Shown in pieces: positions 1 through 61,937 of a stretch of 61,937 nucleotides of DNA. Numbering within the stretch: the stretch's first letter is position 1; every line of letters begins with the position of its first letter. The notes below the pieces were generated by a model. It saw only the letters and a list, made by a program, of their open reading frames with translations, did not search any database and was not told where the DNA came from. The stretch comes from Acidobacteriota bacterium (GTDB lineage Bacteria > Acidobacteriota > Terriglobia > Bryobacterales > Bryobacteraceae), in the NCBI GenBank assembly GCA_005808475.1, contig SYLY01000099.1, forward strand, positions 1 to 61,937, written 5' to 3'. Both the position numbers and the translations under genes were made by a program.

Positions 1-1226
1 CCCGCAGCGCGATTACTATCGCATGGCCGCGATGTTCTCTGGCAGCGAGGAGCGCGAGATGCACACCGGCAGCCGGATGGCGTGGGTCGAATACACGCGC
101 CACCTCGCGCGCGAGCTACAGGTGGACGAGTTGAAGAAGCAGGTGCTGCTCCTGCAGGGCAAGGCGAAGGGCCGCGAATTCACCGCGCAAGAGAAGGACC
201 GCCACGAGAGCCTGCTGCGCCAGATCGGCGTGGCGTACCTGAAGGCTCCCAAGAAGCCGGATACGGCCAACGTGCTGACGCACACGGACAAGATCCACGA
301 CACGCATGTCCTGACGCGCGGCGAATGGAAACAGAAGGGCGAGAAGGTGGAGCCGGGTGCGCCGTCTTTCTTCGACAACGGCGCCGTGGTGAAGGATCGC
401 GAACGGCGTAAGGCGCTCGCCGAATGGATCGCGTCGCCGGACAATCCGCTGTTCGCGCGCGTGATGGTGAATCGCGTCTGGCAGGGTCACTTCGGACAAG
501 GGCTGGTGGCGACTCCCAACGATTTCGGCCGGCAGGGCGATCCGCCGTCGCACCCCGAACTGCTCGACTGGCTGGCGGTGGAGTTCGCCGAAAGCGGCTA
601 TCGCGTGAAGGCGCTGCACAAGCGAATCCTGCTGTCGGAGGCGTATCGCCGCGCGAGCGCGGGTGGCGCCGGCAACGCGAAGATCGACGCGGACAACCGG
701 TACTTGTGGCGGATGAACCGGCGGCGGCTCGAGGCGGAAGCGGTGCGCGACGCCGTGCTGGCCGCGTCGGGCGCGTTGCGCGCGGACAAGACCGGAGGCC
801 CACCCGTGGCGATTCCGCTCAGCGAGGAAGAGAAGAACGGCATGCGCGACTCGTCGCAGTGGGCCGTGAACGGAGATCCGGCGGAGTTCGACCGGCGCAG
901 CGTTTATCTCTACGTGAAGCGGTCGTTCCGGTTGCCGATGTTCGAGACGTTCGACGCGCCGGATTCGGTGGCCAGTTGCGCTCGGCGGGAATCGTCGACG
1001 GTGGCGCCCCAGGCGCTGGCGATGATGAACGGCGAGTTCGCCAACCGGCAATCGAAGGCGCTGGCCGCGCGGTTGCGGCGCGAGCATGCGAGCGACGAGG
1101 CGCGGGTGGATGCCGGCTATCGATTGACGTTGGGACGCGACACATCCGATCGGGAGAAAGAGCGCGCTCTCGGCTTCCTGAAAACCAACCCGCTGGAACG
1201 GCTGTGTCTGCTGTGGTTCAATCTGA

Positions 1227-1249
<23 letters not shown>
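1..1249 (+). CDS. DUF1553 domain-containing protein, C-terminal part; 5' end lies outside the window
   Basis: Frame is open from the window edge. The protein is typical of the Planctomycete/Acidobacteria DUF1553 family, which pairs with DUF1501. Its stop overlaps the start of the next gene. Confidence 0.75.
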
Positions 1250-2675
<1,426 letters not shown>

Positions 2676-2753
2676 TCGCGCCGGCGGCCTCGCTACGTCC
2701 GCGGCCGGCCATTCGTCCCTTGTCGCGGAACCGCGAATACTTGTGAACCTCCT

Positions 2754-3134
2754 TCACATCGGGAATTCCGCGGCGATCAGTTGCTTGACTCCCGCCGGGC
2801 CGGTGAGCGTCAACAGCCATCCCGCCTCATTGCCGGATGCGGAAAGCTGAAGCGTGAGGAACGGGCAGCACAGGCGCTCCATGCCGATCCACTCGGCGGC
2901 TTCGGGCAGCGTCATGGCTTTGCTATCCAGCTTGAAAGCATAGCCGTTTGAAATCTCGACGCGGCCCCGAACGGCCGCGCGGAGACGCTTTACAAGGTCG
3001 CGATAGCGGGGCCGTTCCCCGGCGCCGATCGCCTTCGGATTGCAAGCGAGAAGAGGCGCGGCGGCCTTTTCACCCGCGGCGTCGCACATGCGGACGCAGA
3101 GAAGGGAAGCACACAGCGCGATTGCGGTTTTCAT
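2754..3134 (-). CDS. hypothetical small secreted Cys-containing protein
   Basis: ORF with an N-terminal signal-peptide-like segment ([13 protein letters not shown]). Divergent from the MerR regulator gene. No recognisable family. Confidence 0.4.
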
Positions 3135-3180
3135 GTTCCGACTGTAATACTTGAAGCCGGCTTCAAGTCAAGGAGTTTCG

Positions 3181-3573
3181 ATGACCATCGGCGAACTGGC
3201 GGCCGAAACCGGACTGCCCGCTTCCACAATCCGGTATTGGGAGAAGATCGGCGTCCTGCCCAAAACCACGCGAATCAGCGGGCAACGCCGCTATGCGCCG
3301 GATGCGGTCAATCGTTTGGCCGTGCTTCAACTGGCGCGATCGTGCGGGTTCCGGCTCGACGAAATGCGGCATTTGTTGCACGGCTTCGACCCCGGCGTGA
3401 AGCCTCCGCGCCGATGGCGGGAACTGGCGCGCAGGAAGCAACAGGAACTCGGCGAACAGATAGCGCGCCTCGAGGCGATGAGGCGGCTGGTGGAGCGTGT
3501 CTTGCGATGCCAGTGTGTCGAGTTCTCCGAGTGTGGGCGCCTTGCGGTGTCCGCGATGGAATCCGCTCGATGA
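3181..3573 (+). CDS. MerR family transcriptional regulator
   Basis: N-terminal [36 protein letters not shown] is the MerR signature. AGGAG Shine-Dalgarno 7 nt upstream of the ATG at 3181. C-terminal CQCVEFSEC cysteine cluster suggests a metal or redox sensor. Confidence 0.85.
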
Positions 3574-3892
3574 AATCGTTGCTGCTGTACTCACTGGCGG
3601 CGCTAGCCGAAATCGGGGGATGCTTTGCCTTTTGGGCGTGGCTGCGGCTCGGCCGGAGCCCGCTCTGGACGCTTCCCGGCGCTGTTTCGCTCGTTGTGTT
3701 CGCGCTGGTGCTGACGCGCGTCAGCGCGCCGGCGGCGGGCCGTGCCTACGCTGCCTACGGGGGAATCTACATTGTTTCCTCATTGTTGTGGCTGTGGTTG
3801 ATCGAGGAGACGCGCCCGGATCGCTGGGACATGATTGGGGCCTGCATCTGCCTGCTGGGCGCCGCCGTGATTCTACTCGGTCCCCGCAACGG

Positions 3893-3896
<4 letters not shown>
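3570..3896 (+). CDS. ynfA: YnfA family (UPF0060) small membrane protein
   Basis: About 108 aa with 4 TM helices. Sequence [28 protein letters not shown] is typical of YnfA. ATGA overlap with the merR stop. Confidence 0.75.
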
Positions 3897-6507
<2,611 letters not shown>

Positions 6508-6673
6508 TCACAGGGGTTCGGACGAATCGCGCGATAGGGCCGTGTCTACTTCGTTGCGCTTCCTCACCGTGCTCACCATACCGTCAAGTATGCCTCCGCG
6601 CGCTGAGCGGCGCGCGCCTCGTATTCACGGCCTTCTCATGCGATTCGCCTCAAACCCCTGTGAGAAGTGCGGG

Positions 6674-8281
6674 CTAGGCGCCTCGTCCGGTCATTCTCGG
6701 CATCCCAGTCGATTGGGATGCTTCGCGCGCGCGGATGAACCCGTCCTCCGCCTCTTGCCACTTGGTGGCCAGCGACGCCACGCGCGCCGGTTCCTTGGCG
6801 GCGAGGTCGGTTTGCTCGCTACGATCCTTCGCCATGTCGTAGAGTTCCCACGGTCCCTTTTCGCCGATCGACGCCAGCTTCCAATCGCCCACGCGGATGG
6901 CGCGGTTCCTGTTGTGGTGGAAGTAGATGTAGTCGCGCGGCAGGACCGTGTCGCGCGCGAACGCTGGGGTGAGGCTGCGTCCGGACAGAGGCGGCGCCTG
7001 GGATGGCAGCGCCCCGCGGGCGTCCACGCCGGCGAGGTCCATCATCGTGGGCACGATGTCGACGAGATGGCACGGCGTCCGGCGCAGCTTGCCCTTGTCC
7101 GCGATGCCGTTCGGCCAACTGACGATCCACGGCGAGGAGATGCCGCCTTCGTGCACCCACGACTTGTGCAGCCGGAACGGTGTGTTGGCGGCGGACGACC
7201 ACCCCGGACCCAGGCAAAGATGCGACATCGCCGACCCGGGAGGCGCCGCGGGATCGTGCCCGTCCCCGCGAATCATCTGCTCGGCGCTCGCCCCGTTGTC
7301 GGAGACGAACACGATCACCGTGTCGTCGAGCGCGTTCATGGCTTTCAGTTGGCTGGTGACGCGGCCGATCTCCTGGTCCATGCGGTCGATCATGGCGGCG
7401 TGAATCGCCATCTTGGTCCGCTGGAACTTCTTCTGCTCGGGAGTGAGCGTCTTCCACGGGACCGCGCGTGAAACCTCGCCGGCGCCGGCGCGCGTGTTGA
7501 GGTCGCCGGACGCGAGATTCCAGTCCGGCCACATGCCCGGCTCCATTTTCGACAGCTTGCAGTTCACCAGGCCCATCTTCCGCATGCGGGCGTAGCGCTT
7601 GGCGCGCGCTTCGTCCCAGCCCTCGGCGAACCGGTCCTTGTACTTGTCGATGTCCTCTTGCAGCGCGTGCAGCGGGAAGTGCGGCGCGGTGAAGGCGAGG
7701 TAGAAGTAGAAGGGATCGTTGGCGTGGTCCCGCGCGTGCTCCTTCAGAAAGCGGACCGCGTGGCCGCCGATCGCGGTGGTCGCGTAGAAGCCTTCCTCCT
7801 TTTTGATGGGCGGAATCTGGCGGCCGTCCAACTGGCTGGCGCGCGGCGCGAAGAAGCTGTTCTGGTCGAGCAGCGTGTAGGAATGGTCGAAGCCCACCGC
7901 GTCTTGCGGCTTGAAGCGGATGTGCCATTTGCCGGAATGATAGGCGCGGTAACCGGCGGTCTTCAGGTGGTGCGGCGCGAAGCGGGTCCAGTCGGGGACT
8001 TTGCCCGGCGTCATCACGTCGGCGGCGGTTTGTTGGGCGTAGTGTCCGGTGAGGATGCCGCTACGCGAGGGTCCGCAGCGGGCGGTGGAGTAGCCGTGCG
8101 TGAACCGAAGGCCGCGGGCGGCCAAGCCGTCGAGGTTGGGTGTGTCGATGTCGCCGCCGTAGCAGCCGGCATCGGAGTAGCCCATGTCGTCGGCGAGGAT
8201 CACCAGGAAGTTCGGCTTGCGCCGGGGGGCCTGGGCGGCCATGGCCGCGGCGGGCAGAGAGAGGAAATCGCGCCGGTTCAC
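6674..8281 (-). CDS. arylsulfatase (Cys-type sulfatase), Tat signal
   Basis: N-terminus MNRRDFLSLPAAAMA. Sulfatase signature CGPSRSGILTG (C-x-P-x-R) and FLVILADDMGYSD. Confidence 0.9.
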   Translation of the reverse strand: MNRRDFLSLPAAAMAAQAPRRKPNFLVILADDMGYSDAGCYGGDIDTPNLDGLAARGLRFTHGYSTARCGPSRSGILTGHYAQQTAADVMTPGKVPDWTRFAPHHLKTAGYRAYHSGKWHIRFKPQDAVGFDHSYTLLDQNSFFAPRASQLDGRQIPPIKKEEGFYATTAIGGHAVRFLKEHARDHANDPFYFYLAFTAPHFPLHALQEDIDKYKDRFAEGWDEARAKRYARMRKMGLVNCKLSKMEPGMWPDWNLASGDLNTRAGAGEVSRAVPWKTLTPEQKKFQRTKMAIHAAMIDRMDQEIGRVTSQLKAMNALDDTVIVFVSDNGASAEQMIRGDGHDPAAPPGSAMSHLCLGPGWSSAANTPFRLHKSWVHEGGISSPWIVSWPNGIADKGKLRRTPCHLVDIVPTMMDLAGVDARGALPSQAPPLSGRSLTPAFARDTVLPRDYIYFHHNRNRAIRVGDWKLASIGEKGPWELYDMAKDRSEQTDLAAKEPARVASLATKWQEAEDGFIRAREASQSTGMPRMTGRGA

Positions 8282-8347
8282 AGTGTTCGTCTCGGTCTTT
8301 CACGATACAACTTCCGGCGGCGTTCCGTCCGCGTCTCTTCGCGCGCG

Positions 8348-9682
8348 CTACTTCGGTTCGGCTGGCGTCTGCGCGCCCTGCGCCGACGCCGTCGCGTTCA
8401 GCCGCCCTTCGAAATCGGAAAGCTGCTTTCTCACCACGTCCGCGTCGCCGGCGCTTGGCGCGAACTTCAGATACCCCTTGATGTTGTCGACCGCGCCCTG
8501 GTAGTCGTCCTTCATCGCCAGCAGGATGCCCAGCAGATGCTGCGCCTTCGGGAACCGGTGCCTCTCGTCCCGCTGCACCGTTTCACGCGCGCTCTTTTCG
8601 GCTTCCTCGTACTTTTGCAGATTGTAGTAGGCCACCGAATTGTAGAAATACGCTTGCGGGAAATCGATCGGGTTCAGCTTGATGATCCGGTTGGTATTCT
8701 CGGCGACGCCCTGCCAATTTTGGGCGCCGATCGCCATGCCCGCCAACTGCAGGTACGGCTTCACGAACCGCGAGTCGGCGGCGATCGCCTGCTGGTACGC
8801 CTTGAGCGCTTCGTCGTTCTGCTGCGTGGCTTCGTACACGCGGCCCAATTCGTGCCAGGCCACCGCGTACTTGGGATAGACCGTAGTCGCTTTCTCGAAC
8901 TCCTTCCGCGCTTCGGCGGGCTTCTTCTTCTTCAACAGGTCCAGCCCCTTCTCATACGACTTGCGGGCGTCCTTGGGAGCCATCGCCGTCGTCATGCTGA
9001 ACGTCTTGCCTTCTACATTGGCGATCGGCTTCATGATGATCGTGCCGACATCCGGGTTGTCCATCATGCGCCGGCCGCTCAGGTTGACGATGTCCGACCG
9101 GTAGCCCGCCAGATTGGCGCGCAATTCGCATCCCATCAGGTCGCGTTCGCTGATGCCGCGCCGCGAACCCATGCTCCCCATCGAGGAGTTCATGCCGCCC
9201 GCGCCGCCTCCCGCCTGGGGGAATCCTCCACCGAACCCGTCGCTATTGGAATAGCTGGCATCGGCCATCATCGCCGAGTTTTGGCCGAGTTGAAAGCTGA
9301 AGCGCCCCTTGGAATCGGTCCAGCCCTCCGGCCTTGCCTGGCCATTGCAGACGCGTTCGATCTGCACGGGCTCCGGTGGCGGCGTGCCGTCGTCCATCAC
9401 TACTTTGCCCGACAGGAAGATCGGGCGTTCCATTTCCGGGAATCGATTCTGCTGGTTCCGCCCGTTCGGATCGAACGGATCGTTACGGCCGGGTTGCGGC
9501 GTTGTCGTGGGGCCCCGTCCGGGAGCCGCGCCGACGCCTTCGGTGGTCCCGATGGGTCCTCCTCCGGCAGGCGCGCCGGTTGCGCCGCCGCCACCTCCAG
9601 CCGCCGGAGGCGGAGCCTGAGTTTGCTCCTGCGCCATGGCTCCCAGGGCCAGCGCCGCGATCACGCACAGTTGACGGGACAT
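8348..9682 (-). CDS. secreted TPR-repeat protein with N-terminal carboxypeptidase-regulatory-like (CarboxypepD_reg) domain
   Basis: Signal peptide MSRQLCVIAALALGAMA, a Gly/Pro-rich linker, a GKVVMDDGTPP...DSKGRFSF beta-sandwich motif, and C-terminal TPR repeats. Start chosen at the internal ATG (9680-9682); the upstream part of the long ORF is low-complexity junk. Confidence 0.7.
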   Translation of the reverse strand: MSRQLCVIAALALGAMAQEQTQAPPPAAGGGGGATGAPAGGGPIGTTEGVGAAPGRGPTTTPQPGRNDPFDPNGRNQQNRFPEMERPIFLSGKVVMDDGTPPPEPVQIERVCNGQARPEGWTDSKGRFSFQLGQNSAMMADASYSNSDGFGGGFPQAGGGAGGMNSSMGSMGSRRGISERDLMGCELRANLAGYRSDIVNLSGRRMMDNPDVGTIIMKPIANVEGKTFSMTTAMAPKDARKSYEKGLDLLKKKKPAEARKEFEKATTVYPKYAVAWHELGRVYEATQQNDEALKAYQQAIAADSRFVKPYLQLAGMAIGAQNWQGVAENTNRIIKLNPIDFPQAYFYNSVAYYNLQKYEEAEKSARETVQRDERHRFPKAQHLLGILLAMKDDYQGAVDNIKGYLKFAPSAGDADVVRKQLSDFEGRLNATASAQGAQTPAEPK

Positions 9683-9769
9683 GTAGACCTCCCCGATCGA
9701 ATTCGCCCCCATTGTACGCCATCCCCGCGCGCGTTTCACGCCCCTGGTTGTAAAATGGAAGAGCACCTC

Positions 9770-10387
9770 ATGAAGCAGCCGTTGATCGCCGCGTTGTTCT
9801 TTGCCCTGGTGTCGTGCTCCGGCCCGGCGCCCACCAAGACGGAAACCAAGAAGGAACCTCCCAAGCCGGCCGAGCCGGCCGGCGCGCAGAAGGCTTTCTT
9901 CCAGATGTACGGTTCGGCTCGAACCTGGGCGCCCGACGTCAGCGGGTTCATCATGCAGAGCATCACCACTCCGGGCATGCCCGCCAAGGAAGGCAAGTAC
10001 GCCGCCTGGCGCGGCGAGTTCGTTTCGCTCGGAGTGCGTGGCACCCGCACCTTCACCTACTCCGCCGTCAACGAGGACGGACTCTCCAAGGGCATTTCCA
10101 AAGGAGGCGACAACTCCTACACCGGACCGCGCGGACAGAATTCGGAATGGCCGGTGCAGGCGCTGAAGATCGACTCCGACGCCGCTTATCGCACCGCGAT
10201 GACCAAGGGCAAGGGCGAGGAGTACTCGAAGAAGCACCCGGAGATCCCGGTCACCATGGTGCTCGAAAAGACCAAACGCCATACCAATCCGGTGTATCGC
10301 GTCATCTGGGGAGCCAGCGCCAACAGCAGCAGCTTCTCCGTCTACGTCGACGCCAGCAGCGGCGAGTACCTCGAGACCACCCACTAG
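9770..10387 (+). CDS. hypothetical lipoprotein
   Basis: Lipobox MKQPLIAALFFALVSC|SG, Lys/Pro-rich linker, balanced composition. It is the only credible part of the 909-aa plus-strand ORF. Confidence 0.6.
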   Translation: MKQPLIAALFFALVSCSGPAPTKTETKKEPPKPAEPAGAQKAFFQMYGSARTWAPDVSGFIMQSITTPGMPAKEGKYAAWRGEFVSLGVRGTRTFTYSAVNEDGLSKGISKGGDNSYTGPRGQNSEWPVQALKIDSDAAYRTAMTKGKGEEYSKKHPEIPVTMVLEKTKRHTNPVYRVIWGASANSSSFSVYVDASSGEYLETTH

Positions 10388-10408
10388 CTGCTAAGCTGAA
10401 CTCTTCGC

Positions 10409-12499
10409 ATGGCGAGGAGATCGTCCGCCGCAACCAGAACGAAGCCGATCCCGCTGGACGATCCTTCGCTCTACGTCAACCGGGAGCTCGGTCTCATCCA
10501 GTTCCAGCGGCGCGTCCTCGAGGAGGCGCGCGACCCCTCGCAACCGCTGCTGGAACGCGTCAAGTTTCTGTCCATCGTCGGCTCCAACATGGACGAGTTC
10601 TTCATGGTGCGCGTCGCCGGCATCCAGAATCAGATCAACGCCGGCGTTCAGGACTGCGGGCCCGACGGCATGGATCCCGTCGAGCGCCTGGAAGCGATTC
10701 GCGCCGACTACATGCGCCTGCTCGAGGAGGGCCACGCCTGCCGCCGCGCGCTGTTCGCCGAACTGGAACAGCGCGGAATCTCCGTGCTCGACTACGACAA
10801 CCTGACGGCAGCCAAAAAGCAGACCGCCGGCCGGTATTTCCTGGACACGGTCTATCCCGTCCTCACGCCGCTCGCCTTCGATCCCGGCCGCCCGTTTCCC
10901 CACATCTCCAACCTCAGCCTGAACCTTTCCGTGCTGATTCGCGACCGCGACGGCGAGGAGAAGTTCGCCCGGGTGAAAGTGCCCGGCACGCTTCCCCAAC
11001 TGGTTCCGCTGCAGACCGCGGCCAAACGTGGACCCTGGGCATTCGTCTGGCTGGAACAGGTCATCAAGGCCAACCTGACAGCCCTGTTTCCCGGCATGGA
11101 GGTTGTCGAAGCCCACGCGTTCCATCTCACGCGCGACGCCGACACCGCCATTCAGGACCTCGAGGCCGGCGATCTTCTCGAGTCGGTGGAAGAAGGCGTT
11201 CGCCAAAGGCGCTTCGGATCGCCCGTTCGCCTGATGGTCCAACCGGAGATGCCGGACGGCCTGCTCGACCTGCTGAAGACCAACCTCGAAGCCGACGACG
11301 CCGATGTCTTCCGCGTCGATGGTCCGCTCGCGCTGAGCCGCCTGCGGCATCTGGCCGCGCTCGACCGTCCCGAACTGAAGGACCCGCCCTTCGGCGCCGC
11401 CGTCCACGAAGGCTTCTCCGATTCCGACGAGATGTTCGCGCTGCTTCGCAGGCAGGACGTTCTGCTGCACCATCCCTTCGACTCGTTCCAGCCGGTGGTC
11501 GACTTCCTCCGCAACGCCGCGCGCGATCCCCACGTGCTCGCGATCAAGATGACGCTCTACCGGGTCGGCTCCAAGTCGCCCGTCGTGGAAGCGCTTCTCG
11601 AGGCGAACCGGAACGGCAAGCAGGTGGCGGTGCTGGTGGAATTGAAGGCTCGCTTCGACGAGGAGAGCAACATCGAATGGGCGCGGGCTCTGGAAGCCGA
11701 AGGCGTCCACGTGGTCTACGGTCTGGTGGGGCTCAAGATTCACGCCAAGGTGGCGCTGGTGGTACGGCGCGAGGGCGACACGATGCGCCGCTACGTGCAC
11801 ATGTCCACCGGCAACTACAACACCGTCACCGCGCACTTGTACACCGATCTCGGCCTGTTCACATCGGACCCGCGAATCGGCGCCGACGCCACCGACCTGT
11901 TCAACTACCTCACCGGCTACTCGGCGAAATCCGACTACCGCAAGCTGATCGTCGCTCCGATCAATCTCCGCGCGCGCCTGGAAGGCATGATCCGGCGCGA
12001 GATCGAGCACGCCAAGGCGGGTCGTCCCGCCGGGCTGATCTTCAAGGCCAACGCCCTCGTCGACTACAGCGTCATCCGGCATCTGTATGAGGCATCGCGC
12101 GCGGGAGTACGCGTCGATCTGATCGCCCGCGGCATCTGTTGCCTGCGCCCGGGGATTCCGGGCGTAAGCGAGAATATCCACGTGCGTAGCGTGGTGGGCC
12201 GGTTCCTCGAGCACAGCCGCATTTTCTACTTCCGCAACGGGGGCGAGGACGAAATCTACCTGGGCTCCGCCGATCTGATGCAGCGGAACATCAACCGCCG
12301 CGTCGAGGTGTTGTTCCCCATCGAGAAGCCGGCGCTGATCCGCCACCTGCGGGACAAACTGCTTGCCGTCTATCTGGCCGACAACGTGAAGGCGCGCGCC
12401 ATGGGCGCCGATGGCGGCTACGAAAGGGTCCGGCCTGGACCCAAGGAAAAGCCGGTCGACAGTCAGGCTTTGCTGTTGGCGCGCCGCGCGGGCAAGTGA
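10409..12499 (+). CDS. ppk: polyphosphate kinase 1
   Basis: PPK1 N-terminal domain (RELGLIQFQRRVLEEA...), two PLD-like HKD motifs, 696 aa. Confidence 0.95.
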   Translation: MARRSSAATRTKPIPLDDPSLYVNRELGLIQFQRRVLEEARDPSQPLLERVKFLSIVGSNMDEFFMVRVAGIQNQINAGVQDCGPDGMDPVERLEAIRADYMRLLEEGHACRRALFAELEQRGISVLDYDNLTAAKKQTAGRYFLDTVYPVLTPLAFDPGRPFPHISNLSLNLSVLIRDRDGEEKFARVKVPGTLPQLVPLQTAAKRGPWAFVWLEQVIKANLTALFPGMEVVEAHAFHLTRDADTAIQDLEAGDLLESVEEGVRQRRFGSPVRLMVQPEMPDGLLDLLKTNLEADDADVFRVDGPLALSRLRHLAALDRPELKDPPFGAAVHEGFSDSDEMFALLRRQDVLLHHPFDSFQPVVDFLRNAARDPHVLAIKMTLYRVGSKSPVVEALLEANRNGKQVAVLVELKARFDEESNIEWARALEAEGVHVVYGLVGLKIHAKVALVVRREGDTMRRYVHMSTGNYNTVTAHLYTDLGLFTSDPRIGADATDLFNYLTGYSAKSDYRKLIVAPINLRARLEGMIRREIEHAKAGRPAGLIFKANALVDYSVIRHLYEASRAGVRVDLIARGICCLRPGIPGVSENIHVRSVVGRFLEHSRIFYFRNGGEDEIYLGSADLMQRNINRRVEVLFPIEKPALIRHLRDKLLAVYLADNVKARAMGADGGYERVRPGPKEKPVDSQALLLARRAGK

Positions 12500-13707
12500 T
12501 CCGCGTTCTCTACACGGCAGCCCACGGCGGCTTCGCGGGCCAGCCCGTCCCCCTTGGCGGCGGCGCCGCGATCGCCGAACGGCTGATGACGGAATGGAGC
12601 CGCGCACGCCCGTTCGAGGTCAGGCTGATCGATCCATCGGTGCTCGGCGCCGCCGCTCCTTCGGCGCGGGATCTGGTGACGTTCGACGAGGCTCGCTACG
12701 CGCGGTTCTGCCACGACTTCTCGAAAGCCGCGACGGCGGAGATCCTCCGCGAGGACCCGCGTCGAACCGTGGTGCTCGGCAACGACATCTCCGAAGGGCC
12801 CGATGCCGCCGCTCTGGCCCGCGCGGGATTCCGCGTCTCCACTATCTTCCATGTCGACGTCGCCGCCTACATCGCGGCGATCTACCTCAAGGGTCTGGCG
12901 CGGCCGGAGACGCTCGTGCGATGGCAGGCCCGGCTGCCGCGCCGGTTGTCGCCGCCCATCCTGGACCTGATCTTCCGCAAGCAGCGCGAAGTGGTGGAGC
13001 ACGGACGCCGGTCGATCGTGCCATCCGAGGGCATGCGCGACGTGATCGGCCGCTGCTACGGCGCCGCGGCGGCCGCGAAAGTGGAGGTCGTACCCTGGGG
13101 CGTGACTCCTTCCGAACCCGCGCCTGGAGCGGGCGCGGAGTTGCGCCGCGAGTTCGGCGTTCCCGCGGACGCGCCCGTGCTGCTGACGCTCAGCCGGATC
13201 TCGCCGGAGAAGGGTCAGGATCTGCTGCTCGACGCGCTTCGCGGCTGGCGCGGCCCGGAACTCTGGCTGTTCGTCTGCGGCGAACCCGCGTTCATGCGCG
13301 GCGAGGCGTTCGCGCGGTTGTTGCGGACCAAGGCGGAGCGGCTCCGCGGCGTTCGCACCGTGTTTCCGGGCTATGTCATGGGGCCACGCAAGCGCGCCTT
13401 TTTCGACATGGCAAGCGTGTACGTGTTTCCCTCGCGCCATGAAAGCTATGGACTCACGCTGCTCGAGGCGTTGCAAGCGGGGCTGCCCAGCGTTTGTCTC
13501 GACCATCATGGATCGCGCGCGGCCATGCGGCCCGAGTTCGGCGAAATCGTCCAGCCCGGCGGCCTGCTGCCCGCGATCGAGCGGCTGCTGGCCTCCCCCG
13601 AACGGCGCGGCGCGATGGGGCTGGCGGCCGCGGAATGGGCGTCCACGCAGCGATTCGCCGATGCCGCCGCGCGAATCGCCACCTTGCTTGCGTCCGATCT
13701 CGTATGA
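12496..13707 (+). CDS. glycosyltransferase family 4 (GT-B); candidate arsenosugar-cluster glycosyltransferase
   Basis: GT4 C-terminal E-x7-E region (VFPSRHESYGLTLLEALQAGLPSV). GTGA overlap with the ppk stop implies translational coupling. Confidence 0.8.
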   Translation: MIRVLYTAAHGGFAGQPVPLGGGAAIAERLMTEWSRARPFEVRLIDPSVLGAAAPSARDLVTFDEARYARFCHDFSKAATAEILREDPRRTVVLGNDISEGPDAAALARAGFRVSTIFHVDVAAYIAAIYLKGLARPETLVRWQARLPRRLSPPILDLIFRKQREVVEHGRRSIVPSEGMRDVIGRCYGAAAAAKVEVVPWGVTPSEPAPGAGAELRREFGVPADAPVLLTLSRISPEKGQDLLLDALRGWRGPELWLFVCGEPAFMRGEAFARLLRTKAERLRGVRTVFPGYVMGPRKRAFFDMASVYVFPSRHESYGLTLLEALQAGLPSVCLDHHGSRAAMRPEFGEIVQPGGLLPAIERLLASPERRGAMGLAAAEWASTQRFADAAARIATLLASDLV

Positions 13708-13714
13708 TCGAACC

Positions 13715-14047
13715 ATGGCTGGGTACTACCATCAAGAGGATCTTGCGCGCTTCGGCGAGATGGGCAAGAACGCGCCCGAACTGTGGAAGAAGTTCAACGA
13801 GTGGTATGGCGCGGTGTTCGCCGAAGGCGCGCTCACCACCCGCGAAAAGAACCTGATCGCGTTGGCGGTGGCTCACGCCGTGCAGTGCCCGTACTGCATC
13901 GACGCCTACACCACCGCGAGCCTCGAGGCCGGTTCGAACTCCGATCAGATGACGGAAGCCGTTCATGTCGCCGCCGCGATCAAGGGCGGCGCGGCTCTGG
14001 TGCACGGGTTGCAGATGCGCAACGCCGTCGACAAGGTGAGCATGTGA
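13715..14047 (+). CDS. AhpD-like / carboxymuconolactone decarboxylase family protein (arsenosugar biosynthesis-associated peroxidase-like protein type)
   Basis: 110 aa. CxxC-type AhpD core AVAHAVQCPYCIDAYT. Sits immediately upstream of, and overlapping, the ArsS-like radical SAM gene. Confidence 0.75.
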   Translation: MAGYYHQEDLARFGEMGKNAPELWKKFNEWYGAVFAEGALTTREKNLIALAVAHAVQCPYCIDAYTTASLEAGSNSDQMTEAVHVAAAIKGGAALVHGLQMRNAVDKVSM

Positions 14048-15054
14048 GCGGCGCCGCCTCGGTGGAGGCGTTGCGTGTGTTGCCGGGCGCGGCGCCCCAG
14101 AAGGCGTTTCGCGATGCCCTGGGCGAGTCGGGTCTGTACCCGTTGCGCGCGACAGGGATCGGCGTGCTGCAGATCAACGTGGGCAAGGTGTGCAATCAGA
14201 CGTGCAAGCACTGCCACGTGGACGCGGGCCCGAACCGGCGCGAATCGATGTCGAGGGAGACCGCCGAGCTGTGCATGCGCGCGCTGGAGCGCACGGCGAT
14301 TCCCGTGGTCGACATCACCGGCGGCGCTCCGGAGATCAACCCGAACTTCCGCTGGCTGGTGGAAAGGTCGAAGTCGCTCGGGCGGCACGTGATGGACCGG
14401 TGCAACCTGACCATCCTGTCGACGGAGCCGCAACGCGATCTGGCGGAGTTCCTGGCGGCCCATGAAGTGGAAGTGGTGGCGAGCTTGCCCTACTTCCAGG
14501 CCCGCGAGACCGACTCCCAGCGCGGCGACGGGGTGTTCGACAAGTCCGTCGAAGCACTGCGCAAGCTGAACTCGCTCGGCTACGGAAAGCCCGGATCGCG
14601 TTTGAAGCTGAACCTCGTTTACAACCCGGTGGGCGCGTTTCTTCCTCCAGCGCAAAAGGCGCTGGAAGCGGACTTCCGCCGGGAACTGCTGCGCCGTCAT
14701 GGCGTGGAGTTCCACTCTCTCTACACGATCACCAACATGCCGATCAGCCGCTTCCTGGATTTCCTGCATGGCAGCGGCAACTACGACCGCTACATGTCGC
14801 GCCTGATCTCGTCCTACAACGCCGGGGCGGCCGCGAGTGTCATGTGCCGCTCCACCTTGTCGGTGGGCTGGGACGGCGCGTTGTACGATTGCGACTTCAA
14901 CCAGATGGTCGAGATGCCGGTGCTCGACGGCCGGGCGCGCCATATTCGCGACTTCGACGAGGCGCTGCTGGCCGGCCGCGAGATCGCCGTGGGGCAGCAC
15001 TGCTACGGCTGCACGGCGGGCGCGGGGTCCAGTTGCACCGGTACGGTGGCATAG
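14044..15054 (+). CDS. arsS: ArsS-like radical SAM / Cys-rich domain protein (arsenosugar biosynthesis radical SAM type)
   Basis: Radical SAM CNQTCKHC (Cx3Cx2C) and a C-terminal Cys-rich tail GQHCYGCTAGAGSSCTG. GTG start at 14044 overlaps the upstream stop (ATGTGA). Confidence 0.75.
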   Translation: MSGAASVEALRVLPGAAPQKAFRDALGESGLYPLRATGIGVLQINVGKVCNQTCKHCHVDAGPNRRESMSRETAELCMRALERTAIPVVDITGGAPEINPNFRWLVERSKSLGRHVMDRCNLTILSTEPQRDLAEFLAAHEVEVVASLPYFQARETDSQRGDGVFDKSVEALRKLNSLGYGKPGSRLKLNLVYNPVGAFLPPAQKALEADFRRELLRRHGVEFHSLYTITNMPISRFLDFLHGSGNYDRYMSRLISSYNAGAAASVMCRSTLSVGWDGALYDCDFNQMVEMPVLDGRARHIRDFDEALLAGREIAVGQHCYGCTAGAGSSCTGTVA

Positions 15055-15074
15055 ACGAACCGCGCCCGCATCAC

Positions 15075-16199
15075 TCACTGCTTCATCGTCACCAGGTTCG
15101 ACAGAAGGCCTTCGAACCCGTTGGCCACCGAGATCGAGCCCACCTTGGCGGCGACCTTCTCGAGAGCCTCCAACTCCTTCATCCGCACCAGCAGCGGGTT
15201 GCCCTCCATGAGCTTGGCCGTGTTCAACAGAGACCGCGTGGCCGCCGTCTCCTCGCGCCGGCGAATCAGGTTGGCTTGCGCTTCCTTCTCCGCCGCCACC
15301 ACACGGTTCAGCATCTCCCGCACCTCGCCCGGCGGCACGATATCCTTCAACGCGATCGATCCGACCTCGATCCCGTATTCGGCCATCGCGCTCCGGACGC
15401 CCGCCGCCACGGCCTCGTCGACATCGGTGCGCTCGGAGAGGACTTCCTCGAGCGTCCGCTTGGCGAGGGTCTGGCGGATGGCGAGTTGCAGTGCACGGTA
15501 GAGGAACTCGGCGAAGTCCTTCACGGATTGCTTCGCCTTCACCGCGTCCTTCACCTGGTAATCGGCGAGGATGTTCACGCGGAGCGACACCTTGTCGCGG
15601 GTCAGGATCTCCTGCCCCGGAACCTCGAGCGTCTGCCGGCGCATGTCCACCGTCTCCACGCGTGGAGATCCGGCGGCGGTCCAGAACGCCCACGTTCCCG
15701 GGCCGAGCGTGCGCGCCACGCGGTTGTCGATGAGCAGCAGCCCCGCCTTTCCCTCGTCGACCACGGCGAACGTGGCCATCGAGAGCCGCCCCAAGCGGGC
15801 CAGCGGGTCGAGCAGCCGCGCGGGAACACCCGGAGCCTCCACGGCGTCGATCACCTCGGTTTCGATGCGTCCGGCGGCCTTCCAGAATAGGACGCGGCTG
15901 GCCGGTCCCACGACGCGGTTCAGCTTGCCGTCCAGCGAGATCACGGCCACTTGACGGTCGTTCGTCTCGACGATGTGGAAGTGCACGGCGGCCGTTTCGG
16001 GCTTCCGCGTGGCGATGAAGTCCGCCCACTCGCTGACGAACGCCGGTTCGGCGAGGTTGTGCCGCTCGATCTCGAAGGGTCCGTCGAGGCCCGCCCACAG
16101 GCGGTACTCGCCGGGTTCGAGAATCGACACGAAGCGGCCTTTCCGGGTAACCAGGATCCGCTCCCGGTCGCCGGCGATGACTTTGGTCCAAAGCAACAT
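15075..16199 (-). CDS. SPFH/band 7 domain protein (slipin/flotillin-like)
   Basis: SPFH core and coiled-coil C-terminus. The long ORF runs to 16406, but the ATG at 16197-16199 is preceded by GGAGGA at -8, so the shorter start is preferred. Confidence 0.75.
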   Translation of the reverse strand: MLLWTKVIAGDRERILVTRKGRFVSILEPGEYRLWAGLDGPFEIERHNLAEPAFVSEWADFIATRKPETAAVHFHIVETNDRQVAVISLDGKLNRVVGPASRVLFWKAAGRIETEVIDAVEAPGVPARLLDPLARLGRLSMATFAVVDEGKAGLLLIDNRVARTLGPGTWAFWTAAGSPRVETVDMRRQTLEVPGQEILTRDKVSLRVNILADYQVKDAVKAKQSVKDFAEFLYRALQLAIRQTLAKRTLEEVLSERTDVDEAVAAGVRSAMAEYGIEVGSIALKDIVPPGEVREMLNRVVAAEKEAQANLIRRREETAATRSLLNTAKLMEGNPLLVRMKELEALEKVAAKVGSISVANGFEGLLSNLVTMKQ

Positions 16200-16452
16200 A
16201 TTCGGTTCCTCCTGGTTCATGATTAGTAATGATTCGTGGTTCATCGCGCCCCGGACCGGGCTTCCTCCACCGCCGGCGCGGGCGGCGGCCAGAGCCGCGA
16301 AACCCACCGGTGGGCCGGTGAAGGATCGCGGCGGTTCGGCCCCGCGCAAGGCGTGGCGGCGGCTGCCCGTTCTCCGCCTTCCACCCGAAATCGAGCGGAA
16401 CGCCAAGAAAAAGCGGGAAACCCCGTCCGGGAACGGTTAGTTGGTCAGGCTT

Positions 16453-16529
16453 TGCCGGCCATGCAGCGGGATTCGAACCCGCAACTGTCGGAGCGAGGCT
16501 CCGATGCTCTATCCGTTGAGCTATGAGAG
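16453..16529 (-). tRNA. tRNA-like gene with aberrant acceptor stem and anticodon loop; identity uncertain
   Basis: Minus-strand read GCGCGGCCTCTCATAGCTCAACGGATAGAGCATCGGAGCCTCGCTCCGACAGTTGCGGGTTCGAATCCCGCTGCATGGCC. Canonical D-arm (TAGCTCAACGGATAGAGC) and T-arm (GCGGG-TTCGAAT-CCCGC). Anticodon stem TCGGA/TCCGA. The acceptor arms CCTCTCA / TGCATGG do not pair well by hand folding, and position 33 is not U. Confidence 0.5.
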
Positions 16530-16672
16530 GCCGCGCACTTCGAGACGCCCATACACGGGAGCCCATTGGGTCCGTGTGGGTAAGGCATGTCGAACCTTAT
16601 CCTTTGGCGAATGAAAGTCATAGCGGTGGCCTCAGGACTTAGTGTAAGGCCATTCGGACGCTTCTGTCAATA

Positions 16673-16706
16673 GGTAGCCCCACTTTTCAGTGGTGCTTTT
16701 TTTGGG
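16673..16706 (+). terminator. rho-independent terminator, plus strand
   Basis: GCCCCACT-tttc-AGTGGTGC stem-loop followed by TTTTTTT. Both flanking genes are on the minus strand. Confidence 0.5.
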
Positions 16707-16735
16707 CGAGTGGGTCCCGCTCCGTCAGTGCTCCG

Positions 16736-18073
16736 TCAACTCTTTGGCAGCACCTTCGATATGTCGTTGTAGAGGACGAACACGACCACGCACATCAGGA
16801 AGACGAATCCGAACTTCATCACGGTTTCCTTGACCTGCATGCTCAGGTCGCGGCGCCAGATCATCTCGATGAACAGCATCAGCATGACGCCGCCGTCGAG
16901 GATCGGAATCGGCAGCAGGTTGAACACAGCCAGATTCAGGCTGACCATCGCCATCAACGCGAAGAAGGCGTCGGCGCCCTCGCGGGCCGCGTCTCCGGAA
17001 AGTTGCGCGATGCGGATCGGTCCCTCGAGCGACTTCGGCGACATGCGCCCCTGGATCATCCGTTCAATGAACGAGAAGATCATGGTCGCGCCCTTGAAGT
17101 TCTGGCTGGCCGATTCGACCAGCGCGTCTCCGAACGAGAGCGCCACATATTGAACCCGTGGTTCCAGCCGCACGCCGATCATGAACACCTTTTGGCCGTC
17201 GGTCTCGCGTTCGGACGGCTGGATCGACGACGTGATCTGTTGGCCGTTCCGCGAGTAGATCACTTCGACCGGCTTGCCCTGGCTGGCGCGCACGATCTCG
17301 CGCAGCCGGTAGGAGGAACGAATCGGTTGGCCGTTGGCGAACAGGAGAATGTCGCCGCGCTGCAGCCCCTTACGCTCGGCGTCCATGCCCTCCTCGACGC
17401 CGCCGATCTGAATCTCGGCCTGTTCGGCCCAGCCGAGCGACCCGACGCCCGCCTTCTGGTCCATTTCCGGTGTGACGGTGAAGGACACCTCCTGTCCGGC
17501 GCGTTCCACGGTGACGTTCATCGGGACGCCGGCGCTCTGGATTTCCTTCATCAGGATGTCTTCCCACTGCGGATTCCGGGCGCCATCGAACGCCACCACG
17601 CGGTCGCCCTCGCGAATCCCCGCCTTGGCCGCCGCCGAATTCGCCATCACCAGGCCGACCGTGCCGTTCGCCGACTCCGGCAGCTTGGGGTACTTCACCA
17701 TGTACAGGCCGGTGAGCAGCGCCACCGCCAGCATGATGTTCATGAACGGCCCGGCGAACGCGATGATCATCCGCTGCCAGCGAGGTTTGGCGAGGAAGGA
17801 TCGCGGATTCGCCGCTTCTTCGGCGCCGGACGGCTTGATCGACTCGCCGATCTGCTCGCCCGCCATCTTCACATAGCCGCCGAACAGGATGGCGCAGATC
17901 TTGAATTCGGTTTCACCCCACTGGAAACCGTACAGCTTGGGTCCGAAGCCGAAGCTGAAAGCCTCCACCCGGACATCGAAGTACCGGGCCGCCCAGTAGT
18001 GTCCCAACTCGTGGATCATGATCATGATCCCGATCAGGACCAAGACCCAACCGATATTCTCGACGATCGTCAT
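16736..18073 (-). CDS. rseP: RIP metalloprotease RseP (site-2 protease)
   Basis: HELGHYWAARYFDV zinc motif, PDZ domain, multi-TM segments. 4-nt overlap with dxr. Confidence 0.9.
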   Translation of the reverse strand: MTIVENIGWVLVLIGIMIMIHELGHYWAARYFDVRVEAFSFGFGPKLYGFQWGETEFKICAILFGGYVKMAGEQIGESIKPSGAEEAANPRSFLAKPRWQRMIIAFAGPFMNIMLAVALLTGLYMVKYPKLPESANGTVGLVMANSAAAKAGIREGDRVVAFDGARNPQWEDILMKEIQSAGVPMNVTVERAGQEVSFTVTPEMDQKAGVGSLGWAEQAEIQIGGVEEGMDAERKGLQRGDILLFANGQPIRSSYRLREIVRASQGKPVEVIYSRNGQQITSSIQPSERETDGQKVFMIGVRLEPRVQYVALSFGDALVESASQNFKGATMIFSFIERMIQGRMSPKSLEGPIRIAQLSGDAAREGADAFFALMAMVSLNLAVFNLLPIPILDGGVMLMLFIEMIWRRDLSMQVKETVMKFGFVFLMCVVVFVLYNDISKVLPKS

Positions 18074-19257
18074 GCAATCACCCCCGCACCCTTTCGACGT
18101 TCCGTTACGATTTGCCGCGCCGCCGCCCTGGACTGGCGGTCGATCTCGAGCACTTCCTCCACCGACTCAGGTTCCCGCGCCGGTGCGCGCTCGAGTGTTT
18201 CGGCCACTACTTCCGCAATACCAGGATACGAAATTTCCCCGCCCAGGAATGCCTCCACCGCCACCTCGTCCGCCGCGTTGAGCGTGCAGGTGGCCGATCC
18301 CCCCGCCCGCAGCGCCTGATAGGCTAGACGCAGGCAGTGGAACTTGGATAGGTCCGGCGGGAAGAATTCCAGTGTGCGCGGCTCCGTCCAGTCCATTCGC
18401 GGAACCAATGCCGACCATCGCTCGGGATACGTCATCGCGTATTGGATCGGCATCCGCATGTCCGTGGTGGAGATCTGCGCCATCAGGCTACCGTCGAGAT
18501 ACTCCACCATCGCATGCACCGACGACGACGGATGAACGACCACGTCGACCTCGTCCGGCGAGAGGCCGAACAGCCAGCAGGCTTCGATCACCTCGAAACC
18601 CTTGTTCATCATGGTGGATGAATCGATCGTGATGCGCTGTCCCATCTTCCAGGTTGGATGCGCGAGAGCCTGCGCGGGAGTCACGTTTGCCAGCTCCTCG
18701 ACGGGCGTGTTGCGGAACGGGCCGCCCGAGGCGGTCAGGATGAGGCGGTGAACCTCGTCCCGCCGGCCGCAGCGAAGCGCCTGGTGCGCGCCGTTGTGCT
18801 CGGAGTCGACCGGGATCAACTCCGTTCCGGCGGCGCGGGCGGCTTCCATCACGAGCTTCCCGGAGGCGACCAGCACTTCCTTGTTGGCCAGGCCGACCTG
18901 CTTGCCGGCGCGAATGGCCTGGTAGGTCGCCTGCAGACCCTCGACTCCCACAATGGCGGAGAGGACGAAGTCGCATTCGGGGGCGGTGGCGGCCGCGACG
19001 CGGTAGGATGGGTCGGTCTCGATCGACGGATGTTCCGATTTCGGGATGTCCAGGCGGGCGATCAGGTCGGCTCGGACCGCATCCGATTCCACCACCACGA
19101 GGTGGGGGCGGAATTCCCGAATCTGAGATGCCAGCAACTCGGCGTTCCGTCCCGCCACGAGAGCGAAGATGGAAAACCTGCCGGGCCAACGCCGGACCAC
19201 GTCCAAGGTGCTGACGCCGATGGAACCGGTTGATCCCAGGAGGGTTAAGCAACGCAT
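18070..19257 (-). CDS. dxr: 1-deoxy-D-xylulose 5-phosphate reductoisomerase
   Basis: N-terminal LGSTGSIGVSTLDVV NADPH-binding motif, 395 aa. Conserved dxr-rseP arrangement. Confidence 0.95.
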   Translation of the reverse strand: MRCLTLLGSTGSIGVSTLDVVRRWPGRFSIFALVAGRNAELLASQIREFRPHLVVVESDAVRADLIARLDIPKSEHPSIETDPSYRVAAATAPECDFVLSAIVGVEGLQATYQAIRAGKQVGLANKEVLVASGKLVMEAARAAGTELIPVDSEHNGAHQALRCGRRDEVHRLILTASGGPFRNTPVEELANVTPAQALAHPTWKMGQRITIDSSTMMNKGFEVIEACWLFGLSPDEVDVVVHPSSSVHAMVEYLDGSLMAQISTTDMRMPIQYAMTYPERWSALVPRMDWTEPRTLEFFPPDLSKFHCLRLAYQALRAGGSATCTLNAADEVAVEAFLGGEISYPGIAEVVAETLERAPAREPESVEEVLEIDRQSRAAARQIVTERRKGAGVIA

Positions 19258-19483
19258 GTGAACGTAGATCCCATCGTATCACGAGCGTTTAGCTGATCCG
19301 AACAGTTGCCGTAGGGCCGCTTGGCCTTTACGCAAGGGAGACCCTTGCGGGCGCCGGGGAGGATTGCTTCAGGGGTCTATTTAGTGAGGTTAGTCTCGCT
19401 TTGGTGGGAGTTGCCTCCCCGGCTTGATTCCAAGTTTAGAATATGTGATTTGGAATTTCAATAGAAATCGGAAGCAATGAACA

Positions 19484-20383
19484 TTAAGATTCCTTAACCT
19501 CCACGCCGACGATCCGCTCGAGCACTTTTACGGTGGCACAAATGTCGGCATCCCCATCCCCGCCGGCGATCGCGGCACGGAACATCTGCTGCGTCAGCGA
19601 GGTCAGCGGCAGCGGCACGCCGAGTTCGTTGGCGGACTCGAGCATCAGCCCGATATCCTTGTGCATCCACTTCACGGAGAAGTTGGTCGAGAAGTCGCGC
19701 CGGAACACGTAGGGGGCTTTGAAGGCGATCAGGCCGCTCTTGGCCGCCGAGTTGTCCAGGATCTCGAGCATCAGCTTGGGGTCGACGCCGGCCTTGGTCG
19801 ACAGCACCAGTCCCTCGTTGAACGCCTGCAGCAGATTCGAGAGGATCAGGTTCTGCGTCAGCTTGGCGTGCATCCCCATGCCGTGGGGGCCGCAATAGTA
19901 GAGGAGCTTGCCCATCGGTTCGAGGAACGGCTTCACACGTTCGAACACTTCCTTCTTCCCGCCGATCATGAAGGTGAGCTTGCCGCCCTCGGCGCCAGGA
20001 CGGGAGCCGGTGCAAGGCGCACCGAGGAAGTCGACGCCCTTGGCTTCGAGCGCCGCCGCGGTGGAGACGTTCGAGGTTGGCGAGACGGTGGACGCGTCGA
20101 CAACGACTCCGCCCGCCTTGATTCCCTCCGCGATGCCGTCAGGGCCGAGGATGGTCTGCTCGGACATCCTGGTGTCGCCGACGCAGAGGAACACGATCTC
20201 GGACTTCTCGCCCACCTCCTTGGGTGACGAGCAGACCGTCACGTTGGCGCCCACTTGGGTGGCCAGCTTCTCGCATTTTTCCTTGGTGTGCGACCAGATG
20301 GCGACGTTGTGGCCGGCCTGAGCCAGGTTGCGGGCCATGGGATAGCCCATGATGCCGAGTCCGATGAATCCGAGGTTTGCCAT
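19484..20383 (-). CDS. NAD(P)-dependent oxidoreductase, 3-hydroxyisobutyrate dehydrogenase family
   Basis: Rossmann start MANLGFIGLGIMGYPMARNL. HIBADH / 2-hydroxy-3-oxopropionate reductase-like length and blocks. Confidence 0.85.
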   Translation of the reverse strand: MANLGFIGLGIMGYPMARNLAQAGHNVAIWSHTKEKCEKLATQVGANVTVCSSPKEVGEKSEIVFLCVGDTRMSEQTILGPDGIAEGIKAGGVVVDASTVSPTSNVSTAAALEAKGVDFLGAPCTGSRPGAEGGKLTFMIGGKKEVFERVKPFLEPMGKLLYYCGPHGMGMHAKLTQNLILSNLLQAFNEGLVLSTKAGVDPKLMLEILDNSAAKSGLIAFKAPYVFRRDFSTNFSVKWMHKDIGLMLESANELGVPLPLTSLTQQMFRAAIAGGDGDADICATVKVLERIVGVEVKES

Positions 20384-20412
20384 AAGGGAACATCATAACC
20401 CGGATCGGCGTT

Positions 20413-21132
20413 ATGATGAAGAGCCGATCCATGACTAGGCCGGCTGGAGTTCACCGTTCGCGCATGAGGTCCCGGTTTCGCGGGCCGGGTTCGGACGGAC
20501 CGGCACCCGCCTGCTTGTGGCGGAAAGGGATCGTGTACCTGGACAAGCGTGGACCGGCGCCGGCGTACTCCATCACCGTCGGCTTCAAGCGGGGCGTTCC
20601 CGCCGGCGAGCCGTTTCGAGACTTTCGCGCGATTTACGACCGGGTTTCGTCCCTGGCTCACGAGCGCGTATCCGAACTGTGCGGGCCCACGTCCGCCCGC
20701 TCGATCGTTTGCCACGGCTGGCACCTGCTCGGTGATGCCGGATCCATCGCGGTGGCCTTCGTCACGCTGACGACGGGCACGCCCGACGGAGTGCGTCCAC
20801 CATCCGGGGAGGAGTTGCTCGCGCCCGGCGGAACCAGCCTCGAGGACCTGGTCCGGCTGTCGCCCCAGCGGGTCAGCGAGTGCTTCAACGAGTTCGACTT
20901 GTCCGATCCGGCGGATGGCTGTCCGGTGACGGTCAGTTTCGCCGAACCGGTCCCGAGCGGCCAGACGGTAGATTTCGAGCCGATCTTGGATCGGGCCGGG
21001 GAGTTCGCGAGGCGATACCACGCAGCGCTCGCGCTAATGGGCGAAGTCCGCTCCCCGTTTCACGTCCGCCATCGCGAGTGGTTTCTCGCCGACCCGGCGC
21101 TGGTCACGGTCCACATTTGCTTCGACTGCTAG
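20413..21132 (+). CDS. hypothetical protein
   Basis: Balanced-composition ORF of up to 239 aa with no recognisable family. The true start is probably downstream of 20413, which sits only 29 bp from the divergent neighbour. Confidence 0.45.
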   Translation: MMKSRSMTRPAGVHRSRMRSRFRGPGSDGPAPACLWRKGIVYLDKRGPAPAYSITVGFKRGVPAGEPFRDFRAIYDRVSSLAHERVSELCGPTSARSIVCHGWHLLGDAGSIAVAFVTLTTGTPDGVRPPSGEELLAPGGTSLEDLVRLSPQRVSECFNEFDLSDPADGCPVTVSFAEPVPSGQTVDFEPILDRAGEFARRYHAALALMGEVRSPFHVRHREWFLADPALVTVHICFDC

Positions 21133-21143
21133 GGAGTTCCATG

Positions 21144-21488
21144 GAGCCAAACCCGGACAAACCAGGACACTTTTTCTTGTCCGGGTTGGTGGAAATTGTA
21201 TGTCTTTGATTATGAACGGGTTGTCGGACTGGCTGTCGGCGCGAACCCGGACAAACCCGGACACCGGAGTCCACTTGGGTCCATCGTGGGGTGGTTGCTG
21301 GAGCGACGCGAACTGGGAGGATTCCGATGAGCCGAACCCGGACAAACCAGGACAGTTTTTCTTGTCCGGGTTGGTGAAAATCGTATGTAGTTGATTATCA
21401 ATGGGTTGCCGGATTGGCTGTCGGCGCGAACCCGGACAAGCCCGGACACCGGAGTCCCCTTGGGTCCGTCGCGGGGTTGTTGATCTCC
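21144..21488. repeat. tandem direct repeat, 2 copies of about 160 bp at 185 bp periodicity, each with an AACCCGGACAA inverted-repeat hairpin
   Basis: Unit 1 (21144-21302) and unit 2 (21329-21488) align at about 90% identity. Each contains AACCCGGACAA-N16-TTGTCCGGGTT (11-bp perfect stem), an AT-rich spacer, then CGAACCCGGACAA(A/G)CCCGGACACCGGAGTCC. Confidence 0.8.
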
Positions 21489-21958
21489 GGCGTCAAATGG
21501 GAGGGGGCCATCCAGACGTAGTAAGGCCGAGCCCGCACCGGGGCATCGGAATCACCACCCGCCAGTGAGTATTCAATTGTCAAAGATCAGGTGCGCCGCG
21601 GAGGCGCTCGAGGACCGCCACTCGCGAGGCCGCCCACGTGCCGATTTTGCTACGGCTGCGTGGGCCGTCAAGGCGTCGACCGCGGTCCCCGGCCTGCAGG
21701 GGCTGTAAGCCGCTGATTCTAGGTAAGATTCAGGCACGACTCTTTTGAGGGTAGGTGGGAACGGCCGGTTTTGGGTCCACCGATTGCCGGGAAGGACGTT
21801 GCCCGTCCTCCGGCATGACCAATATACTTCGCCGCGGACGCAGGCCGCGGCAAAGCGCCGAGCTTCGGTATGGGACTGGGCAACACCGAGATCCTGACGT
21901 TCGCCGTTTCGCGCCGGCAATGCGGCGTCCGCGATCCATGCGAGGAGGAGTCTCGTGG

Positions 21959-22465
21959 CTATGAAGCGGCCGCCGCCTTCGGGATGGTTGCGTTGGTCAA
22001 CTCCTCGAGTTGCGTAAGCATCTTCTTTCGGAGGCCCGGCTTGAAAGCGGGAGTCAGCGCCAACAGGCATGCCGGAAATCCCTTCGCCATCCGAGCCAAC
22101 TCGAGATTCGAGATCACGGGCTCATCGATCTGCCGGACGATCTTGCCGGCGCGAAGGGTGAACTCCGAACGGATGACGTAGTTGACTGTTCTGCCGGGAC
22201 TGGGCGAGTACCGCACCCAGTATTCCGCCAGCACGCGATCGCCCTCGGACTTCACGATCTCGAAGCCTGGAACGTCAATAGGGTCCTTCCGCGTTTCGGT
22301 TGGTTGGCAGAACCAGCGCCACATCGCGCGGACGTAGGCGCCGGTGATGCTTTCGAAGGCCAGATCCCGAAACTCAACTTGCGGATCCAGGCAATCATAC
22401 ATGCCTTCGCAGTCGTGCCTCCGATAGCTGGTAAGGAATGCGGTCACTACTTCTTTATTGGTCAT
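21959..22465 (-). CDS. SnoaL-like / NTF2-like superfamily protein
   Basis: 168 aa from the internal ATG (MTNKEVVTAFLTSYRRHDCEGMYDCLDPQVEFRDL...). The upstream 69 codons of the ORF are Arg/Trp-rich junk. Confidence 0.65.
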   Translation of the reverse strand: MTNKEVVTAFLTSYRRHDCEGMYDCLDPQVEFRDLAFESITGAYVRAMWRWFCQPTETRKDPIDVPGFEIVKSEGDRVLAEYWVRYSPSPGRTVNYVIRSEFTLRAGKIVRQIDEPVISNLELARMAKGFPACLLALTPAFKPGLRKKMLTQLEELTNATIPKAAAAS

Positions 22466-22481
22466 GGTGCGTCTCCCTGAT

Positions 22482-22898
22482 TCAAAGCGTCGCGCCGGCC
22501 GCGCGCCGTGCTTCCTCGGGACCGCTTGGCGGACGCGGAATCGCCGCGAGGTCTTCGTCAATGGCCACGCTCGCGAGAGCCGTCCCCGTGAACTCCTCGC
22601 CCCCCAGCACGAACACCACGGCGAACACCGAGGCCAGATAGACACCGCTGTGAACCGGCGCCTCGTCGTCATATCGCGCCAGTTGCGCGTGGAATGCTTC
22701 GCCGTCGCGAGTGACGGCGGTCACCGGCAGAGTTCGGGACGCCGGGGCGAGTAACTGCACCCGCATCGCACCGGGAACGATGGCGCTGAAGCTGTTCCCG
22801 CTGTCGCTTTGCGCGGTGAAGAGAATCTCGTTGGGTAGCCGGTTGCGCCAGCATCCGGGGTCGCCGGTGAAGGCGTGAAGGATCATCGCGGTTCTCAT
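22482..22898 (-). CDS. hypothetical protein
   Basis: About 139 aa from the internal ATG (MRTAMILHAFTGDPGCW...). Good composition, unknown family. 17 bp from the NTF2-like gene. Confidence 0.45.
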   Translation of the reverse strand: MRTAMILHAFTGDPGCWRNRLPNEILFTAQSDSGNSFSAIVPGAMRVQLLAPASRTLPVTAVTRDGEAFHAQLARYDDEAPVHSGVYLASVFAVVFVLGGEEFTGTALASVAIDEDLAAIPRPPSGPEEARRAAGATL

Positions 22899-23119
22899 CT
22901 TACCTCTCCTGTCGATCGAACAGAAGAGCCACAGCCTCGGGCCGCCGTTGCCATGCGTCCGGGCGCACGACGCCGCGAACTTGCTCGCAAGAGTTGACGG
23001 ACGGGCGCTGCTGTGATGCAAAGCCGGCGTGAGCCCAGAGCGTGTTTGGCGCCTGCTGGGCGTGAGCGGCGGCGGAGCCACATTCCACGAAATCGCATGA
23101 GCTCTTCCATGTGGCGAGA

Positions 23120-24214
23120 TTAGTAATGTGCCGGCTCGGGTGGCACGTGCCGTAACTGCGTCGAAGCCTCGTAGACCGCCAGCCGCAGCCGGTTGATTCC
23201 TCCCAAGGGGCGATGTTCGGCGATCCCATGCCAGGGAGTAAACGTCAGGTCTTCACCCAACCTCTTCCGTTCGTCCGTATCGAAATTCTGGGGTGGAATC
23301 GCGATCGTCGCAACTGTCACGAATGGATGGTCCTCCTCCCTCCATTCGCCGCAGGCATCTTCGATTTCCGTTTCGATATCGAGGCTGCTCGCCGCCCTCA
23401 CCTGAACCTGAAAATCGAAGACAATGTCTTTCGCATCGGGAGCGGTCAGACGCTCGAGCAGAGCTGTCCGCAGATAGTCTTCATCGCCTGTGTTGGGAAC
23501 GGCGCTAGACGGGTCGAGGGGACTTGCGGAGAATTTCATGATTCTGTCTTCTCCGAACAAGAAGGGAGAGCCGCTGAAGTACCGGTTATCGACGGGGCTG
23601 GCCGGCGGCTTTTGGAATGCGAAGGGAGGCGCCGGGAAAGGCTCCGCGCTTTGAATCTGGCCGATGATCTCACGGGTGCGCTTGGCTCGTTGGGCCGCGG
23701 CCGCATCCATGGTTCGAGTGAAAAAGCCTACCGGCGGCTTGACGTCCCCGTCCCTTGAAAGGACCTCGTTCAGAGCCAGGTAGTCCTCGACGTTCGAGAA
23801 TGCGAACACCGGCTGATTGATCATCAAGAAGTCCTGCGTCAACGGTCCATGAGTGGGGACCAGCGAATTGCCTGTGACACCCATCAGCTTTACGGCCATT
23901 CCACGGCTGCCGTGCTGCGCCGCTCCGTCCTTGCCCGTGCTCGCATCCCTCCCGATCCGTAGTGCGGCGTTCGAAAACCGAATCCAGGCGCCGTAGGTAT
24001 GGCCGGGAAGCGCGAACACACCGATTCGTAGATGCTCCGGCAGGGAATCCTTTACCTGGAACCGGGCCATGACGCAGCCATGGTCCTTGGGATGAACGCC
24101 CCGGCGTATTTGGTCTTTGTCCGGATACCGAGTCTTCATCTGTCCGGCGGTGAGCTTCACGATTTTCTCGATCATCTCCGCCTCGTTAGGCGGAATTCGT
24201 TCTAGTTCCGGCAT
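23120..24214 (-). CDS. catalase-related small heme protein (mini-catalase / catalase-like domain)
   Basis: Distal His region RRGVHPKDHGCV and proximal Arg...Tyr ligand region GGINRLRLAVYEAS resemble the catalase core. Only 364 aa. Confidence 0.65.
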   Translation of the reverse strand: MPELERIPPNEAEMIEKIVKLTAGQMKTRYPDKDQIRRGVHPKDHGCVMARFQVKDSLPEHLRIGVFALPGHTYGAWIRFSNAALRIGRDASTGKDGAAQHGSRGMAVKLMGVTGNSLVPTHGPLTQDFLMINQPVFAFSNVEDYLALNEVLSRDGDVKPPVGFFTRTMDAAAAQRAKRTREIIGQIQSAEPFPAPPFAFQKPPASPVDNRYFSGSPFLFGEDRIMKFSASPLDPSSAVPNTGDEDYLRTALLERLTAPDAKDIVFDFQVQVRAASSLDIETEIEDACGEWREEDHPFVTVATIAIPPQNFDTDERKRLGEDLTFTPWHGIAEHRPLGGINRLRLAVYEASTQLRHVPPEPAHY

Positions 24215-24435
24215 GTTTCTTATTCCCTTCCTAAGCTAATCGTCGCGGCTGGCGTTTCTGGAACATCCACACGGCTCGGCCAAGCGGCTCGTTTCCGAGC
24301 CGCCATCGGAAGTGCCGGCAGGCACGCCCTCGTTCCCTTCGGCGACCGTCTGGAATTGACTTGACCGGCCGGGTGGCCGGGCATCGCGTGAGAGCCCGCC
24401 TACCGGCGTGGCCGGTGAACAAGTGCTCGTGGATC

Positions 24436-25101
24436 TCACAGGTGGTCCGCCACGAATTGCAGCGTCCGTTCCCTGGACAGCTTCCGCGCCTTGGTATTGT
24501 CCGGATCGGCGCCGTTGAACCCATGGCCGGCGCCAGGGTATCGATGGAGCTCCGGGGCGATTCCCTCGTCTCCGAGCACGCCCGCAATCAGGTCGGCGTT
24601 GGCAATCGGGTCGGCCGTCCCATCGTGGATCTGTATGTGCTTCGCGGCGGACGCAACCGATCCGATGTCAGTCAGATGCGGCGCGAAAAATTCCACCACC
24701 ACGGGCGCCTGACCCCGCAACCGCAGGCCCAGGTGGCCGCCTAGCGAGAAGCCCACTAGTCCGACGCGCCCGGCGCCAACTCCTGGCAGCGCCGCGGCAT
24801 GTTTCAACGCATCCGCCAATGCCTGCTGCCAAGCGGGTAGATTCAGGAACAGGCTCCGCATGGCGGCGTCTCCCGGCTCCGTGCCGGTTTTGTCGAAGTA
24901 GTGGGGCAGCAGCGCGGTATAGCCGGCTTGGGCGAAATCCGCCCCGTACTGGCGCATCATGGTTGCCCACGGCCCGTTCCGGTCATCCGTCACGCCATCG
25001 GAACCATGAGCGATCACAACCGCCGCGCCACGGGCCGCGCCCACCGGCGGGAACAGCTCCGCCGAAATCGCTTTTCCGCCGCTCCGATAGGAAATTGTCA
25101 T
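24436..25101 (-). CDS. dienelactone hydrolase family alpha/beta hydrolase
   Basis: Nucleophile elbow GFSLGG. Later Asp/His consistent with a DLH-family catalytic triad. Start taken at MTISYRSGGK. Confidence 0.75.
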   Translation of the reverse strand: MTISYRSGGKAISAELFPPVGAARGAAVVIAHGSDGVTDDRNGPWATMMRQYGADFAQAGYTALLPHYFDKTGTEPGDAAMRSLFLNLPAWQQALADALKHAAALPGVGAGRVGLVGFSLGGHLGLRLRGQAPVVVEFFAPHLTDIGSVASAAKHIQIHDGTADPIANADLIAGVLGDEGIAPELHRYPGAGHGFNGADPDNTKARKLSRERTLQFVADHL

Positions 25102-25187
25102 ATTCGTCCTCCGCACCCCACCTATATCCAGGTAGGGAGATCGCCGTCCCCACTCCGTTGGGTGTGGCATAGGACTACTATAGTGAG

Positions 25188-28061
25188 ATGCCGGTCGCCG
25201 GGGAAGTAAGTTACGGTAGCGCGGACGGCGGCGAGCCGTCCCGGGAACAGGTCGCCCGACAGTTGGAGCGCATCCTGGCCGACCCGCTTTTCGCCAAGTC
25301 CCAGCGTCTGGGAGGCTTCCTGCGGTACTCGGTGGAAACCGCTCTCGCCGGCGCGGCCCACGAGTTGAAGGAGTACGTCATCGGCGTCCAGGTCTTCGAA
25401 CGGGGCGAGACCTACAGTCCGCAGGAAGATCCCATCGTTCGCATCATGGCCGGCCGCTTGCGGGCGAAACTGGCCGAGTATTACCAGGACAGCGGGGAAT
25501 CGGACCCGATCCTCATCGAACTGCCGCGCGGCGGCTACGCTTCCAAGTGGCACTGGCGGAGGCGGCCGCCGGCGCCTTTGCGCGGCCATCCCCCGCAAAG
25601 CCCTGAGCAGGTGGGCCGCCAAGACGAGATGAGCCGGCTTCGAGCGGCGTTCCATTCGGTTTCCGGCGGCGGCCTGATGGCCGGCGTCGCCGCCGACGCA
25701 GGCATGGGCAAGACCACGTTCGCCGAGGACTTCCTGGCCGAACTCCAGTCCGCCGGCCTGGCGCACACCGCGCGGGGACGATGTTCCGAGCGGCTGGCCG
25801 ACACGGATGCTTTCGCTCCGGTTCTCGAAGCTCTGGATGGACTATGCCGCGGCGAGGCGGCGGCGCCAGTCCTACAACTTCTGAAGAGGTCCGCGCCCGT
25901 CTGGCACGCGCACGTCTTCCACGCTTCGGACGACAGCACGGCGCGGACATCGACCCAGGAGCGCATGCGGCGGGAATTCGCCGCGTTCTTCGAGGAGCTT
26001 TCGCGAACGCGGCCCGTGGTTCTGTTCCTCGACGACCTGCACTGGGCCGACGCTTCCACCTGCGACCTGCTGAGCTACCTCGGTGCGCGCCTCCGGAACA
26101 TCCGAATCCTGATTCTGACCACATACCGGCCGGGCGCCATCCTCGCCGCCAAGCATCCGTTCCTGCCCTTGAAGCTCGATCTGGAGCGCCGCGGCCTCTG
26201 CCGCGAGATTCCCCTTTCGTTCCTGGGAAAAGAGGATGTCGAGCGCTACATCGCGACGAGGTTTCCCGGCCACGCCTTCCCGGCCGAGTTTTCCGCGGTC
26301 ATCCACGAACGGACCGAGGGTAACCCGCTCTTCTTTACGGATCTGCTGCGCTATCTCGCCGGCAGCAAGGTTCTGGTGGAGCAGGATGGGCGGTGGACGC
26401 TGGCCCGGAGCATTTCCGAAATTCGAGGCGTGATTCCGGCCGGCGCCCATGGAATGATCGGTGTCACGATCGGCCAGCTCGAGGAACAGAATCGAAACAT
26501 CCTGCTGGTGGGCGCCGTTCAAGGGATGCTGTTCGACTCGGCGGTCGCCGCCCGCGTGCTCGGCCTCGACCCCGTCCAAGTCGAGGAGCGGTTGCGCGAA
26601 CTTGAAACCGTCCACCGGTTCGTGCGCGCCATCGAAGAACAAGACCGGCCCGGATTGCCGCTCTCGGTCCGATACCGGTTTGTCCACGTCTTCTACCAGA
26701 ACGCCCTCTATGCGTCACTCACACCCTCGCGGCGGGCGGCCCAGAGCCTCGCCGTGGCCGGAGTGCTCGCCGGTTTGGCGGGGGACGCGTCGCGCGCCAT
26801 CGCCGCCGATCTCGCCGTACTGTTCGAATCGGGAAGGGACTGCGCCAGCGCCTCGCGGTACTTCCTGCACGCGGCGCGCAACGCGGCCCGCGTCTTCGCT
26901 TATCCGGAAGCCGCGCTGCTTTGCGAGCGAGGTCTTCGATCCCTGGCGACGCTGCCGGAATCCCGCCAACGCGACCAGCAGGAGATGCTCTTCTCGCTGA
27001 CGCTGGGCATGGCGCTGATGTCCACCCGCGGATACGCGGCGCCAGAAGTGGAACGAACCTACCGCCGTTCGCGCGAACTATGCCTGAAGCTCAACGAGAT
27101 TCGCCGGCTGGTGCCCGTGTTGTGGGGCATTCATACGTGTGAGACCAATGGCGGCCGGTTGCCCCAAGCCCTCGAGACCGCGCTGGAAATGCGGCGGGCC
27201 GCCGAGGCCTTGCAGCACAAGGACGCCATCGTCGAGGCGTTGCACGCCTACGGCACCACGCTTGCGTTTTTGGGACGGCTGCCCGAGGCCCGCCAGGCGC
27301 TGGAGCGCATCCTCGAAATCGCTCCTGTCAGCCAGCACGAGTTCCGCGGCTCCCTGTATGTCCTCAGTCCCCACGTCACTTCGCTCAGCATGCTGGCGCG
27401 CCTTCTGACCTTGATGGGCCACCTGGACCTGGCGATGCAGCGGGCCGCCGAATCGGTGGAACTCGCCAACCGCCTGGCGCACCCGCACAGCCTGTGCTAC
27501 GCCACGTTTTGGGTCGGATGGATTCTGCACGCACGGGGGGACCACGAACAGGCCTGCCAGTATCTGGAACCGGCCATGATCATGGGCCGCACGCATGGGC
27601 TGCCGCTCATCGCCGAATGGGGACGCGTGGTGCGCGGCTCGGCTTTCGCTCACATGGGCCGGCATGCCGAGGGAATCGCGGAGATCCGCAAGAGTATCGA
27701 GCGCCAGGACGAGATGGGGTCGAAGCTCGAACGCGCCTACTGCCTGACGCTCCTCGCCGAGGCGCTGCTTGCCGATGGACAGGCCGAGGAAGCGCTCCGA
27801 TGGTGCGATCAGGCATTGGAGTTTACGCTCCAAACGGAGGGCCGCGGCTTTGAACCGGAAACCCACCGCGTGCGTGCCGAGGCGATTCTGGCTTACCTCG
27901 GCGATGCCCGCCGGGAAGAGGTGGAAGGCGAACTTCGAGAAGCGCTGCGCCTGGCGCGCGCGGCTGGATCCTGCCTGCTGGAAGTGCGCGCGGCCGCCAG
28001 CTACGCCCGGTTTCAGACGGACTCGCCGCAACAGGCCTCGGAGTCAGCTAGCCCAGGCTAG
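25188..28061 (+). CDS. SARP/AfsR-like regulator: OmpR-type winged-helix DNA-binding domain + P-loop NTPase (AAA_16/NB-ARC-like) + TPR repeats
   Basis: N-terminus (LKEYVIGVQVFERG...VRIMAGRLRAKLAEYY) matches a trans_reg_C winged helix. Walker A GMGKTT. Long C-terminal TPR/helical region. 957 aa. Confidence 0.75.
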   Translation: MPVAGEVSYGSADGGEPSREQVARQLERILADPLFAKSQRLGGFLRYSVETALAGAAHELKEYVIGVQVFERGETYSPQEDPIVRIMAGRLRAKLAEYYQDSGESDPILIELPRGGYASKWHWRRRPPAPLRGHPPQSPEQVGRQDEMSRLRAAFHSVSGGGLMAGVAADAGMGKTTFAEDFLAELQSAGLAHTARGRCSERLADTDAFAPVLEALDGLCRGEAAAPVLQLLKRSAPVWHAHVFHASDDSTARTSTQERMRREFAAFFEELSRTRPVVLFLDDLHWADASTCDLLSYLGARLRNIRILILTTYRPGAILAAKHPFLPLKLDLERRGLCREIPLSFLGKEDVERYIATRFPGHAFPAEFSAVIHERTEGNPLFFTDLLRYLAGSKVLVEQDGRWTLARSISEIRGVIPAGAHGMIGVTIGQLEEQNRNILLVGAVQGMLFDSAVAARVLGLDPVQVEERLRELETVHRFVRAIEEQDRPGLPLSVRYRFVHVFYQNALYASLTPSRRAAQSLAVAGVLAGLAGDASRAIAADLAVLFESGRDCASASRYFLHAARNAARVFAYPEAALLCERGLRSLATLPESRQRDQQEMLFSLTLGMALMSTRGYAAPEVERTYRRSRELCLKLNEIRRLVPVLWGIHTCETNGGRLPQALETALEMRRAAEALQHKDAIVEALHAYGTTLAFLGRLPEARQALERILEIAPVSQHEFRGSLYVLSPHVTSLSMLARLLTLMGHLDLAMQRAAESVELANRLAHPHSLCYATFWVGWILHARGDHEQACQYLEPAMIMGRTHGLPLIAEWGRVVRGSAFAHMGRHAEGIAEIRKSIERQDEMGSKLERAYCLTLLAEALLADGQAEEALRWCDQALEFTLQTEGRGFEPETHRVRAEAILAYLGDARREEVEGELREALRLARAAGSCLLEVRAAASYARFQTDSPQQASESASPG

Positions 28062-28062
28062 G

Positions 28063-28842
28063 CTAGAACGGAACCCCGTCAAGCGTCCCCATCGCGCCGC
28101 GAAGGTAGTCCGTCCCGGCTTGCGCCAACTGCTCTTCCGAGTTCATGACGAACGGTCCGCCGAACAGAAGGGGCCCCTCCGCGGGCTCGCCTCCGAACAG
28201 CAGATACTCGCCCGGTGGGAATGCCACCGCGTCTCCCGCCGACAGCAGATCCAGCGCGCCGGAGAGGCGGTAGACCGCCAGTTCGAACGCCGGATCCACC
28301 GGGAGCCGGCATTCGCGGCCGCAGCGCACGCGAACGAGGAGAGCCGGCTGCGCCAAGGCCACGGGTCCGGCGGCGCCGGCGAAGGAACCCGCGACCACCG
28401 ACACGATCGCGCCGTCCACTTGCGCGTCCGGAACCTCGGAAGCCGGCACGGCGCGGTATCGCGGCTCGACGTGCTTCCGGGCGCGCGGCAGCGAGGTCCA
28501 CATCTGCACGCCGTGCAGCGACACGCCGGGCTCCGGCTTTTCGGCGTGAATCACCCCGCGGCCGGCGGTGAGCCACTGGGCGCCGCCCGCTCCGACGCGG
28601 CTCTCGTTTCCGAGCGAGTCGCGATGCACCTGCTCGCCGTCGAACAGGTAGGTGATCACCTCGATGCCCGCGTGCGGATGCGCGGGGATGCCGGGGCCGG
28701 GCTTGACGACGAAGGGTCCGAAGTGATCGAGGAATACGAACGGACCCACCGAACGGCGGGTGCGCGTGGGCAGCGCCCGCAGCACCGTCAAATCGCCGAC
28801 AGGCTCGCGGCGCGCGGCGATGGTCTCCGTCACGTGTCTCAT
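28063..28842 (-). CDS. pirin family protein (cupin)
   Basis: Pirin N-terminal motif RRSVGPFVFLDHFGP...HPHAGIEVITYLFDG. Start at MRHVTETIAARREP. Confidence 0.85.
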   Translation of the reverse strand: MRHVTETIAARREPVGDLTVLRALPTRTRRSVGPFVFLDHFGPFVVKPGPGIPAHPHAGIEVITYLFDGEQVHRDSLGNESRVGAGGAQWLTAGRGVIHAEKPEPGVSLHGVQMWTSLPRARKHVEPRYRAVPASEVPDAQVDGAIVSVVAGSFAGAAGPVALAQPALLVRVRCGRECRLPVDPAFELAVYRLSGALDLLSAGDAVAFPPGEYLLFGGEPAEGPLLFGGPFVMNSEEQLAQAGTDYLRGAMGTLDGVPF

Positions 28843-28859
28843 CTTTCGATTGTCGATCC

Positions 28860-30331
28860 TTGGCGGGCCCGTGGTACGGTGGCTCCATGCCGAACCCGAA
28901 TCCCATCGCCCTCGCCCTGCTACTACTGGCGGCTTCTCCCGCCGCCGAGGCAAGCCTGGCGGTCTATGTGGGCAAGGACTTGACCAAGGACGGCAGCGTC
29001 CTGTTGGCGGGCTTCGGCGACGAACCGTCGAGCCATTGGCTGACGATCGTTCCGCGACGGCGGCATCCCGCCGGTTCGGAGATCGCGGCCGGCGGCGGAC
29101 CGGCCTCTCGCATGCCCGGCGAACCGATTCGCATTCCCCAGGTCCCGGAGACGCATCGCTACATTTCGATGGATTACTCCTACTACTCGGGGCTGCCCGC
29201 GCCGCTGACCAACGGAGGGATGAACGAACACGGCTTGGCGGTGCGGGACGTTGCGTTGTTCTCGCGGCGCGAACTGGTGGAGACGACTCCCAATCCGCAG
29301 CGCGGCCTCAACTACAGCGACATCGCGCGCATCGCGCTCGAACGCGCGCGGACGGCGCGAGAGGCTATCGATATCTCGGTGGACCTCATCGAGAAGCACG
29401 GCGACTTCACCTATGGCGGCAACTCGCACGTGTTCGCCGATCCGAACGAGGGCTGGGTGTTACTCACGTTCGCCGGCGGAAAGGGGCTTTGGGTTGCCAA
29501 ACGGTTGGGTCCCGGCGATGTCTGGCTGAACTGGCGGGGGTACACGGGCTTCGGCTACGTTCAGGACTTGCCGCGGGACTTCCGTGACAACGCCGATTAC
29601 CTCGCTTCGAAGAACTTCGTTTCGTTCGCGACGCAACAGGGTTGGTACACACCGGACGGAAAGAAGCCTTTCCCGTCATCGACGTTTACGCCCGTCAGGG
29701 CCAGGCCAGCGAGGCTACGGCGGTGGAAGCGCGCCGGGCCGAGGCCGCGATCCGCGCTGCCGGTAAGGTGGACGCGCGCCTGCCGATGGAACTGCTGCAC
29801 GCGGCGGGCAAGGACTCGTCCGGCTACGGCCAAGTGGCTCACCTGCGCGCGAACATCCATCCGGATTTGCGGACGCTGTGGGTCGCTCCGGGTCCGCCTG
29901 TCACGGCGGCGTTCGTTCCTTGGCGGATGGGGGTGGAGTCCGTTCCTCCCGAATACCAACGCCACCGGTACCTCACGGCCGGAGAGGCGGAGCGGCAGAC
30001 GATTGCTTTGGCCGATCGGAGCGTGGAAGGCACTCGCTACGTGAATCGCGCCGTCAAGCGGCTCCTCTATCTGGTGGACGAGCACCGGGACGAATTCCTG
30101 CCGGAAGTGAGCGCCGCCATGGCGGCGTTCGATCGCCGGCAACTTGCCTCGCAACCGGCGGTGGAGCGAACGGCTCAGGTGCTGCTCGATGCTCGCGAAG
30201 ACGCGTTGGCAAGGCGCTATCTGACGGAGCAGGCGCACGCGGCGGCTCGCGAGGGCCACCTTCTGATCGAGGCTCTGGCGGCCAGTATCGAGGCGCGCGC
30301 GAAGCTGAAACCTGGTGCGAGTTTTCGATAA
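28860..30331 (+). pseudogene. C69-family dipeptidase-like gene, frameshifted near 29660-29700
   Basis: Signal peptide plus SLAVYVGKDLTKDGSVLLAGFGDEP (C69 N-terminal Ntn-like block, Ser in place of the usual Cys). The protein-like reading continues in a second frame (ORF 29642..30331) after GWYTPDG. The first frame degenerates into Arg/Pro-rich junk. Confidence 0.65.
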
Positions 30332-30439
30332 TGTCCCCATAGGCGTTCATTAGAAATGTCCCCTAGAGGCTGAAGACCTCCAAGGGAGGCGGAAATGGCG
30401 AGAACAGCGATGAGCGAGCAGGAACCGAGGTGAGCAACG

Positions 30440-30957
30440 TTGCTGGCGCAGGTGAAGAGTGGGGCCTGGACGCTGGTGCAAGAGGCCGACCGGCTGGAGA
30501 TGAGCTACCGTCAGGCCAAGCGGTTATGGAAGCAATACAAGAAGAAGCGTGCGGTAGGGCTCGTGCATGGCAGCGCCGGACGAACCTGCAATCGGGCCAA
30601 GCCCAAGGAGCTACGTCGGAAGGTGGTGCGACAGATCGGCCAGAAATATTCCGGTGAAGTGGGCAAGCGGTTCGGGCCGACGCTGGCGACTGAGCACTTG
30701 GCAAGCGAGGACGGGGTTGAGTTGCCGGTGACGACGATCAGGCGGTGGTAGCGGAGGGATTATGGAGAAGTGCGAGAAAGGCGCGTCAGCATCGGCAGAG
30801 ACGGGAGCGGCGCGAGCACTTCGGGGATCTGGTGCGGATGGACGGAGGCTTTCATGAATGGCTCGAAGATGGCGGACCGCGGGGCTGCATCATGAACATG
30901 GTTTCAACGACGATCCCGGCATTCCCTGCCCAATACGCGATTCGGAGGAGTCCATGA
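30440..30957 (+). pseudogene. ISNCY-like (DDE/rve-type) transposase N-terminal remnant, frameshifted and truncated
   Basis: HTH region MSYRQAKRLWKQYKKKRAVGLVHGSAGRTCNRA and ...FGPTLATEHLASEDGVEL... then, in another frame, HRQRRERREHFGDLVRMDGGFHEWLEDGGPRGCIMNMV. The catalytic DDE core is absent. Confidence 0.6.
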
Positions 30958-31244
30958 AGTGCTTTCGTGCGGTAGTGGGGCTCATCGTTGCAGCCTTGCG
31001 GACAGACGCTGAATCCGGTGGGCGACAGATCGACACCGCAAGGCCGCCTCGAAGCTCCCAGCTCCCGCCTGACCCTGTGGAACAATTCCAGCAATGGCAG
31101 GGTCCGCACTCCCCAAGCACCCTCCAAAGCCAGTTCGTGATCACCCGCTGGCCGCTAAACACCGCGCCGTTTTGCGGGTTCAATTGGCGTATGCCATTAT
31201 GAAACTGGAGGTGCCATACGAAAGCTGTCGAGTTTGAAGCCACG

Positions 31245-31448
31245 ATGAGCCAAGGCGGGGAGATCGTTCTTCCGGCTGAGTTTCTTCGAGAAATCCCGGC
31301 GGGGCAGCAACTGAAGGTCGTCGTAATGTGGGAGGCCGGATCGGCCGACACGGCGTGGCGTGCAGCCGGGCGGCTGAGATTCGAAGAAGCCTACGGCGCC
31401 GAGGACGTTATCTACGATCAACTCATCAATGAAACTCCAGGTCGCTGA
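31245..31448 (+). CDS. putative antitoxin (small AbrB/MazE-like) of MazF/PemK toxin
   Basis: 67-aa ORF whose stop overlaps the MazF-like toxin start by 20 nt. An in-frame TGA lies 15 codons upstream of the ATG. Confidence 0.5.
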   Translation: MSQGGEIVLPAEFLREIPAGQQLKVVVMWEAGSADTAWRAAGRLRFEEAYGAEDVIYDQLINETPGR

Positions 31449-31755
31449 AGTCGTATTGATCCGCATGCAGTTTCATCAGGCTCCGGGCTCGAAGATCCGG
31501 CCCGCGCTTGTCCTGATGGATCCGGGTGACGAGGATTTCGTGGCTGCGCCGATCACGTCTCAGCCGAGGGCGTCCGAGTTTGACTTGGCCGTCGCGGACT
31601 GGCAGCCGGCTGGTCTCAATGTTCCTTCGATGGTGCGAGTGCACAAACTTACCGTTCTGTCCAAGGCCGATATTGTTCGCCGGCTTGGAGTCTGTTCAAG
31701 CGCCGATCAGGAAGCGCTAGCAAAGCTACTGTGCCGCGTGTTTTGCCCAGCGTGA
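31429..31755 (+). CDS. MazF/PemK family toxin (type II TA endoribonuclease)
   Basis: AEVVLIRMQFHQAPGSKIRPALVLMD...FVAAPITSQPR...VRVHKLTVLSKADIVRRLG matches the PemK/MazF signature (RPALV, APITS). Confidence 0.8.
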   Translation: MKLQVAEVVLIRMQFHQAPGSKIRPALVLMDPGDEDFVAAPITSQPRASEFDLAVADWQPAGLNVPSMVRVHKLTVLSKADIVRRLGVCSSADQEALAKLLCRVFCPA

Positions 31756-32111
31756 GGGGGAGTCGATCATGACAGATATGACAGATAGTGGTCCTAACGC
31801 GGAGTTAACCATTCGCGTAGCGAAGTCGCGGCCGCATGGACAGCACGAATCAAGCTGGCTGAAGGGCTCTTTGGCGCTTTAGGTGTACCTCGGCGGCGCC
31901 CGCTGAACCTTGCGGAACTCTAAGCGCCCGGCCAAGGCCATGCAGACTCCGCCCCGGGCCGAGGCTCCGGAAATTCCAAACTGGCTACGAAGAAGAAGGG
32001 GACACTTCTAGCTAACGCCGCGGGATGGGGACATTTCTAAAGACCGCTGACAGCGCGAGTCTGAAGCCTTGACATCTTTCGCGCGGACCGATAGAGTCTT
32101 CGCAGCCCCTC

Positions 32112-35100
32112 ATGAAGCTGCTTGCATTCGCGGTCCTCGCATCGGCGGCGGTCCACGCCCAATCGTCCACGGCGTCGCTCTCCGGCGTCATCACCGATCC
32201 CAGCGGCGCCATCATCCCCAGCGTGGACGTCGCCGCGCGGCACGTCGACACCAATCGCGGCTTCTCCGCGCGGACCGACAACGATGGCCGTTACAACCTG
32301 TTGACGCTGCCGATCGGGCGGTACTCCGTTTCCGCCACGGCGCAGGGATTCAAAACGCTGGAGCGCGAAGTGGAACTGACCGTGAACCAGTCGGCCAACC
32401 TGAACCTGCGGATGCAGGTGGGCCAGACCACGGAGGTGGTGGATGTCACCGCGCAGGCCCCGCTGGTGAATGCCACCAACTCCACCGTGGGGACGTTGAT
32501 GGAATCGCGCCAGGTGCTCGATCTGCCGCTCAACGGCCGCAACTTCACGCAGTTGATCGCGCTCACTCCGGGCGTCGCCAACGTTGACGTGTCGCAGGGA
32601 GGCGCGGGGCCGGCGGTGCAAGGCCAGCGCAACCGCAGCAATCTGTACCTCGCCGACGGCGTGATCAACTCGAACCTGGCGGGCAGCCAGATATCGGTTT
32701 CGCCGCCGCTCGACTCGATCCAGGAGTTCCGCGTGGAGTCGGTCCACAACGACGCCGAGTTCGGAGGCGCGTCGGGAGCTTACGTCAATCTCTCGACCAA
32801 AGCCGGGACCAACCGGCTTCACGGCACGGCCTACGACTTTCTCCGCAACGACGTGCTCAACGCACGCAATACGTTCCAGCCCACCGTGCCCAAGTTCCGT
32901 AACAACATCTACGGATTCTCGGTGGGCGCGCCGCTGCTGATTCCCAAGGTCTACAACGGCAAGGACCGGACGTGGTTCTTCGTCAGCCACGAAGGCGTGA
33001 AGAACCGCGCCTCGTCGTCGAGCATCACGCGGGTCGCCAACGCCGCCGAGCGGGCGGGCAACTTCGCCGGAACGGCCGTGTTCGACCCGTACTCGACGCG
33101 CTCCGATCCGGCGCGGCCCACGGCGTTCCTGCGCGATCCGTTCCCGGGCGGACAGGTTCCGGCGGCTCGTTTCCACCGCATCGCCGCGCGTTATCTCGCC
33201 GACTTCTCGCCGCTTCCCAACTTCACGCTGGCGGGCACGGTGAACAACTATCTGGTGACCGGGCCCAACAAGAGCGACACCGGAATCTGGGTGTTCCGCG
33301 TGGATCACACGTTGTCGCAAAAGGACCGCGTGTCGCTGCGGTCCACGCGGTCGGACGCCTCGTCGGAAAACGTGGGCATCTCGCCGGTGATCACGCTGGG
33401 CGTGAGCGACGTTCGCAACTGGAGCGCTGAATGGAATCGCATCATCTCGCCCACCACGCTGCTCACGGTGCGATACGGCTACAACCGCAACCGCTCCGAC
33501 AATTCGTACCGGAACGTGGAGAAGGTGTCGGAGTTCATCGGTTTCGCCGACTCGTATAACTCAGACGCGTTCTCGACGCGCATTCCAGATCGCGCGCTGT
33601 TCCCGGGCTATGGGATTCAGAACTACGCGGGCCTGGTTGGGACAGGCTACTCACCCACCGACAACTTCCCGCACTCCGGCGCGGTGAACCTGCAGAAGAC
33701 AATCGGCCGGCACTCCTTCAAAGCCGGTTTCAATCTGATGCACTTCGACTACTACACCAGCGGCATCTCGCAGACGCTGAACTTCACCGCGCAGCCGACG
33801 CAGAATCCGGCCGCGCCGGCGGGCACCGGCCAGCCGTTGGCGAGCTTTCTGCTAGGCGTGCCATCCAACGCCACCCGTCCGCTGGGAAATCCGGACATCG
33901 ACGCTCATGGTTGGATGTACGCTATCCACCTTTCCGACACCTTCCGGGTCAACGGCCGGCTGAGCCTCAACTACGGCGTCCGCTGGGACAAGAACGGGAA
34001 CTTCCTGTCGCGAAGCGGAACGATGGGGAGCTTCGACCGAACGACCGGAGCATGGCTGCTCGACGGTCCCATCAATATCCCCGGCGCGATCTTCCAAGGT
34101 CCCAACGTCCGGCGCGGCTTCGTCGATCCCGACTGGAACAACTTCTCTCCGCGGCTGGGCGCGGCCTACTCGATCACCCAGAAGACGGTGGTTCGCGCGG
34201 GCATGTCCACGTTTTACGAGATGTTCGCCGGCTGGTTGCAGATCGCGCAGGGCAACCGCAACGCATGGCCGCATTCCACATTTCAATCCACCGACACCCT
34301 GAACGCGACGGTTCCCACCGTGTTCATCGACCGGCCGTTCCGCGGTCTGCCGGACCGGGTGGACCGTCCGAATCCGTTCCCCTCGGCCGGCTATCATCTC
34401 AACCGCTTCTTCAAGACGCCCTACGTCCACGAGTGGAACGTGTCGGTGGAGCGCCAGTTCAGCGACCGTCTGGCGGCGTCGGTCACCTATGTCGGAGCGA
34501 AAGGCCGGACGCTCGAATGCTGCGGCCTGACGAACTATTCCACCGTTCTCGCCGCCGGCAACGCGCGGGCGCCGGAACGCGTCCCGTACCCGAACATGCT
34601 GGTGTTCCGCACCAACGACAACAGCGGCAGATCCGACTATCACGGGCTGCAAACCAAGATCGAGCAACGGTTCCACAACGGACTCTCGTTCTCGTTCAAC
34701 TACACGTTCTCCAAGTCGATCGATCTGGCGTGTTCGGGCTACATCGGCGCGGAAGGGTGCAATCTGCAGCAGCCCTACAATCTGTCCGCCGAGCGCGGCG
34801 TGTCCAGCTACGATCTGACGCATATCGCCAACGCCACGTTCATCTACGAGATCCCGTTCAAGCCACGCAACTACGCGGTGAACCTGATCGCCGGCGGATG
34901 GCAGACCAGCGGCATCCTGAACTGGCGGAGCGGACTTCCGTTGACGCCCGGTCTGGCCGTGGACAACGCGAACAACAGCGGCAGCCAGCAGCGTCCGAAT
35001 CTGGTGGGCGACGCGGGCCTGGCCGGGCAGAGCCGTCTGCGTTGGTTCAACACCGCGGCGTTCGCGCTGCCCGCCCGCTACACCTACGGCAACGCCGGCA

Positions 35101-35330
35101 GGAACATACTGCGCGGACCCGCGGCGGCCACGCAGAGCCTGTCGTTGTTCAAGAACTTCGCCGTGCTGCCCGAACGGCTGAAAGTGCAGTTCCGCTCGGA
35201 CTTCTTCAACGCGTTCAACCATCCGTTGCTCGGGAGTCCGGGGCTCACGTTCGACACGCCTACGTTCGGCCAGATCAACTCGGCGTCGGGCAATCGCACG
35301 ATCCAGATGTCGCTGAAGGCGATCTTCTGA
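32112..35330 (+). CDS. TonB-dependent receptor with N-terminal CarboxypepD_reg-like domain
   Basis: Signal peptide. SGVITDPSGAIIPSVDVAARHVDTNRGFSARTDNDGRYNLLTLPIGRYSVSATAQGFKT (CarboxypepD_reg), plug, and a 1072-aa beta-barrel with a C-terminal aromatic residue. Confidence 0.9.
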   Translation: MKLLAFAVLASAAVHAQSSTASLSGVITDPSGAIIPSVDVAARHVDTNRGFSARTDNDGRYNLLTLPIGRYSVSATAQGFKTLEREVELTVNQSANLNLRMQVGQTTEVVDVTAQAPLVNATNSTVGTLMESRQVLDLPLNGRNFTQLIALTPGVANVDVSQGGAGPAVQGQRNRSNLYLADGVINSNLAGSQISVSPPLDSIQEFRVESVHNDAEFGGASGAYVNLSTKAGTNRLHGTAYDFLRNDVLNARNTFQPTVPKFRNNIYGFSVGAPLLIPKVYNGKDRTWFFVSHEGVKNRASSSSITRVANAAERAGNFAGTAVFDPYSTRSDPARPTAFLRDPFPGGQVPAARFHRIAARYLADFSPLPNFTLAGTVNNYLVTGPNKSDTGIWVFRVDHTLSQKDRVSLRSTRSDASSENVGISPVITLGVSDVRNWSAEWNRIISPTTLLTVRYGYNRNRSDNSYRNVEKVSEFIGFADSYNSDAFSTRIPDRALFPGYGIQNYAGLVGTGYSPTDNFPHSGAVNLQKTIGRHSFKAGFNLMHFDYYTSGISQTLNFTAQPTQNPAAPAGTGQPLASFLLGVPSNATRPLGNPDIDAHGWMYAIHLSDTFRVNGRLSLNYGVRWDKNGNFLSRSGTMGSFDRTTGAWLLDGPINIPGAIFQGPNVRRGFVDPDWNNFSPRLGAAYSITQKTVVRAGMSTFYEMFAGWLQIAQGNRNAWPHSTFQSTDTLNATVPTVFIDRPFRGLPDRVDRPNPFPSAGYHLNRFFKTPYVHEWNVSVERQFSDRLAASVTYVGAKGRTLECCGLTNYSTVLAAGNARAPERVPYPNMLVFRTNDNSGRSDYHGLQTKIEQRFHNGLSFSFNYTFSKSIDLACSGYIGAEGCNLQQPYNLSAERGVSSYDLTHIANATFIYEIPFKPRNYAVNLIAGGWQTSGILNWRSGLPLTPGLAVDNANNSGSQQRPNLVGDAGLAGQSRLRWFNTAAFALPARYTYGNAGRNILRGPAAATQSLSLFKNFAVLPERLKVQFRSDFFNAFNHPLLGSPGLTFDTPTFGQINSASGNRTIQMSLKAIF

Positions 35331-35950
35331 CGCTGCCGCTCCCGTGGTGCTGAAGGAACAGCAGCCGGAAGGCGGCTTCGTGTCGATCGACAGCCTGATC
35401 GCGCCGCCGCCGAAGCCGGCCGCCAAGATGGAAGAAGTCAGTTCGTTCGGCGACTAGTTTTCTCGCGGGGCAACCCAAAGAAGGCCACCGGATGTACCGG
35501 TCGAAGCTCTGCTTGTAGCGCACTGCCTCGGCGTCATGCAGCGAGGCCAACCTTATCTCCGAATCCAGCGAGTAGTGAAGCTGGCGGGTGAGTCCCAGGC
35601 GATTTGCGGCGTACCGCGCGTCGAGTTCCGGATTGAGTTCACGCGCCGCCTAGAAGTGGGCCACGCGCAGCGTCCGCCCGTAGCACTTGAAGCCGTGCCG
35701 CAAGGTGGCGAGCGGGCCCTTCGGAATCCATCCACTTGCACAGGCCGCTCAGCACCTGATCGCTGGTCCTGTCTCCGAGCAGAGCTTCCAACTTCCGCCA
35801 CTCCTCGGGCTGCGTTTCGCGGATGACGCCAGCACCTCCACGGGGAAGATGGCATCCTCACGGCCAAAGCTGCCCGCCGGAACCGCATTGTATCCGCCTT
35901 CGAGCAGTTCCTTCTCGATCACCGTCTCAAAGGCGTATTCGCTGATCGTT
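35331..35950 (-). pseudogene. gene debris: frameshifted fragments including an HsdR-like N-terminus (MKTISEYAFETVIEKELLEGGY...)
   Basis: Minus-strand protein-like segments in three different frames separated by stops (MKTISEYAFETV...; ...EEWRKLEALLGDRTSDQVLSGLCKWMDSEGP...; ...ELNPELDARYAANRLGLTRQLHYSLDSEIRLASLHDAEAVRYKQSF...). A 42-codon plus-strand ORF tail follows the TonB receptor stop. Confidence 0.45.
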
Positions 35951-35951
35951 T

Positions 35952-36446
35952 TCATACGCCCACTCCCAGGACAAACCTCGCCCGCTCGCGCCGTAACATT
36001 TCGTGAGGCAGCACACTCCCCAAGCCCAGGCCAAGGCAAGCGTCTGGAATCTTGACCCGATTCACGGAGCCACCTGGCACTTCGTAGGTCACTACCGCGT
36101 GCCCGCCCTGGCGGGCTTGCGCCACGAGATGGAAATCGGCCGTTTGCAGAAACTCGTTGATGGCAGGTGTCCTATAGTTCTGGCTCGATGCCCAGGTGCT
36201 CACGGCGGTAAAGTGCGGGACCGTCGCCGCATCGGGCGACAAGAAGAACGTTCCCGGCAACGCCTTCACCCATTCGGCCAAGTCGTCCTGCTGGTCCTTC
36301 AATTCGTCATAGACGCGCTCGATGCTGTAGACCCGGCCAACCCTGTGCTCCGCGACGATCCAATCCCAGAATCCCGGACAGAAGTCGAACCCGTAGTGGA
36401 CACGCTTCGCCGTGATCAGGACATTGCTGTCGAGCAAGTAGGCCAT
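35952..36446 (-). CDS. DUF4411 family PIN-like protein (putative toxin/nuclease)
   Basis: MAYLLDSNVLITAKRVHYGFDFCPGFWDWI is the DUF4411 signature. 1-nt overlap with the upstream ImmA/IrrE gene. Confidence 0.75.
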   Translation of the reverse strand: MAYLLDSNVLITAKRVHYGFDFCPGFWDWIVAEHRVGRVYSIERVYDELKDQQDDLAEWVKALPGTFFLSPDAATVPHFTAVSTWASSQNYRTPAINEFLQTADFHLVAQARQGGHAVVTYEVPGGSVNRVKIPDACLGLGLGSVLPHEMLRRERARFVLGVGV

Positions 36447-37600
36447 TAGCCACTGAACCCCAATCTCCGCGCGAGGCTGTCGAATGTCATGACCCTCTTG
36501 CACCCGAGCAGGCGCATGGCTTCCCGGAACGTGGTCCGGCCGCCCAAAGTGCTTGCGACCAGGGCATGTTCGAACCGGTGGCTGACGCGCGCGCCGAGCG
36601 TCCGGTAGAAGTCGCCACCCCCGGTGGCGGCGGGAGCCACTTCCTTTAGCTTCTCCACCTCTTTCCTGTATTCAGCCCAAAACTGCTCGCGGCTCCGAAA
36701 TGCCCCGGCTTCCCACATGCGGCGGAGAATGACGAGGCTGCTTACCTTGAATCGGCGCGTGAGCCGTGCCGTCGCGTCCGCTACGACTTCCCCCGCCTGC
36801 AACTCCTGCTCGAGGACGGCCAGCGGTACCAGCACCTCGGCCGACACTTGGTTGCACCAGCGCTCGGTCGCTTCATCGGGAAACGCAGATGCCTCGGCAT
36901 CGGAGAGCGCCGATTCGCCCAGCGCAAGATGCGCCAGTTCATGGGCGATGGTGAACATCCGCGCGGACTTCGAATCAGCGCCGTTGACGAAGACGAGCGG
37001 CGCATGCGGATGCGCCAGCGCAAACCCGCGAAACTCATTCGGGTCGAGTTTCCGGTGCGTGTTGCTTCCCACCACCCCGCTGACCATGATCAGGATGCCC
37101 GCGTCCTCGACCGACTGAATCATGCGACGCAGGGCCTCGGCCCAGGTGCGATCCAGTCTGCGCTGCTCCAGATCGAAGGCAATGGCGTCCCGGATCATTC
37201 GTGCCGCATCCGCGGTCGCCGTGGTCCTCGTCAGGGAGCCCACCAGACGCACCGGGTCCAAGCGCTCCTCGCGCGCGAACTCTTCGAACCAAGCCTGCCG
37301 CTGCTGGCACAGGTAAATCGTGTCGAGAAGGTCTCCGCTCGGCCGTCTCAACGCCTCTGGGCGCCGCGTGCGAAAGTCCGGGATCGGAAGAGGTTCTTCC
37401 GGCGGCGCGGCGAGAAAGAAGTACCCAAACGGCGTGTAGGTGGCGGCGGCGAAATCTTCCAGTTGCCGGAACGTGGGCGCGGACTCGCGCTCCAGCCACG
37501 CGTTGAGCCTTGGAAACCTCCGCTCGAGCATCTCCGGTTTTTTGCCGGAACGCTCCACGGCCCAACGCAGGATTTCGGGCGCAACCTCCATATGAGCCAT
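36446..37600 (-). CDS. ImmA/IrrE family metallo-endopeptidase with N-terminal HTH-like domain
   Basis: Zn-peptidase HEXXH (FTIAHELAHLAL). N-terminal domain resembling the XRE/antitoxin module. Canonical partner of DUF4411. Confidence 0.75.
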   Translation of the reverse strand: MAHMEVAPEILRWAVERSGKKPEMLERRFPRLNAWLERESAPTFRQLEDFAAATYTPFGYFFLAAPPEEPLPIPDFRTRRPEALRRPSGDLLDTIYLCQQRQAWFEEFAREERLDPVRLVGSLTRTTATADAARMIRDAIAFDLEQRRLDRTWAEALRRMIQSVEDAGILIMVSGVVGSNTHRKLDPNEFRGFALAHPHAPLVFVNGADSKSARMFTIAHELAHLALGESALSDAEASAFPDEATERWCNQVSAEVLVPLAVLEQELQAGEVVADATARLTRRFKVSSLVILRRMWEAGAFRSREQFWAEYRKEVEKLKEVAPAATGGGDFYRTLGARVSHRFEHALVASTLGGRTTFREAMRLLGCKRVMTFDSLARRLGFSG

Positions 37601-38038
37601 GGTATCGTAACGGTTCCGGCCCCTGATCTTGCTGGACATTTCCGAGCAGTTCGGGTACCGCGGAGTGGATGAATGCGAGCAGGAGGCGTGGACTCCCCAG
37701 CAGTGGGAGAGTCGGCCGAGCTCTCACGATCGAGTGGCTGACGCAGGAACTGGAGCGGTTGCGGGAGCAATCGGCTGCAACAGACCAAGAGATCAAGCAG
37801 CAGCAAGAGCGCATCGGCCAATTTCCGCCAGTTCGGCGAAGGAGATCGCGCGGCGGTTCTCCCGGTCCATCGCGGCCGTTGCCGGCGAGCGCCTGAAGTT
37901 CCCGACGCCGCAACCGGTCATGCCGAAATCATGGAGGAGATCGGGTAGGGCGAGCGGGTCCACAAAGCGGATCGTCCGGTTTCCCGCGGTAGAGGCGGCG
38001 GCTCCGCGCATCCGGCGGTTCGCGGCGTATCCCGCGCG

Positions 38039-38896
38039 CTAGTCCAGCACCCACTTGGTGCGAGCCACTCCCACCACCATCATTTGCAGATCGCCCGCCC
38101 CGGCGCTTTCGAACGACTTCGCTTCGCCGAGAAACACCGGCACGGCGTCGCCCGCCTTGATCCGCGCCTCTTCGTTGCCCACGCGGGCCACGCCTTCGCC
38201 GGAGATCACGTACCAGAATTCCTCCACACCCTGCTTGGCGTGTTTGCCGATCGACGCCCCGGCCGGGATGGTGACGTGATCCACGTAGGACCAGTTGGTG
38301 TAGAACACCTCTGGCGTCAATACGCGCCGGTAGGACACCGTTCCCTTGCCGCCGTGCATCGCCGTTACCTTGGCCTGCCGGTTCGGCTCGAGCTTCATGG
38401 TGATGAACACGGGCTTGGGGTCCAACGGAACGCCCACGCGGTCGTCGTCCAGATCGGTGGCGTCGTACTTCCCCTTGATGCTGCCCACGGCGATGTTCAT
38501 CCACTGCACGGGCTTGTCCGTGGGATTGTAGATCGCGTGGGAACTCCCCATGCGGCAGGGAGCGCCGGCCGGTCCCTGCACCAGCGACGTCCGCCCGTTC
38601 ACGGTGAACTGGGCCTCGCCGTCGAAAATCACGAACATCTCTTCCATGTGGTTGTGGAAGTGATGGCCGATGCCGCCTCCGGGCGCCAACACGCCGCGAT
38701 GGAGAAAGATGAAGTTCGTGTTGAAGGTCTGCGCGTCGAACAGCCCCATGTAGTGGAGTTCGCCCGCTCCGGCGTGGACGCGCTTGATGTGGCGGAACTT
38801 CGATGGGTCGGTGTGCGCGATGCGCTGCGCCAGGGGTTCGCGTCCGAACGCGGGAAGCAGCAGAGCCGCGGCAAGGAGAAGTCTCATGCGAGCCAT
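38039..38896 (-). CDS. secreted cupin (bicupin) domain protein
   Basis: Signal peptide MARMRLLLAAALLLPAFG. Two cupin motifs (GHHFHNHMEEMFVIFDGEAQF; GKHAKQGVEEFWYVISGEGV). Start overlaps the upstream stop (TAATG). Confidence 0.7.
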   Translation of the reverse strand: MARMRLLLAAALLLPAFGREPLAQRIAHTDPSKFRHIKRVHAGAGELHYMGLFDAQTFNTNFIFLHRGVLAPGGGIGHHFHNHMEEMFVIFDGEAQFTVNGRTSLVQGPAGAPCRMGSSHAIYNPTDKPVQWMNIAVGSIKGKYDATDLDDDRVGVPLDPKPVFITMKLEPNRQAKVTAMHGGKGTVSYRRVLTPEVFYTNWSYVDHVTIPAGASIGKHAKQGVEEFWYVISGEGVARVGNEEARIKAGDAVPVFLGEAKSFESAGAGDLQMMVVGVARTKWVLD

Positions 38897-39894
38897 TATG
38901 GCGCAAACTCGACTTCCCAGTGCGACACGCCCTTGATGTACAGCCGCGCCACGCGGCCCGCGTAGGTGTCGGTTTCGCCGTAGTCGAGCCCCAACACCTG
39001 CGGATACCAGACGGGGCCGAAGCCAGTCTGGGCCGGTGTGAGGATGCGCTGGGGCTTGGACCAGCCGCCGGGATCGGAGAGGTCGTCCGCGAAGGCCGCG
39101 TAGATGCCCTCCGACGGCCATTGTGGGGCGCAGCACGATCGCGTCATCAGGACGACGTAGCGCTCGAGGTAGTGATTCCAGTGAATCGACGGCCCCCAGA
39201 ACGAGTCCGTGTTCGGGCGGCCCCAGGGAACCGTAGCGGGGAAGACGGACGTCACCTTGCCACCGAGGCCGGGCTCGGACCACTCTCCGGCGCGGTACTT
39301 CCACACGCGGCCGGCGGGCGCCTCGCGATCCGCCCAGGCCATCCGGGCCGTGGCGACTCCCTGATCCGCGCCCCCGTAGTTGCCGAACAGGAAGTAGAAG
39401 TAGCCGTCCTGCACGATCACGCTGAAGTCGCCGTGGCCGCCCGCGAAGTATCCGTTGGCGGCGCCGCAATCGAGCGGATCGCCGGATTCGAGCACGATGC
39501 CGAGGTCCCTGTAGGTCCGGCCACCGTCGTAGGAGACCAGCGCGCCGATGCGCGGCGCCGTCAAGTGGTTGCCCGGACAAAGGCCGCCCGGCTCGTTGTG
39601 ATACCAGGCCCAGAGCGTGTCCTCGTCTTCCAGGTGGACCGATTCGATCCAGGCTGGCAAGTTGTCGCCGGGTACGATGGAGACGAACTCGGTTTCCCCT
39701 TCCCACAAGTAGAACTGATTCGCGGCCACGGTGAGAAGCGAAATGCCGGTGGAGTTGATCAGGTGCAGTTGGCCGCCGCGCCAGTAGGCGGGGCTGTTGG
39801 AGTCCGCGTCCACCGCCATGGACTCCTGGGAAGCTTGGTGGATCGTGACGGTTTGGGCCGCCCCGATTCCGAAAAGCGAGAAGATCCCGGCCAC
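38896..39894 (-). CDS. hypothetical protein, possibly exported
   Basis: 332-aa ORF, Gly/Trp/Tyr-rich, beta-rich composition. Family not recognised. Confidence 0.5.
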   Translation of the reverse strand: MAGIFSLFGIGAAQTVTIHQASQESMAVDADSNSPAYWRGGQLHLINSTGISLLTVAANQFYLWEGETEFVSIVPGDNLPAWIESVHLEDEDTLWAWYHNEPGGLCPGNHLTAPRIGALVSYDGGRTYRDLGIVLESGDPLDCGAANGYFAGGHGDFSVIVQDGYFYFLFGNYGGADQGVATARMAWADREAPAGRVWKYRAGEWSEPGLGGKVTSVFPATVPWGRPNTDSFWGPSIHWNHYLERYVVLMTRSCCAPQWPSEGIYAAFADDLSDPGGWSKPQRILTPAQTGFGPVWYPQVLGLDYGETDTYAGRVARLYIKGVSHWEVEFAP

Positions 39895-39967
39895 ATGGGC
39901 CAGGGTGGTTTGAATAGGAATAGCACTGCCCCCCTAGTCGTACTGGCGCGACCGCGGCTGAGGGGGG

Positions 39968-41038
39968 TTACGTAAAGTTCATCAAATCGGCCAGCATGCG
40001 TGCGGCGATCGCCGGGGCGTGATGGGTGCGAACGTGTGAGGCCGCCGCTTCGCCGATCCTGTAGCGGAGCGTGGCATCGTCCGCCAGCAGCATCATGAAG
40101 GCGAGCAGCGTCTCGCGCTCGGCGGCTCCGGCGTCCACGCGGAGGCAGGCCGCCTCCGGAAAACGGGCATATTCCTCGCCCTCGGTGACGATCACCGGTT
40201 TGCCGATTCCCATCAGGCGAATGGCGATTCCCGAGGTTTCGCCCGCAAGCGGGTATCGAAGGTTGACGCAAACGTCCACCGCGCGCGCCAGCTTCCAGAA
40301 GTCCTCTTCGGGCAGGTACGGCACGCGGACGACTCCGGCGTGTTCCAGGTACGGCCGCGCCGCGCGGTCCAGATCGTCCGACGCGAATTCGCCCGCGACC
40401 ACCAGTTCGATGTCGCTCCGTACGCTGCGCAGGCGATGGAAGCAGTGGAGCACGGCCATCAGGCGCTTGGACTCGCGCAGGAAGCCGAACACGCCGAACC
40501 GCGTCTTACCGGGCGGAAGGTCCGCGATGTCCGCCGAGCCGGGAGGTTCGAACAGATGGGGGATCTCCTCGATCCGAGCGTGTGGCGCGTGTTCGCGGAC
40601 GGCCCGCGCCGCGGCCGGATTGTGGACCACCACGGCTCGCGCTCCTTCCACGGCACGCTTGAGCATCGGATAGCGGAAGTAGAGCGGGTCGTGCGCGGAG
40701 GCGGCGCGGTGCTCCCAGAGGCTTCCGCCGAGGCCGCGCGCCCACTCGCCATAGTTGTAAACGAATTCGGATACGTACCGGTCACGATCGTTGTACCCGA
40801 GGTGGAAGTGCTGCAACACGGCGTCGTGCAGGATGACGATGCCCGGCTCGGCGCAGGCCCGGTGGTGGATCTCGCGGTGCAGCGGATTATTCCCCAAATT
40901 GTAGATCGGGATACCCCGCGCCGACCTGGGATTGACCTCCACTTCCACGAACTGGCGTAGCGCCCGGACCAAGGCGGCGCTGTAGTCCGCTACCCCCGTT
41001 CGCGCGGGCGGCATCGGCGAGAAGTAGGCGGCCTTCAC
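39968..41038 (-). CDS. glycosyltransferase family 4
   Basis: GT-B GT4 blocks. 4-nt overlap with yggS. Confidence 0.8.
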   Translation of the reverse strand: MKAAYFSPMPPARTGVADYSAALVRALRQFVEVEVNPRSARGIPIYNLGNNPLHREIHHRACAEPGIVILHDAVLQHFHLGYNDRDRYVSEFVYNYGEWARGLGGSLWEHRAASAHDPLYFRYPMLKRAVEGARAVVVHNPAAARAVREHAPHARIEEIPHLFEPPGSADIADLPPGKTRFGVFGFLRESKRLMAVLHCFHRLRSVRSDIELVVAGEFASDDLDRAARPYLEHAGVVRVPYLPEEDFWKLARAVDVCVNLRYPLAGETSGIAIRLMGIGKPVIVTEGEEYARFPEAACLRVDAGAAERETLLAFMMLLADDATLRYRIGEAAASHVRTHHAPAIAARMLADLMNFT

Positions 41039-41694
41039 GGCTTCTTGCGTTTGCCGAACAGCGCTGTACCCACGCGGATGTGCGTGGCGCCTTCCTGGAT
41101 GGCGGCCTCGAAGTCGTGGGACATGCCCATCGACAGATTGCGCAGGCCGAGCCGTTCGGCCAGTTCGCGCAGGCGGCGGAAGTAGGGGCGAGTGGTTTCC
41201 GGCTCGTCCGACCAGGGAGGCATCGTCATCAGGCCGAGCAGCCGCAGGTTGGGGCAGGCCGCGATCGCGTCCACGATCGCCGGGATCTCCTCCGGGGAGG
41301 CTCCCTCCTTGGATTCCTCGCCGCTCGTCTTCACCTCGATCATCACGTCCAGCGGCTTGCCGGGTTCGTTCAAGCGCCGGGCGAGCTTGGGCGAGTCCAC
41401 GGTCTGGATCACGTGGAACAGCTCCGCCGCCTTGCGCGACTTGTTCGACTGCAGATGGCCGATGAGGTGGAATCGCGCGCCGGCGAGTCCGCCGGTCAGC
41501 GGTGCTTTGCCTTCGAATTCCTGTACGTAGTTCTCGCCGAAGTCGCGGAGGCCGAGTTCGTATCCCTCGAGGAGGACATCGGCAGGGAATACCTTGGTGA
41601 CCGCCACCAGGGTGATCTCCTGCCTATTCCTCCCCGCCTGCTGGCATGCCCTCAAAATTCTTTCTTCCACCGCTGAGAGATTTTCCTTTAGCAT
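41035..41694 (-). CDS. yggS: YggS family pyridoxal phosphate homeostasis protein
   Basis: VTKVFPADVLLEGYELGLRDFGENYVQE... and HLIGHLQSNK motifs. 219 aa. Confidence 0.9.
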   Translation of the reverse strand: MLKENLSAVEERILRACQQAGRNRQEITLVAVTKVFPADVLLEGYELGLRDFGENYVQEFEGKAPLTGGLAGARFHLIGHLQSNKSRKAAELFHVIQTVDSPKLARRLNEPGKPLDVMIEVKTSGEESKEGASPEEIPAIVDAIAACPNLRLLGLMTMPPWSDEPETTRPYFRRLRELAERLGLRNLSMGMSHDFEAAIQEGATHIRVGTALFGKRKKP

Positions 41695-41709
41695 GCACTT
41701 TCATAATAG

Positions 41710-42948
41710 GTGACCCAGGAACTGCTTTCCGTCATCCGCGATTTTGTCGGCCGTTCCGTCGCGCCGGTGCTGATCGAACCGGGCGAGGAGCCGGTTCCGC
41801 TCACCGAGGGGAGCTTCTCGATCGAGCCCGCCGGTACGCGGATTCTGATACAAGCGTGGAACGAATCGAAGACGCTGACGCGCCGTGTGACGGCGGTCAC
41901 GCGCGCCGGGCATGGCAGGCTGGAACTGGCCGCCGAGCGGTTCGGCAAGACGGCGGCGCCGCTGATCATCGTGGACGAGGCTCGACCTGGCCGCGAGACC
42001 ACGGGACGAAAGGCGGCGCGGGCGGTGCTGCGGGAGCAGTTCCGCAGGTGGCTGGCGCGGCAGTTCCCCGGATGGCGCATCGGCGACGTCACGGTCGAGA
42101 TGGACCTCGAGCACACACTGTCACCTGTCTACCCGCGCGCTTTGGCGCGGCGCGGCGGAAGCGGGTGGGCGGCAATGGCGTCGCCGCCGGGCCCCGCCGC
42201 GGCGGATGGACTGCTCACGGCTGCCTTGATCTGGCTCGACTACCTGCGCCATCGCGAGCATCGAACCTCGATCGAGGGTCTGGCGCTGTTCGTGCCCGCC
42301 GGCGAGGACCGAACCACGTGCCTGCGGCTCCGTTGGCTGGATCCCCATGCCACCCGTGTCGCCGTCTTCACCTACGACGAGCAGGGCTGGGAAGAGCAGA
42401 TCGACCCCGCGCAACACGGCAACCTCGACACGCGCGTCGATCCGCCAGGAGCCTTGCCCGATCCTCCCCGCGATCCCACGCTGCCCGAGGCGATTCTCGA
42501 GCGGCAGGTGCGGCGCAATCTCGCCACGATCGACGCGCACCTTTGTCCGGCGCCGGTGTATGGGCAGGTTCCGGCGTTGGCGGGAGTGGAGCGCGGCATC
42601 ATGGACCTGCTGGCGATCGACCGCGGCGGGCGGCTGGCAGTGATCGAGTTGAAGGTGACGCCCGAGCCGCGGCTGCCCATCCAGGCGCTCGACTACTGGA
42701 TGCGCGTGCGGTGGCATCAGCGCGCAGGGGACTTCGAACGCATGGGCTATTTCGCCGGCAAAGCGATCTCGGCCGATCCGCCGCGGCTTCTGCTGGTAGC
42801 CCCGGCGCTCGAGTTTCACCCGACGACCGAAACCATCCTGCGGTATTTCGCATCTGCTATACCGGTGGAGCGTGTGGGGCTAGCGGTAGAATGGCGTAGG
42901 GAACCGCGAGTGCTGTTCCGCCGGCGGGGCGCGATGCCGCCGCATTGA
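41710..42948 (+). CDS. hypothetical protein with C-terminal PD-(D/E)xK nuclease-like domain
   Basis: C-terminal ERGIMDLLAIDRGGRLAVIELK is a textbook PD-(D/E)xK core (D...E-L-K). The N-terminal 280 aa is unknown. Confidence 0.55.
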   Translation: MTQELLSVIRDFVGRSVAPVLIEPGEEPVPLTEGSFSIEPAGTRILIQAWNESKTLTRRVTAVTRAGHGRLELAAERFGKTAAPLIIVDEARPGRETTGRKAARAVLREQFRRWLARQFPGWRIGDVTVEMDLEHTLSPVYPRALARRGGSGWAAMASPPGPAAADGLLTAALIWLDYLRHREHRTSIEGLALFVPAGEDRTTCLRLRWLDPHATRVAVFTYDEQGWEEQIDPAQHGNLDTRVDPPGALPDPPRDPTLPEAILERQVRRNLATIDAHLCPAPVYGQVPALAGVERGIMDLLAIDRGGRLAVIELKVTPEPRLPIQALDYWMRVRWHQRAGDFERMGYFAGKAISADPPRLLLVAPALEFHPTTETILRYFASAIPVERVGLAVEWRREPRVLFRRRGAMPPH

Positions 42949-42952
42949 TCGG

Positions 42953-43837
42953 TTGAGGAGAACGGCGAAAGGCGCGATGGCTCTTGCGATTTTCAAACAA
43001 GTCCGGCAGGCGATCGAACAACTGAATCCAGCGGAGGTGCGCGAGCAGGCCGCGCGGCGCGTGGACATCCGGTTGACCGCGTCCGGCGGCGAGGGTTACA
43101 CGCAGATCGAGGATTTCCTGGTTCCGCGCCGGATGTCGAAGGACCGGCGCCAGGAGGCTCTGAACACGGTGTTCCGGGCCGACGACGCGGATGCGCCCCG
43201 CGAGTTCGACCTCGACATCGTCGAGGAGGGAATGCATCGGCCCCGCGGGTCTTACGTCTTCCGGCCGGACAAGCCGGGGCGGCTGGCCGCCGACATATTG
43301 GAGGCGCGCCCGGAGCTGTCGTTGCCGCTCGCGCGGCTGTTCGGACCGTTCCTCGGGCCGGTCTCGGAGGCGATCGTCTACAAGGTTTCCAAGGAAAACG
43401 CGCTGTTTTCGATCGCCACCGCGCTGCCCGACATAGCGCCCGGCTTCGCGATTCCGTGGGCGATCCCGGAGGCCATGTCGGACACGGCGGTGCTCTCGGT
43501 GAATCAGGTGCGGATGGCGTTCCTGCTGGCGGCGGCGAGCGGCCGGCCGGTGGGATACCGGGAGCAGAAGACCGAGGTCGCCTCGATCATTGCCGGGGCG
43601 CTCGGCTGGCGCGCGCTGGCGCGGCAACTGATCGGCAAGATCCCGATGGGGGGCGGCGTGATTCCCAAGGCTGGGATCGCGTTCGCGGCGACCTACGTCG
43701 AAGGCCGTTCGCTCGAGCGCCTGTACCGGGTGGGTTACGGCTTCACCGAGGACGAGCGCAAGGACGCCTATCGCGACGCGCTCGATCAAGGCAAGCAGGT
43801 GGCGCGGGCGCTCTACGATAGGGTGAAGCGGAAGTAA
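42953..43837 (+). CDS. hypothetical protein
   Basis: 294 aa, 4 bp downstream of the previous gene. Gly/Ala-rich amphipathic segments. No family recognised. Confidence 0.45.
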   Translation: MRRTAKGAMALAIFKQVRQAIEQLNPAEVREQAARRVDIRLTASGGEGYTQIEDFLVPRRMSKDRRQEALNTVFRADDADAPREFDLDIVEEGMHRPRGSYVFRPDKPGRLAADILEARPELSLPLARLFGPFLGPVSEAIVYKVSKENALFSIATALPDIAPGFAIPWAIPEAMSDTAVLSVNQVRMAFLLAAASGRPVGYREQKTEVASIIAGALGWRALARQLIGKIPMGGGVIPKAGIAFAATYVEGRSLERLYRVGYGFTEDERKDAYRDALDQGKQVARALYDRVKRK

Positions 43838-45088
43838 TCAGCCACCGGCGGCGAGATCGAGCAGCCGCTCCGGCCGGGGTGCGTTCGCCAACCGCCGCAG
43901 GCGCTCGCGGCGGTTGCGCAGTTCGGGCGTATCGGCGTGCGCCAGCGCGGCCTCGGTGAACTCGAGCGCCATGGCGAAGCTCTTTTCGCGGTGCTCGTAG
44001 TGCTTGGCGAGTTCGGTGAGGGCGTCCACGCGGTGGGCGTTGCGGCATTGGGCCAGGTCCGCCCACAGCGCCGCCGCCGCGTCGTGCCGCTTCAGCTTCT
44101 TCTCGACCTCGGCCAAATCCCACATGGACCGGAACATCAGATCGTCGGGCAGCGGACGTTCGAGACCCTTGCGGAACAGTCCGCACGCCTGATCCAGCCG
44201 GCCCGATCCGCGCAGCCAACGCGCCAGCGACACCATCTCCGCGCCGTGCGGCAGATCGCAGGCGGTGGGATCGCGAAAGGCCCAGGGCACGATTCCGGTC
44301 AGGCACGCCAGCGTCACGATATCGAGCGCGTTGTGCAGGAACACCGGGGCCAGGCGGGCGGCGCGGCCGGTTCGCACATAATCGAAGTAGATGGTGGGGA
44401 TGAGCATCCCGGGGACGTCGTCCAGTCGCTCATGGCCGAGGATGCGGGACTCCAGCTCCACCAGGCGGCAGCTTTCAAAGCGCAGGCGCCAGAGGCGGCG
44501 GGCGCCGTAAAGCAGGTCGAGGTGAGCCATCGAGGAGAACGGCGGTTTGCGGCGCGACATGCGGTAGCGGGTTTCGAGCAGAGGCACGTCGAACGATTTG
44601 CCATTGTAGGTGACCAGCACCTGCACGTCTGCGAGCGATTCCGAGAGAGCGTGCAGTTGGCTGGATTCTTCGCCGTAGTCGCGCATGAAGAACTGGCGGA
44701 CTTGGAATCCGTCCGGGGTGATGCGGCCGACGCCCACCAGGAAGGCGCAGGTGCCGGATCCACCCGCGAGGCCGGTGGTTTCGGTGTCGAGGAAGGCCCA
44801 CGATTCCGGGGGCGCGGCGGCGATTTCGCCTTCGGAGATGCCGTCGAGCAGGTCGTGGGGGAGGTCGAGGAGGGCGCCGATTTCCATCGTGCCGTGGCGT
44901 TTGCGGCGGTCGTAGGAGAGGTTGGATTCGAAGTGGCGTCCGGCGGGGGTGACGACTTCGATGCCGTTGACGTGGTCCTCGATGAGGCAGGGGGGCAGCT
45001 TGGGGCGCTCCGCCATTTCGCGGTCGACGCGGGCGGTGGTGATGGCCACGCGCTGGCGGAGTTCCTGGATCTGCTCGTCGATGGTCAC
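43838..45088 (-). CDS. RNase H-like 3'-5' exonuclease domain protein (YprB-like) with C-terminal TPR-like region
   Basis: DEDD-type motif FLDTETTGL. C-terminal helical repeats. 416 aa. Confidence 0.65.
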   Translation of the reverse strand: MTIDEQIQELRQRVAITTARVDREMAERPKLPPCLIEDHVNGIEVVTPAGRHFESNLSYDRRKRHGTMEIGALLDLPHDLLDGISEGEIAAAPPESWAFLDTETTGLAGGSGTCAFLVGVGRITPDGFQVRQFFMRDYGEESSQLHALSESLADVQVLVTYNGKSFDVPLLETRYRMSRRKPPFSSMAHLDLLYGARRLWRLRFESCRLVELESRILGHERLDDVPGMLIPTIYFDYVRTGRAARLAPVFLHNALDIVTLACLTGIVPWAFRDPTACDLPHGAEMVSLARWLRGSGRLDQACGLFRKGLERPLPDDLMFRSMWDLAEVEKKLKRHDAAAALWADLAQCRNAHRVDALTELAKHYEHREKSFAMALEFTEAALAHADTPELRNRRERLRRLANAPRPERLLDLAAGG

Positions 45089-45140
45089 GCGTCTTCGCTT
45101 TTTGTTTGCCGGGCTTTCCCGTCAGTGTACCGCGAGACGG

Positions 45141-45455
45141 CTACTTGGGGGTGATGCACACGCCGGGTGGGAACTCGCGGCGGTCCGGGCCGAACGCGGG
45201 GCGGACCTCGACGTACATGTCGAGGTGCTTGCCCTGGTGTACCAAGGGGCGGTCGAAGTCTCCGAAGAACCGGGTGGGATTCACGGGGTTGCCGTCCAAC
45301 TGAGCGGCCCAGAGATAGGGAATGACATCGCGATCCCGGTGCCGGCGGAGCTTTGCGAGGGTGAGATCGTAACCGGGCGCCGCGCGATCGGCCGAGCCGG
45401 CGCCGACAGTGGTACGGATCAGCGCGCCGGAAGCGTCGTGGAGGGGATGAACATT
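45141..45455 (-). pseudogene. orphan coding fragment without a start codon (C-terminal about 105 aa of an unknown protein)
   Basis: The minus-strand frame has GC3 about 85% (genome-like) versus about 68% for the overlapping plus-strand ORF. It begins right after an in-frame TGA and has no ATG/GTG/TTG before residue about 90. Confidence 0.35.
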
Positions 45456-45513
45456 GGCAATTCACCCCCTTGACACGGGATTGAAATAGCGCCATGTTAC
45501 CTTCGGTACACCT

Positions 45514-48500
45514 ATGCTTCCACGCTTCGCGTTCCTATCCTTCGCGGTTTGCGCCTTTGCGCAGTTTGACACGGCGGTCGTGCTCGGTACGGTCAGAGAT
45601 CAATCGTCCAACGTAGTTCCCAGCACGGCGATTAAACTGCTCAATGTCGAGACGGGCATTCAGAGCGCAACATCGACCAACGAGGCCGGCGAGTACCTGT
45701 TTCTCAACGTCAAGATCGGCAAGTATAAAATCACGGCGCAGAAGGTGGGCTTCGCGACGGCGAATGCCGATGATGTCAGCGTCAACGTGAACGCGCGGCA
45801 ACGTTTGGACTTTTCACTGAAAGTCGGCCAAGTCACCGAGTCGCTCAATGTAACCGAGGGCGTTATCGCTGTCGAGTCCGATTCATCGGACCGCGGGCGT
45901 GTTGTTGGGCGCAAGCAGATCGTCGATCTGCCGCTCAACGGCCGCAACTACGCCGATCTCGCGCTGTTGACGACGGGCGTGCGGCCCGATTACGCCAACG
46001 CGAATCCGCCGCGCGAGGGCTCGTTCAATGTGAACGGGCAGCGATCGATCTTCAACAACTTTCTGATGGATGGCATGGACAACAATGCCTACGGTACGTC
46101 GAATCAGGGCTTCAGCAATCAGGTCGTCCAACTCACACCCGATGCCGTCGGCGAATTCAAAGTCGTGACTTCGAATCCGAGCGCCGAATTCGGGCGATCG
46201 TCGGGCGCGATCATCAACGCGACGATGAAGTCGGGCTCCAACGAGTTTCACGGTACGGCGTGGGAATATCTGCGCAACACGGAATTGAACGCGGTCGGGT
46301 TCTTCAAGCCTGCAACCGGCAAGCCGGTGTTTCAACGCAATCAGTTTGGCTTTACGTTGGGCGGGCCGCTCGTCAAGAACAAGGCGTTCTTCTTCTCGAA
46401 CTACGAAGGCTTCCGCGAGCGCCAGAAGTTCACGGAGTTCCGCACCCTGCCGACGATGGCCGATCGCACGGCGACGTTCAACATTCCGGTAACGAATCCG
46501 CTGACGGGCGCTCTGTACCCGGCGAACACGCCGATCCCGGCGACCGCGATCACGCCATTCGCGCGCACGGTGCTGAGCAACTTGCCCGCGCCGAACAACA
46601 ACACCGCGCGCGCGAACAACTTCGTGAATTTGCGCTCGGACAAGAACAACAACGACAAGATGGATCTGAAGCTCGACGGGCAGATCAACTCGCGCATGAC
46701 GGCGTTTGTGCGTGCGTCGCACCGCAAGTCGAACATCTTCCAACAGCCGGAGATTCCGGGGCCGTCGGGCGGCGAAGGCAACGGTTTCCTGCGCGTGCTC
46801 AATCAATCGCTCGCAACGGGCTGGACGAATGCGCTCACGCCGGCTTCGCTGCTCGAGGTGCGGTTCGGCGTATCGCGCACCAACGCCGGCAAGGAGCCGT
46901 TCGGACTGGGCGGGCCGTCGATGCGGTCGCTCCCTGGCATCACGGGGTTAAGCGAAGATCCGCGATTGACAGGTGGATTGACGCGGCAAGGGATCAGCGG
47001 TTTCTCGGATCTCGGCCGGCAGGCGACGAATCCGCAATGGCAGCATCCAACGGTTTGGAATCCGAAGGTCAACTACTCGTTCATCAAGGGCCGGCACTCG
47101 ATGAAGACGGGTTATGAGTATCAGCGCATCCACACCGAGATTCAAGACGTGAATCCGCTGTATGGCAACGATATTTACGCCGGGCAGTTCTCGCGGCCGG
47201 CGGGATCGGCGGCGCCGAGCGCGGCCGATTCGCAAGCTTACAATCTTGCCGACTTCCTGTTCGGCGCACGCAGCGAGTATCAGCTCGTCAACTTCTACAT
47301 CGCCAAGTACCGGCAGGTGATGAACTACTTCTACTTCCAAGACGACTTCAAAATCACCAGCAAACTCGCTCTGAATCTCGGCGCGCGGTATGAGTATGCG
47401 ACGCCGCAGTGGGAAGCGGGCAACGTTCTGTCGAACTTCGACCCGGTGACGAGCAAATTGATCGCAGCGAAGTCCGGCTCGATCGCCGGCCGCGCGCAGA
47501 TCAATCCCGACCGCAACAACTGGGCGCCGCGGTTGGGGTTCGCGTATTCGATGAATCCGAAGACGGTGGTGCGCGGCGGCTATGGCATCTCCTACATTCA
47601 CTTCAATCGCGCAGGCGGCGGCAATATTCTCGGCATTAACGGACCGCAGGTTGTGATCGCGGCGATTGCGCAGCGGCCGACAGATGCGTCGTTCCGGCCG
47701 ACGCAGGCGGGCTATCCGACGGGGCTCACCGATCCTGACAAGTTCAATCCGCTGTTGTCGAATATCTCCTACATTCCGCGCGAGTCGCCGACGGGCTACG
47801 CGCAGAACTGGTCGTTCTCTTTGCAGCGCGAGATTATGCGCAACACGGTGGTCGATATCGGCTATGTCGGCAACAACTCGAACCATCTGGTTGTCTTCGC
47901 CGACTACAACGAAGCGCGGCCGAACCGGCCGGGCGAGAACGCGTCGATTCAAGCGCGTCGTCCGAATCAGGCGTTTAGCGCGATCACGGTGACATTCCCA
48001 GCGGCCCGCGCGAACTACCACGCGCTGCAGGCGCGGTTCGAACGTAAGTTCACGAACGGCTTCAGCTTCCTGAATTCGTTCGTGTTCTCGAAGGCGATCG
48101 ATACGACGGGACAGGCGCTTGAAGCGCAGGGCGGTTCGGGCGGGCGGTCGAGCCCGCAGAGCTTCTACGCGCTGGGCGCGGAGCGCGCTGTGTCGGACTT
48201 CGATCAACGGTTCAACAATACGACGGCGGTGATTTACGAACTGCCGTTCGGTAAGGGCCGAAAGTACGCGAATCTGCCGGTGGCGGCGGACTACTTGCTC
48301 GGCGGCTGGCAGTTGAATTGGATTCACAGCATGTGGAGCGGGCAGCCGGTGAATCTCAGCTACACTCCCGCGGCGAATTTCCAGGTCTCGCAGACGTTGC
48401 CCGATTGGCGCGGCGGCATCAGCTATCGGCCGAATGTGACGGGGGACATCATGGTTCCCAAGAGCCAACGCAATCAGGACAATTGGATCGATGCGTCAAA

Positions 48501-48780
48501 AGTTGTGATTCCGACCGATCCGAGCCAGCCGTTCGGCAACGCCGGGCGAAACATCGCGCGGCGGCCCGGTTTGGCGACGGCCGATATCGGCATTCAGAAA
48601 TCGTTCGCACTGCCGTTCCGCGAGGGTATGGCGCTGCAGTTCCGGGCGGAATCGTTCAATGCGTTCAACCGGACGAACTTTGCGAATCCGCAGATGAACC
48701 GGTCCGGCGCGGGATTCGGGCAGATTCGGTCGACGTTCCCGGCGCGGCAAGTGCAGTTTGCGTTGCGGCTTTCGTTCTAG
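45514..48780 (+). CDS. TonB-dependent receptor with N-terminal CarboxypepD_reg-like domain
   Basis: Signal peptide MLPRFAFLSFAVCAFAQ. CarboxypepD_reg block (TVRDQSSNVVPSTAIKLLNVETG...GEYLFLNVKIGKYKITAQKVGF). 1088 aa ending ...LRLSF. Paralogue of the receptor at 32112. Confidence 0.9.
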   Translation: MLPRFAFLSFAVCAFAQFDTAVVLGTVRDQSSNVVPSTAIKLLNVETGIQSATSTNEAGEYLFLNVKIGKYKITAQKVGFATANADDVSVNVNARQRLDFSLKVGQVTESLNVTEGVIAVESDSSDRGRVVGRKQIVDLPLNGRNYADLALLTTGVRPDYANANPPREGSFNVNGQRSIFNNFLMDGMDNNAYGTSNQGFSNQVVQLTPDAVGEFKVVTSNPSAEFGRSSGAIINATMKSGSNEFHGTAWEYLRNTELNAVGFFKPATGKPVFQRNQFGFTLGGPLVKNKAFFFSNYEGFRERQKFTEFRTLPTMADRTATFNIPVTNPLTGALYPANTPIPATAITPFARTVLSNLPAPNNNTARANNFVNLRSDKNNNDKMDLKLDGQINSRMTAFVRASHRKSNIFQQPEIPGPSGGEGNGFLRVLNQSLATGWTNALTPASLLEVRFGVSRTNAGKEPFGLGGPSMRSLPGITGLSEDPRLTGGLTRQGISGFSDLGRQATNPQWQHPTVWNPKVNYSFIKGRHSMKTGYEYQRIHTEIQDVNPLYGNDIYAGQFSRPAGSAAPSAADSQAYNLADFLFGARSEYQLVNFYIAKYRQVMNYFYFQDDFKITSKLALNLGARYEYATPQWEAGNVLSNFDPVTSKLIAAKSGSIAGRAQINPDRNNWAPRLGFAYSMNPKTVVRGGYGISYIHFNRAGGGNILGINGPQVVIAAIAQRPTDASFRPTQAGYPTGLTDPDKFNPLLSNISYIPRESPTGYAQNWSFSLQREIMRNTVVDIGYVGNNSNHLVVFADYNEARPNRPGENASIQARRPNQAFSAITVTFPAARANYHALQARFERKFTNGFSFLNSFVFSKAIDTTGQALEAQGGSGGRSSPQSFYALGAERAVSDFDQRFNNTTAVIYELPFGKGRKYANLPVAADYLLGGWQLNWIHSMWSGQPVNLSYTPAANFQVSQTLPDWRGGISYRPNVTGDIMVPKSQRNQDNWIDASKVVIPTDPSQPFGNAGRNIARRPGLATADIGIQKSFALPFREGMALQFRAESFNAFNRTNFANPQMNRSGAGFGQIRSTFPARQVQFALRLSF

Positions 48781-48796
48781 CGTTTTTCGCCGGCGG

Positions 48797-48838
48797 CAAG
48801 AAGCGTCTCGAAATGAGGCGCTTCTTCCTCTTCACAAC
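48797..48838 (+). terminator. rho-independent terminator after the TonB receptor gene
   Basis: AAGAAGCGTCTC-gaaat-GAGGCGCTTCTT hairpin followed by a T-rich CCTCTTC tract. Confidence 0.55.
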
Positions 48839-49094
48839 AGATTCGGGCTCAGACCGCCAGCGCAAGCGGCGGCCTGCACAGAATCGGCGACTGCGCATAA
48901 TTACGGCCAAGCGCAACATTGGACCAGGCGTTTCGCGACGGCCGCGTCCTTCCGCGAGTAGCTGATGAACCAATAAGGTCCAGCGTCAGCCGGCGGGATA
49001 ACGATTGGGGTCATTGCGAGTCTAGCAATGAGATTCTACTATATGACCGCGATCGCCGCTACGCAGTTATTCGACGCCAAGCATCGGCTACGAG

Positions 49095-49275
49095 AGTTCT
49101 TCCCGCGCCTCGGTTCGTCGAGTTCGAACATGTAGATGTCCTCGGGCTTGGCTCCGGGCTTCAGCAGCGCGATCTCCTTGATTGGTGGTCGTCGATCGAT
49201 TCCAGTTCTCGCGCGTTGAGCCCGTAGACGTCCTTGCTATGGCGCAGCCACTTGGCGGCACGCCAAAGCGGCGCG
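49095..49275 (-). pseudogene. degenerate partial duplicate of the beta-carbonic anhydrase 3' end
   Basis: Minus-strand translation AAKWLRHSKDVYGLNARELESIDDH.. then (frameshift) ..IKEIALLKPGAKPEDIYMFELDEPRRGK. These parallel [25 protein letters not shown]...[26 protein letters not shown] of the intact gene immediately upstream. Confidence 0.6.
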
Positions 49276-49313
49276 GCGCGCCGCCGGATCGTCTCATAAA
49301 CAATGTTGACGGA

Positions 49314-49955
49314 TCAGCGCTTGTCGCCGTAGTCGAAACGATAGATGTCGGCGACACTGGATCCCGGCGGCATGGAGGCGATCTCCTTCAAGTAGCCGCT
49401 GGTCAAGTCGTAGACCCAGCCGTGCAAGGTAGGCGCGCCCTCCTTATGCCAGGCCCGTTGCACAACCGACGTCTGGGCCAGGTTCTGTACCTGCTCATAG
49501 ACGTTGAGCTCCACGAGCCGGTCCCAGCGTGCCATGGGGTCGGCGATGGCCTCGATCTCGCGCTGATACAAACGGTAGACATCCTTGATATGCCGCAGCC
49601 ATTTATTGATCAGGCCCAGATCCTGCCGGTTCATCGCGTTCTTCACGCCGCCACAGCGGTAGTGCCCGCACACGATGATGTGCTTGACCTTCAACACCTC
49701 CACCGCGTATTGCAGCACGCTGAGCACGTTGAAATCGGTGTGCACCACCAGATTTGCGATATTGCGATGCACGAACAGCTCGCCCGGTTCCGCCCCGGTC
49801 ACATCCTCGGCCGGCACCCGCGAATCGGAGCACCCGATCCAGAGGAACTCCGGCGTCTGCGTCTCCGTGCGGCTGACAAAATAATCCGGCCGGATCTTGA
49901 GTTTTTCCTCAACCCAGCTCTTATTGGCCAATAGCAGCTTCTTGTGTGGTTCCAT
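49314..49955 (-). CDS. can: beta-class carbonic anhydrase
   Basis: Zinc ligands in CSDSRV...HxxCGG ([10 protein letters not shown]; [10 protein letters not shown]). Start taken at [14 protein letters not shown]. Confidence 0.9.
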
Positions 49956-49975
49956 GACGCTCTCTCCGTCCGCCG

Positions 49976-51526
49976 CTAGGGGGCGATCTCCCAATGTCTC
50001 AACTCCACGTGGATGTCGCGGAGCTGGGCCAACTTGCGGAAGTCCTCCACTACTTCCATGATGTCGTGGTCGATGTACAACGCCCGCGTGCCGTCGATAA
50101 TGACGTGCGAGTGCTTCGGCAATCGACGCAGCTTGCTTCGCAGTTCGCTTTTGTTGAGGAAGCTGGCGTCCTTGTTGAAACGCATCATGTAGTCTTTTCC
50201 ATCGCTCACCACGGTGATGGCGTCATGATGGTTGGTGCGCATCACGAAGAAGGCGCCGAAGGCCAGGCCGATCAGGACGCCGATCAGTAAATCGCTGAAG
50301 ACCACCGCCACTACCGTGACGATGAACGGGACAAATTGATCCATTCCCAAGCCGTACATCGAACGGTAGAGCGACAGGGGTGTGAGCTTCAGGCCGATCA
50401 CAATGAGGATGCCAGCCAGGCAAGCCAGTGGCACCAGCTTCAGGACTCCGGGAATCAGCATCACCGCCGCCAGCAACAGCAAGCCCTGCAGGAAGGAGCT
50501 CATCCAGGTGCGTCCTCCGGCATAGACGTTGGCGGATGTCCGCACCACGACCGAGGTCATCGGCAAGCCGCCGATCAAGCCGGAGACCAGATTCCCAACG
50601 CCCTGCGCACACAGTTCGCGATTCGGGGGGGAGATGCGCTTGAATGGGTCCAGCCGGTCGGCCGCTTCCAGGGACAACAAACTCTCGATGCTACCCACCA
50701 GCGCGATGGCGCCGGCAGCCAGCCATACCGTCTTGTTCGTCACGAAGGTGAGATCGGGAAGTGTAAACTGCCGGAAGAACTCTCCCGCATTGGCCGCCAC
50801 GGGCAGGTTCACGAGATGCTCCGGGTCCACCAACTGCCAGCCGTTGCCGGTCACGGCGAACAGTTGGTTCAGGCCGGCGCCCAGCAAGACGGCCGGCAGC
50901 GGCCCCGGCAGAATACGAAAGAGGCGTTGGCGGGAAGCCATCCAGTCCCAGGCGAACAGCAGCGCCAAGCTGGCCAGCGAGATGACGATCGCGCCGGGCG
51001 AGGCGCTCATGATGCCATCCGCGATGTCGCTCAACGTGTTGCTGCCCCCCGCTTCGAGGAAGCTGAAATCTCCCTCGTAGTCCTGGTCGCGGCCCAGTGC
51101 ATGGGGAATCTGCTTGAGGATGATAACGATGCCTATCCCGGCGAGCATGCCCTTGATCACGGAGTTGGGTACATAGTCGGCGATCGCGCCCAGTTTCACC
51201 GCGCCGAACGCAAATTGGATCAACCCCGACAACACCACGGCCGTCAGAAAACCCGGATACGACCCGATATCCCGGATGGCGCCGGCCGCGATGATGGCCA
51301 ACCCGGCGGCTGGTCCGCTCACGCTCACCTGCGAGCCCGACAGTAGGCTGACTACTAACCCGCCTACGATGCCGGCGATAATGCCCGCGAACAGCGGCGC
51401 GCCGGAAGCCAGCGCGATTCCCAGGCAGAGCGGGAGCGCCACGAGAAAGACAGCGACGCCGGCCGGTCCGTCGTGCCCCAAGTTCGCCCGTACCGCATCG
51501 GAAGCGGGGCGGCTTTCAACCGACAT
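49976..51526 (-). CDS. SulP family inorganic anion (bicarbonate/sulfate) transporter with STAS domain
   Basis: SulP N-terminal motif [17 protein letters not shown], multi-TM, C-terminal STAS. Lies 20 bp upstream of can on the same strand. Confidence 0.9.
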
Positions 51527-52482
51527 ATGAAGTCTCCTCCCGTACCCCGGCGGCGATGGCCGAAGTACGCTCCTTGATTCGAATTAGTCGTGAAAAATCA
51601 AGACCGGTAGGAGGGAGGAGCGCGCCCACGATCTCGCACCCGGTACCCGGCGCGCGTGGCGGGAAACACGGCCGGGTTCGACCCCGGCCCGAACATGGGA
51701 GCGCCCGGGGCCTGCCCAGACGCGACGGCGTCCGCCGGCGGCGTGACGAATACCGGCAAATAGGCCGAATCCCCCTGGGCGCAATGGGCCTGGGCGCGGC
51801 TGGCAGTCGGGAGCGAGCAAGACCGCCGCCGCCAAAACAACTCGTCCTCGAGAGGCGCGGCGCTCAGGGCGCCGAGCAAAAGCGCGATGGCCAGGAGGGT
51901 GCGCCGGGGCGATACCACCCATCGAGTGTATCAGGCCGCCGCCCGGTGCGAAAGACCTCGACGGACGAATCGGCGAGTTGATATCCTGAAAGCCGGTGCG
52001 GTCCACGATTCTCCTAGCCAAGCCCCGCCACTTCCGCGCACTCGGGCGCCTATTGCTGCTGGCGTTGCTGGCTTGTTCCTCGTTTTGGGTGGGAGAGACG
52101 GAGCCGGACGAACTGGGTTCGGTCCAAGCCGGAAGAGCGGCGTCGGAACGAACAAGGCGGCGGCGCGGCCGGACCGCCCATTCGGCGGACGCCCTCCGCA
52201 CCGCGAGCCACCACGTCTCCACGCGCGGGGAGTTGGTTTTCGAGGCGATCTGTCCCGGGTTGGCGCTCGAGACTACGGCCGATGGTGGCGGCGTGGCGCC
52301 TGCCAGCTTGCCGCTCGTGTCACGACCCGCCCGGACCGTTGGCTTCGATCGCGGTCCTCCGGCCCGCCTCGGGTAGTCCATCCATAGAATCTTCGGTCTT
52401 TTCCGGAATCTCCGGAACGCTCGCGCGCTTTTCAGCTTCCGCGGGCGGATTCGATATGTGTCTTCAAGCAAGGAGAGAGTTC

Positions 52483-54015
52483 ATGCAGCCCAAGTTCACC
52501 GGCGATATTCTGCCGTCCATCATCGTTTTCCTGGTTGCGCTGCCATTGTGCATGGGAATCGCCATCGCCTCCGGCATGCCGCCCGCGTCGGGCCTGATCA
52601 CCGGCATCATCGGCGGTATCGTCGTGGGCGTCATTGCCGGTTCGCCCCTTCAGGTAAGTGGACCCGCGGCCGGGCTCGCGGTCCTCGTGGCGCAGATCGT
52701 GCAGGAGCATGGGGTGAACGCCCTGGGCCCGATGCTCATCGTGGCCGGCGTCATCCAGTTCGGCGCGGGGATGTTCAAAACAGGCCAGTGGTTCCGCGCG
52801 ATCTCGCCCGCCGTGATCTACGGTATGTTGACCGGCATCGGCATCCTGATCTTCGCCAGCCAGTTCCACGTGATGCTCGACGACAAACCGGGCAGCAACG
52901 GTGTGATGAATCTATTGACCATTCCGCGCGCGCTCCACAACGATTTCAGCAAGGAAGGCTACGAGCAGCACCATGTGCCCGCCCTGCTTGGCCTGATGAC
53001 TATCACCACCCTGATGCTGTGGAACCGGTTCCGCCCCAAGGCGCTCAAAATGATCCCCGGCGCGCTGATCGGCGTGGTGCTGGCCACGGTTACGGCTCTG
53101 GTCTGGGACGCCAAGGTAAATTACGTCGACGTGCCCGCCAATCTGCTCGCCGCCGCTAACTGGATGTCGCTCGATCGCTTCGCCATTCTCACGAACAAGA
53201 GCGCCTTGATCTCGACGCTTACGCTCGCGTTCGTGGCCAGCGCCGAGACGCTTCTCTCGGCCGGCGCGGTGGATCGCATGCACGACGGCCCCCGCAGCGA
53301 CTACGACCAGGAACTGCGCGCCCAAGGCGTCGGCAATTTCCTGTGCGGAATCGCCGGGTCTTTGCCGATGACCGGTGTAATCGTGCGCAGTTCGGCCAAC
53401 GTGCTGGCGGGCGGCAAGACGCGCTGGTCGGCTGTGATGCACGGAGTCTGGATGCTGGCCTTCGTGGCGGCGCTGCCTTTCGTGCTGGAGAGGGTGCCCA
53501 TCGCATCGCTGGCCGGGATCCTCGTCTATACCGGTTATAAGCTGATGGATTGGAAGAGCGCCAAGGCCCTGGCCAAGTATGGCCACATGCCGCTTTGGAT
53601 CTTTGGCGCCACCGTGGCCGGGATTGTAGGTATCGACCTGTTGACCGGTGTCATACTCGGCATTCTGCTCTCGTTCGGCAAGCTGATTCAGACAGCGTCT
53701 CAGATTGACATCTGGGTGCAGCAGGGCGAAGACCAACAGCGTGCCGACGTCCATATCTCGGGCGCGGCGACTTTCGTGAAGCTGCCCGTGATCGCCCAGA
53801 CATTCCAGAAGCTGCCGCGCAACATCCAGTGCCACGTGCACTTCGCCGAACTGGTCTCCATCGATCACAGCGTGATGGATCTTCTTACCTCGCTCGAAGA
53901 CGAGTTCGAGAGAGGCGGCGGACGGCTGGTCACCGAATGGGACCACCTGCACGTGCGCCATGAGAATCTCATCCGTGGCACGCAGCAGCAGCAGGAAGAC
54001 AAGGTGTCCAAATGA
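52483..54015 (+). CDS. SulP family inorganic anion transporter with STAS domain (second copy)
   Basis: [18 protein letters not shown] motif. AGGAGA Shine-Dalgarno 7 nt upstream of the ATG at 52483. ATGA overlap with the DabA-like gene. Confidence 0.9.
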   Translation: MQPKFTGDILPSIIVFLVALPLCMGIAIASGMPPASGLITGIIGGIVVGVIAGSPLQVSGPAAGLAVLVAQIVQEHGVNALGPMLIVAGVIQFGAGMFKTGQWFRAISPAVIYGMLTGIGILIFASQFHVMLDDKPGSNGVMNLLTIPRALHNDFSKEGYEQHHVPALLGLMTITTLMLWNRFRPKALKMIPGALIGVVLATVTALVWDAKVNYVDVPANLLAAANWMSLDRFAILTNKSALISTLTLAFVASAETLLSAGAVDRMHDGPRSDYDQELRAQGVGNFLCGIAGSLPMTGVIVRSSANVLAGGKTRWSAVMHGVWMLAFVAALPFVLERVPIASLAGILVYTGYKLMDWKSAKALAKYGHMPLWIFGATVAGIVGIDLLTGVILGILLSFGKLIQTASQIDIWVQQGEDQQRADVHISGAATFVKLPVIAQTFQKLPRNIQCHVHFAELVSIDHSVMDLLTSLEDEFERGGGRLVTEWDHLHVRHENLIRGTQQQQEDKVSK

Positions 54016-56822
54016 GTCCAGGTCCGGCGCGCGACCGGTTGGAGGCGGTCCTGAACCATGAGGCCCATCTCTTGCCGGTGCAGGGGCCCATCGGGGTCTT
54101 CATCCACCACAATACGTTACACGCGTTTCAGCACCTGCCGTTCGAGCAGGCCGTCCGCGACGCCGCGCGGACCTTCGGCGCCGAACCGTTCATGGAAGAA
54201 CGAGCGTTCCGCGAGGCCCTCGCGCGCGGGCGCATTCTGCCCGAGGATCTCGACGCGGTGCTAGCCCGGGAACCGGACGTCGAACTGTGGTCAGGCGGCT
54301 TGACCCGCACGACGTTGCGCCGCGCCATGCTTTGGCCAGGCGTGGGGGATTTCCGGCCGGAGACCGTCGAGTGGGCGATCGCCGAAAGCCCCTTGGGCAG
54401 CGATCCGCGCCTCGACTTCTGCCTGCGGCATATGCCGGAGCCGGCGCCGGCCACCGCCGTCCGGCCCGTGCGCCCGCGCGACGGAGTGCTGGCCGCCGCG
54501 CACGCCGACATCGACGAAGTGGTGGAGCCCCACCTGATCAAGCTCTGCGCCGCGTTCCTCGACCAGGGGCTGGCGAACTGGCCCATGCCCTATCGCGAAG
54601 AAGGGTTTTGGCGCGCGACTCTACGGCTTCTCGCGCAGCCGGCGACGCTGACCGGAGGCGGCTTGCGCCGCCTCGACGAATTTGCGCGAATGGCCCGCCC
54701 ATGGGATGCGCCGGACGCTGTGTTGCACTGGCTCGGCTTGCTGGGCGTCGACGAGGACGACTGGCCGGGATTGATTCAAGCCGAGTTACTCGCCTTGCCG
54801 GGTTGGGCCGGCCTGATGCACACGCTCGAGCACGATCCCGCGCTGGCCCCGCACCACCGCGCGCCGGCCTCGTTGATGGATTTTCTCGCCGTGCGGCTCT
54901 TACTCACCGTCGCCGCCACCGCGAGCGTTACCGGGGATTTGACAAGCTGGCGGCTCACCAGGCCGCCGGCGGCCCCGCATCCGCGGGCCCAACTGGCGCG
55001 CGCCGCGACACTGGCGGACGCGATCGGGCTGGCCGGCCTGCCGTCGCCCGCGTTGGCCGCGCTTCCGGGGGACGATCGACGCCGGCTCTTCGCGGCCATT
55101 GAAGAGTTCGGCGCCTGGGAAAGAAGGCGGGTGTTACAACTGGCCTATGAGCGGCGGCACGAGCGGCAGGTGTTGTTGCCCCTGGCGGAGCATCGCCGCT
55201 CGTCTGTTCCGGCCACTCCGGCGCGAGCCGCCGCGCAGGTGATTTTCTGCATCGACGAGCGGGAAGAAGCCATCCGCCGGCACCTGGAAGAGACCGACCC
55301 GGGTATCGAGACCCTCGGCGCTGCGGGCTTCTTTGGCGCGGCGGTGAACTTCGCCGGCATCGACGATGCGCACGGCGTACCGCTGTGTCCCGTAGTGGTG
55401 AAGCCTCGCCACGCGGTGGAGGAACGCCCGGCGAAAGGTGAGGGCGAAGTCTATGCCCGGCGTCGCGCCTTGCGCCGCGTAGGCGGGCAACTGGTACGGC
55501 ACTGGTTCGTTTCGTCGCGGACGCTCCTGAGAGGCTGGCTGGGCACCGCGGGCCTGGGTTTGCTTTCGATCTTTCCGCTGGCGGCACGGGTGTTGAGCCC
55601 GCGCCTCCACGGCGAAATGGCCAAGCGTCTGTATGCCGCCTTCTTGCCCGAGCCGATCACGGAACTGGCCTTCATGCGCGACGGCGCGCAGGGGCAAGTA
55701 GCCGAAGGAGGCTTGCTGCGGGGCTTCACCGTCGAGGAGAATACCGACCGCGTCACCGCCGTGCTCGGCGCGGCGGGGCTCCGCCAGGGTCTGGCGCGGC
55801 TGGTGACTGTGCTGGGGCACGGTTCCACCAGCCTGAACAATCCGCACGAATCGGCTCACGACTGCGGCGCCTGCGGCGGACGCCGCGGCGGACCGAACGC
55901 ACGGCTCTTCGCGGCCATGGCCAATCACCCGGACGTACGGACGCAGTTGCGCGAGCGCGGCCTGGAGATCCCCGCCGACACTTGGTTCGTGGGCGGCTAT
56001 CACGACACATGCAGCGACGATATCGACCTGTTCGACTTGAACTTGGCGCCCCCGGCGCACGCCGCCGACTTGCTTCGCGTCCGCGCGGCGCTGGACCGGG
56101 CCAGAGCCCTCAGCGCTCACGAGCGCGCGCGGAGGTTCGAAGCCGCCTCCTATTCGCTCGACGCCGCGGGTGGCTTGCGGCACGCGCAGGTACGCGCGGA
56201 ACATCTCGCCGAACCGCGCCCGGAGTACGGACACTGCACCAACGCCGTCTGCATCGTTGGCCGGCGCTCCACCACGCGTGGCCTGTTCCTCGACCGCAGA
56301 GCGTTTCTGGTCTCTTACGATGCCTCGCAGGATCCGGAGAACCAAAGCCTCGCGGCGCAATTGGGCGCGGTGGTGCCGGTCTGCGGAGGCATCAGTCTCG
56401 AATACTACTTCTCGTTCGTCGACAACGAAGCTTACGGCTGCGGCACCAAGCTGCCCCACAACGTGACCGGGTTAGTGGGTGTGATGAATGGCTATGAAAG
56501 CGACCTGCGTACCGGGCTACCTTGGCAGATGGTGGAGATCCATGAACCCGTCCGGATACTCTTTGTCGTGGAGTCGTCTCCCGAACGAGTGCTCGATACC
56601 ATGCGCAAGAATCCGCTCGTGTGGGAGTTCCTGGTCAACCGCTGGATCCGGCTGGCCGTGCTCGACCCAGCGGGCGGGCCGCCACTGGCCTATCGCGATG
56701 GCGCGTGGGAGCCGGTGGAAGGCGGCGATGTGCCATTGCCAGTCGCGCCATCGTCCATGTCGTGGTATGCCGGCCGGCGTGAGCATCTTCCCATCGCCCG
56801 CATCCAGGGGGCCGCTGCTTGA
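54012..56822 (+). CDS. dabA: DabA-like protein (DUF2309; putative inorganic carbon transporter subunit)
   Basis: 936 aa. N-terminal VQGPIGVFIHHNTLHAFQHLPFEQAV resembles the conserved DUF2309 block as I recall it. Followed by NuoL-family membrane subunits, as in DAB operons. Confidence 0.65.
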   Translation: MSPGPARDRLEAVLNHEAHLLPVQGPIGVFIHHNTLHAFQHLPFEQAVRDAARTFGAEPFMEERAFREALARGRILPEDLDAVLAREPDVELWSGGLTRTTLRRAMLWPGVGDFRPETVEWAIAESPLGSDPRLDFCLRHMPEPAPATAVRPVRPRDGVLAAAHADIDEVVEPHLIKLCAAFLDQGLANWPMPYREEGFWRATLRLLAQPATLTGGGLRRLDEFARMARPWDAPDAVLHWLGLLGVDEDDWPGLIQAELLALPGWAGLMHTLEHDPALAPHHRAPASLMDFLAVRLLLTVAATASVTGDLTSWRLTRPPAAPHPRAQLARAATLADAIGLAGLPSPALAALPGDDRRRLFAAIEEFGAWERRRVLQLAYERRHERQVLLPLAEHRRSSVPATPARAAAQVIFCIDEREEAIRRHLEETDPGIETLGAAGFFGAAVNFAGIDDAHGVPLCPVVVKPRHAVEERPAKGEGEVYARRRALRRVGGQLVRHWFVSSRTLLRGWLGTAGLGLLSIFPLAARVLSPRLHGEMAKRLYAAFLPEPITELAFMRDGAQGQVAEGGLLRGFTVEENTDRVTAVLGAAGLRQGLARLVTVLGHGSTSLNNPHESAHDCGACGGRRGGPNARLFAAMANHPDVRTQLRERGLEIPADTWFVGGYHDTCSDDIDLFDLNLAPPAHAADLLRVRAALDRARALSAHERARRFEAASYSLDAAGGLRHAQVRAEHLAEPRPEYGHCTNAVCIVGRRSTTRGLFLDRRAFLVSYDASQDPENQSLAAQLGAVVPVCGGISLEYYFSFVDNEAYGCGTKLPHNVTGLVGVMNGYESDLRTGLPWQMVEIHEPVRILFVVESSPERVLDTMRKNPLVWEFLVNRWIRLAVLDPAGGPPLAYRDGAWEPVEGGDVPLPVAPSSMSWYAGRREHLPIARIQGAAA

Positions 56823-57051
56823 GCGAGATACGCGTGCCGCCGCCACGCCCGGCGAGCCGGCCGGAAGCAGGTGGACATACGCCTGGCTTTCGAACACCGT
56901 GCACGAGCGCGGCGGCCCCGCCAACGACGCACGGCAAGCGATGGTATGCCGCCGGCCGGAAATGCCGGCCAAGTCTTCCAACTAGCGGCCTCCGTTCGAT
57001 GAAACCTCCGTCGCTTCACATCGCCGCCGGCCTTGCCCCGGAGGCCGCCGC

Positions 57052-58344
57052 ATGATGGAAACTCTGCTGCTTGCCATCGTCGCCACGCCCGGCGTCACGT
57101 TCCTCGCGCTAGGCTTCTGCTGGCTCGCCGGATGGACGCCCACCGAGCGCTTCGTGTCGCGCGTGACAGCCGTCGCCTTCAGCCTGCTGACGGCGGGCGC
57201 CGCCTGGCTCGCTTGGCTGATGTTCGCCGCGGGCGTCGTTAGCGTGCGAATCTCGCTCGGCGAGTGGTTCCGCGCCGGCGGCTATCACTTCCCGCTTGCC
57301 CTCCAAGTCGACCGCCTGTCGCTCCCGATGGTCGCCATCACAGCGGTGCTGGGCGGACTGGCCGGATCGTTCTCGGTCCGCTATGTGCATCGCGACCCCG
57401 GCTTTTTCCGCTTCTTTCTCCTGCTGAATCTGTTTGCGTTCGGCGCGATCACCGCGTTTACCGCCGGTTCGTTCGATCTGCTGATCGGGGGCTGGGAACT
57501 CGTCGGCGTGACGTCCGTCCTGCTGATCGCCTTCTTCGGCGACCGGCCCGCGCCGGCCCGCAACGCCGTCCGCGTCTTTGCCAGCTACCGCATCGCCGAC
57601 ATAGGCATTTTGCTGGCTAGCTTCGTGCTGCATCACGGCGGCTCAACCTTGTTCACGCCGATGCTGCCGGGCGACTGGCCCGGCCAAGGTTCCCGTCTTG
57701 CGGCGCCGGACGCGTTACTTGCGGGCTTTCTGCTGCTGACCGCCGCGTCGGGCAAATCCGCGCAAGGGCCCTTCGCCGGTTGGCTGCCGCGGGCCATGGA
57801 AGGCCCCACGCCGTCCAGTTCCATCTTCTACGGCGCGATTTCCATTCATCTGGGCGCCTACCTGTTGCTGCGGTTCGAGCCGGTGATTCAAAGCGCGCCG
57901 CCGGTCGCCTGGGCCACCGTGATCGTCGGCGCATTGACGGCCCTCACCGGTACCGCCTCGCATCGCGTCTCCTCCGACGTGAAGACCTCGCTGGCCTATG
58001 CCTCCATGACGCAGGTGGGCGTCATCTTCGTCGAGATCGGTCTCGGCTATCCACGCCTGGCGTTGTGGCACATTGTGGGCCATGCCGTGGTGCGCACTCT
58101 GCAACTGCTGCGCGCGCCGTCCATGCTGCACGACTATCACAAGATGCATGCGGCCGTCGGCGGAGACCTGCGGCCCACCGGGCAATGGATGCCGGCCGTG
58201 CTGCCCATGGGCCCGCGGATGTGGCTCTACCGGTTCGGGCTGGAAGGCGGCTTCTACGACGCCTGGCTCGACCGGCTGGTGATCGCACCGGTGTTGCGCC
58301 TTGCGCGCGCGCTGTCTGGACGGAGCAAAGATGCTCCAGCTTGA
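57052..58344 (+). CDS. dabB: NuoL/MnhA-family proton-translocating membrane subunit (DabB-like), 430 aa
   Basis: Polytopic. PF00361-like core (GWELVGVTSVLLIAFF..., WLPRAMEGPTPSSSIFYGAISIHLGAYLLLR). Confidence 0.7.
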   Translation: MMETLLLAIVATPGVTFLALGFCWLAGWTPTERFVSRVTAVAFSLLTAGAAWLAWLMFAAGVVSVRISLGEWFRAGGYHFPLALQVDRLSLPMVAITAVLGGLAGSFSVRYVHRDPGFFRFFLLLNLFAFGAITAFTAGSFDLLIGGWELVGVTSVLLIAFFGDRPAPARNAVRVFASYRIADIGILLASFVLHHGGSTLFTPMLPGDWPGQGSRLAAPDALLAGFLLLTAASGKSAQGPFAGWLPRAMEGPTPSSSIFYGAISIHLGAYLLLRFEPVIQSAPPVAWATVIVGALTALTGTASHRVSSDVKTSLAYASMTQVGVIFVEIGLGYPRLALWHIVGHAVVRTLQLLRAPSMLHDYHKMHAAVGGDLRPTGQWMPAVLPMGPRMWLYRFGLEGGFYDAWLDRLVIAPVLRLARALSGRSKDAPA

Positions 58345-59467
58345 TTCGCTCGCCCTCGTCTCGATGGGCTCCTTCCTGCTGCTGTTTGCGGTCACGGTGT
58401 TAGCCGCGCCTCGTCGCGACCGCACCGGCGCGGCTCGCCTGGAACTAGCCGCTCTGCTCGCCGGCACGCTGCTGGCCTATGCCGCCGCGGCCCTGCCGGT
58501 GTTTCTCGCCGGCTGGGCCCTTACAGTGTGGCCCTCCTGGCGCGGCCAAAGTCGAGGGGCGCGCCTGGTGCTGGCGGCTAGCACCGTTCTGCTGGCCGGT
58601 GGCGCGGCGCTGATGTCCCATCCTCCCGTGGCGTTCGTGGCCTTAGCCGCCGCCGTGCTGTTGCGCAAAGGCATCTTCCCCTTTCACCGCGCCACGCTCG
58701 GCGCCTTCGAACGGATGCCGCTGCCCGCGGTCGGCCTGACGCTCAATAGCCACCTCGGCGGCTACTTACTGATCCGGTTTGTGATTCCGCGCTTTCCCGC
58801 GTTGTCCGCCGAGTGGCTGCCGCACCTGAGCATCCTGGCGCTGGTCACGTCGGTGTTCATGGCGCTGGCCGCGCTCGGCGAACGTCAACCCCGCCGGTTG
58901 CTCGGCCTGCTCTGGATCAGCCAAGGGTCGTTCATCCTGGCCGGGCTCGCCACCAATTCGCAGGCGGGCATCACCGGCGCTCTGATGCAGTGGTGGGTCG
59001 TGGCCTTCGCGATGACCGGTATGATGTCGGTCTACGCCTCGCTCGAGGCACGCACCAGCAGCGTGCGGTCGCCAGACGAGTTCCTCGGCTTGGCGGCGCA
59101 TGCCCCTCGCCTCGGGGTCTTCTTCACGATCTGCGGACTCGCGCTGGTGGGTCTGCCCGGCACCTTGGGCTTCGTCGCCGAGGACCTGCTGTTCCACGGC
59201 GCGCTCGAAGCGCATCCGCTGCTGGGTGTCGCACTGCCGGTGGCTACCGCCTTGAACGCGATTTCGGTGCTCCGCTTGCTGGCAACGCTCTTCATGGGAC
59301 GGCGGGCCATCCACGTACCGCCGGTCCCCGATGCTTTGCCTCGGGAGCGCCTCGCGCTGTCGCTGGCCGTTGGCTTGCTGATTTTCGGCGGGCTGATGCC
59401 CGCGCTTCTAATTGCGCTCCGTACACCATCGGCTGAGGCCTTAACCAAAGCAATATCGGGTAAATAA
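58331..59467 (+). CDS. second NuoL/NuoN-family (PF00361-like) membrane subunit, 378 aa
   Basis: Polytopic antiporter-like protein. ATG at 58331 gives a 14-nt overlap with the preceding gene. Confidence 0.65.
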   Translation: MLQLDSLALVSMGSFLLLFAVTVLAAPRRDRTGAARLELAALLAGTLLAYAAAALPVFLAGWALTVWPSWRGQSRGARLVLAASTVLLAGGAALMSHPPVAFVALAAAVLLRKGIFPFHRATLGAFERMPLPAVGLTLNSHLGGYLLIRFVIPRFPALSAEWLPHLSILALVTSVFMALAALGERQPRRLLGLLWISQGSFILAGLATNSQAGITGALMQWWVVAFAMTGMMSVYASLEARTSSVRSPDEFLGLAAHAPRLGVFFTICGLALVGLPGTLGFVAEDLLFHGALEAHPLLGVALPVATALNAISVLRLLATLFMGRRAIHVPPVPDALPRERLALSLAVGLLIFGGLMPALLIALRTPSAEALTKAISGK

Positions 59468-59805
59468 ATAACCACGCCCGTGCCGCGAGCCATACGCGCA
59501 CCGCGCTTCCGCGCCGCCGTTCACGAAGTCGGCCATACGCACTACCCGGTTGATTGACGCCTTCTCAAAAACCGGACTGCCGGCGTTGCAGCCGAAGCCG
59601 TGGAACATCGACGAATGGCTCGCCGGTATGTCCAACAGCCTGACGGGGGCGCCGTGTCGGAGAACACGCCTTGGATCCCGGTGGCGAGCCCGGCCGGCGC
59701 GCCGGGAGGGGTGATGCTGCCGGTGGCGCCCCTACGCGGGAGCGCTGAACCGCCCGGCGGCGGTGACGATCGGCGGCTACACCGGCGCGCCGAGAATCGT
59801 GACAG

Positions 59806-60227
<422 letters not shown>

Positions 60228-60228
<1 letters not shown>

Positions 60229-61382
60229 CAGATCTTACTCCACATGTCCGATCGCGGATCCTCGGGATGGAGTTGCGCCAACTCCCGCAGGATCTCGCGG
60301 CTTCGTTCGTCGCGCGCCAGCGGCGCCTGCACCGCGATCTCCACGATGAGATCGCCGCGCTTGTCCTTGCGCTGATTGTAGATGCCCTTGTCGCGCAGGC
60401 GGAACTTCTGCTCGTTCTGGGTCCCCTGCGGAATCTTGAGCAGGGCCTTGCCTTCCACCGTCGGAACCTCGAGCTTGGTTCCGAGCGCGGCCTCCCACAC
60501 GGTGACCGGCACTTTGATGTGCAGGTCCTCGCCCTCGCGCTCGAAGAAGGGGTGCGGCTCCACGTTAACTGTGATGTAGAGGTCGCCCGGAGGCCCGCCG
60601 AGTGTCCCCGCGTTGCCTTTGTGGGCGACGCGCAGCCGGTCGCCCGGCTTGACTCCCGCCGGAAGCTTGACCTCGACCTGATCGCCGGCCGTGGTCCGGC
60701 CTTCGCCGTGACAGGCTGTGCAGACGTTTCGCAGGCGGCCAGATCCTTCGCACTTGGGGCACGTCAGGTTGAACTTCATCGCGCCCGCCTGTTGGGTCAC
60801 GTTGCCGCTGCCGTTGCATTGCGGACAGACGATGTTGTTGCTTCCCGCCGCTCCCGATCCGCGGCAGGCTCCGCAGGTCTCGTGCCGCTGGATGGTGAGG
60901 CGCGCCTGCGTTCCCTTGACGGCGCGCCAGAAGTCGACGTTCAGCGCGTATTCGAGGTCGGAGCCGCGTTGCGGTTCCGAGCGCCGCTGCTGCGCCCGCC
61001 CGAAGAACTGGCCGAACAGATCGCCGAACCGCGAGTTCGGTTGTCCGGCCTGCTCGTCCTTGGGAGCGCCGAACATATCGGTGAAGTCGAAACCGCTGAA
61101 GTCCATGTGGGGCTGGCCGGGTCCCGGATGCGATCCCGGGGGGCCGCCCTGCATGTTCTCCGAATAGAAGCCGTGCTGATCGTAGACGGCCTTCTTCTTG
61201 GCGTCGCCGAGGACCTCGTGGGCTTCGGATAGATGCTTGAAACGCTCTTCCGCGGCCTTGTCGCCGGGGTTGAGATCGGGGTGGAACTTGCGCGCGAGCC
61301 GGCGGTACGCCTTGCGGATCTCATCCTCGGTGGCTCCCCGGCGCAGGCCCAAGGTCTCGTAATAGTCCTGTTTCTGCGGCAT
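60228..61382 (-). CDS. dnaJ: molecular chaperone DnaJ
   Basis: J-domain with HPD. Four CxxCxGxG zinc-finger repeats ([32 protein letters not shown]). Confidence 0.95.
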
Positions 61383-61432
61383 GGTGAATCGAACGGGCGG
61401 AGACCGGCTCCGCCCCTGTCCGCTCCCGTTGC

Positions 61433-61937
61433 TTACTTCTTCTCGTCCACGTCCACGAACTCGGCGTCCACCACCGTGTCGTCCTTCTTCTTGGCTCCGT
61501 CGCCCGGCCCGGCTCCCGGTTGTCCGGCGCCGCCCGGACCGCCCTGGCCCGCCGAGGTGGCCTTGTACATCGCCTCCGCCATCTTGTGGGACGACTGCGT
61601 CAGCTTGTCCATCGCGGCCTGGATCTTGTCCTTGCCGCCGCCTTCCATCGCCTGGCGCACTTCCTTGATCGCGCCTTCCACGGCCGCCGCGTCGCCTTCG
61701 CCGATCCGCTCGCGGTGTTCCTTGAGCATCTTCTCGGTGGAGTAGATCATGTTATCGGCCTGGTTGCGCAGTTCGATCTCTTCCTTGCGGTTGCGATCGT
61801 CGGCGGCGTGGGATTCGGCGTCGCGGGCGATCTTCTCCACTTCGTCCTTGCTGAGGCCGCTCGACGAAGTGATGGTGATCTTCTGCTCGTTGCCGGTGGC
61901 CCGGTCCTTCGCCGAGACGTTCAGGATGCCGTTGGCG
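61433..61937 (-). CDS. dnaK: molecular chaperone DnaK, C-terminal part; 5' end outside the window
   Basis: Open frame to the window edge. ...[36 protein letters not shown]... and a Gly/Pro-rich tail ending EFVDVDEKK. Confidence 0.95.

Follow-up and report, generated by a model that had tools for sequence, protein, structure and literature searches.

The closest described relatives of the locus analysed here belong to the IS1202 family of insertion sequences (IS), in which repetition of the inner inverted-repeat box near each end is a family trait (Harmer, Pong & Hall 2023, PMC10132070) and in which the ISTde1 subgroup is flanked by 15-17-bp direct repeats (Siguier et al. 2022, bioRxiv 10.1101/2022.12.17.520857). 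In neither work was a target found for the long-duplication groups of the family (PMC10132070; bioRxiv 10.1101/2022.12.17.520857). Within the window considered here (the whole stretch of 61,937 nucleotides), the interval 30313-32052 is best regarded as the fossil of an IS1202-family IS making long duplications of this kind (15-17 bp, like those of the ISTde1 subgroup). Its two ends were set by homology with three related elements (L004-L006) and by a flanking 16-bp duplication, and its outer parts comprise the following features:

30313-32052: whole element, IS1202-family fossil, 1740 bp, delimited by homology with L004-L006 and the flanking duplication
30297-30312, no strand: left copy of the target-site duplication, GCGCGAAGCTGAAACC, directly outside the TGT...ACA-type end
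30313-30364, plus strand: left inverted repeat (IRL), aligned with the IRLs of L004-L006
30326-30338, plus strand: IRL box 1, ...GATAATGTCCCC
30351-30363, plus strand: IRL box 2, TAGAAATGTCCCC
31997-32052, minus strand: right inverted repeat (IRR), inward tip TGTCAGCGG..., its plus strand ending in ...CTGACA
32039-32027, minus strand: IRR box 1, TAGAAATGTCCCC
32010-31998, minus strand: IRR box 2, TAGAAGTGTCCCC
32053-32068, no strand: right copy of the target-site duplication, GCGCGAGTCTGAAGCC, directly outside the TGT...ACA-type end

A sequence-only reading of this DNA had recognised a decayed ISNCY-like IS, and an ISNCY/IS1202-type assignment is borne out by the matches to NCBIfam NF033594, by the ends and by the duplication. 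The element is wider than that reading had drawn it, by 17 bp in either direction, and runs from 30313 to 32052; it is at these corrected ends that the suggested search for target-site duplications finds a 16-bp direct repeat, now decayed to 13 identical positions out of 16. The end design consists of a TGT tip, 14 nt, a box, 12-16 nt and a second box, with two (T)AGAA(A/G)TGTCCCC boxes per end lying 25-29 bp apart. The 13-mer TAGAAATGTCCCC occurs at 30351-30363 (plus strand), at 32027-32039 (minus strand) and, with one mismatch, at 31998-32010 (minus strand), three matches at up to two mismatches against 0.55 expected, a count reached in 1 of 100 shuffles. The inverted repeats proposed earlier, two 13-bp copies at each end, are real, except that the outer-left copy is partial, having in common with its partner (32025-32035) only AATGTCCCCAT (30330-30340) and showing four mismatches to the full 13-mer. 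Their likening to transposase-binding repeats is plausible for the motif itself, but the doubling is no special feature, since it corresponds to the normal end architecture of the IS1202 family (PMC10132070), as also seen in the relatives. The IRL further holds a GATAAT pointing inward, and its tip reads TGG, one substitution away from the consensus TGT that 137 of 142 related ends carry, a change that may affect cleavage competence.

Between these ends, the transposase gene survives in three pieces:

30410-30748, plus strand: transposase remnant, codons 1-113 with two helix-turn-helix (HTH) regions (tblastn; NF033594 positions 3-99)
30745-30915, plus strand: transposase remnant, codons 114-174, in another frame (tblastn; NF033594 positions 100-153)
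31922-31996, plus strand: remnant of the transposase 3' end, variable C-terminal tail (blastn to the right ends of L004 and L005)

NCBIfam names the transposase family ISNCY_2 (NF033594), and the two upstream pieces match this model (transpos_ISNCY_2) at positions 3-99 (30440-30751, E 3.8e-17) and 100-153 (30745-30957, E 2.3e-11). The first of them shows 60-68% identity to P0018, P0012 and the first open reading frame (ORF) of L006 in tblastn, and 31920-32052 is 76% identical to the right ends of L004 and L005 (blastn). The gene is dead: it carries an in-frame TGA at codon 8 (30431-30433) that the earlier reading did not mention, a 4-bp deletion near 30749 shifts its frame, and codons ~175-410 have been swapped for about 1 kb of foreign DNA. 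It had been described as a frameshifted N-terminal HTH fragment devoid of a DDE core; the frameshifted ISNCY fragment stands, but the second piece retains the first catalytic Asp (LVRMDGGFH), the sole catalytic D of this copy. Homology to the transposase ends at ~30915-30930 (30882-30902 in blastn to L004-L006), and a faint continuation (NDDPG...AVVGL, 30900-30990) was set aside after BLASTP against ~80 homologues lent it no support.

Comparison with intact members, using ISKpn21 and an Acinetobacter pittii element as references, places the group in the family. Against NF033594, L043, a relative of full length, reaches 359 bits (cut-off 250), and identity of a full-length relative to the ISKpn21 and Acinetobacter ISNCY transposases is 34-35% over ~375 aa. 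Alignment of the relatives shows conservation of D, DD, D and E, and of Q at E+7, and their GELVQLDGS, VDDAT, LYTDWK and GRVERNHGTHQ segments line up with ISKpn21. In the interval of the subgroup-specific indel, they exceed ISKpn21 and the Acinetobacter enzyme by 3-4 aa (by ~10 aa in L125). Ends built from a tip, 14 nt, AATGTCC and a second box are likewise found in the Acinetobacter (L141) and ISKpn21 elements, and the end-motif pair, whose recurrence within the source genome had been proposed as a check, is present in at least 120 genome stretches from many phyla. Thirteen further complete elements are flanked, immediately beyond their TGT...ACA ends, by 15-17-bp duplications that are perfect or nearly so. 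Complete relatives measure 1523-1624 bp and encode transposases of 420-498 aa, so that the copy in the window, with 1740 bp and a broken, internally replaced gene, is a derivative and not an intact IS1202 member. Relatives on Rhizobium and Phyllobacterium plasmids carry other end motifs. A candidate second copy in the window (a weak tblastn match at 60658-61029 with AGTGTCCCC at 60601) proved to be DnaJ.

The element lies between two protein-coding loci and directly faces a predicted promoter:

28860-30331, plus strand: C69-family dipeptidase pseudogene, in two ORFs (28860-30044 and 29642-30331)
32069-32097, plus strand: predicted sigma70-type promoter of the receptor gene, TTGACA-17 nt-TAGAGT (promoter scan, 10/12)
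32112-35330, plus strand: intact TonB-dependent receptor gene, 1072 aa (ORF)

The frameshift reported for the dipeptidase gene is confirmed by Pfam and NCBIfam, residues 35-267 of its first ORF matching PF03577 and NF033678, and the second ORF has homologues with 61-78% identity. The frameshift maps near 29650-29690, however, some 630 bp upstream of the insertion, and the IS, whose left end supplies the last five codons and the stop, alters only the C-terminus, from ...KLKP* to ...KLKPGASFR*; the element can hence not be credited with inactivating this neighbour. Given the true left end at 30313, the dipeptidase stop (30329-30331) falls inside the left inverted repeat, and the element does not begin directly after it, as had been proposed. 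The exact dipeptidase protein is present in NCBI and Logan (P0241), and P0243 is a 72% identical homologue. A search for an orthologous empty site through dipeptidase homologues led to L142 as the nearest long contig (68% identity), which is not syntenic, and yielded no such site.

On the other side, the element does abut the promoter of the receptor gene, an identical copy of which in L001 matches Pfam CarboxypepD_reg, OMP_b-brl_4 and TonB_dep_Rec_b-barrel, but it ends 59 bp before the ATG, instead of the 70 bp given earlier, and is separated from the -35 hexamer by exactly 16 bp. The right end faces this promoter, and the transposase gene and the promoter point the same way. Since 32069-32097 lies outside the target duplication, the predicted promoter is host DNA and was not donated by the element; it represents instead the preferred insertion neighbour of the IS group.

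This preference becomes apparent in 74 independent (unique) IRR flanks, with 36 IRL flanks for comparison. TTGAC is found 15-17 nt beyond the IS in 31 of the 74 IRR flanks and in at most one at any other offset, against 1 of 36 IRL flanks, and at least five of the six TTGACA positions are matched in 37/74 IRR flanks versus 1/74 at control offsets. A TANNNT hexamer follows TTGAC by 16-18 nt in 18 of these 31 flanks, 13 of them at exactly 17, where chance would yield about 0.7 by the author's estimate for 60% G+C, with counts near zero at other spacings. The offset preference for TTGAC extends across many IS sub-lineages and phyla, and at one site (L034) two elements lie in tandem with three copies of a 17-bp duplication, as predicted if a landmark outside the duplication is used again. 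A good TTGACA is nonetheless present at only about half of the insertion sites, and in the TGTCAACGC lineage, which includes copies in the Bryobacterales chromosome OZ253444.1, the five-of-six level is reached in just 2 of 6 flanks. A test for gene starts downstream of the targeted promoters was equally positive in controls, reflecting long random ORFs in high-G+C DNA. Mimicry of the IRR tip (TGTCAA) by the target was also considered, but became less likely in view of lineages with TGTCAT or TGTCG tips, which share the TTGACA preference.

No description of a tendency of such elements to land 15-17 bp before promoters was found in the literature. We lean, with some reserve, towards regarding long-duplication IS1202 relatives with AATGTCCCC boxes as "promoter hunters", whose transposase would recognise sigma70-type -35 elements, either through TTGACA or through promoter-bound sigma/RNA polymerase (RNAP), and integrate 15-17 bp upstream in one orientation. 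The association with promoters might instead be the product of selection, with insertion occurring more or less at random or at any TTGAC and only harmless copies upstream of promoters surviving. Such a process would account for the enrichment of the -10 along with the -35, given that a transposase reading TTGACA alone would have no need of the former, and for the few good hexamers of the TGTCAACGC lineage; the -10 enrichment could in fact reflect the loss of insertions inside genes rather than recognition of whole promoters. Survival bias cannot, however, generate a fixed distance of 15-17 nt together with a fixed orientation, and both the double insertion at one site in L034 and the site-specificity of a related subgroup for dif/XerC sites (PMC10132070) speak against it as well, making selection an unlikely source of the pattern.

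The interior of the element has a different origin:

30916-31157, no strand: filler, 242 bp, matching none of the compared loci or families
31158-31921, plus strand: mazEF-like block, comprising antitoxin and toxin with the promoter region before them and ~165 bp of non-coding DNA behind (DNA identity to chromosomal loci)
31218-31448, plus strand: antitoxin gene, 76 codons in relatives (MKAVEFEAT...)
31429-31755, plus strand: intact MazF/PemK-type toxin gene, 108 aa (PF02452)

The filler has no blastn match in ~140 fetched loci or the rest of the window, its ORF matches no Pfam or NCBIfam family, and Rfam reports nothing relevant in 30000-32400. The mazEF-like toxin-antitoxin (TA) block (~760 bp) is 84-89% identical at the DNA level to chromosomal loci in L137 (over 31158-31919), L138, L139, L007/L010/L011 and L012, all of them free of the IS end-motif pair; it is thus a piece cut from an ordinary mazEF-like locus of the chromosomal type. 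The toxin matches PF02452 (PemK/MazF) at 40.1 bits (cut-off 23.1, E 4.8e-10) and MazF3 (5UCT) at E 0.009, and its 404 homologues, the best of them 92-93% identical, come mostly from the Acidobacteriota. The antitoxin has no Pfam or PDB match; the two genes are co-oriented and overlap by 20 nt, and the same pair is present in L007-L016 and L137-L139. A 67-aa antitoxin with a MazF-like toxin had been noted earlier, and the pair does lie inside the element, but the antitoxin is a 76-codon gene that has lost its start, codon 1 being ACG (31218-31220) where relatives have ATG, so that the remaining ORF runs from an internal ATG at 31245 (31245-31448). The pair appears to be decaying, with the antitoxin produced, if at all, only as this N-terminally shortened 67-aa product. 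Because the toxin ORF is intact and dN/dS relative to homologues is low in both genes (0.10-0.18 for the toxin, 0.16-0.39 for the antitoxin), it may still work from the internal ATG.

The sequence-only reading had seen in this arrangement a TA vehicle representing a TA-stabilised family, in which the TA pair would be the stabilising cargo of a non-autonomous IS derivative that can be mobilised in trans. All four putative transposase-binding boxes are intact, the toxin is intact and, compared with its relatives, under purifying selection, passenger-carrying transporter IS occur in the IS1202 family (ISKpn21, ISRel10, ISShal2) and some Tn3-family transposons contain TA pairs as an integral part (PMC7157771). 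Against this, the chimera is known from a single locus in four assemblies (the window and L001-L003) with identical flanks where contigs reach, its junction and a TA-plus-IRR pattern gave no match in two JGI metagenome scans (by exact match, which misses diverged copies), and none of 18 other complete elements has a TA pair. Conversely, ten TA relatives lack the end-motif pair, one having a lone 9-mer within the toxin gene, and the block brings with it flanking non-coding DNA of the chromosomal locus. The TGG tip, the lost antitoxin start and the age of the insertion, deduced from the three differences between the 16-bp duplication copies, point in the same direction, and we consider such a vehicle very improbable. 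That the two ends mark separate insertions bracketing a native TA locus would suit an interior of ~1 kb unrelated to IS, but is scarcely credible in view of 13/16 direct repeats of IS-typical length outside the ends (a chance of roughly 3e-5 if estimated binomially, taking p = 0.3 per base), the correct IRL/IRR polarity and the collinearity of the 5' and 3' transposase remnants.

A long-duplication IS1202 fossil, inserted beside the receptor promoter and holding the TA block as a passive passenger, hence constitutes a highly probable account of the whole locus. In this scenario, the transposase, or a transpososome reading a promoter-bound host factor, would take a TTGACA-type -35 as its landmark and cut the DNA just upstream of it with a stagger of 15-17 bp, so that neither the core promoter nor the gene behind it is disrupted, a "safe haven" insertion. 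The TA block would have come in by illegitimate recombination or repair, in the present copy or in its parent, and would have been carried passively. The TGG left tip, the absence of a transposase and the diverged duplication point to an old element that most likely can no longer move. The locus is a routine genomic fossil, to be annotated as an IS1202-family remnant with a damaged mazEF-like pair and not as a new class of TA vehicle.

If true, insertion next to -35 elements would fill the target gap left for the long-duplication subgroups by the two IS1202-family papers, and would provide another example, independent of the first, of a TnsB-like transposase that inserts by a landmark without accessory targeting proteins. 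It would supply a sequence rule predicting the landing sites of a widespread IS group, and a possible rewiring of upstream regulation with core promoters spared, and would be a bacterial counterpart of Ty3/Tf1 promoter-directed integration. Furthermore, it would offer a simple, testable system for the target capture that gives an unusually long stagger of 15-17 bp.

Among known systems, the long-duplication IS1202 groups are close to it, with HTH-HTH-DDE transposases of 420-500 aa (D, DD, D, E, Q at E+7), TGT...ACA ends with a repeated inner box, lengths of 1.5-1.6 kb, 15-17-bp duplications and a wide, mostly chromosomal phylogenetic spread. The copy in the window differs in being dead and chimeric, the indel specific to the ISTde1 subgroup is 5-10 aa where 3-4 aa relative to ISKpn21 are seen here, and the TTGACA/-35 landmark by the right end has no equivalent in the published accounts (PMC10132070; bioRxiv 10.1101/2022.12.17.520857). 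The ISAjo2/ISAba32 subgroup of dif/pdif "hunters" has ends of the same design, the Acinetobacter element L141 reading TGT, 14 nt, AGAAATGTCC and a second box, and likewise keeps a fixed distance and orientation to a short host site without encoding accessory targeting proteins. Those elements, however, produce a 5-bp duplication and address the XerC arm of dif-like sites by their IRL, whereas the present group produces 15-17 bp and addresses a promoter -35-like hexamer by its IRR; ISAjo2 is thought to dock on XerC, and the proposed docking on sigma/RNAP would be a parallel.

Transporter IS (tISKpn21, tISRel10, ISShal2) and TA-carrying Tn3-family transposons, whose cargo consists of type II TA pairs (PMC7157771), also hold genes unrelated to transposition between their ends, but they keep a working transposase and form recurring families, while the cargo of the present element stands in place of the transposase core, is seen a single time and is itself damaged. 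The putative TA pair resembles type II MazEF/PemIK systems in its above-threshold Pfam PemK_toxin match, its small overlapping upstream gene and its conservation in many Acidobacteriota loci, and departs from them in an antitoxin lacking a Pfam family or solved structure and, in this copy, starting with ACG. Yeast Ty3 integrates where Pol III transcription starts, Tf1 favours Pol II promoters, and Tn7 enters attTn7. Through other enzymes and in other hosts, these elements similarly insert at a fixed distance from a host or transcription landmark and spare the gene.

The repeat structure that the sequence-only reading had noticed at the margins of this insertion sequence (IS) is largely real, but its boundaries were misplaced. 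The 13-mer TAGAAATGTCCCC occurs exactly at 30351-30363 (forward strand) and 32027-32039 (reverse strand), with a third copy bearing one mismatch at 31998-32010 (reverse strand). At two or fewer mismatches this amounts to three matches against 0.55 expected, and the motif pair is found nowhere else in the 62-kb window. The proposed doubling at both ends thus holds for three copies, but not for a full outer copy on the left, where only AATGTCCCCAT (30330-30340) is shared with its partner. When the closest transposase homologues (71-72% identity) were placed on their contigs and the DNA was aligned to the window, the alignment extended from 30313 to 32052, 17 bp beyond the earlier limits on each side. 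All these ends follow one layout, TGT, 14 nt, AATGTCCCC, 12-16 nt and TAGAA(A/G)TGTCCCC; TGT starts 137 of 142 related ends, and the left tip in the window reads TGG. Directly outside the corrected ends lies the target duplication that had been proposed as a check, 16 bp long with three differences (GCGCGAAGCTGAAACC, 30297-30312; GCGCGAGTCTGAAGCC, 32053-32068). A perfect 16-bp duplication flanks the close relative at L006, and duplications of 15-17 bp flank thirteen other complete elements. The duplication and the homologous ends therefore indicate that both ends stem from one old insertion event rather than from two separate IS copies. G+C content is somewhat lower inside the element (58-62%) than in its flanks (64-71%). 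An independent ENA contig is identical over 29900-32400 (100%), and two Logan contigs encode the identical toxin and preserve the order of toxin-antitoxin (TA) genes, right end motifs and receptor gene, so the sequence is no assembly accident.

An inverted repeat, CCCCTAGAGG...CCTCCAAGGGA (30358-30387), overlaps the left inner box and the GGGAGG located 5' of the transposase start; folded in a read-through transcript, this repeat could hide the ribosome-binding site, as happens in other IS, and it has a terminator-like score on the minus strand. An outward TTGACA terminates the right end of most relatives (at 32047-32052 the window itself has CTGACA), and an inward GATAAT lies 14 nt from the left tip (30327-32). 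By analogy with the process described for copy-out-paste-in IS, ends joined with a spacer of about 3 bp would form a junction promoter, and ends joined with a 16-bp spacer would form none.

The ISNCY-like transposase fragment is confirmed by the NCBIfam transpos_ISNCY_2 profile (NF033594), which matches two ORF fragments in the window at positions 3-99 and 100-153. The course of its decay can be followed along the element:

30410, forward strand: start of the transposase gene, from homologue comparison
30431-30433, forward strand: nonsense TGA at codon 8, from the sequence
near 30749, forward strand: 4-bp deletion that shifts the frame, from homologue comparison
about 30915, forward strand: transposase similarity wholly lost past codon ~174, from homologue comparison
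from about 31922, forward strand for the gene tail and reverse strand for the right repeat: IS-derived DNA again, comprising the transposase gene tail and the right inverted repeat (IRR), from blastn to relatives and the junction view

The closest relatives, at L004 (3906-4832, 927 bp) and L005 (3906-4914, 1009 bp), are both internal-deletion derivatives, and internal deletion seems a common decay route in this lineage. These two elements occupy one shared site beside TTGACA, upstream of a gene for a 273-aa secreted protein, and a TonB-dependent receptor gene lies near them too. Another relative's stretch lies at 1741-3644 of L125.

Between the transposase remnant and the right end, 242 bp of filler (30916-31157) have no detectable relative and are followed by the TA block. 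Its toxin, identified as MazF-like from sequence alone, does exceed the Pfam threshold as a PemK/MazF protein (31429-31755), and its ORF is intact. The segment 31158-31921 shares 84-89% DNA identity with mazEF-like loci of other Acidobacteriota (L137-L139, L007/L010/L011, L012 and L016), and the similarity takes in the promoter region and ~165 bp of non-coding DNA 3' of the toxin gene, ending exactly where the right part of the IS begins. The chromosomal surroundings of these loci are unrelated to one another, and the IS end-motif pair is absent from all of them, although the toxin gene at L138 contains a lone AATGTCCCC 9-mer. Illegitimate recombination may hence have put part of a chromosomal TA locus in the place of the transposase core. 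The antitoxin, which has no match in Pfam or among solved structures, is a 76-aa protein (MKAVEFEAT...) in all relatives; in the window its start codon is ACG (31218-20), and the sole remaining start is an internal ATG at 31245. The low dN/dS values against relatives (0.10-0.18 for the toxin, 0.16-0.39 for the antitoxin) indicate that selection acted on the pair through most of its past. The ~130-165 bp that follow the toxin gene (31756-31921 in the window; L007 4328-4451; L137 1248-1379) are ~80% conserved among TA loci of different genomes around the core CAGCACGARTCAARCTGGCTGAAGGG. They show no conserved ORF and no Rfam match, and could serve as a terminator or regulatory site or encode a small RNA.

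The more ambitious proposal, a TA-stabilised IS vehicle that harmed one neighbour and gave a promoter to the other, finds support on none of its three counts. As regards the vehicle, the chimera is seen at one locus only: scans of metagenomes for exact matches to the TA/IS junction and to the TA pair with the IRR returned zero matches each, and the pair is present in 0 of 18 other complete elements. The damaged terminal nucleotide, the diverged duplication and the lost antitoxin start also speak against it. As regards the upstream gene, a frameshifted C69 dipeptidase (28860-30331), taking out the IS in silico together with one copy of the duplication gives back ...AAG CTG AAA CCT TGA, an original end of ...KLKP* whose stop codon overlapped the -35 hexamer. 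The insertion adds just GASFR, and the inactivating frameshift, ~630 bp upstream, is unrelated to it. An empty site is expected to read ...GCGCGA(A/G)(G/T)CTGAA(A/G)CC and to continue at once into TTGACATC; the TGA of the dipeptidase would lie within CCTTGACA. The frameshift maps to 29650-29690, near ...GKKPFP/VIDVY.... The truncated first ORF is called alike in the independent ENA assembly, and the second has an identical counterpart among both the NCBI and the Logan proteins; the split gene is probably a real pseudogene. As regards the receptor, the best promoter in the region (TTGACA-17-TAGAGT, 32069-32097, score 10/12) lies outside the duplication, and is therefore host DNA. Directly downstream of the receptor gene, a minus-strand cluster of three genes (35749-36943; L001 7308-8502) comprises a 68-aa ORF, a gene for a DUF4411 protein and one whose product faintly matches Peptidase_M78 (ImmA/IrrE-like); the cluster resembles a second TA or defence-type module.

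It is the family-level insertion pattern exposed by this locus, itself of a known kind, that merits further study. In the window, at L004/5 and at L006, TTGACA or TTGTCA lies immediately past the right duplication copy. When one genome of each species was searched for the pattern AATGTCCCC-N10-18-TAGAARTGTCCCC, it turned up in at least 120 genome stretches, the matches listed including Acidobacteriota, Verrucomicrobiota, Planctomycetota, Chlamydiae, Legionella, Spirochaetes, Gemmatimonadota and others. Among the matches listed, 74 non-redundant IRR flanks were available; TTGAC starts 15, 16 or 17 nt past the IS end in 31 of them (3, 15 and 13, respectively), at any other offset in at most one, and in one of 36 left-end flanks. 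At least five of the six TTGACA positions are matched in 37/74 of these listed flanks versus 1/74 at control offsets. Furthermore, TANNNT follows the hexamer by 16-18 nt in 18 of the 31 flanks (13 at exactly 17) among the matches listed, with 0 to 2 for each of the remaining spacings between 8 and 29 nt and an estimated chance expectation of ~0.7. The preference spans many IS sub-lineages with different tips, in several phyla, and it is invariably the right end that is turned towards the promoter, with the transposase gene co-directional with the latter. It is not absolute, a good match being present at about half of the sites; in the TGTCAACGC lineage, including the copies in Bryobacterales chromosome OZ253444.1, at least five positions match in only two of six flanks.

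Such a pattern could arise through survival bias or through targeting. The co-enriched -10 element could, on the one hand, reflect the purging of intragenic insertions and, on the other, the recognition of genuine promoters, which sigma factor or RNAP might occupy at the time. The fixed distance and orientation favour targeting, and on these sequence patterns we argue for it over survival bias. In a Bryobacterales MAG (CBDDCL010000015.1; L034, 1137-4374), two different IS1202-type elements lie in tandem and in the same orientation, with three copies of the 17-bp duplication CCCGGCCGCTGGTGAAG between and flanking them and an adjoining ATCAAC motif. One target seems to have been used more than once here, as would be expected if the landmark lay outside the duplication and survived the first insertion. 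Both IS1202-family papers report having found no target for the groups with long duplications (Siguier et al., bioRxiv 10.1101/2022.12.17.520857; Harmer et al., PMC10132070), and nothing was found on it in later literature. A preference for landing 15-17 bp in front of a -35 hexamer is thus a candidate for a new target specificity within the family.

Judged from its sequence, the window element is a dead, chimeric member of the IS1202 family, a known kind. Complete relatives are 1523-1624 bp long with a single 420-498-aa ORF, an intact example of 1598 bp lying at L022 in Bryobacterales OZ253444.1; one full-length relative reaches 359 bits against the NF033594 profile (cut-off 250) and is 34-35% identical over ~375 aa to the transposases of ISKpn21 and of the Acinetobacter ISNCY elements. 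In both published surveys ISKpn21 counts as an IS1202-family element (bioRxiv 10.1101/2022.12.17.520857; PMC10132070), and the alignment displays the family signature of D, DD, D, E, and Q seven residues past the E. The 15-17-bp duplications of the ISTde1 subgroup agree with those of the window and its relatives. In the interval of the indel specific to that subgroup (5-10 aa), relatives exceed ISKpn21 and the Acinetobacter enzyme by 3-4 aa, and L125 does so by about 10 aa. Repeated end boxes of this kind have been described as TnsB-like multiple binding sites (Harmer et al., PMC10132070). The ends of the Acinetobacter and ISKpn21 elements are laid out in this way too, each with an AATGTCC box of related sequence that recurs once further in, so that the double subterminal repeats are the ordinary end architecture of the family.

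Follow-up and report, generated by a model that had tools for sequence, protein, structure and literature searches.

A DUF4411 gene and a zinc-peptidase gene lie intact beside broken coding sequence in a 61,937-nucleotide stretch of DNA from an Acidobacteriota bacterium (GCA_005808475.1 SYLY01000099.1:1-61937), referred to below as the window. What is this pair, what was the debris, and why did the pair alone stay whole? A sequence-only reading of the window had proposed a toxin/protease-antitoxin or abortive-infection pair left behind in a decayed defence island. In the account that we consider probable, the locus is a stand-alone VapBC52-type toxin-antitoxin (TA) or abortive-infection module, the core that remains of a type I restriction-modification (R-M) operon. 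The features on which this account is based are collected in the table.

Features of the locus, numbered from the first nucleotide of the window
Feature	Position	Strand	Description
Toxin gene, DUF4411 PIN-like nuclease	35952..36446	-	164 aa; N-terminus MAYLLDSNVL
Antitoxin gene (M78/ImmA-IrrE)	36446..37600	-	384 aa; stop codon 36448-36446
Antitoxin N-terminal domain (NTD), about residues 1-62	37415..37600	-	Five short helices, Xre/cro-C1-type HTH-like
D75-F76-R77 motif, flexible linker	37370..37378	-	Aligned with the VapB52 "FR motif" (F75, R76)
Antitoxin zinc site	36863..36943	-	H220-E221-L-A-H224 (36929-36943); third ligand E246 (36863-36865)
Antitoxin C-terminal helical domain (CTD), about residues 327-384	36449..36622	-	Starts GGGDFYR; four helices in model
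hsdR pseudogene, block 1	35556..35955	-	Codons 1 to ~133; tblastn match to residues 1-136 of the intact L006 HsdR
hsdR pseudogene, block 2	35449..35529	-	Codons ~597-621; tblastn residues 597-621, E = 0.003
New upstream junction	37601..38038	.	Homology to intact operons ends at 37607 (blastn)

The two genes occur on the minus strand where the sequence-only reading had placed a DUF4411 gene and an HEXXH zinc-peptidase gene side by side, and the Pfam matches agree with it. Of the two HMM checks that it had suggested, PF14367 matched the DUF4411 protein over the full model (E = 8e-46) and Peptidase_M78 (PF06114) matched the antitoxin (E = 4.4e-15), in which the HELAH motif is present. The peptidase assignment thus stood, while the proposed length of 385 aa did not: the antitoxin reading frame is open over 36446-37639, corresponding to 397 aa from the first ATG, and the ATG at 37600 is the start in all relatives, which gives 384 aa for the window antitoxin. 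The expected 1-nt overlap between antitoxin stop and toxin start is seen in the sequence (...GGC TAA TGG..., TAATG) and is common to 58 of 76 related pairs. Compared with the closest relative, dN/dS was 0.13 for the antitoxin and 0.056 for the toxin, values that mostly reflect the time before the R-M genes decayed.

The AF2 model of the DUF4411 protein had a pLDDT of 92, and its best fold matches were Shigella VapC, FitB, Mtb VapC11 and PAE2754. As modelled, the protein folds as a PIN/VapC toxin, as the earlier PIN-like assignment had it. Residues D6, E48, D104 and E122 correspond to D6, E48, D99 and E117 of VapC52, the PIN-domain residues mutated in the M. tuberculosis work (PMC13273310). Across 45 toxin sequences, D6, D104 and E122 are invariant and E48 is nearly so.

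The antitoxin model was of lower confidence (pLDDT 80), with CapP (7T5T), PprI/IrrE and PrpR as the best folds; the middle domain is closest in structure to CapP, IrrE and PrpR. In this model, the helices of the NTD span residues 8-18, 22-28, 32-36, 44-54 and 58-62. Pfam HTH models did not match the antitoxin N-terminus. The domain does align with the NTD of VapB52, and the HTH-like domain noticed in the initial reading is borne out: it comprises five helices and is a homologue of the Xre-type NTD of that protein. Some antitoxin homologues carry the JGI label "XRE-family HTH domain". The DFR motif follows in a linker of low pLDDT (~60); among 77 related proteins, D and R never vary and 69 have the F. 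F75 and R76 of VapB52 are the proposed site of self-cleavage (PMC13273310) and, from the alignment, the DFR motif is the putative self-cleavage site of the window antitoxin.

None of 77 sequences departs from H220, E221, H224 and E246, the four residues of the zinc site. Between HELAH and E246 lies the "switch loop", in which Cys229 of VapB52 is replaced by Ser233 in the window antitoxin. In VapB52, this cysteine is an autoinhibitory switch and fourth zinc ligand, and CapP also has such a cysteine. Position 233 is Ser in 71 of the 77 sequences, Thr in 5 and Asp in 1; none has Cys. The replacement marks a genuine regulatory difference. As the switch cysteine is also missing from IrrE and some CapP homologues, family membership does not require it; Ser in its place probably results in looser resting inhibition, as in IrrE. 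The alignment to the solved VapB52 structure leaves out the last ~40 residues of the antitoxin; the profile alignment extends to GGGNWYR, the start of the VapB52 CTD, and the two CTDs are of similar length (58 vs 59 aa).

Searches with single sequences and family profiles linked the pair to VapBC52 (Rv2515c/Rv2514c) of M. tuberculosis (PDB 9VZY, 9VZZ). The antitoxin matched 9vzy_A at E = 6.5e-18 as a single sequence and at E = 3.2e-35 as a profile (positions 6-346 of 382), and the toxin matched 9vzy_D at E = 3.6e-5 and 2.3e-9, respectively. Judged by these searches, the pair is homologous to VapB52 and VapC52 gene for gene and domain for domain, over nearly the full length. The gene order is the same. 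Both systems comprise a ~160-aa DUF4411 PIN toxin with the four shared acidic residues. In each, the antitoxin is ~390 aa long and runs from an HTH-like NTD through a DFR/FR linker motif and an HExxH+E M78 peptidase, which contains an internal HTH, to a helical CTD of ~58 aa. The systems differ in several respects: the window antitoxin has Ser in place of the cysteine switch, as do 71 of 77 clade members, it is devoid of the disordered 23-residue N-terminal extension, and its clade is often built into type I R-M operons, a link that is absent from the M. tuberculosis paper (PMC13273310). Given the low sequence identity to the M. tuberculosis proteins, the window pair could have other target RNAs and another trigger.

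Homology to a tested TA and anti-phage system supports the type of pair that had been proposed. The accompanying statement that the mechanism of DUF4411/ImmA pairs is essentially uncharacterised no longer holds, as it has now been solved for VapBC52. Specifically, ssDNA triggers VapB52 to remove its own NTD, which frees a tRNA-cleaving PIN toxin (PMC13273310). The toxin arrests growth, and VapBC52 has an anti-phage effect (Singh et al., NAR, June 2026, PMC13273310). The VapB52 NTD binds the toxin dimer and is lost by self-cleavage, and the CTD occludes the toxin active site (PMC13273310).

By transfer from VapBC52, the window pair may work as follows. The single 384-aa antitoxin would keep the PIN toxin dimer inactive, its NTD gripping the dimer and its CTD covering the active site. 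On DNA damage or phage replication, ssDNA would bind the IrrE/CapP-like middle domain and stimulate the zinc peptidase, which would then cut its own chain at the DFR linker and shed the NTD. The complex would dissociate, and the free PIN nuclease would cleave tRNAs of the host, the phage or both, in the anticodon or variable loop. Such cleavage would stop translation and lower phage yield.

We analyzed the debris of ~620 bp at 35331-35951 by comparison with relatives, as had been suggested, and intact hsdR was found at the corresponding place. The debris is one type I hsdR pseudogene, of which the 5' end is present; the multiply frameshifted R-subunit N-terminus noted earlier is thereby confirmed and its lesions mapped, while the accompanying picture of assorted fragments is not. 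Block 1 matched the 1013-aa intact HsdR of the closest relative, L006, with 65% identity (tblastn, E = 8e-45). The minus-strand reading frame 35955-35749 opens with an ATG sharing nucleotides with the DUF4411 stop (GTATGAAA; ATGA), and an ATGA or GTGA junction between DUF4411 and hsdR also occurs in 22 of 28 intact operons. At the nucleotide level, block 1 is 84.5% identical to the relative with one gap on each side, and the differences fall 9/7/44 over the three codon positions. The stub contains a 1-nt deletion at ~35826, a 1-nt insertion at ~35716 and a nonsense codon (AAG to TAG) at 35652-35650. Block 2 is joined to block 1 by a ~1.39-kb internal deletion; its nucleotides 35529-35490 correspond to 9910-9949 of L006 at 95% (blastn). 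The 3' end is truncated: the last ~400 codons are gone and nothing of hsdR lies 3' of block 2. Even when repaired, the stub gave no Pfam HSDR_N match, and its assignment is based on its match to an intact HsdR that carries HSDR_N, ResIII and T1R_D3.

Three disabling small lesions thus occur in the 400-nt stub vs none in the 1647-nt pair, which agrees with the claim that only the pair is left intact. The decayed defence island can be sharpened to one type I R-M operon, hsdM-hsdS-[M78-DUF4411]-hsdR. Searches of the 62-kb window with HsdM and HsdS (tblastn) found neither gene, and the broken hsdR stub is all that the window holds of a type I R-M system. In the course of events that we propose, the ancestor would have been hsdM-hsdS-[M78 antitoxin-DUF4411 toxin]-hsdR with overlaps at all gene junctions. 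In the acidobacterial lineage, hsdM and hsdS would have been deleted up to 7 nt from the antitoxin start, and hsdR destroyed by deletions, frameshifts and a stop codon.

The flanks outline the remnant. On one side of the islet is a TonB-dependent receptor gene (32112-35330, plus strand); on the other are a cupin gene, a glycosyltransferase-like gene and further genes. The window is collinear with intact relatives from 37607, 7 nt before the antitoxin ATG, to 35556, plus the distal hsdR scrap. Between the end of homology and the cupin gene, which is co-oriented with the antitoxin, is a spacer of 430 bp. Neither this spacer nor the last ~120 bp of the debris contained hsdM, hsdS or another element in tblastn, blastn and Pfam searches, and reading frames within 37601-38038 had no Pfam matches. 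A promoter and terminator scan around the islet recognised none in the upstream spacer. With the hsdM-side upstream region lost as well, we assume that the pair is expressed, perhaps through transcription that continues from the cupin gene. Repeats around the islet were considered as boundaries and rejected, since they look like chance matches and lie off the homology boundaries; a tRNA integration site was likewise rejected, the sole tRNA of the window being 19 kb away. An empty site was sought in a metagenome scan with the neighbouring cupin. The 40 loci of at least 5 kb that were compared shared no downstream synteny and none had the pair, which indicates that the islet is lineage-specific, nothing more. 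A comparison of the flanks with those of L006, L009 and L012 showed nothing in common beyond the pair and the stub.

Related loci were examined in 80 species-level genomes from many phyla. The M78 and DUF4411 genes are adjacent in all 80, and about 30 of the pairs (~38%) are embedded in type I operons. The closest relatives, with DUF4411 proteins 94% and 81% identical to that of the window, are in intact hsdM-hsdS-M78-DUF4411-hsdR operons; hsdM, hsdS and hsdR are all present in L006 and L009. Embedded loci mostly have ATGA overlaps on both sides of the cassette, which in intact operons is a built-in, translationally coupled part. One RefSeq plasmid has the order M-S-ImmA-DUF4411-Abi-R. The Acetobacter vaccinii plasmid CP043507 provides an example of an intact operon. 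In at least six other species, the pair is next to an hsdR stub, long in two and short in four. The tree mixes embedded and stand-alone loci, and the state has changed at least 20 times along it. Purifying selection on stand-alone pairs is strong: in clades made up wholly of them, antitoxin dN/dS was 0.10-0.13 and toxin dN/dS 0.01-0.09. The divergence of the pair is correlated with that of HsdR (Mantel r = 0.44, 5/5000 permutations), and the HsdR proteins that accompany pairs are down to 21% identical among themselves.

Why, then, did the pair outlive the R-M genes? Probably it was useful alone, or loss of the antitoxin first was lethal (addiction), or both. A different answer is that the cassette is an integral type I accessory, a guardian or back-up like PrrC in EcoprrI, which would fire on inhibited or overwhelmed restriction or on ssDNA from restriction and RecBCD; where HsdMSR is missing, as in the window, the cassette would have lost its function or act by addiction only. 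The cassette has the hsdS-hsdR position of prrC, its toxin family cleaves tRNA as PrrC does, and the flanking ATGA overlaps of most embedded loci, the ~38% of relatives that are embedded, the correlated divergence from HsdR (Mantel r = 0.44) and the plasmid with M-S-ImmA-DUF4411-Abi-R are all consistent with such a role. However, the majority of relatives, as well as M. tuberculosis VapBC52, stand alone, and the purifying selection on stand-alone clades argues that the pair works without R-M. Partner HsdRs as little as 21% identical speak against a specific protein-protein dependence; we consider this answer unlikely. The pair might instead be the part of a dead operon that has not yet been hit, with no current function. 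Decay of the R-M genes does look recent, as the differences in the stub are still biased to third positions (9/7/44), the promoter scan was negative, and population copies of the locus are 99.9-100% identical and so carry no within-population signal. The count of lesions nevertheless makes an inert relic improbable: there are none in 1647 nt vs three in the adjoining 400 nt plus two large deletions, and ~12 would be expected in the pair at the rate of the stub. Moreover, the catalytic and motif residues are all intact, the intact pair with an hsdR stub recurs in at least six other species, and long-standing stand-alone lineages hold dN/dS near 0.1.

Two further explanations assign the proteins other roles than a VapBC52-type module does. 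The HTH-peptidase could be a one-chain DNA-damage switch of the CapH/CapP or ImmR/ImmA kind that regulated hsd operon transcription or relieved restriction by degrading HsdR, with DUF4411 as an accessory nuclease. The structural neighbours of the middle domain (CapP, IrrE and PrpR), the resemblance of the VapB52 NTD above all to the R-M controller protein C.Csp231I, and the ability of ArdC, an IrrE-like protease, to act on type I restriction point in this direction. Yet VapB52 acts on its own chain and its PIN partner is the toxin that arrests growth, the embedded gene is inside an operon where there is no promoter-bearing intergenic region, and the window holds no R-M system to regulate, so that a regulator has only a slim chance of being correct. 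Roles could also be reversed, as for some Xre/COG2856 pairs, the zinc peptidase being the toxin and the HTH or PIN protein its neutraliser; older predictions and some reports take the COG2856 proteases of Xre-COG2856 modules as toxins. In the tested direct homologue, though, the PIN protein VapC52 is the toxin and VapB52 the antitoxin, and the PIN active site is strictly conserved in the window family. We give this reversal almost no credence.

Several known systems resemble the VapBC52-type module in part. CapH/CapP, DdrO/IrrE and ImmR/ImmA share an M78 peptidase with an internal HTH and supply the best structural matches of the middle domain, and ssDNA is the activating ligand in CapP, IrrE and VapB52. 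In those transcription switches there are two proteins, a GAF domain is present and the substrate is a separate repressor, whereas in the window antitoxin substrate and protease would be one chain, the output would be toxin release, and no GAF domain is evident. Membership in CapH/CapP was rejected, since the capP model matches the peptidase core only (E = 6e-13) and the HTH is fused; beside the pair we found no separate CapH-like repressor reading frame and no CBASS or other operon. RmrA of RosmerTA is also an HTH and zinc-peptidase antitoxin, while the toxin RmrT, whose fold is unknown, is described as depolarising membranes. The PADLOC RmrA matches were weak (best E = 6e-8), and the DUF4411 protein matched no PADLOC model, RmrT included, at E ≤ 1; membership was rejected on these grounds. 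PrrC of EcoprrI (type IC) is likewise a latent tRNA-cutting toxin in the hsdS-hsdR slot, an analogy of position and target class. The proteins are unrelated (an ABC-ATPase-type ACNase vs a PIN domain), and PrrC is kept silent by the R-M enzyme until a phage anti-restriction peptide activates it, whereas the window-type toxin has a dedicated protease-antitoxin and would work without R-M.

The architecture of the window pair is exactly that of the predicted "DUF4411.1 + HTH + DUF955/COG2856" system (also Makarova et al. 2009), in which DUF4411, located downstream of a fused HTH-DUF955 gene, forms a three-component TA with it (Matelska et al., NAR 2017, PMC5499597). That survey also mentioned transcriptional coupling of PIN-like toxins with subunits of type I R-M. 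It is a prediction, it does not single out DUF4411 as a recurrent hsdS/hsdR cassette, and it reports no pairs that outlast a decayed R-M system (PMC5499597).

The window pair is an example of a known family and not a new system; an "uncharacterised defence islet" becomes a well-understood object, a VapBC52-type TA from a dead type I operon. More useful is the wider pattern, in which the cassette sits between hsdS and hsdR in about four of ten relatives and repeatedly survives decay of the restriction genes, a type I link only touched on in the 2017 survey (PMC5499597). It offers a tractable test of whether TA cassettes stabilise or back up restriction systems. It is doubtful that VapBC52-like cassettes regularly serve many type I R-M systems as a second, functionally linked layer. 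If they did, they would be a PIN-based counterpart of PrrC whose alarm is ssDNA or failed restriction. Being addictive, they would also retain the host operon and then survive its loss, and the window would capture one stage of a general life cycle from R-M operon to stub plus pair to naked TA. Antitoxins devoid of the cysteine switch provide a natural series for probing ssDNA activation of such peptidases. Finally, a pair 73% identical to that of the window is located beside cas genes in L012. The reading frame downstream of it was considered as an hsdR stub and rejected; by eye, it has the look of a Phd/YefM-type antitoxin.

The minus-strand pair consists of a DUF4411 gene and an upstream gene for an M78 (ImmA/IrrE) peptidase. 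The Pfam matches confirmed the DUF4411 and ImmA-type assignments of the sequence-only reading. Its 1-nt overlap was also found: at the junction TAATG, one base is common to the peptidase-gene stop and the DUF4411 start. The maximal peptidase ORF encodes 397 aa, and the protein is 384 aa long from the ATG at 37600, the start site in all relatives. The G+C content of the pair (~63-64%) is like that of its flanks, and its composition is unremarkable. An identical DUF4411 protein occurred in nine metagenomic contigs examined, the longer of which had matching neighbours; the longest measured 115 kb, and the neighbours included CarboxypepD_reg-type TonB-dependent receptors. The copies were 99.9-100% identical.

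Features at and near the peptidase-DUF4411 pair (positions in the window)
Feature	Position	Strand	Evidence
M78 (ImmA/IrrE) peptidase ORF	36446-37639	-	Pfam PF06114, E=4.4e-15
DUF4411 ORF, full-length	35952-36446	-	PF14367, E=8e-46
hsdR stub, 1-nt deletion	~35826	-	alignment to L006
hsdR stub, compensating 1-nt insertion	~35716	-	alignment to L006
hsdR stub, nonsense AAG->TAG	35652-35650	-	alignment to L006
hsdR stub, second block, 40 nt	35529-35490	-	95% to L006; HsdR codons ~597-610
PemK/MazF-family toxin, 108 aa	within 31245-31755	+	PF02452, E=4.8e-10
67-aa ORF overlapping the PemK/MazF-family gene	within 31245-31755	+	no Pfam match

A search of solved structures returned the Mycobacterium tuberculosis VapB52/VapC52 complex (PDB 9VZY). 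The window antitoxin matched chain A at E=6.5e-18 as a single sequence and at 3.2e-35 using a profile of 25 family sequences, with positions 6-346 aligned to residues 2-356 of 393. For DUF4411 and chain D, the corresponding values were 3.6e-5 and 2.3e-9. Growth arrest by VapC52, a PIN tRNase, was described by Singh et al. (NAR June 2026, PMC13273310), who mutated the PIN-domain residues D6, E48, D99 and E117 and crystallised the D6A variant; overexpressing VapC52 protected M. smegmatis from phage D29 (PMC13273310). The acidic residues D6, E48, D104 and E122 are kept in DUF4411, whose AlphaFold model (pLDDT 92) most closely resembled Shigella VapC, FitB, Mtb VapC11 and PAE2754.

VapB52 comprises an Xre-like NTD, an M78 peptidase with an internal HTH and a helical CTD, and binds the toxin dimer 1:2; exposure to ssDNA makes it shed the NTD by self-cleavage, for which a conserved FR motif is the probable site (PMC13273310). 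In the model of the window antitoxin (pLDDT 80), the N-terminus forms a bundle of five helices that aligns with VapB52, in keeping with the HTH-like domain proposed earlier; linkers modelled with low confidence fall at the DFR region, at the switch loop and at the CTD junction. The best fold matches of the model were CapP, PprI/IrrE and PrpR, the three families also given for VapB52 (PMC13273310), and the window antitoxin's CTD opens with the same GGG(D/N)(F/W)YR and is of equal length. Membership in RosmerTA and in CapH/CapP was tested and rejected. H220, E221, H224 and E246 are invariant in the clade. D75-F76-R77 corresponds in the alignment to the FR motif, with D and R invariant and F shared by 69/77 sequences. 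The two antitoxins differ in the zinc-capping Cys229 of the VapB52 "cysteine switch", which is Ser233 in the window and never Cys in the clade (Ser 71, Thr 5, Asp 1). This Cys is likewise missing from some CapP homologues and from IrrE, which does not need ssDNA for activity but is stimulated by it. By analogy, resting inhibition is expected to be looser in this clade than in VapB52.

By homology with VapBC52, the antitoxin would most likely clamp a PIN dimer until the peptidase is stimulated by ssDNA arising when phage replicate or DNA is damaged. Self-cleavage at the DFR linker would then release the NTD and dissociate the complex, and the freed nuclease would cut tRNAs and block translation.

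An ATG overlapping the DUF4411 stop (GTATGAAA) opens a 68-codon ORF. We aligned the region with the operon of the closest relative (L006; DUF4411 94% identical), as the sequence-only reading had proposed for identifying the debris. The two are collinear from 37607 to 35556 at 83% nucleotide identity, starting 7 nt 5' of the peptidase ATG and ending at codon ~133 of hsdR, which in L006 encodes a 1013-aa protein with HSDR_N, ResIII and T1R_D3 domains. The blocks and lesions show that hsdR was hit by two frameshifts and a nonsense mutation, lost ~1.39 kb internally and lacks its last ~400 codons. Thus, what had been described as multiply frameshifted fragments including an R-subunit N-terminus does contain frameshifts and an R-subunit 5' end, but is a single dead hsdR gene. 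Substitutions by codon position between the stub and L006 (9/7/44) are still biased to the third, so most divergence arose under selection and the gene decayed comparatively recently. Neither hsdM nor hsdS left a remnant anywhere in the 62-kb window, nor did sequence and Pfam searches match anything in the 430 bp upstream of the pair. Together with the broken hsdR, this agrees with the proposed decayed defence island in which only the pair is intact.

The 94%- and 81%-identical relatives have intact hsdM-hsdS-M78-DUF4411-hsdR operons with overlapping boundaries at each junction. The 73%-identical pair (L012) is stand-alone and abuts a CRISPR-Cas cluster with GSU0053/GSU0054-type cas genes and a Cas3-like helicase; 3' of it, an 89-aa ORF (8556-8825) resembles a Phd/YefM-type antitoxin by eye, and there is no hsdR stub. 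We surveyed one genome per species (GTDB) across many phyla, retaining the best 80 of at least 540 hits. Among these 80, the M78 gene lay immediately upstream of DUF4411 in every locus, with the same 1-nt overlap in 58/76. A full hsdR followed directly in 23; three further embedded loci were cut by contig ends and four had a more distant hsdR type, giving ~30 embedded in type I systems. The ATGA/GTGA stop-start overlap seen in the window occurred in 22/28 embedded loci. Two of the best 80 retained long internal stubs of hsdR, covering residues 1-207 and 2-295, and four carried 30-35-residue N-terminal scraps immediately 3' of DUF4411; the pair was intact in all six. L035 (5650-5778), which has the 1-207 stub, also has an hsdM N-terminal scrap fused just 5' of the M78 gene, and L057 (5558-5851) retains only an hsdS C-terminal fragment, without hsdR. 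In both, the same operon has decayed in a different way.

In a rough neighbour-joining tree of the concatenated pair, embedded and stand-alone loci interleave, which takes at least 20 switches of state across the 75 tips. Pair and HsdR divergence correlate only moderately (Mantel r=0.44, 5/5000), and the HsdR partners share 21 to 88% identity, indicating that the cassette moves together with a variety of type I systems. Independently of the survey, RefSeq annotation of plasmids includes both contexts: an Acetobacter vaccinii plasmid encodes HTH / N-6 methylase / S subunit / ImmA-IrrE / DUF4411 / Abi / R subunit, and in Sphingomonas pCADAB1 the pair closes a row of TA modules. In several type I operons with the pair (among L018, L037, L058, L059, L028, L092 and L176), 1-3 kb of additional coding sequence separates hsdS from the pair or the pair from hsdR; the "Abi family protein" encoded on the A. 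vaccinii plasmid is one example. The space from hsdS to hsdR thus seems to serve generally as an insertion point for accessory defence genes.

A PrrC-like guardian tied to the type I enzyme is an attractive reading of embedded loci, as PrrC occupies the same slot, from hsdS to hsdR, and has the same target class. However, it is superfluous for explaining the maintenance of stand-alone pairs and inapplicable to the window, where the R-M system is gone. The CapP/IrrE fold, the likeness between the VapB52 NTD and a controller protein of R-M systems, and ArdC all hint at a pure regulator or restriction-alleviation protease, a reading that the VapBC52 data do not support. ArdC, which binds ssDNA and has an IrrE-like metalloprotease domain, defeats recipient hsdRMS restriction (PMC7213743), tying an M78-type protease to type I R-M in the opposite direction, that of anti-restriction.

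That the pair is an inert relic of its operon is unlikely. Both ORFs are intact with all catalytic residues. The 400-nt stub has three small disabling lesions and the 1647-nt pair none, versus ~12 expected at the stub's rate, a crude figure given the wide interval on three events. Values of dN/dS against L006 were 0.13 (peptidase) and 0.056 (DUF4411), chiefly reflecting pre-decay history; wholly stand-alone clades give stronger evidence, with 0.10-0.13 (antitoxin) and 0.01-0.09 (toxin), so the pair is kept up without R-M. It may have outlived the operon through a benefit of its own or because losing the antitoxin gene while the toxin gene stays is lethal. Between the pair and the cupin gene, which has the same orientation, a scan found neither a sigma-70-like promoter nor a terminator; any expression of the pair would presumably be by read-through from the cupin gene.

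The window pair is a diverged VapBC52-type member, of a kind predicted in 2017, with the remark that PIN toxins can couple to type I subunits (PMC5499597), and characterised in 2026 (PMC13273310); the earlier statement that the mechanism of such pairs is uncharacterised is out of date. Neither paper covers the regularity of the cassette between hsdS and hsdR or its repeated survival after R-M decay, and the VapBC52 paper says nothing of an R-M context. In these respects the locus is a useful, unsurprising example.

A second small toxin-antitoxin-like pair lies at 31245-31755 (+), 360 nt upstream of the TonB-dependent receptor gene. At 30440-30957 (+), two short consecutive ORFs are apparently a broken transposase N-terminus, with weak matches to HTH_32/HTH_28/HTH_29 in the first and none in the second. 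Between 30 and 32 kb, G+C drops to 0.60-0.62. Mobile or defence debris thus borders the receptor gene on both sides.

Follow-up and report, generated by a model that had tools for sequence, protein, structure and literature searches.

A predicted DAB-type locus with a short NuoL-like DabB, a separate NuoM-like subunit and associated SulP transporters in an Acidobacteriota bacterium

The window analysed here is a stretch of 61,937 nt from an Acidobacteriota bacterium (contig SYLY01000099.1, assembly GCA_005808475.1), in which an earlier note had proposed an inorganic-carbon acquisition locus made of a beta-carbonic anhydrase (beta-CA), two divergent SulP transporters, a DUF2309 protein and two PF00361 membrane proteins. 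All six genes are present, each with a significant profile match (Table 1), and those on the plus strand form an operon in the order sulP2-dabA-dabB-(nuoM-like). Several limits had to be redrawn: the finding had been started 219 nt beyond the stop codon of the carbonic anhydrase gene; the SulP-2 gene stands, but its start was moved from 52282 to 52483, which is preceded by a AAGGAGAG Shine-Dalgarno sequence; the last gene also stands, with its start at ATG 58331 instead of TTG 58301. The resulting 378-aa product is identical to the public call P0001, and the third gene begins before the end of dabB, the two sharing 14 nt.

Table 1. Genes and spacers of the predicted DAB-type locus, with positions in the window.
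Feature	Coordinates	Strand	Evidence or remark
beta-carbonic anhydrase, 213 aa, Can-like	49314..49955	-	PF00484 E=6e-55; coding-like codon GC pattern
SulP-1 anion transporter, 516 aa, weak C-terminal STAS-like region	49976..51526	-	PF00916 E=1e-58
Spacer of 956 bp separating the divergent SulP operons	51527..52482	.	holds publicly called 265-aa ORF
SulP-2 anion transporter, 510 aa, plus-strand operon gene 1	52483..54015	+	PF00916 E=2e-61
DabA, 936 aa, catalytic subunit (cytoplasmic, beta-CA-like)	54012..56822	+	PF10070 E=5e-236
dabA-dabB spacer, 229 nt	56823..57051	.	sequence read
Short DabB, 430 aa, NuoL-like	57052..58344	+	PF00662 + PF00361 E=8.5e-33
Third subunit, 378 aa, NuoM-like	58331..59467	+	PF00361 E=1.3e-23

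The locus was compared with 60 related DabA loci, chosen for a DabA of at least 38% identity and at least 3 kb of sequence downstream. The trio of DabA, short DabB and NuoM-like protein was found in 57 of them, with Planctomycetota (28 loci), Acidobacteriota (12), Verrucomicrobiota (7), Myxococcota/'delta' (3), Armatimonadota (2) and Bdellovibrionota (1) among the hosts. A SulP gene lies within the flanks of 28 of the 57 trio loci, in several phyla and in three different arrangements. In the window the SulP-2 stop overlaps the dabA start in an ATGA, as the earlier note had read it, and a comparable coupling of sulP and dabA was seen at six other loci, through ATGA in L009, L020 and L076 and through TGATG in L023-L025; start/stop overlaps with dabA occur in seven lineages.

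The two SulPs are 33% identical to each other. Both have the PF00916 core; the STAS matches (E=1e-3 and 4e-3) are sub-threshold, falling below the Pfam cut-offs. They could be ordinary sulfate or dicarboxylate permeases, functionally unrelated to DAB and placed beside dabA by chance or for regulatory convenience, considering that neither reaches the DauA or SulP equivalog cut-offs, that both remain below the BicA equivalog NF050096 (141 and 121 bits, cut-off 880) and that the solved structure closest to SulP-2 is the fumarate transporter SLC26Dg (2e-30), followed by BicA (5e-21). Against this stand the recurrence of SulP beside the trio, the overlaps with dabA in seven lineages, the pairing of a SulP-1-type transporter with a beta-CA both here and at seven other DAB loci (L012, L013, L016, L017, L019, L083 and L094), and the fact that the SulP association was found independently in 2017 (PMC5700660); a role unrelated to DAB appears unlikely to us.

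Within the SulP-CA gene pair, the beta-CA gene lies 20 nt downstream of SulP-1 and has its own GGAGAGAG Shine-Dalgarno sequence; its product narrowly misses the Can equivalog NF007756 (236.7 bits, cut-off 251). A cytosolic beta-CA co-expressed with a vectorial carbonic anhydrase would dissipate the HCO3- disequilibrium, and this counts against the explanation proposed below. The divergent SulP-SulP spacer holds no Rfam family. The publicly called ORF inside it (51584..52381, minus strand) is probably not a gene: its translation is rich in R, P, G and A, its GC content at codon positions 1/2/3 (0.68/0.68/0.71, against 0.60-0.73/0.36-0.52/0.80-0.83 in the real genes) is non-coding-like, it has no Pfam or NCBIfam match, and no homologue was found in 88 loci.

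DabA matches PF10070 (DUF2309) with 786 bits over positions 3-747 of the 747-position profile, and it matches HnDabA2 (PDB 9rd0_A) with E=2.8e-71 and 30% identity. Its Zn site is formed by C413 (55248), D415 (55254), H603 (55818) and C618 (55863), equivalent to C351, D353, H524 and C539 of HnDabA2, and these columns are invariant in alignment A1, HnDabA2 included. In addition, a hydrophobic 'elbow/finger' segment at about residues 501-531, with a hydropathy peak at 510-528, resembles the motif that is described as inserting into the membrane in DAB1 and DAB2. The DUF2309 match and the conservation of the Zn ligands, both put forward for checking by the earlier note, speak for a locus of DAB type that is accompanied by SulP transporters and a beta-CA. 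The spacer that follows dabA is much longer than the roughly 10-100 nt of the relatives; its RNA fold is unremarkable (z=-1.4), no Rfam family matches it, and a GGAGG Shine-Dalgarno sequence precedes the dabB ATG.

Both membrane proteins encoded at 57052..59467 match PF00361, in agreement with what had been expected of them. The first, DabB, consists of a NuoL-like TM1-11 followed by a tail of about 70 aa, and TM12-15 are missing: it aligns to positions 2-367 of the 615-position NuoL model, its PF00361 match spans profile positions 10-229 of 294 only, the TM helices of its AF2 model (pLDDT 86) end at residue 353, and its best Foldseek match is E. coli NuoL, over about 360 aligned columns. This truncation is a property of the family, because the tail measures 71-127 aa in 58 of 58 trio loci. 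Across the 58 trio loci E149 (TM5), K235 (TM7), H266 (TM8) and, in TM11, H340 and R348 are invariant, and the TM11 residue H344 is present in 56; at the position of the TM11 Lys of T. albus DabB (K316), the protein of the window has an Arg.

The third protein, modelled by AF2 with a pLDDT of 95.9, has its best Foldseek matches among NuoM, ND4 and NdhD, including 6tjv_D of NDH-1MS, with TMq of 0.85-0.90. It aligns to positions 208-484 of the 486-position NuoM model and covers approximately TM4-TM14 of NuoM, lacking the N-terminal ~100-140 aa with TM1-3 and also the TM5 Glu. Its family has a length of about 380 aa. The corresponding product reaches about 470-500 aa in Planctomycetota and Blastocatellia, and in the case checked, Blastocatellia L017, it covers PF00361 fully (1-291 of 294). 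At 17 of the loci the third ORF starts inside the end of dabB, with 4 or 8 nt shared.

Polar residues are retained in the membrane part of the third protein, namely R112, at the position of the NuoM TM7 Lys, K113, H141 (TM8), Q198 and E284/D285 (TM12). Among 114 relatives R112, K113, H141, E284 and D285 are conserved to at least 91%; outside the clade of the window K113 is found in 20 of 48 sequences, H141 in 19 and E284 in 21, whereas the TM7 Arg and an acidic residue in TM12 are universally conserved. Arginine is a poor proton carrier. The lack of conservation of K113, H141 and E284 beyond the clade and the Arg in place of the TM7 Lys both speak against a complete second channel for protons. 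A fused form of the subunit pair was found in Methylococcales, where a DabB of 624 aa comprises a short DabB (35% identical over residues 1-421, E=1e-72) and an additional domain of about 200 aa. By hhalign (96.7%, E=4e-10) this domain is homologous to the segment 179-329 of the third protein, and its profile matches NuoM and NuoN, with no match to NuoL or DabB2.

On the basis of these features, we consider it likely that the plus-strand operon encodes a vectorial carbonic anhydrase driven by the proton motive force through a paired membrane module and supported by SulP; as judged from sequence, the locus would be a variant of a known system, with a predicted activity. DabA would hydrate CO2 that enters the cell by diffusion, forming HCO3- at the buried Zn site, and proton flow through the membrane module would provide directionality. 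Instead of a single 15-TM DabB, this module would be a pair composed of the truncated NuoL-like DabB, which keeps the axis of TM5 Glu, TM7 Lys, TM8 His and TM11 His/His/Arg as well as the cytosolic tail, which in DAB1 is in contact with DabA, and of the separate NuoM-like subunit. By analogy with the small DabC in the T. albus DAB1 structure, the NuoM-like subunit probably occupies the NuoM position beside DabB and, as a consequence of that position, may be a long and less degenerate counterpart of DabC as the latter has been described; being PF00361-positive and provided with conserved polar residues, it may play a role different from that of DabC. The TM7 Arg and the TM12 acidic residue, with Lys113, His141 and Glu284 in the clade, could either stabilise the complex or extend a charge/proton relay to the TM5 Glu of DabB. 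SulP-2 and the divergent SulP-1/beta-CA pair would most likely move and equilibrate HCO3-, and the whole could be a joint CO2 and HCO3- acquisition locus feeding the carboxylases of a probable heterotroph.

The same genes could work in a different mode, in pH or ion homeostasis and not in Ci acquisition: SulP would import HCO3-, DabA would dehydrate it using a cytoplasmic proton, CO2 would exit and the NuoL/NuoM pair would export or exchange ions, or else the system would act as a Na+/HCO3- symporter, as was proposed for MpsAB. That an anion transporter is tightly coupled within the operon and that the hosts belong to acid-soil and peat lineages would be compatible with this scheme, and an exergonic reaction driving ion export had been proposed by the COGNAT authors (PMC5700660). 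However, the two structures of 2026, like the CCCP experiments done before them, support only hydration dependent on the proton motive force, external HCO3- is scarce at acidic pH, and all catalytic and coupling residues of hydration-type DABs are conserved in the proteins of the window, making the homeostatic mode quite improbable.

It was also considered that the NuoL-like and NuoM-like genes might belong to a complex I, an Mrp antiporter or a hydrogenase membrane arm merely lying beside dabA. In favour of this, phmmer gives DabB a better match with genuine NuoL (4e-40) than with DabB2 of H. neapolitanus (9e-24), and the best matches of the third protein include MrpD besides the NuoM/ND4/NdhD group. 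Nevertheless, no NuoA-K subunit, NuoN or MrpB, C, E, F or G, the partners whose presence would have spoken for such a complex according to the earlier note, was found in the 10 kb downstream, as read on a longer contig from this organism, or in the upstream part of the window; DabB has neither TM12-16 nor the long lateral helix that complex I or Mrp requires, the third protein lacks TM1-3 and the TM5 Glu, and the synteny of the trio with DabA holds in 57 of 60 loci, so that we regard this assignment as very improbable. That a single DabB gene, interrupted by a frameshift or an assembly error, underlies the two PF00361 ORFs, as their overlap in different frames and the frameshifted DabB of L090, another assembly, and of L094 might suggest, is refuted and keeps practically no credibility, since each gene forms an ORF of its own in 57 loci from different phyla, the 430-aa and 378-aa products recur in identical form on several independent contigs, both proteins are conserved length classes (3832 matches for the 430-aa query and 604 for the 378-aa query), their Pfam profile ranges (10-229 and 84-289) overlap and do not abut, and one protein is NuoL-like and the other NuoM-like. 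The 'split DabB' of the earlier note is thus replaced by two independent families.

Going beyond the proton-driven vectorial carbonic anhydrase that we favour, a wider evolutionary reading is possible, to which we would commit ourselves only tentatively. The trio could represent a distinct, probably ancestral-type DAB class with a complex-I-style L-M antiporter pair, which in place of a single DabB would couple the flow of protons to the hydration of CO2, and in which the NuoM-like subunit would be the precursor of DabC and take part in a relay between its TM12 acidic residue and the TM5 Glu of DabB, and SulP would be a functional fourth component. If this were true, the class would dominate in Planctomycetota, Verrucomicrobiota and Acidobacteriota, a series would lead from the full-length protein of about 490 aa through the 378 aa found here and the ~200-aa fused domain of Methylococcales to the small DabC, and the locus would be a combined CO2 and HCO3- uptake unit. 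The trio layout may in this way reveal the origin of the small DabC of the known DAB pumps.

The neighbourhood of DUF2309, NuoL, NuoM and SulP genes has been known since 2017, when Klimchuk et al. (COGNAT, PMC5700660) reported that COG0659 (SulP) and COG1008 (NuoM) are frequent where ybcC/DUF2309 lies upstream of a nuoL homologue; the gene set and order of the window are those of their 'Clade C' ybcC (COG3002/DUF2309) neighbourhoods. The architecture is therefore not undescribed, as the earlier note had supposed, and neither is its occurrence in a heterotroph unexpected, DABs in heterotrophs being well known. Writing before the function of DabA was known, Klimchuk et al. proposed that an exergonic reaction powers the export of ions, the number of ions rising with that of the membrane subunits; their study has no analysis of the DabB truncation, the residues of the third subunit, the relation to DabC or the translational coupling of SulP. 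With SulP-carbonic anhydrase pairs or fusions and BicA-type SulPs the window shares the SulP-1/beta-CA pair, the PF00916 core and a short STAS-like tail, but its SulPs miss the equivalog score and their STAS region is sub-threshold.

The cyanobacterial NDH-1MS (NdhF3-NdhD3-CupA-CupS; PDB 6tjv) likewise has a NuoL/NuoM-type pair that carries a cytoplasmic Zn-dependent vectorial CO2 hydratase, and among the structural matches of the third protein NdhD3 (6tjv_D) ranks second. This likeness is an analogy and not a membership: CupA has no relation to DabA, NDH-1MS belongs to a complex I driven by redox reactions and the window has no Ndh/Nuo core genes, the ndhF3 model TIGR01960 scores 116 bits against a cut-off of 589, and the soluble partner is of PF10070 only, not of CupA/ChpY type. 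DAB2 of H. neapolitanus (DabA2-DabB2; PDB 9rd0, Nat Commun 2026, PMC13144422) has a homologous DabA with identical Zn ligands and a DabB homologous over TM1-11, but it consists of two subunits only, its DabB2 of 551 aa having 15 TM and a short lateral helix, with neither a NuoM-like partner nor a SulP.

DAB1 (DabA1-DabB1-DabC; H. neapolitanus, Thermocrinis albus), a heterotrimer by cryo-EM (bioRxiv 10.64898/2026.05.01.722082), has three subunits in common with the window: a DabA of PF10070, provided with the beta-CA Zn site and the elbow; a DabB similar to NuoL, in which the proton axis is conserved; and, as third membrane subunit, a relative of NuoM that resembles its NuoL-proximal helices and is encoded with DabB, in some cases in fusion with it. 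The two differ in several respects. According to its description, DabC of DAB1 is small, roughly half the size of NuoM, lacks any Pfam domain and carries hydrophobic residues in place of those of the proton path, whereas the third subunit of the window, with 378 aa (470-500 aa in other phyla), matches PF00361 and retains polar residues in TM7, TM8 and TM12; DabB1 has 559 aa with TM12-15, whereas DabB of the window stops after TM11; DAB1 hosts are chemolithoautotrophic Proteobacteria and Aquificae, whereas the class of the window is found in Acidobacteriota and PVC bacteria; and the operonic SulP is present in the window, unlike DAB1. What looks new here is a third subunit that resembles a long, Pfam-detectable counterpart of DabC, next to a DabB without TM12-15.

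The locus occupies 49.3-59.5 kb of the window as two divergent gene groups, and codon-position GC is coding-like in all six genes. The gene content read by the earlier note was recovered in full, while some of its coordinates had to be corrected; the Pfam matches listed in the table, which include PF00361 in both membrane proteins of the interval 57052..59467, uphold its interpretation as a DAB system accompanied by SulP transporters and a carbonic anhydrase (CA).

Genes of the inorganic-carbon locus, in window coordinates
Gene	Coordinates	Strand	Product	Pfam match
beta-class carbonic anhydrase	49314..49955	-	213 aa	PF00484, E=6e-55
SulP-1	49976..51526	-	516 aa	PF00916, E=1e-58
SulP-2	52483..54015	+	510 aa	PF00916, E=2e-61
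dabA	54012..56822	+	936 aa	PF10070, E=5e-236, entire profile covered
dabB, short NuoL-like	57052..58344	+	430 aa	PF00662 and PF00361
NuoM-like third gene	ATG at 58331	+	378 aa	PF00361

The beta-CA gene begins 20 nt after SulP-1 and has its own Shine-Dalgarno sequence. On the other strand, SulP-2 is preceded by a strong Shine-Dalgarno sequence (AAGGAGAG), the SulP-2 stop and the dabA start have an ATGA in common, as read in the sequence, and the ATG of the third gene lies 14 nt ahead of the dabB stop, giving a product that matches the public call exactly. These overlaps show a SulP and a NuoM-type partner that are predicted to be co-translated with DabA and DabB, respectively. The dabA-dabB gap (56823-57051) measures 229 nt, far longer than the ~10-100 nt of relatives, and contains no ORF and no Rfam match, with an unremarkable fold (z=-1.4). 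The 956-bp spacer between the SulP genes (51527-52482) exceeds the usual length of a divergent promoter region and contains no convincing gene and no Rfam family; a 265-aa publicly annotated ORF located there was considered as a regulator and rejected, as its codon-position GC is non-coding, its composition is rich in R/P/G/A and it has no homologue and no domain. Scans of 48.5-61.9 kb for Rfam families, sigma-70 promoters and terminators all remained at background. The nearest relatives of the locus genes are found in Bryobacterales and Bryobacteraceae MAGs. The rest of the window carries housekeeping genes (ligA, rseP, dxr, TonB-type outer-membrane proteins, dnaJ/dnaK), and RuBisCO and carboxysome genes are absent within it. 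Two of its TonB-dependent-type outer-membrane proteins (45514-48780 and 32112-35330; 1088 and 1072 aa) combine CarboxypepD_reg and OMP_b-brl_4 domains, a type that is characteristic of Acidobacteriota and fits a polymer-scavenging heterotroph.

The window DabA, which no NCBIfam model matches, aligns to Halothiobacillus neapolitanus DabA2 (PDB 9rd0_A) with E=2.8e-71. The beta-CA-like zinc site of DabA2 is formed by C351, D353, H524 and C539 (PDB 9rd0; PMC13144422), corresponding to C413, D415, H603 and C618 of the window protein. The conservation of the zinc-binding residues, a point raised by the earlier note, was borne out: all four are invariant in an alignment of the window protein, three acidobacterial relatives and DabA2, showing a DabA that is predicted to be catalytically intact. 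Furthermore, a hydrophobic stretch at ~501-531 (hydropathy peak 510-528), kept in the relatives, coincides with the position of the membrane-inserting elbow/finger motif of DAB1 and DAB2.

The two membrane proteins had been described as a split DabB, and this description did not survive, since the pair consists of one NuoL-type and one NuoM-type subunit, each trimmed and each with its own relatives. DabB matches NuoL models only over the first ~367 of 615 positions, and its PF00361 match stops at position 229 of 294. Its AF2 model (pLDDT 86) shows confident TM helices to residue 353, followed by low-confidence charged helices, and Foldseek aligned ~360 columns to E. coli NuoL. DabB is closer to genuine NuoL (4e-40) than to DabB2 (9e-24); it is a NuoL-type subunit lacking TM12 onward. 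Its relatives number in the thousands (420-468 aa), and in each of 58 short DabBs the region after TM11 is just 71-127 aa long. Residues E149 (TM5), K235 (TM7), H266 (TM8), and H340 and R348 (TM11) are invariant in this set and H344 is present in 56, showing retention of what would be the NuoL-type proton-conducting core through TM11. The corresponding tail in DAB1 touches DabA near the active-site cysteine (bioRxiv 10.64898/2026.05.01.722082).

In the third protein, the match to the NuoM model begins at position 208 of the model and runs through its last position, with weaker alignments back to ~140-170. Its AF2 model is excellent (pLDDT 95.9), and the chains that it resembles best in structure are those of NuoM/ND4/NdhD (TM-score 0.85-0.90 on the query), among them NdhD3 of the cyanobacterial CO2-uptake complex NDH-1MS; it is a NuoM-type subunit lacking roughly TM1-3. 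The 604 relatives detected are ~380 aa long, the gene encodes ~470-500 aa in Blastocatellia and Planctomycetota, and the one Blastocatellia protein checked (locus L017) covers PF00361 in full (1-291 of 294); the 378-aa form is a full NuoM-like subunit shortened at its N-terminus. In 17 loci the third ORF begins before dabB ends, with an overlap of 4 or 8 nt.

Compared with Paracoccus NuoM, whose TM7, TM8 and TM12 positions we take to be equivalent to E. coli K234, K265 and E407, the TM7 lysine is replaced by R112 (followed by K113), the TM8 lysine by H141 and the TM10/11 histidine by Q198; the TM12 glutamate is retained as E284 (followed by D285), and the TM5 'WE' glutamate is lost, the third protein reading 'WA'. 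Within the window's clade, R112, K113, H141, E284 and D285 are each kept in 91-100% of 114 relatives. Over 48 sequences from all phyla, universality is limited to R112 (47/48) and an acid at position 285 (48/48), with K113, H141 and E284 falling to ~40%. A putative buried Arg/acid pair would thus be kept everywhere, with a fuller polar axis in Acidobacteriota. As arginine carries protons poorly, it is doubtful that this subunit holds a complete second proton channel; the two residues could be an ion pair with a structural role or form an electrostatic relay reaching the TM5 Glu of DabB, which would correspond to the M-L junction of complex I.

Three relatives inspected by context all carry DabA (~950 aa), a short NuoL-like gene (427-451 aa) and the third protein, in that order. 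A DabA alignment was scanned against one genome per GTDB species, returning 80 loci, which were compared by tblastn with the window proteins. Among the 60 loci with a DabA at least 38% identical and at least 3 kb of downstream sequence, the trio was present in 57, assigned per record titles to Planctomycetota (28, two of them cultured, Gemmata algarum JC673 and Tautonia sp. JC769), Acidobacteriota (12), Verrucomicrobiota (7), Myxococcota/'delta' (3), Armatimonadota (2) and Bdellovibrionota (1), with four unplaced. Among the exceptions, a 'Spirochaetaceae' MAG (L061:8001-18023) carries the short DabB and a NuoM-like gene 4-7 kb downstream on the opposite strand, and in L055 and L059 a PF00361 partner was not found within the fetched flanks. 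The possibility that the membrane subunits belong to a genuine Nuo or Mrp complex finds no backing in the neighborhood: no partner gene occurs in the 10 kb downstream, as read from a 115-kb contig of this organism, or upstream in the window. The locus belongs to a large putative variant of the DAB family, a subclass that seems to predominate among the DABs of heterotroph phyla abundant in soil and freshwater.

Some flanking arrangements differ. In several Bryobacteraceae-type relatives (L001:11174-13127, L002:11174-13121, L004:9067-11014) genes for a histidine kinase of the HisKA_3 type and for a LuxR/GerE response regulator directly follow the trio, possibly as a dedicated Ci-responsive two-component system; the window has MerR-DnaJ-DnaK there instead. 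In Nitrosomonas sp. Nm132 (L079:2428-11867, NZ_FNDH01000003.1) four PF00361 genes flank the gene of a 1093-aa DabA: a NuoM-like one upstream (490 aa), then a DabB-type one (523 aa, PF00361 only to profile position 225) and two more full NuoM-like ones (539 and 501 aa). The antiporter-like arm of such a DAB would have four modules.

SulP-1 and SulP-2 are paralogues (33% identical), both with sub-threshold STAS-like tails. The two fall far short of the equivalog cut-offs for BicA, DauA and generic SulP, and among solved structures SulP-2 is closest to SLC26Dg, a fumarate transporter, and to BicA, so the substrate is not readable from sequence. The genomic evidence linking SulP to DAB is strong: a SulP gene lies in the fetched flanks of 28 of the 57 trio loci (upstream in the same or in divergent orientation, or downstream), start/stop coupling to dabA is seen in six other loci (ATGA in L009, L020 and L076; TGATG in L023-L025), and pairs of a SulP-1-type gene and beta-CA accompany DAB loci in at least seven other cases. 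One of these, a distant Methylococcales-type locus on a frameshift-rich contig (L094:1-8367, JGI 3300044699), repeats the full gene content of the window locus, with beta-CA, SulP, DabA, a DabB in fused form and, in convergent orientation, a second SulP whose STAS domain is clear, suggesting that the combination of CA, two SulPs and DAB arose or was retained more than once.

Most likely, DabA, DabB and the NuoM-like subunit would form a DAB1-like heterotrimer, in which the third subunit would sit in the NuoM position beside DabB, the DabA elbow would fill the room of the missing TM12-15, and inward proton flow would gate unidirectional CO2 hydration. The HCO3- produced would supply HCO3--dependent carboxylases of a probable heterotroph; the SulPs may bring in HCO3-, with beta-CA equilibrating it under other conditions. 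There is a tension here, as a cytosolic CA would collapse the HCO3- disequilibrium built by DAB if both divergent operons were expressed at the same time. Outside the cyanobacteria, DAB complexes are the main CO2 pumps, and they are candidate parts for carbon-concentrating mechanisms to be engineered into crops and industrial microbes. The prevalence of the subclass matters for anaplerosis and dark CO2 fixation in soils, and the repeated occurrence of a SulP in translational coupling suggests that CO2 hydration and anion transport work in a partnership so far unstudied.

The gene neighborhood itself is already known, contrary to the earlier note's view of an undescribed architecture: Klimchuk et al. 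(2017; PMC5700660) reported ybcC (DUF2309) before a nuoL homologue with NuoM (COG1008) and SulP (COG0659) as frequent neighbors, and speculated that more membrane subunits move more ions. Beyond this COGNAT study, we found in the DAB literature no description of a DabA with a PF00361 NuoM-type third subunit. Nor is a DAB in a heterotroph unexpected, as had been supposed, such cases being well documented (PMC13144422). DAB2 has two subunits, its 551-aa DabB2 having 15 TM helices of which TM1-11 superpose on NuoL (PMC13144422). DAB1 has three, the third, DabC, being small, essential and without a Pfam domain; the 50 DabA1 operons of the 2026 DAB1 study come from Proteobacteria and Aquificae only, and Aquificae DabC is annotated as a DabB fusion (bioRxiv 10.64898/2026.05.01.722082). 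On the coupling mechanism and the role of DabC, two 2026 cryo-EM papers give differing answers.

The fused DabB of Methylococcales/Crenothrix is, as judged by alignment, a bridging form. It comprises 595-668 aa (L083:10514-12388, L074, L075, L077, L082, L085-L088), with NuoL-like TM1-11 and a ~200-aa NuoM/N-like domain that keeps an invariant acidic TM12 motif, (G/S)ED. In the 624-aa protein, residues 1-421 are colinear with the entire window DabB (35% identity, E=1e-72), and the last ~200 aa contain the TM12 motif GFPITPAFLSEDILL, compared with GLPGTLGFVAEDLLF in the window third protein. Profile-profile comparison joined this C-terminal domain family to the third-protein family (96.7%, E=4e-10, residues 179-329); against the PDB, its profile matched NuoM (7.5e-4), NuoN (2e-3) and ND4, and did not match NuoL, ND5 or DabB2. 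Profile A4, built for the domain, gave 354 matches among 1.84 billion proteins, either fused proteins of ~605-640 aa or pieces of ~210-235 aa; the pieces proved to be contig-end truncations, frameshifts or orphans, and no free-standing DabC was found among the matches. L090, a candidate for a natural split into DabB and a small protein, was rejected, its two ORFs carrying on the fused sequence in different frames. Orphan ORFs of 127 and 230 aa homologous to the domain (L095:4899-5956, L096:1943-3000), with no DabA nearby and adjoining a NuoA-like (PF00507) gene on the opposite strand, may be a relic.

The subclass is a natural experiment in which DabB lacks TM12-15 and the third subunit is a recognizable NuoM homologue with conserved buried charges, and it bears on the site of proton entry, the purpose of DabC and the origin of DAB from complex I/Mrp modules. 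Compared by the description of DabC only, the window third protein suits it in position and ancestry, but departs from 'small, Pfam-negative, hydrophobic'. The forms compared here support, short of proof, a reduction series that would lead from a full NuoM-like subunit through the 378-aa protein and the half-size fused domain to DabC, making the locus of interest for the origin of DabC and for the working of a DabB without TM12-15.
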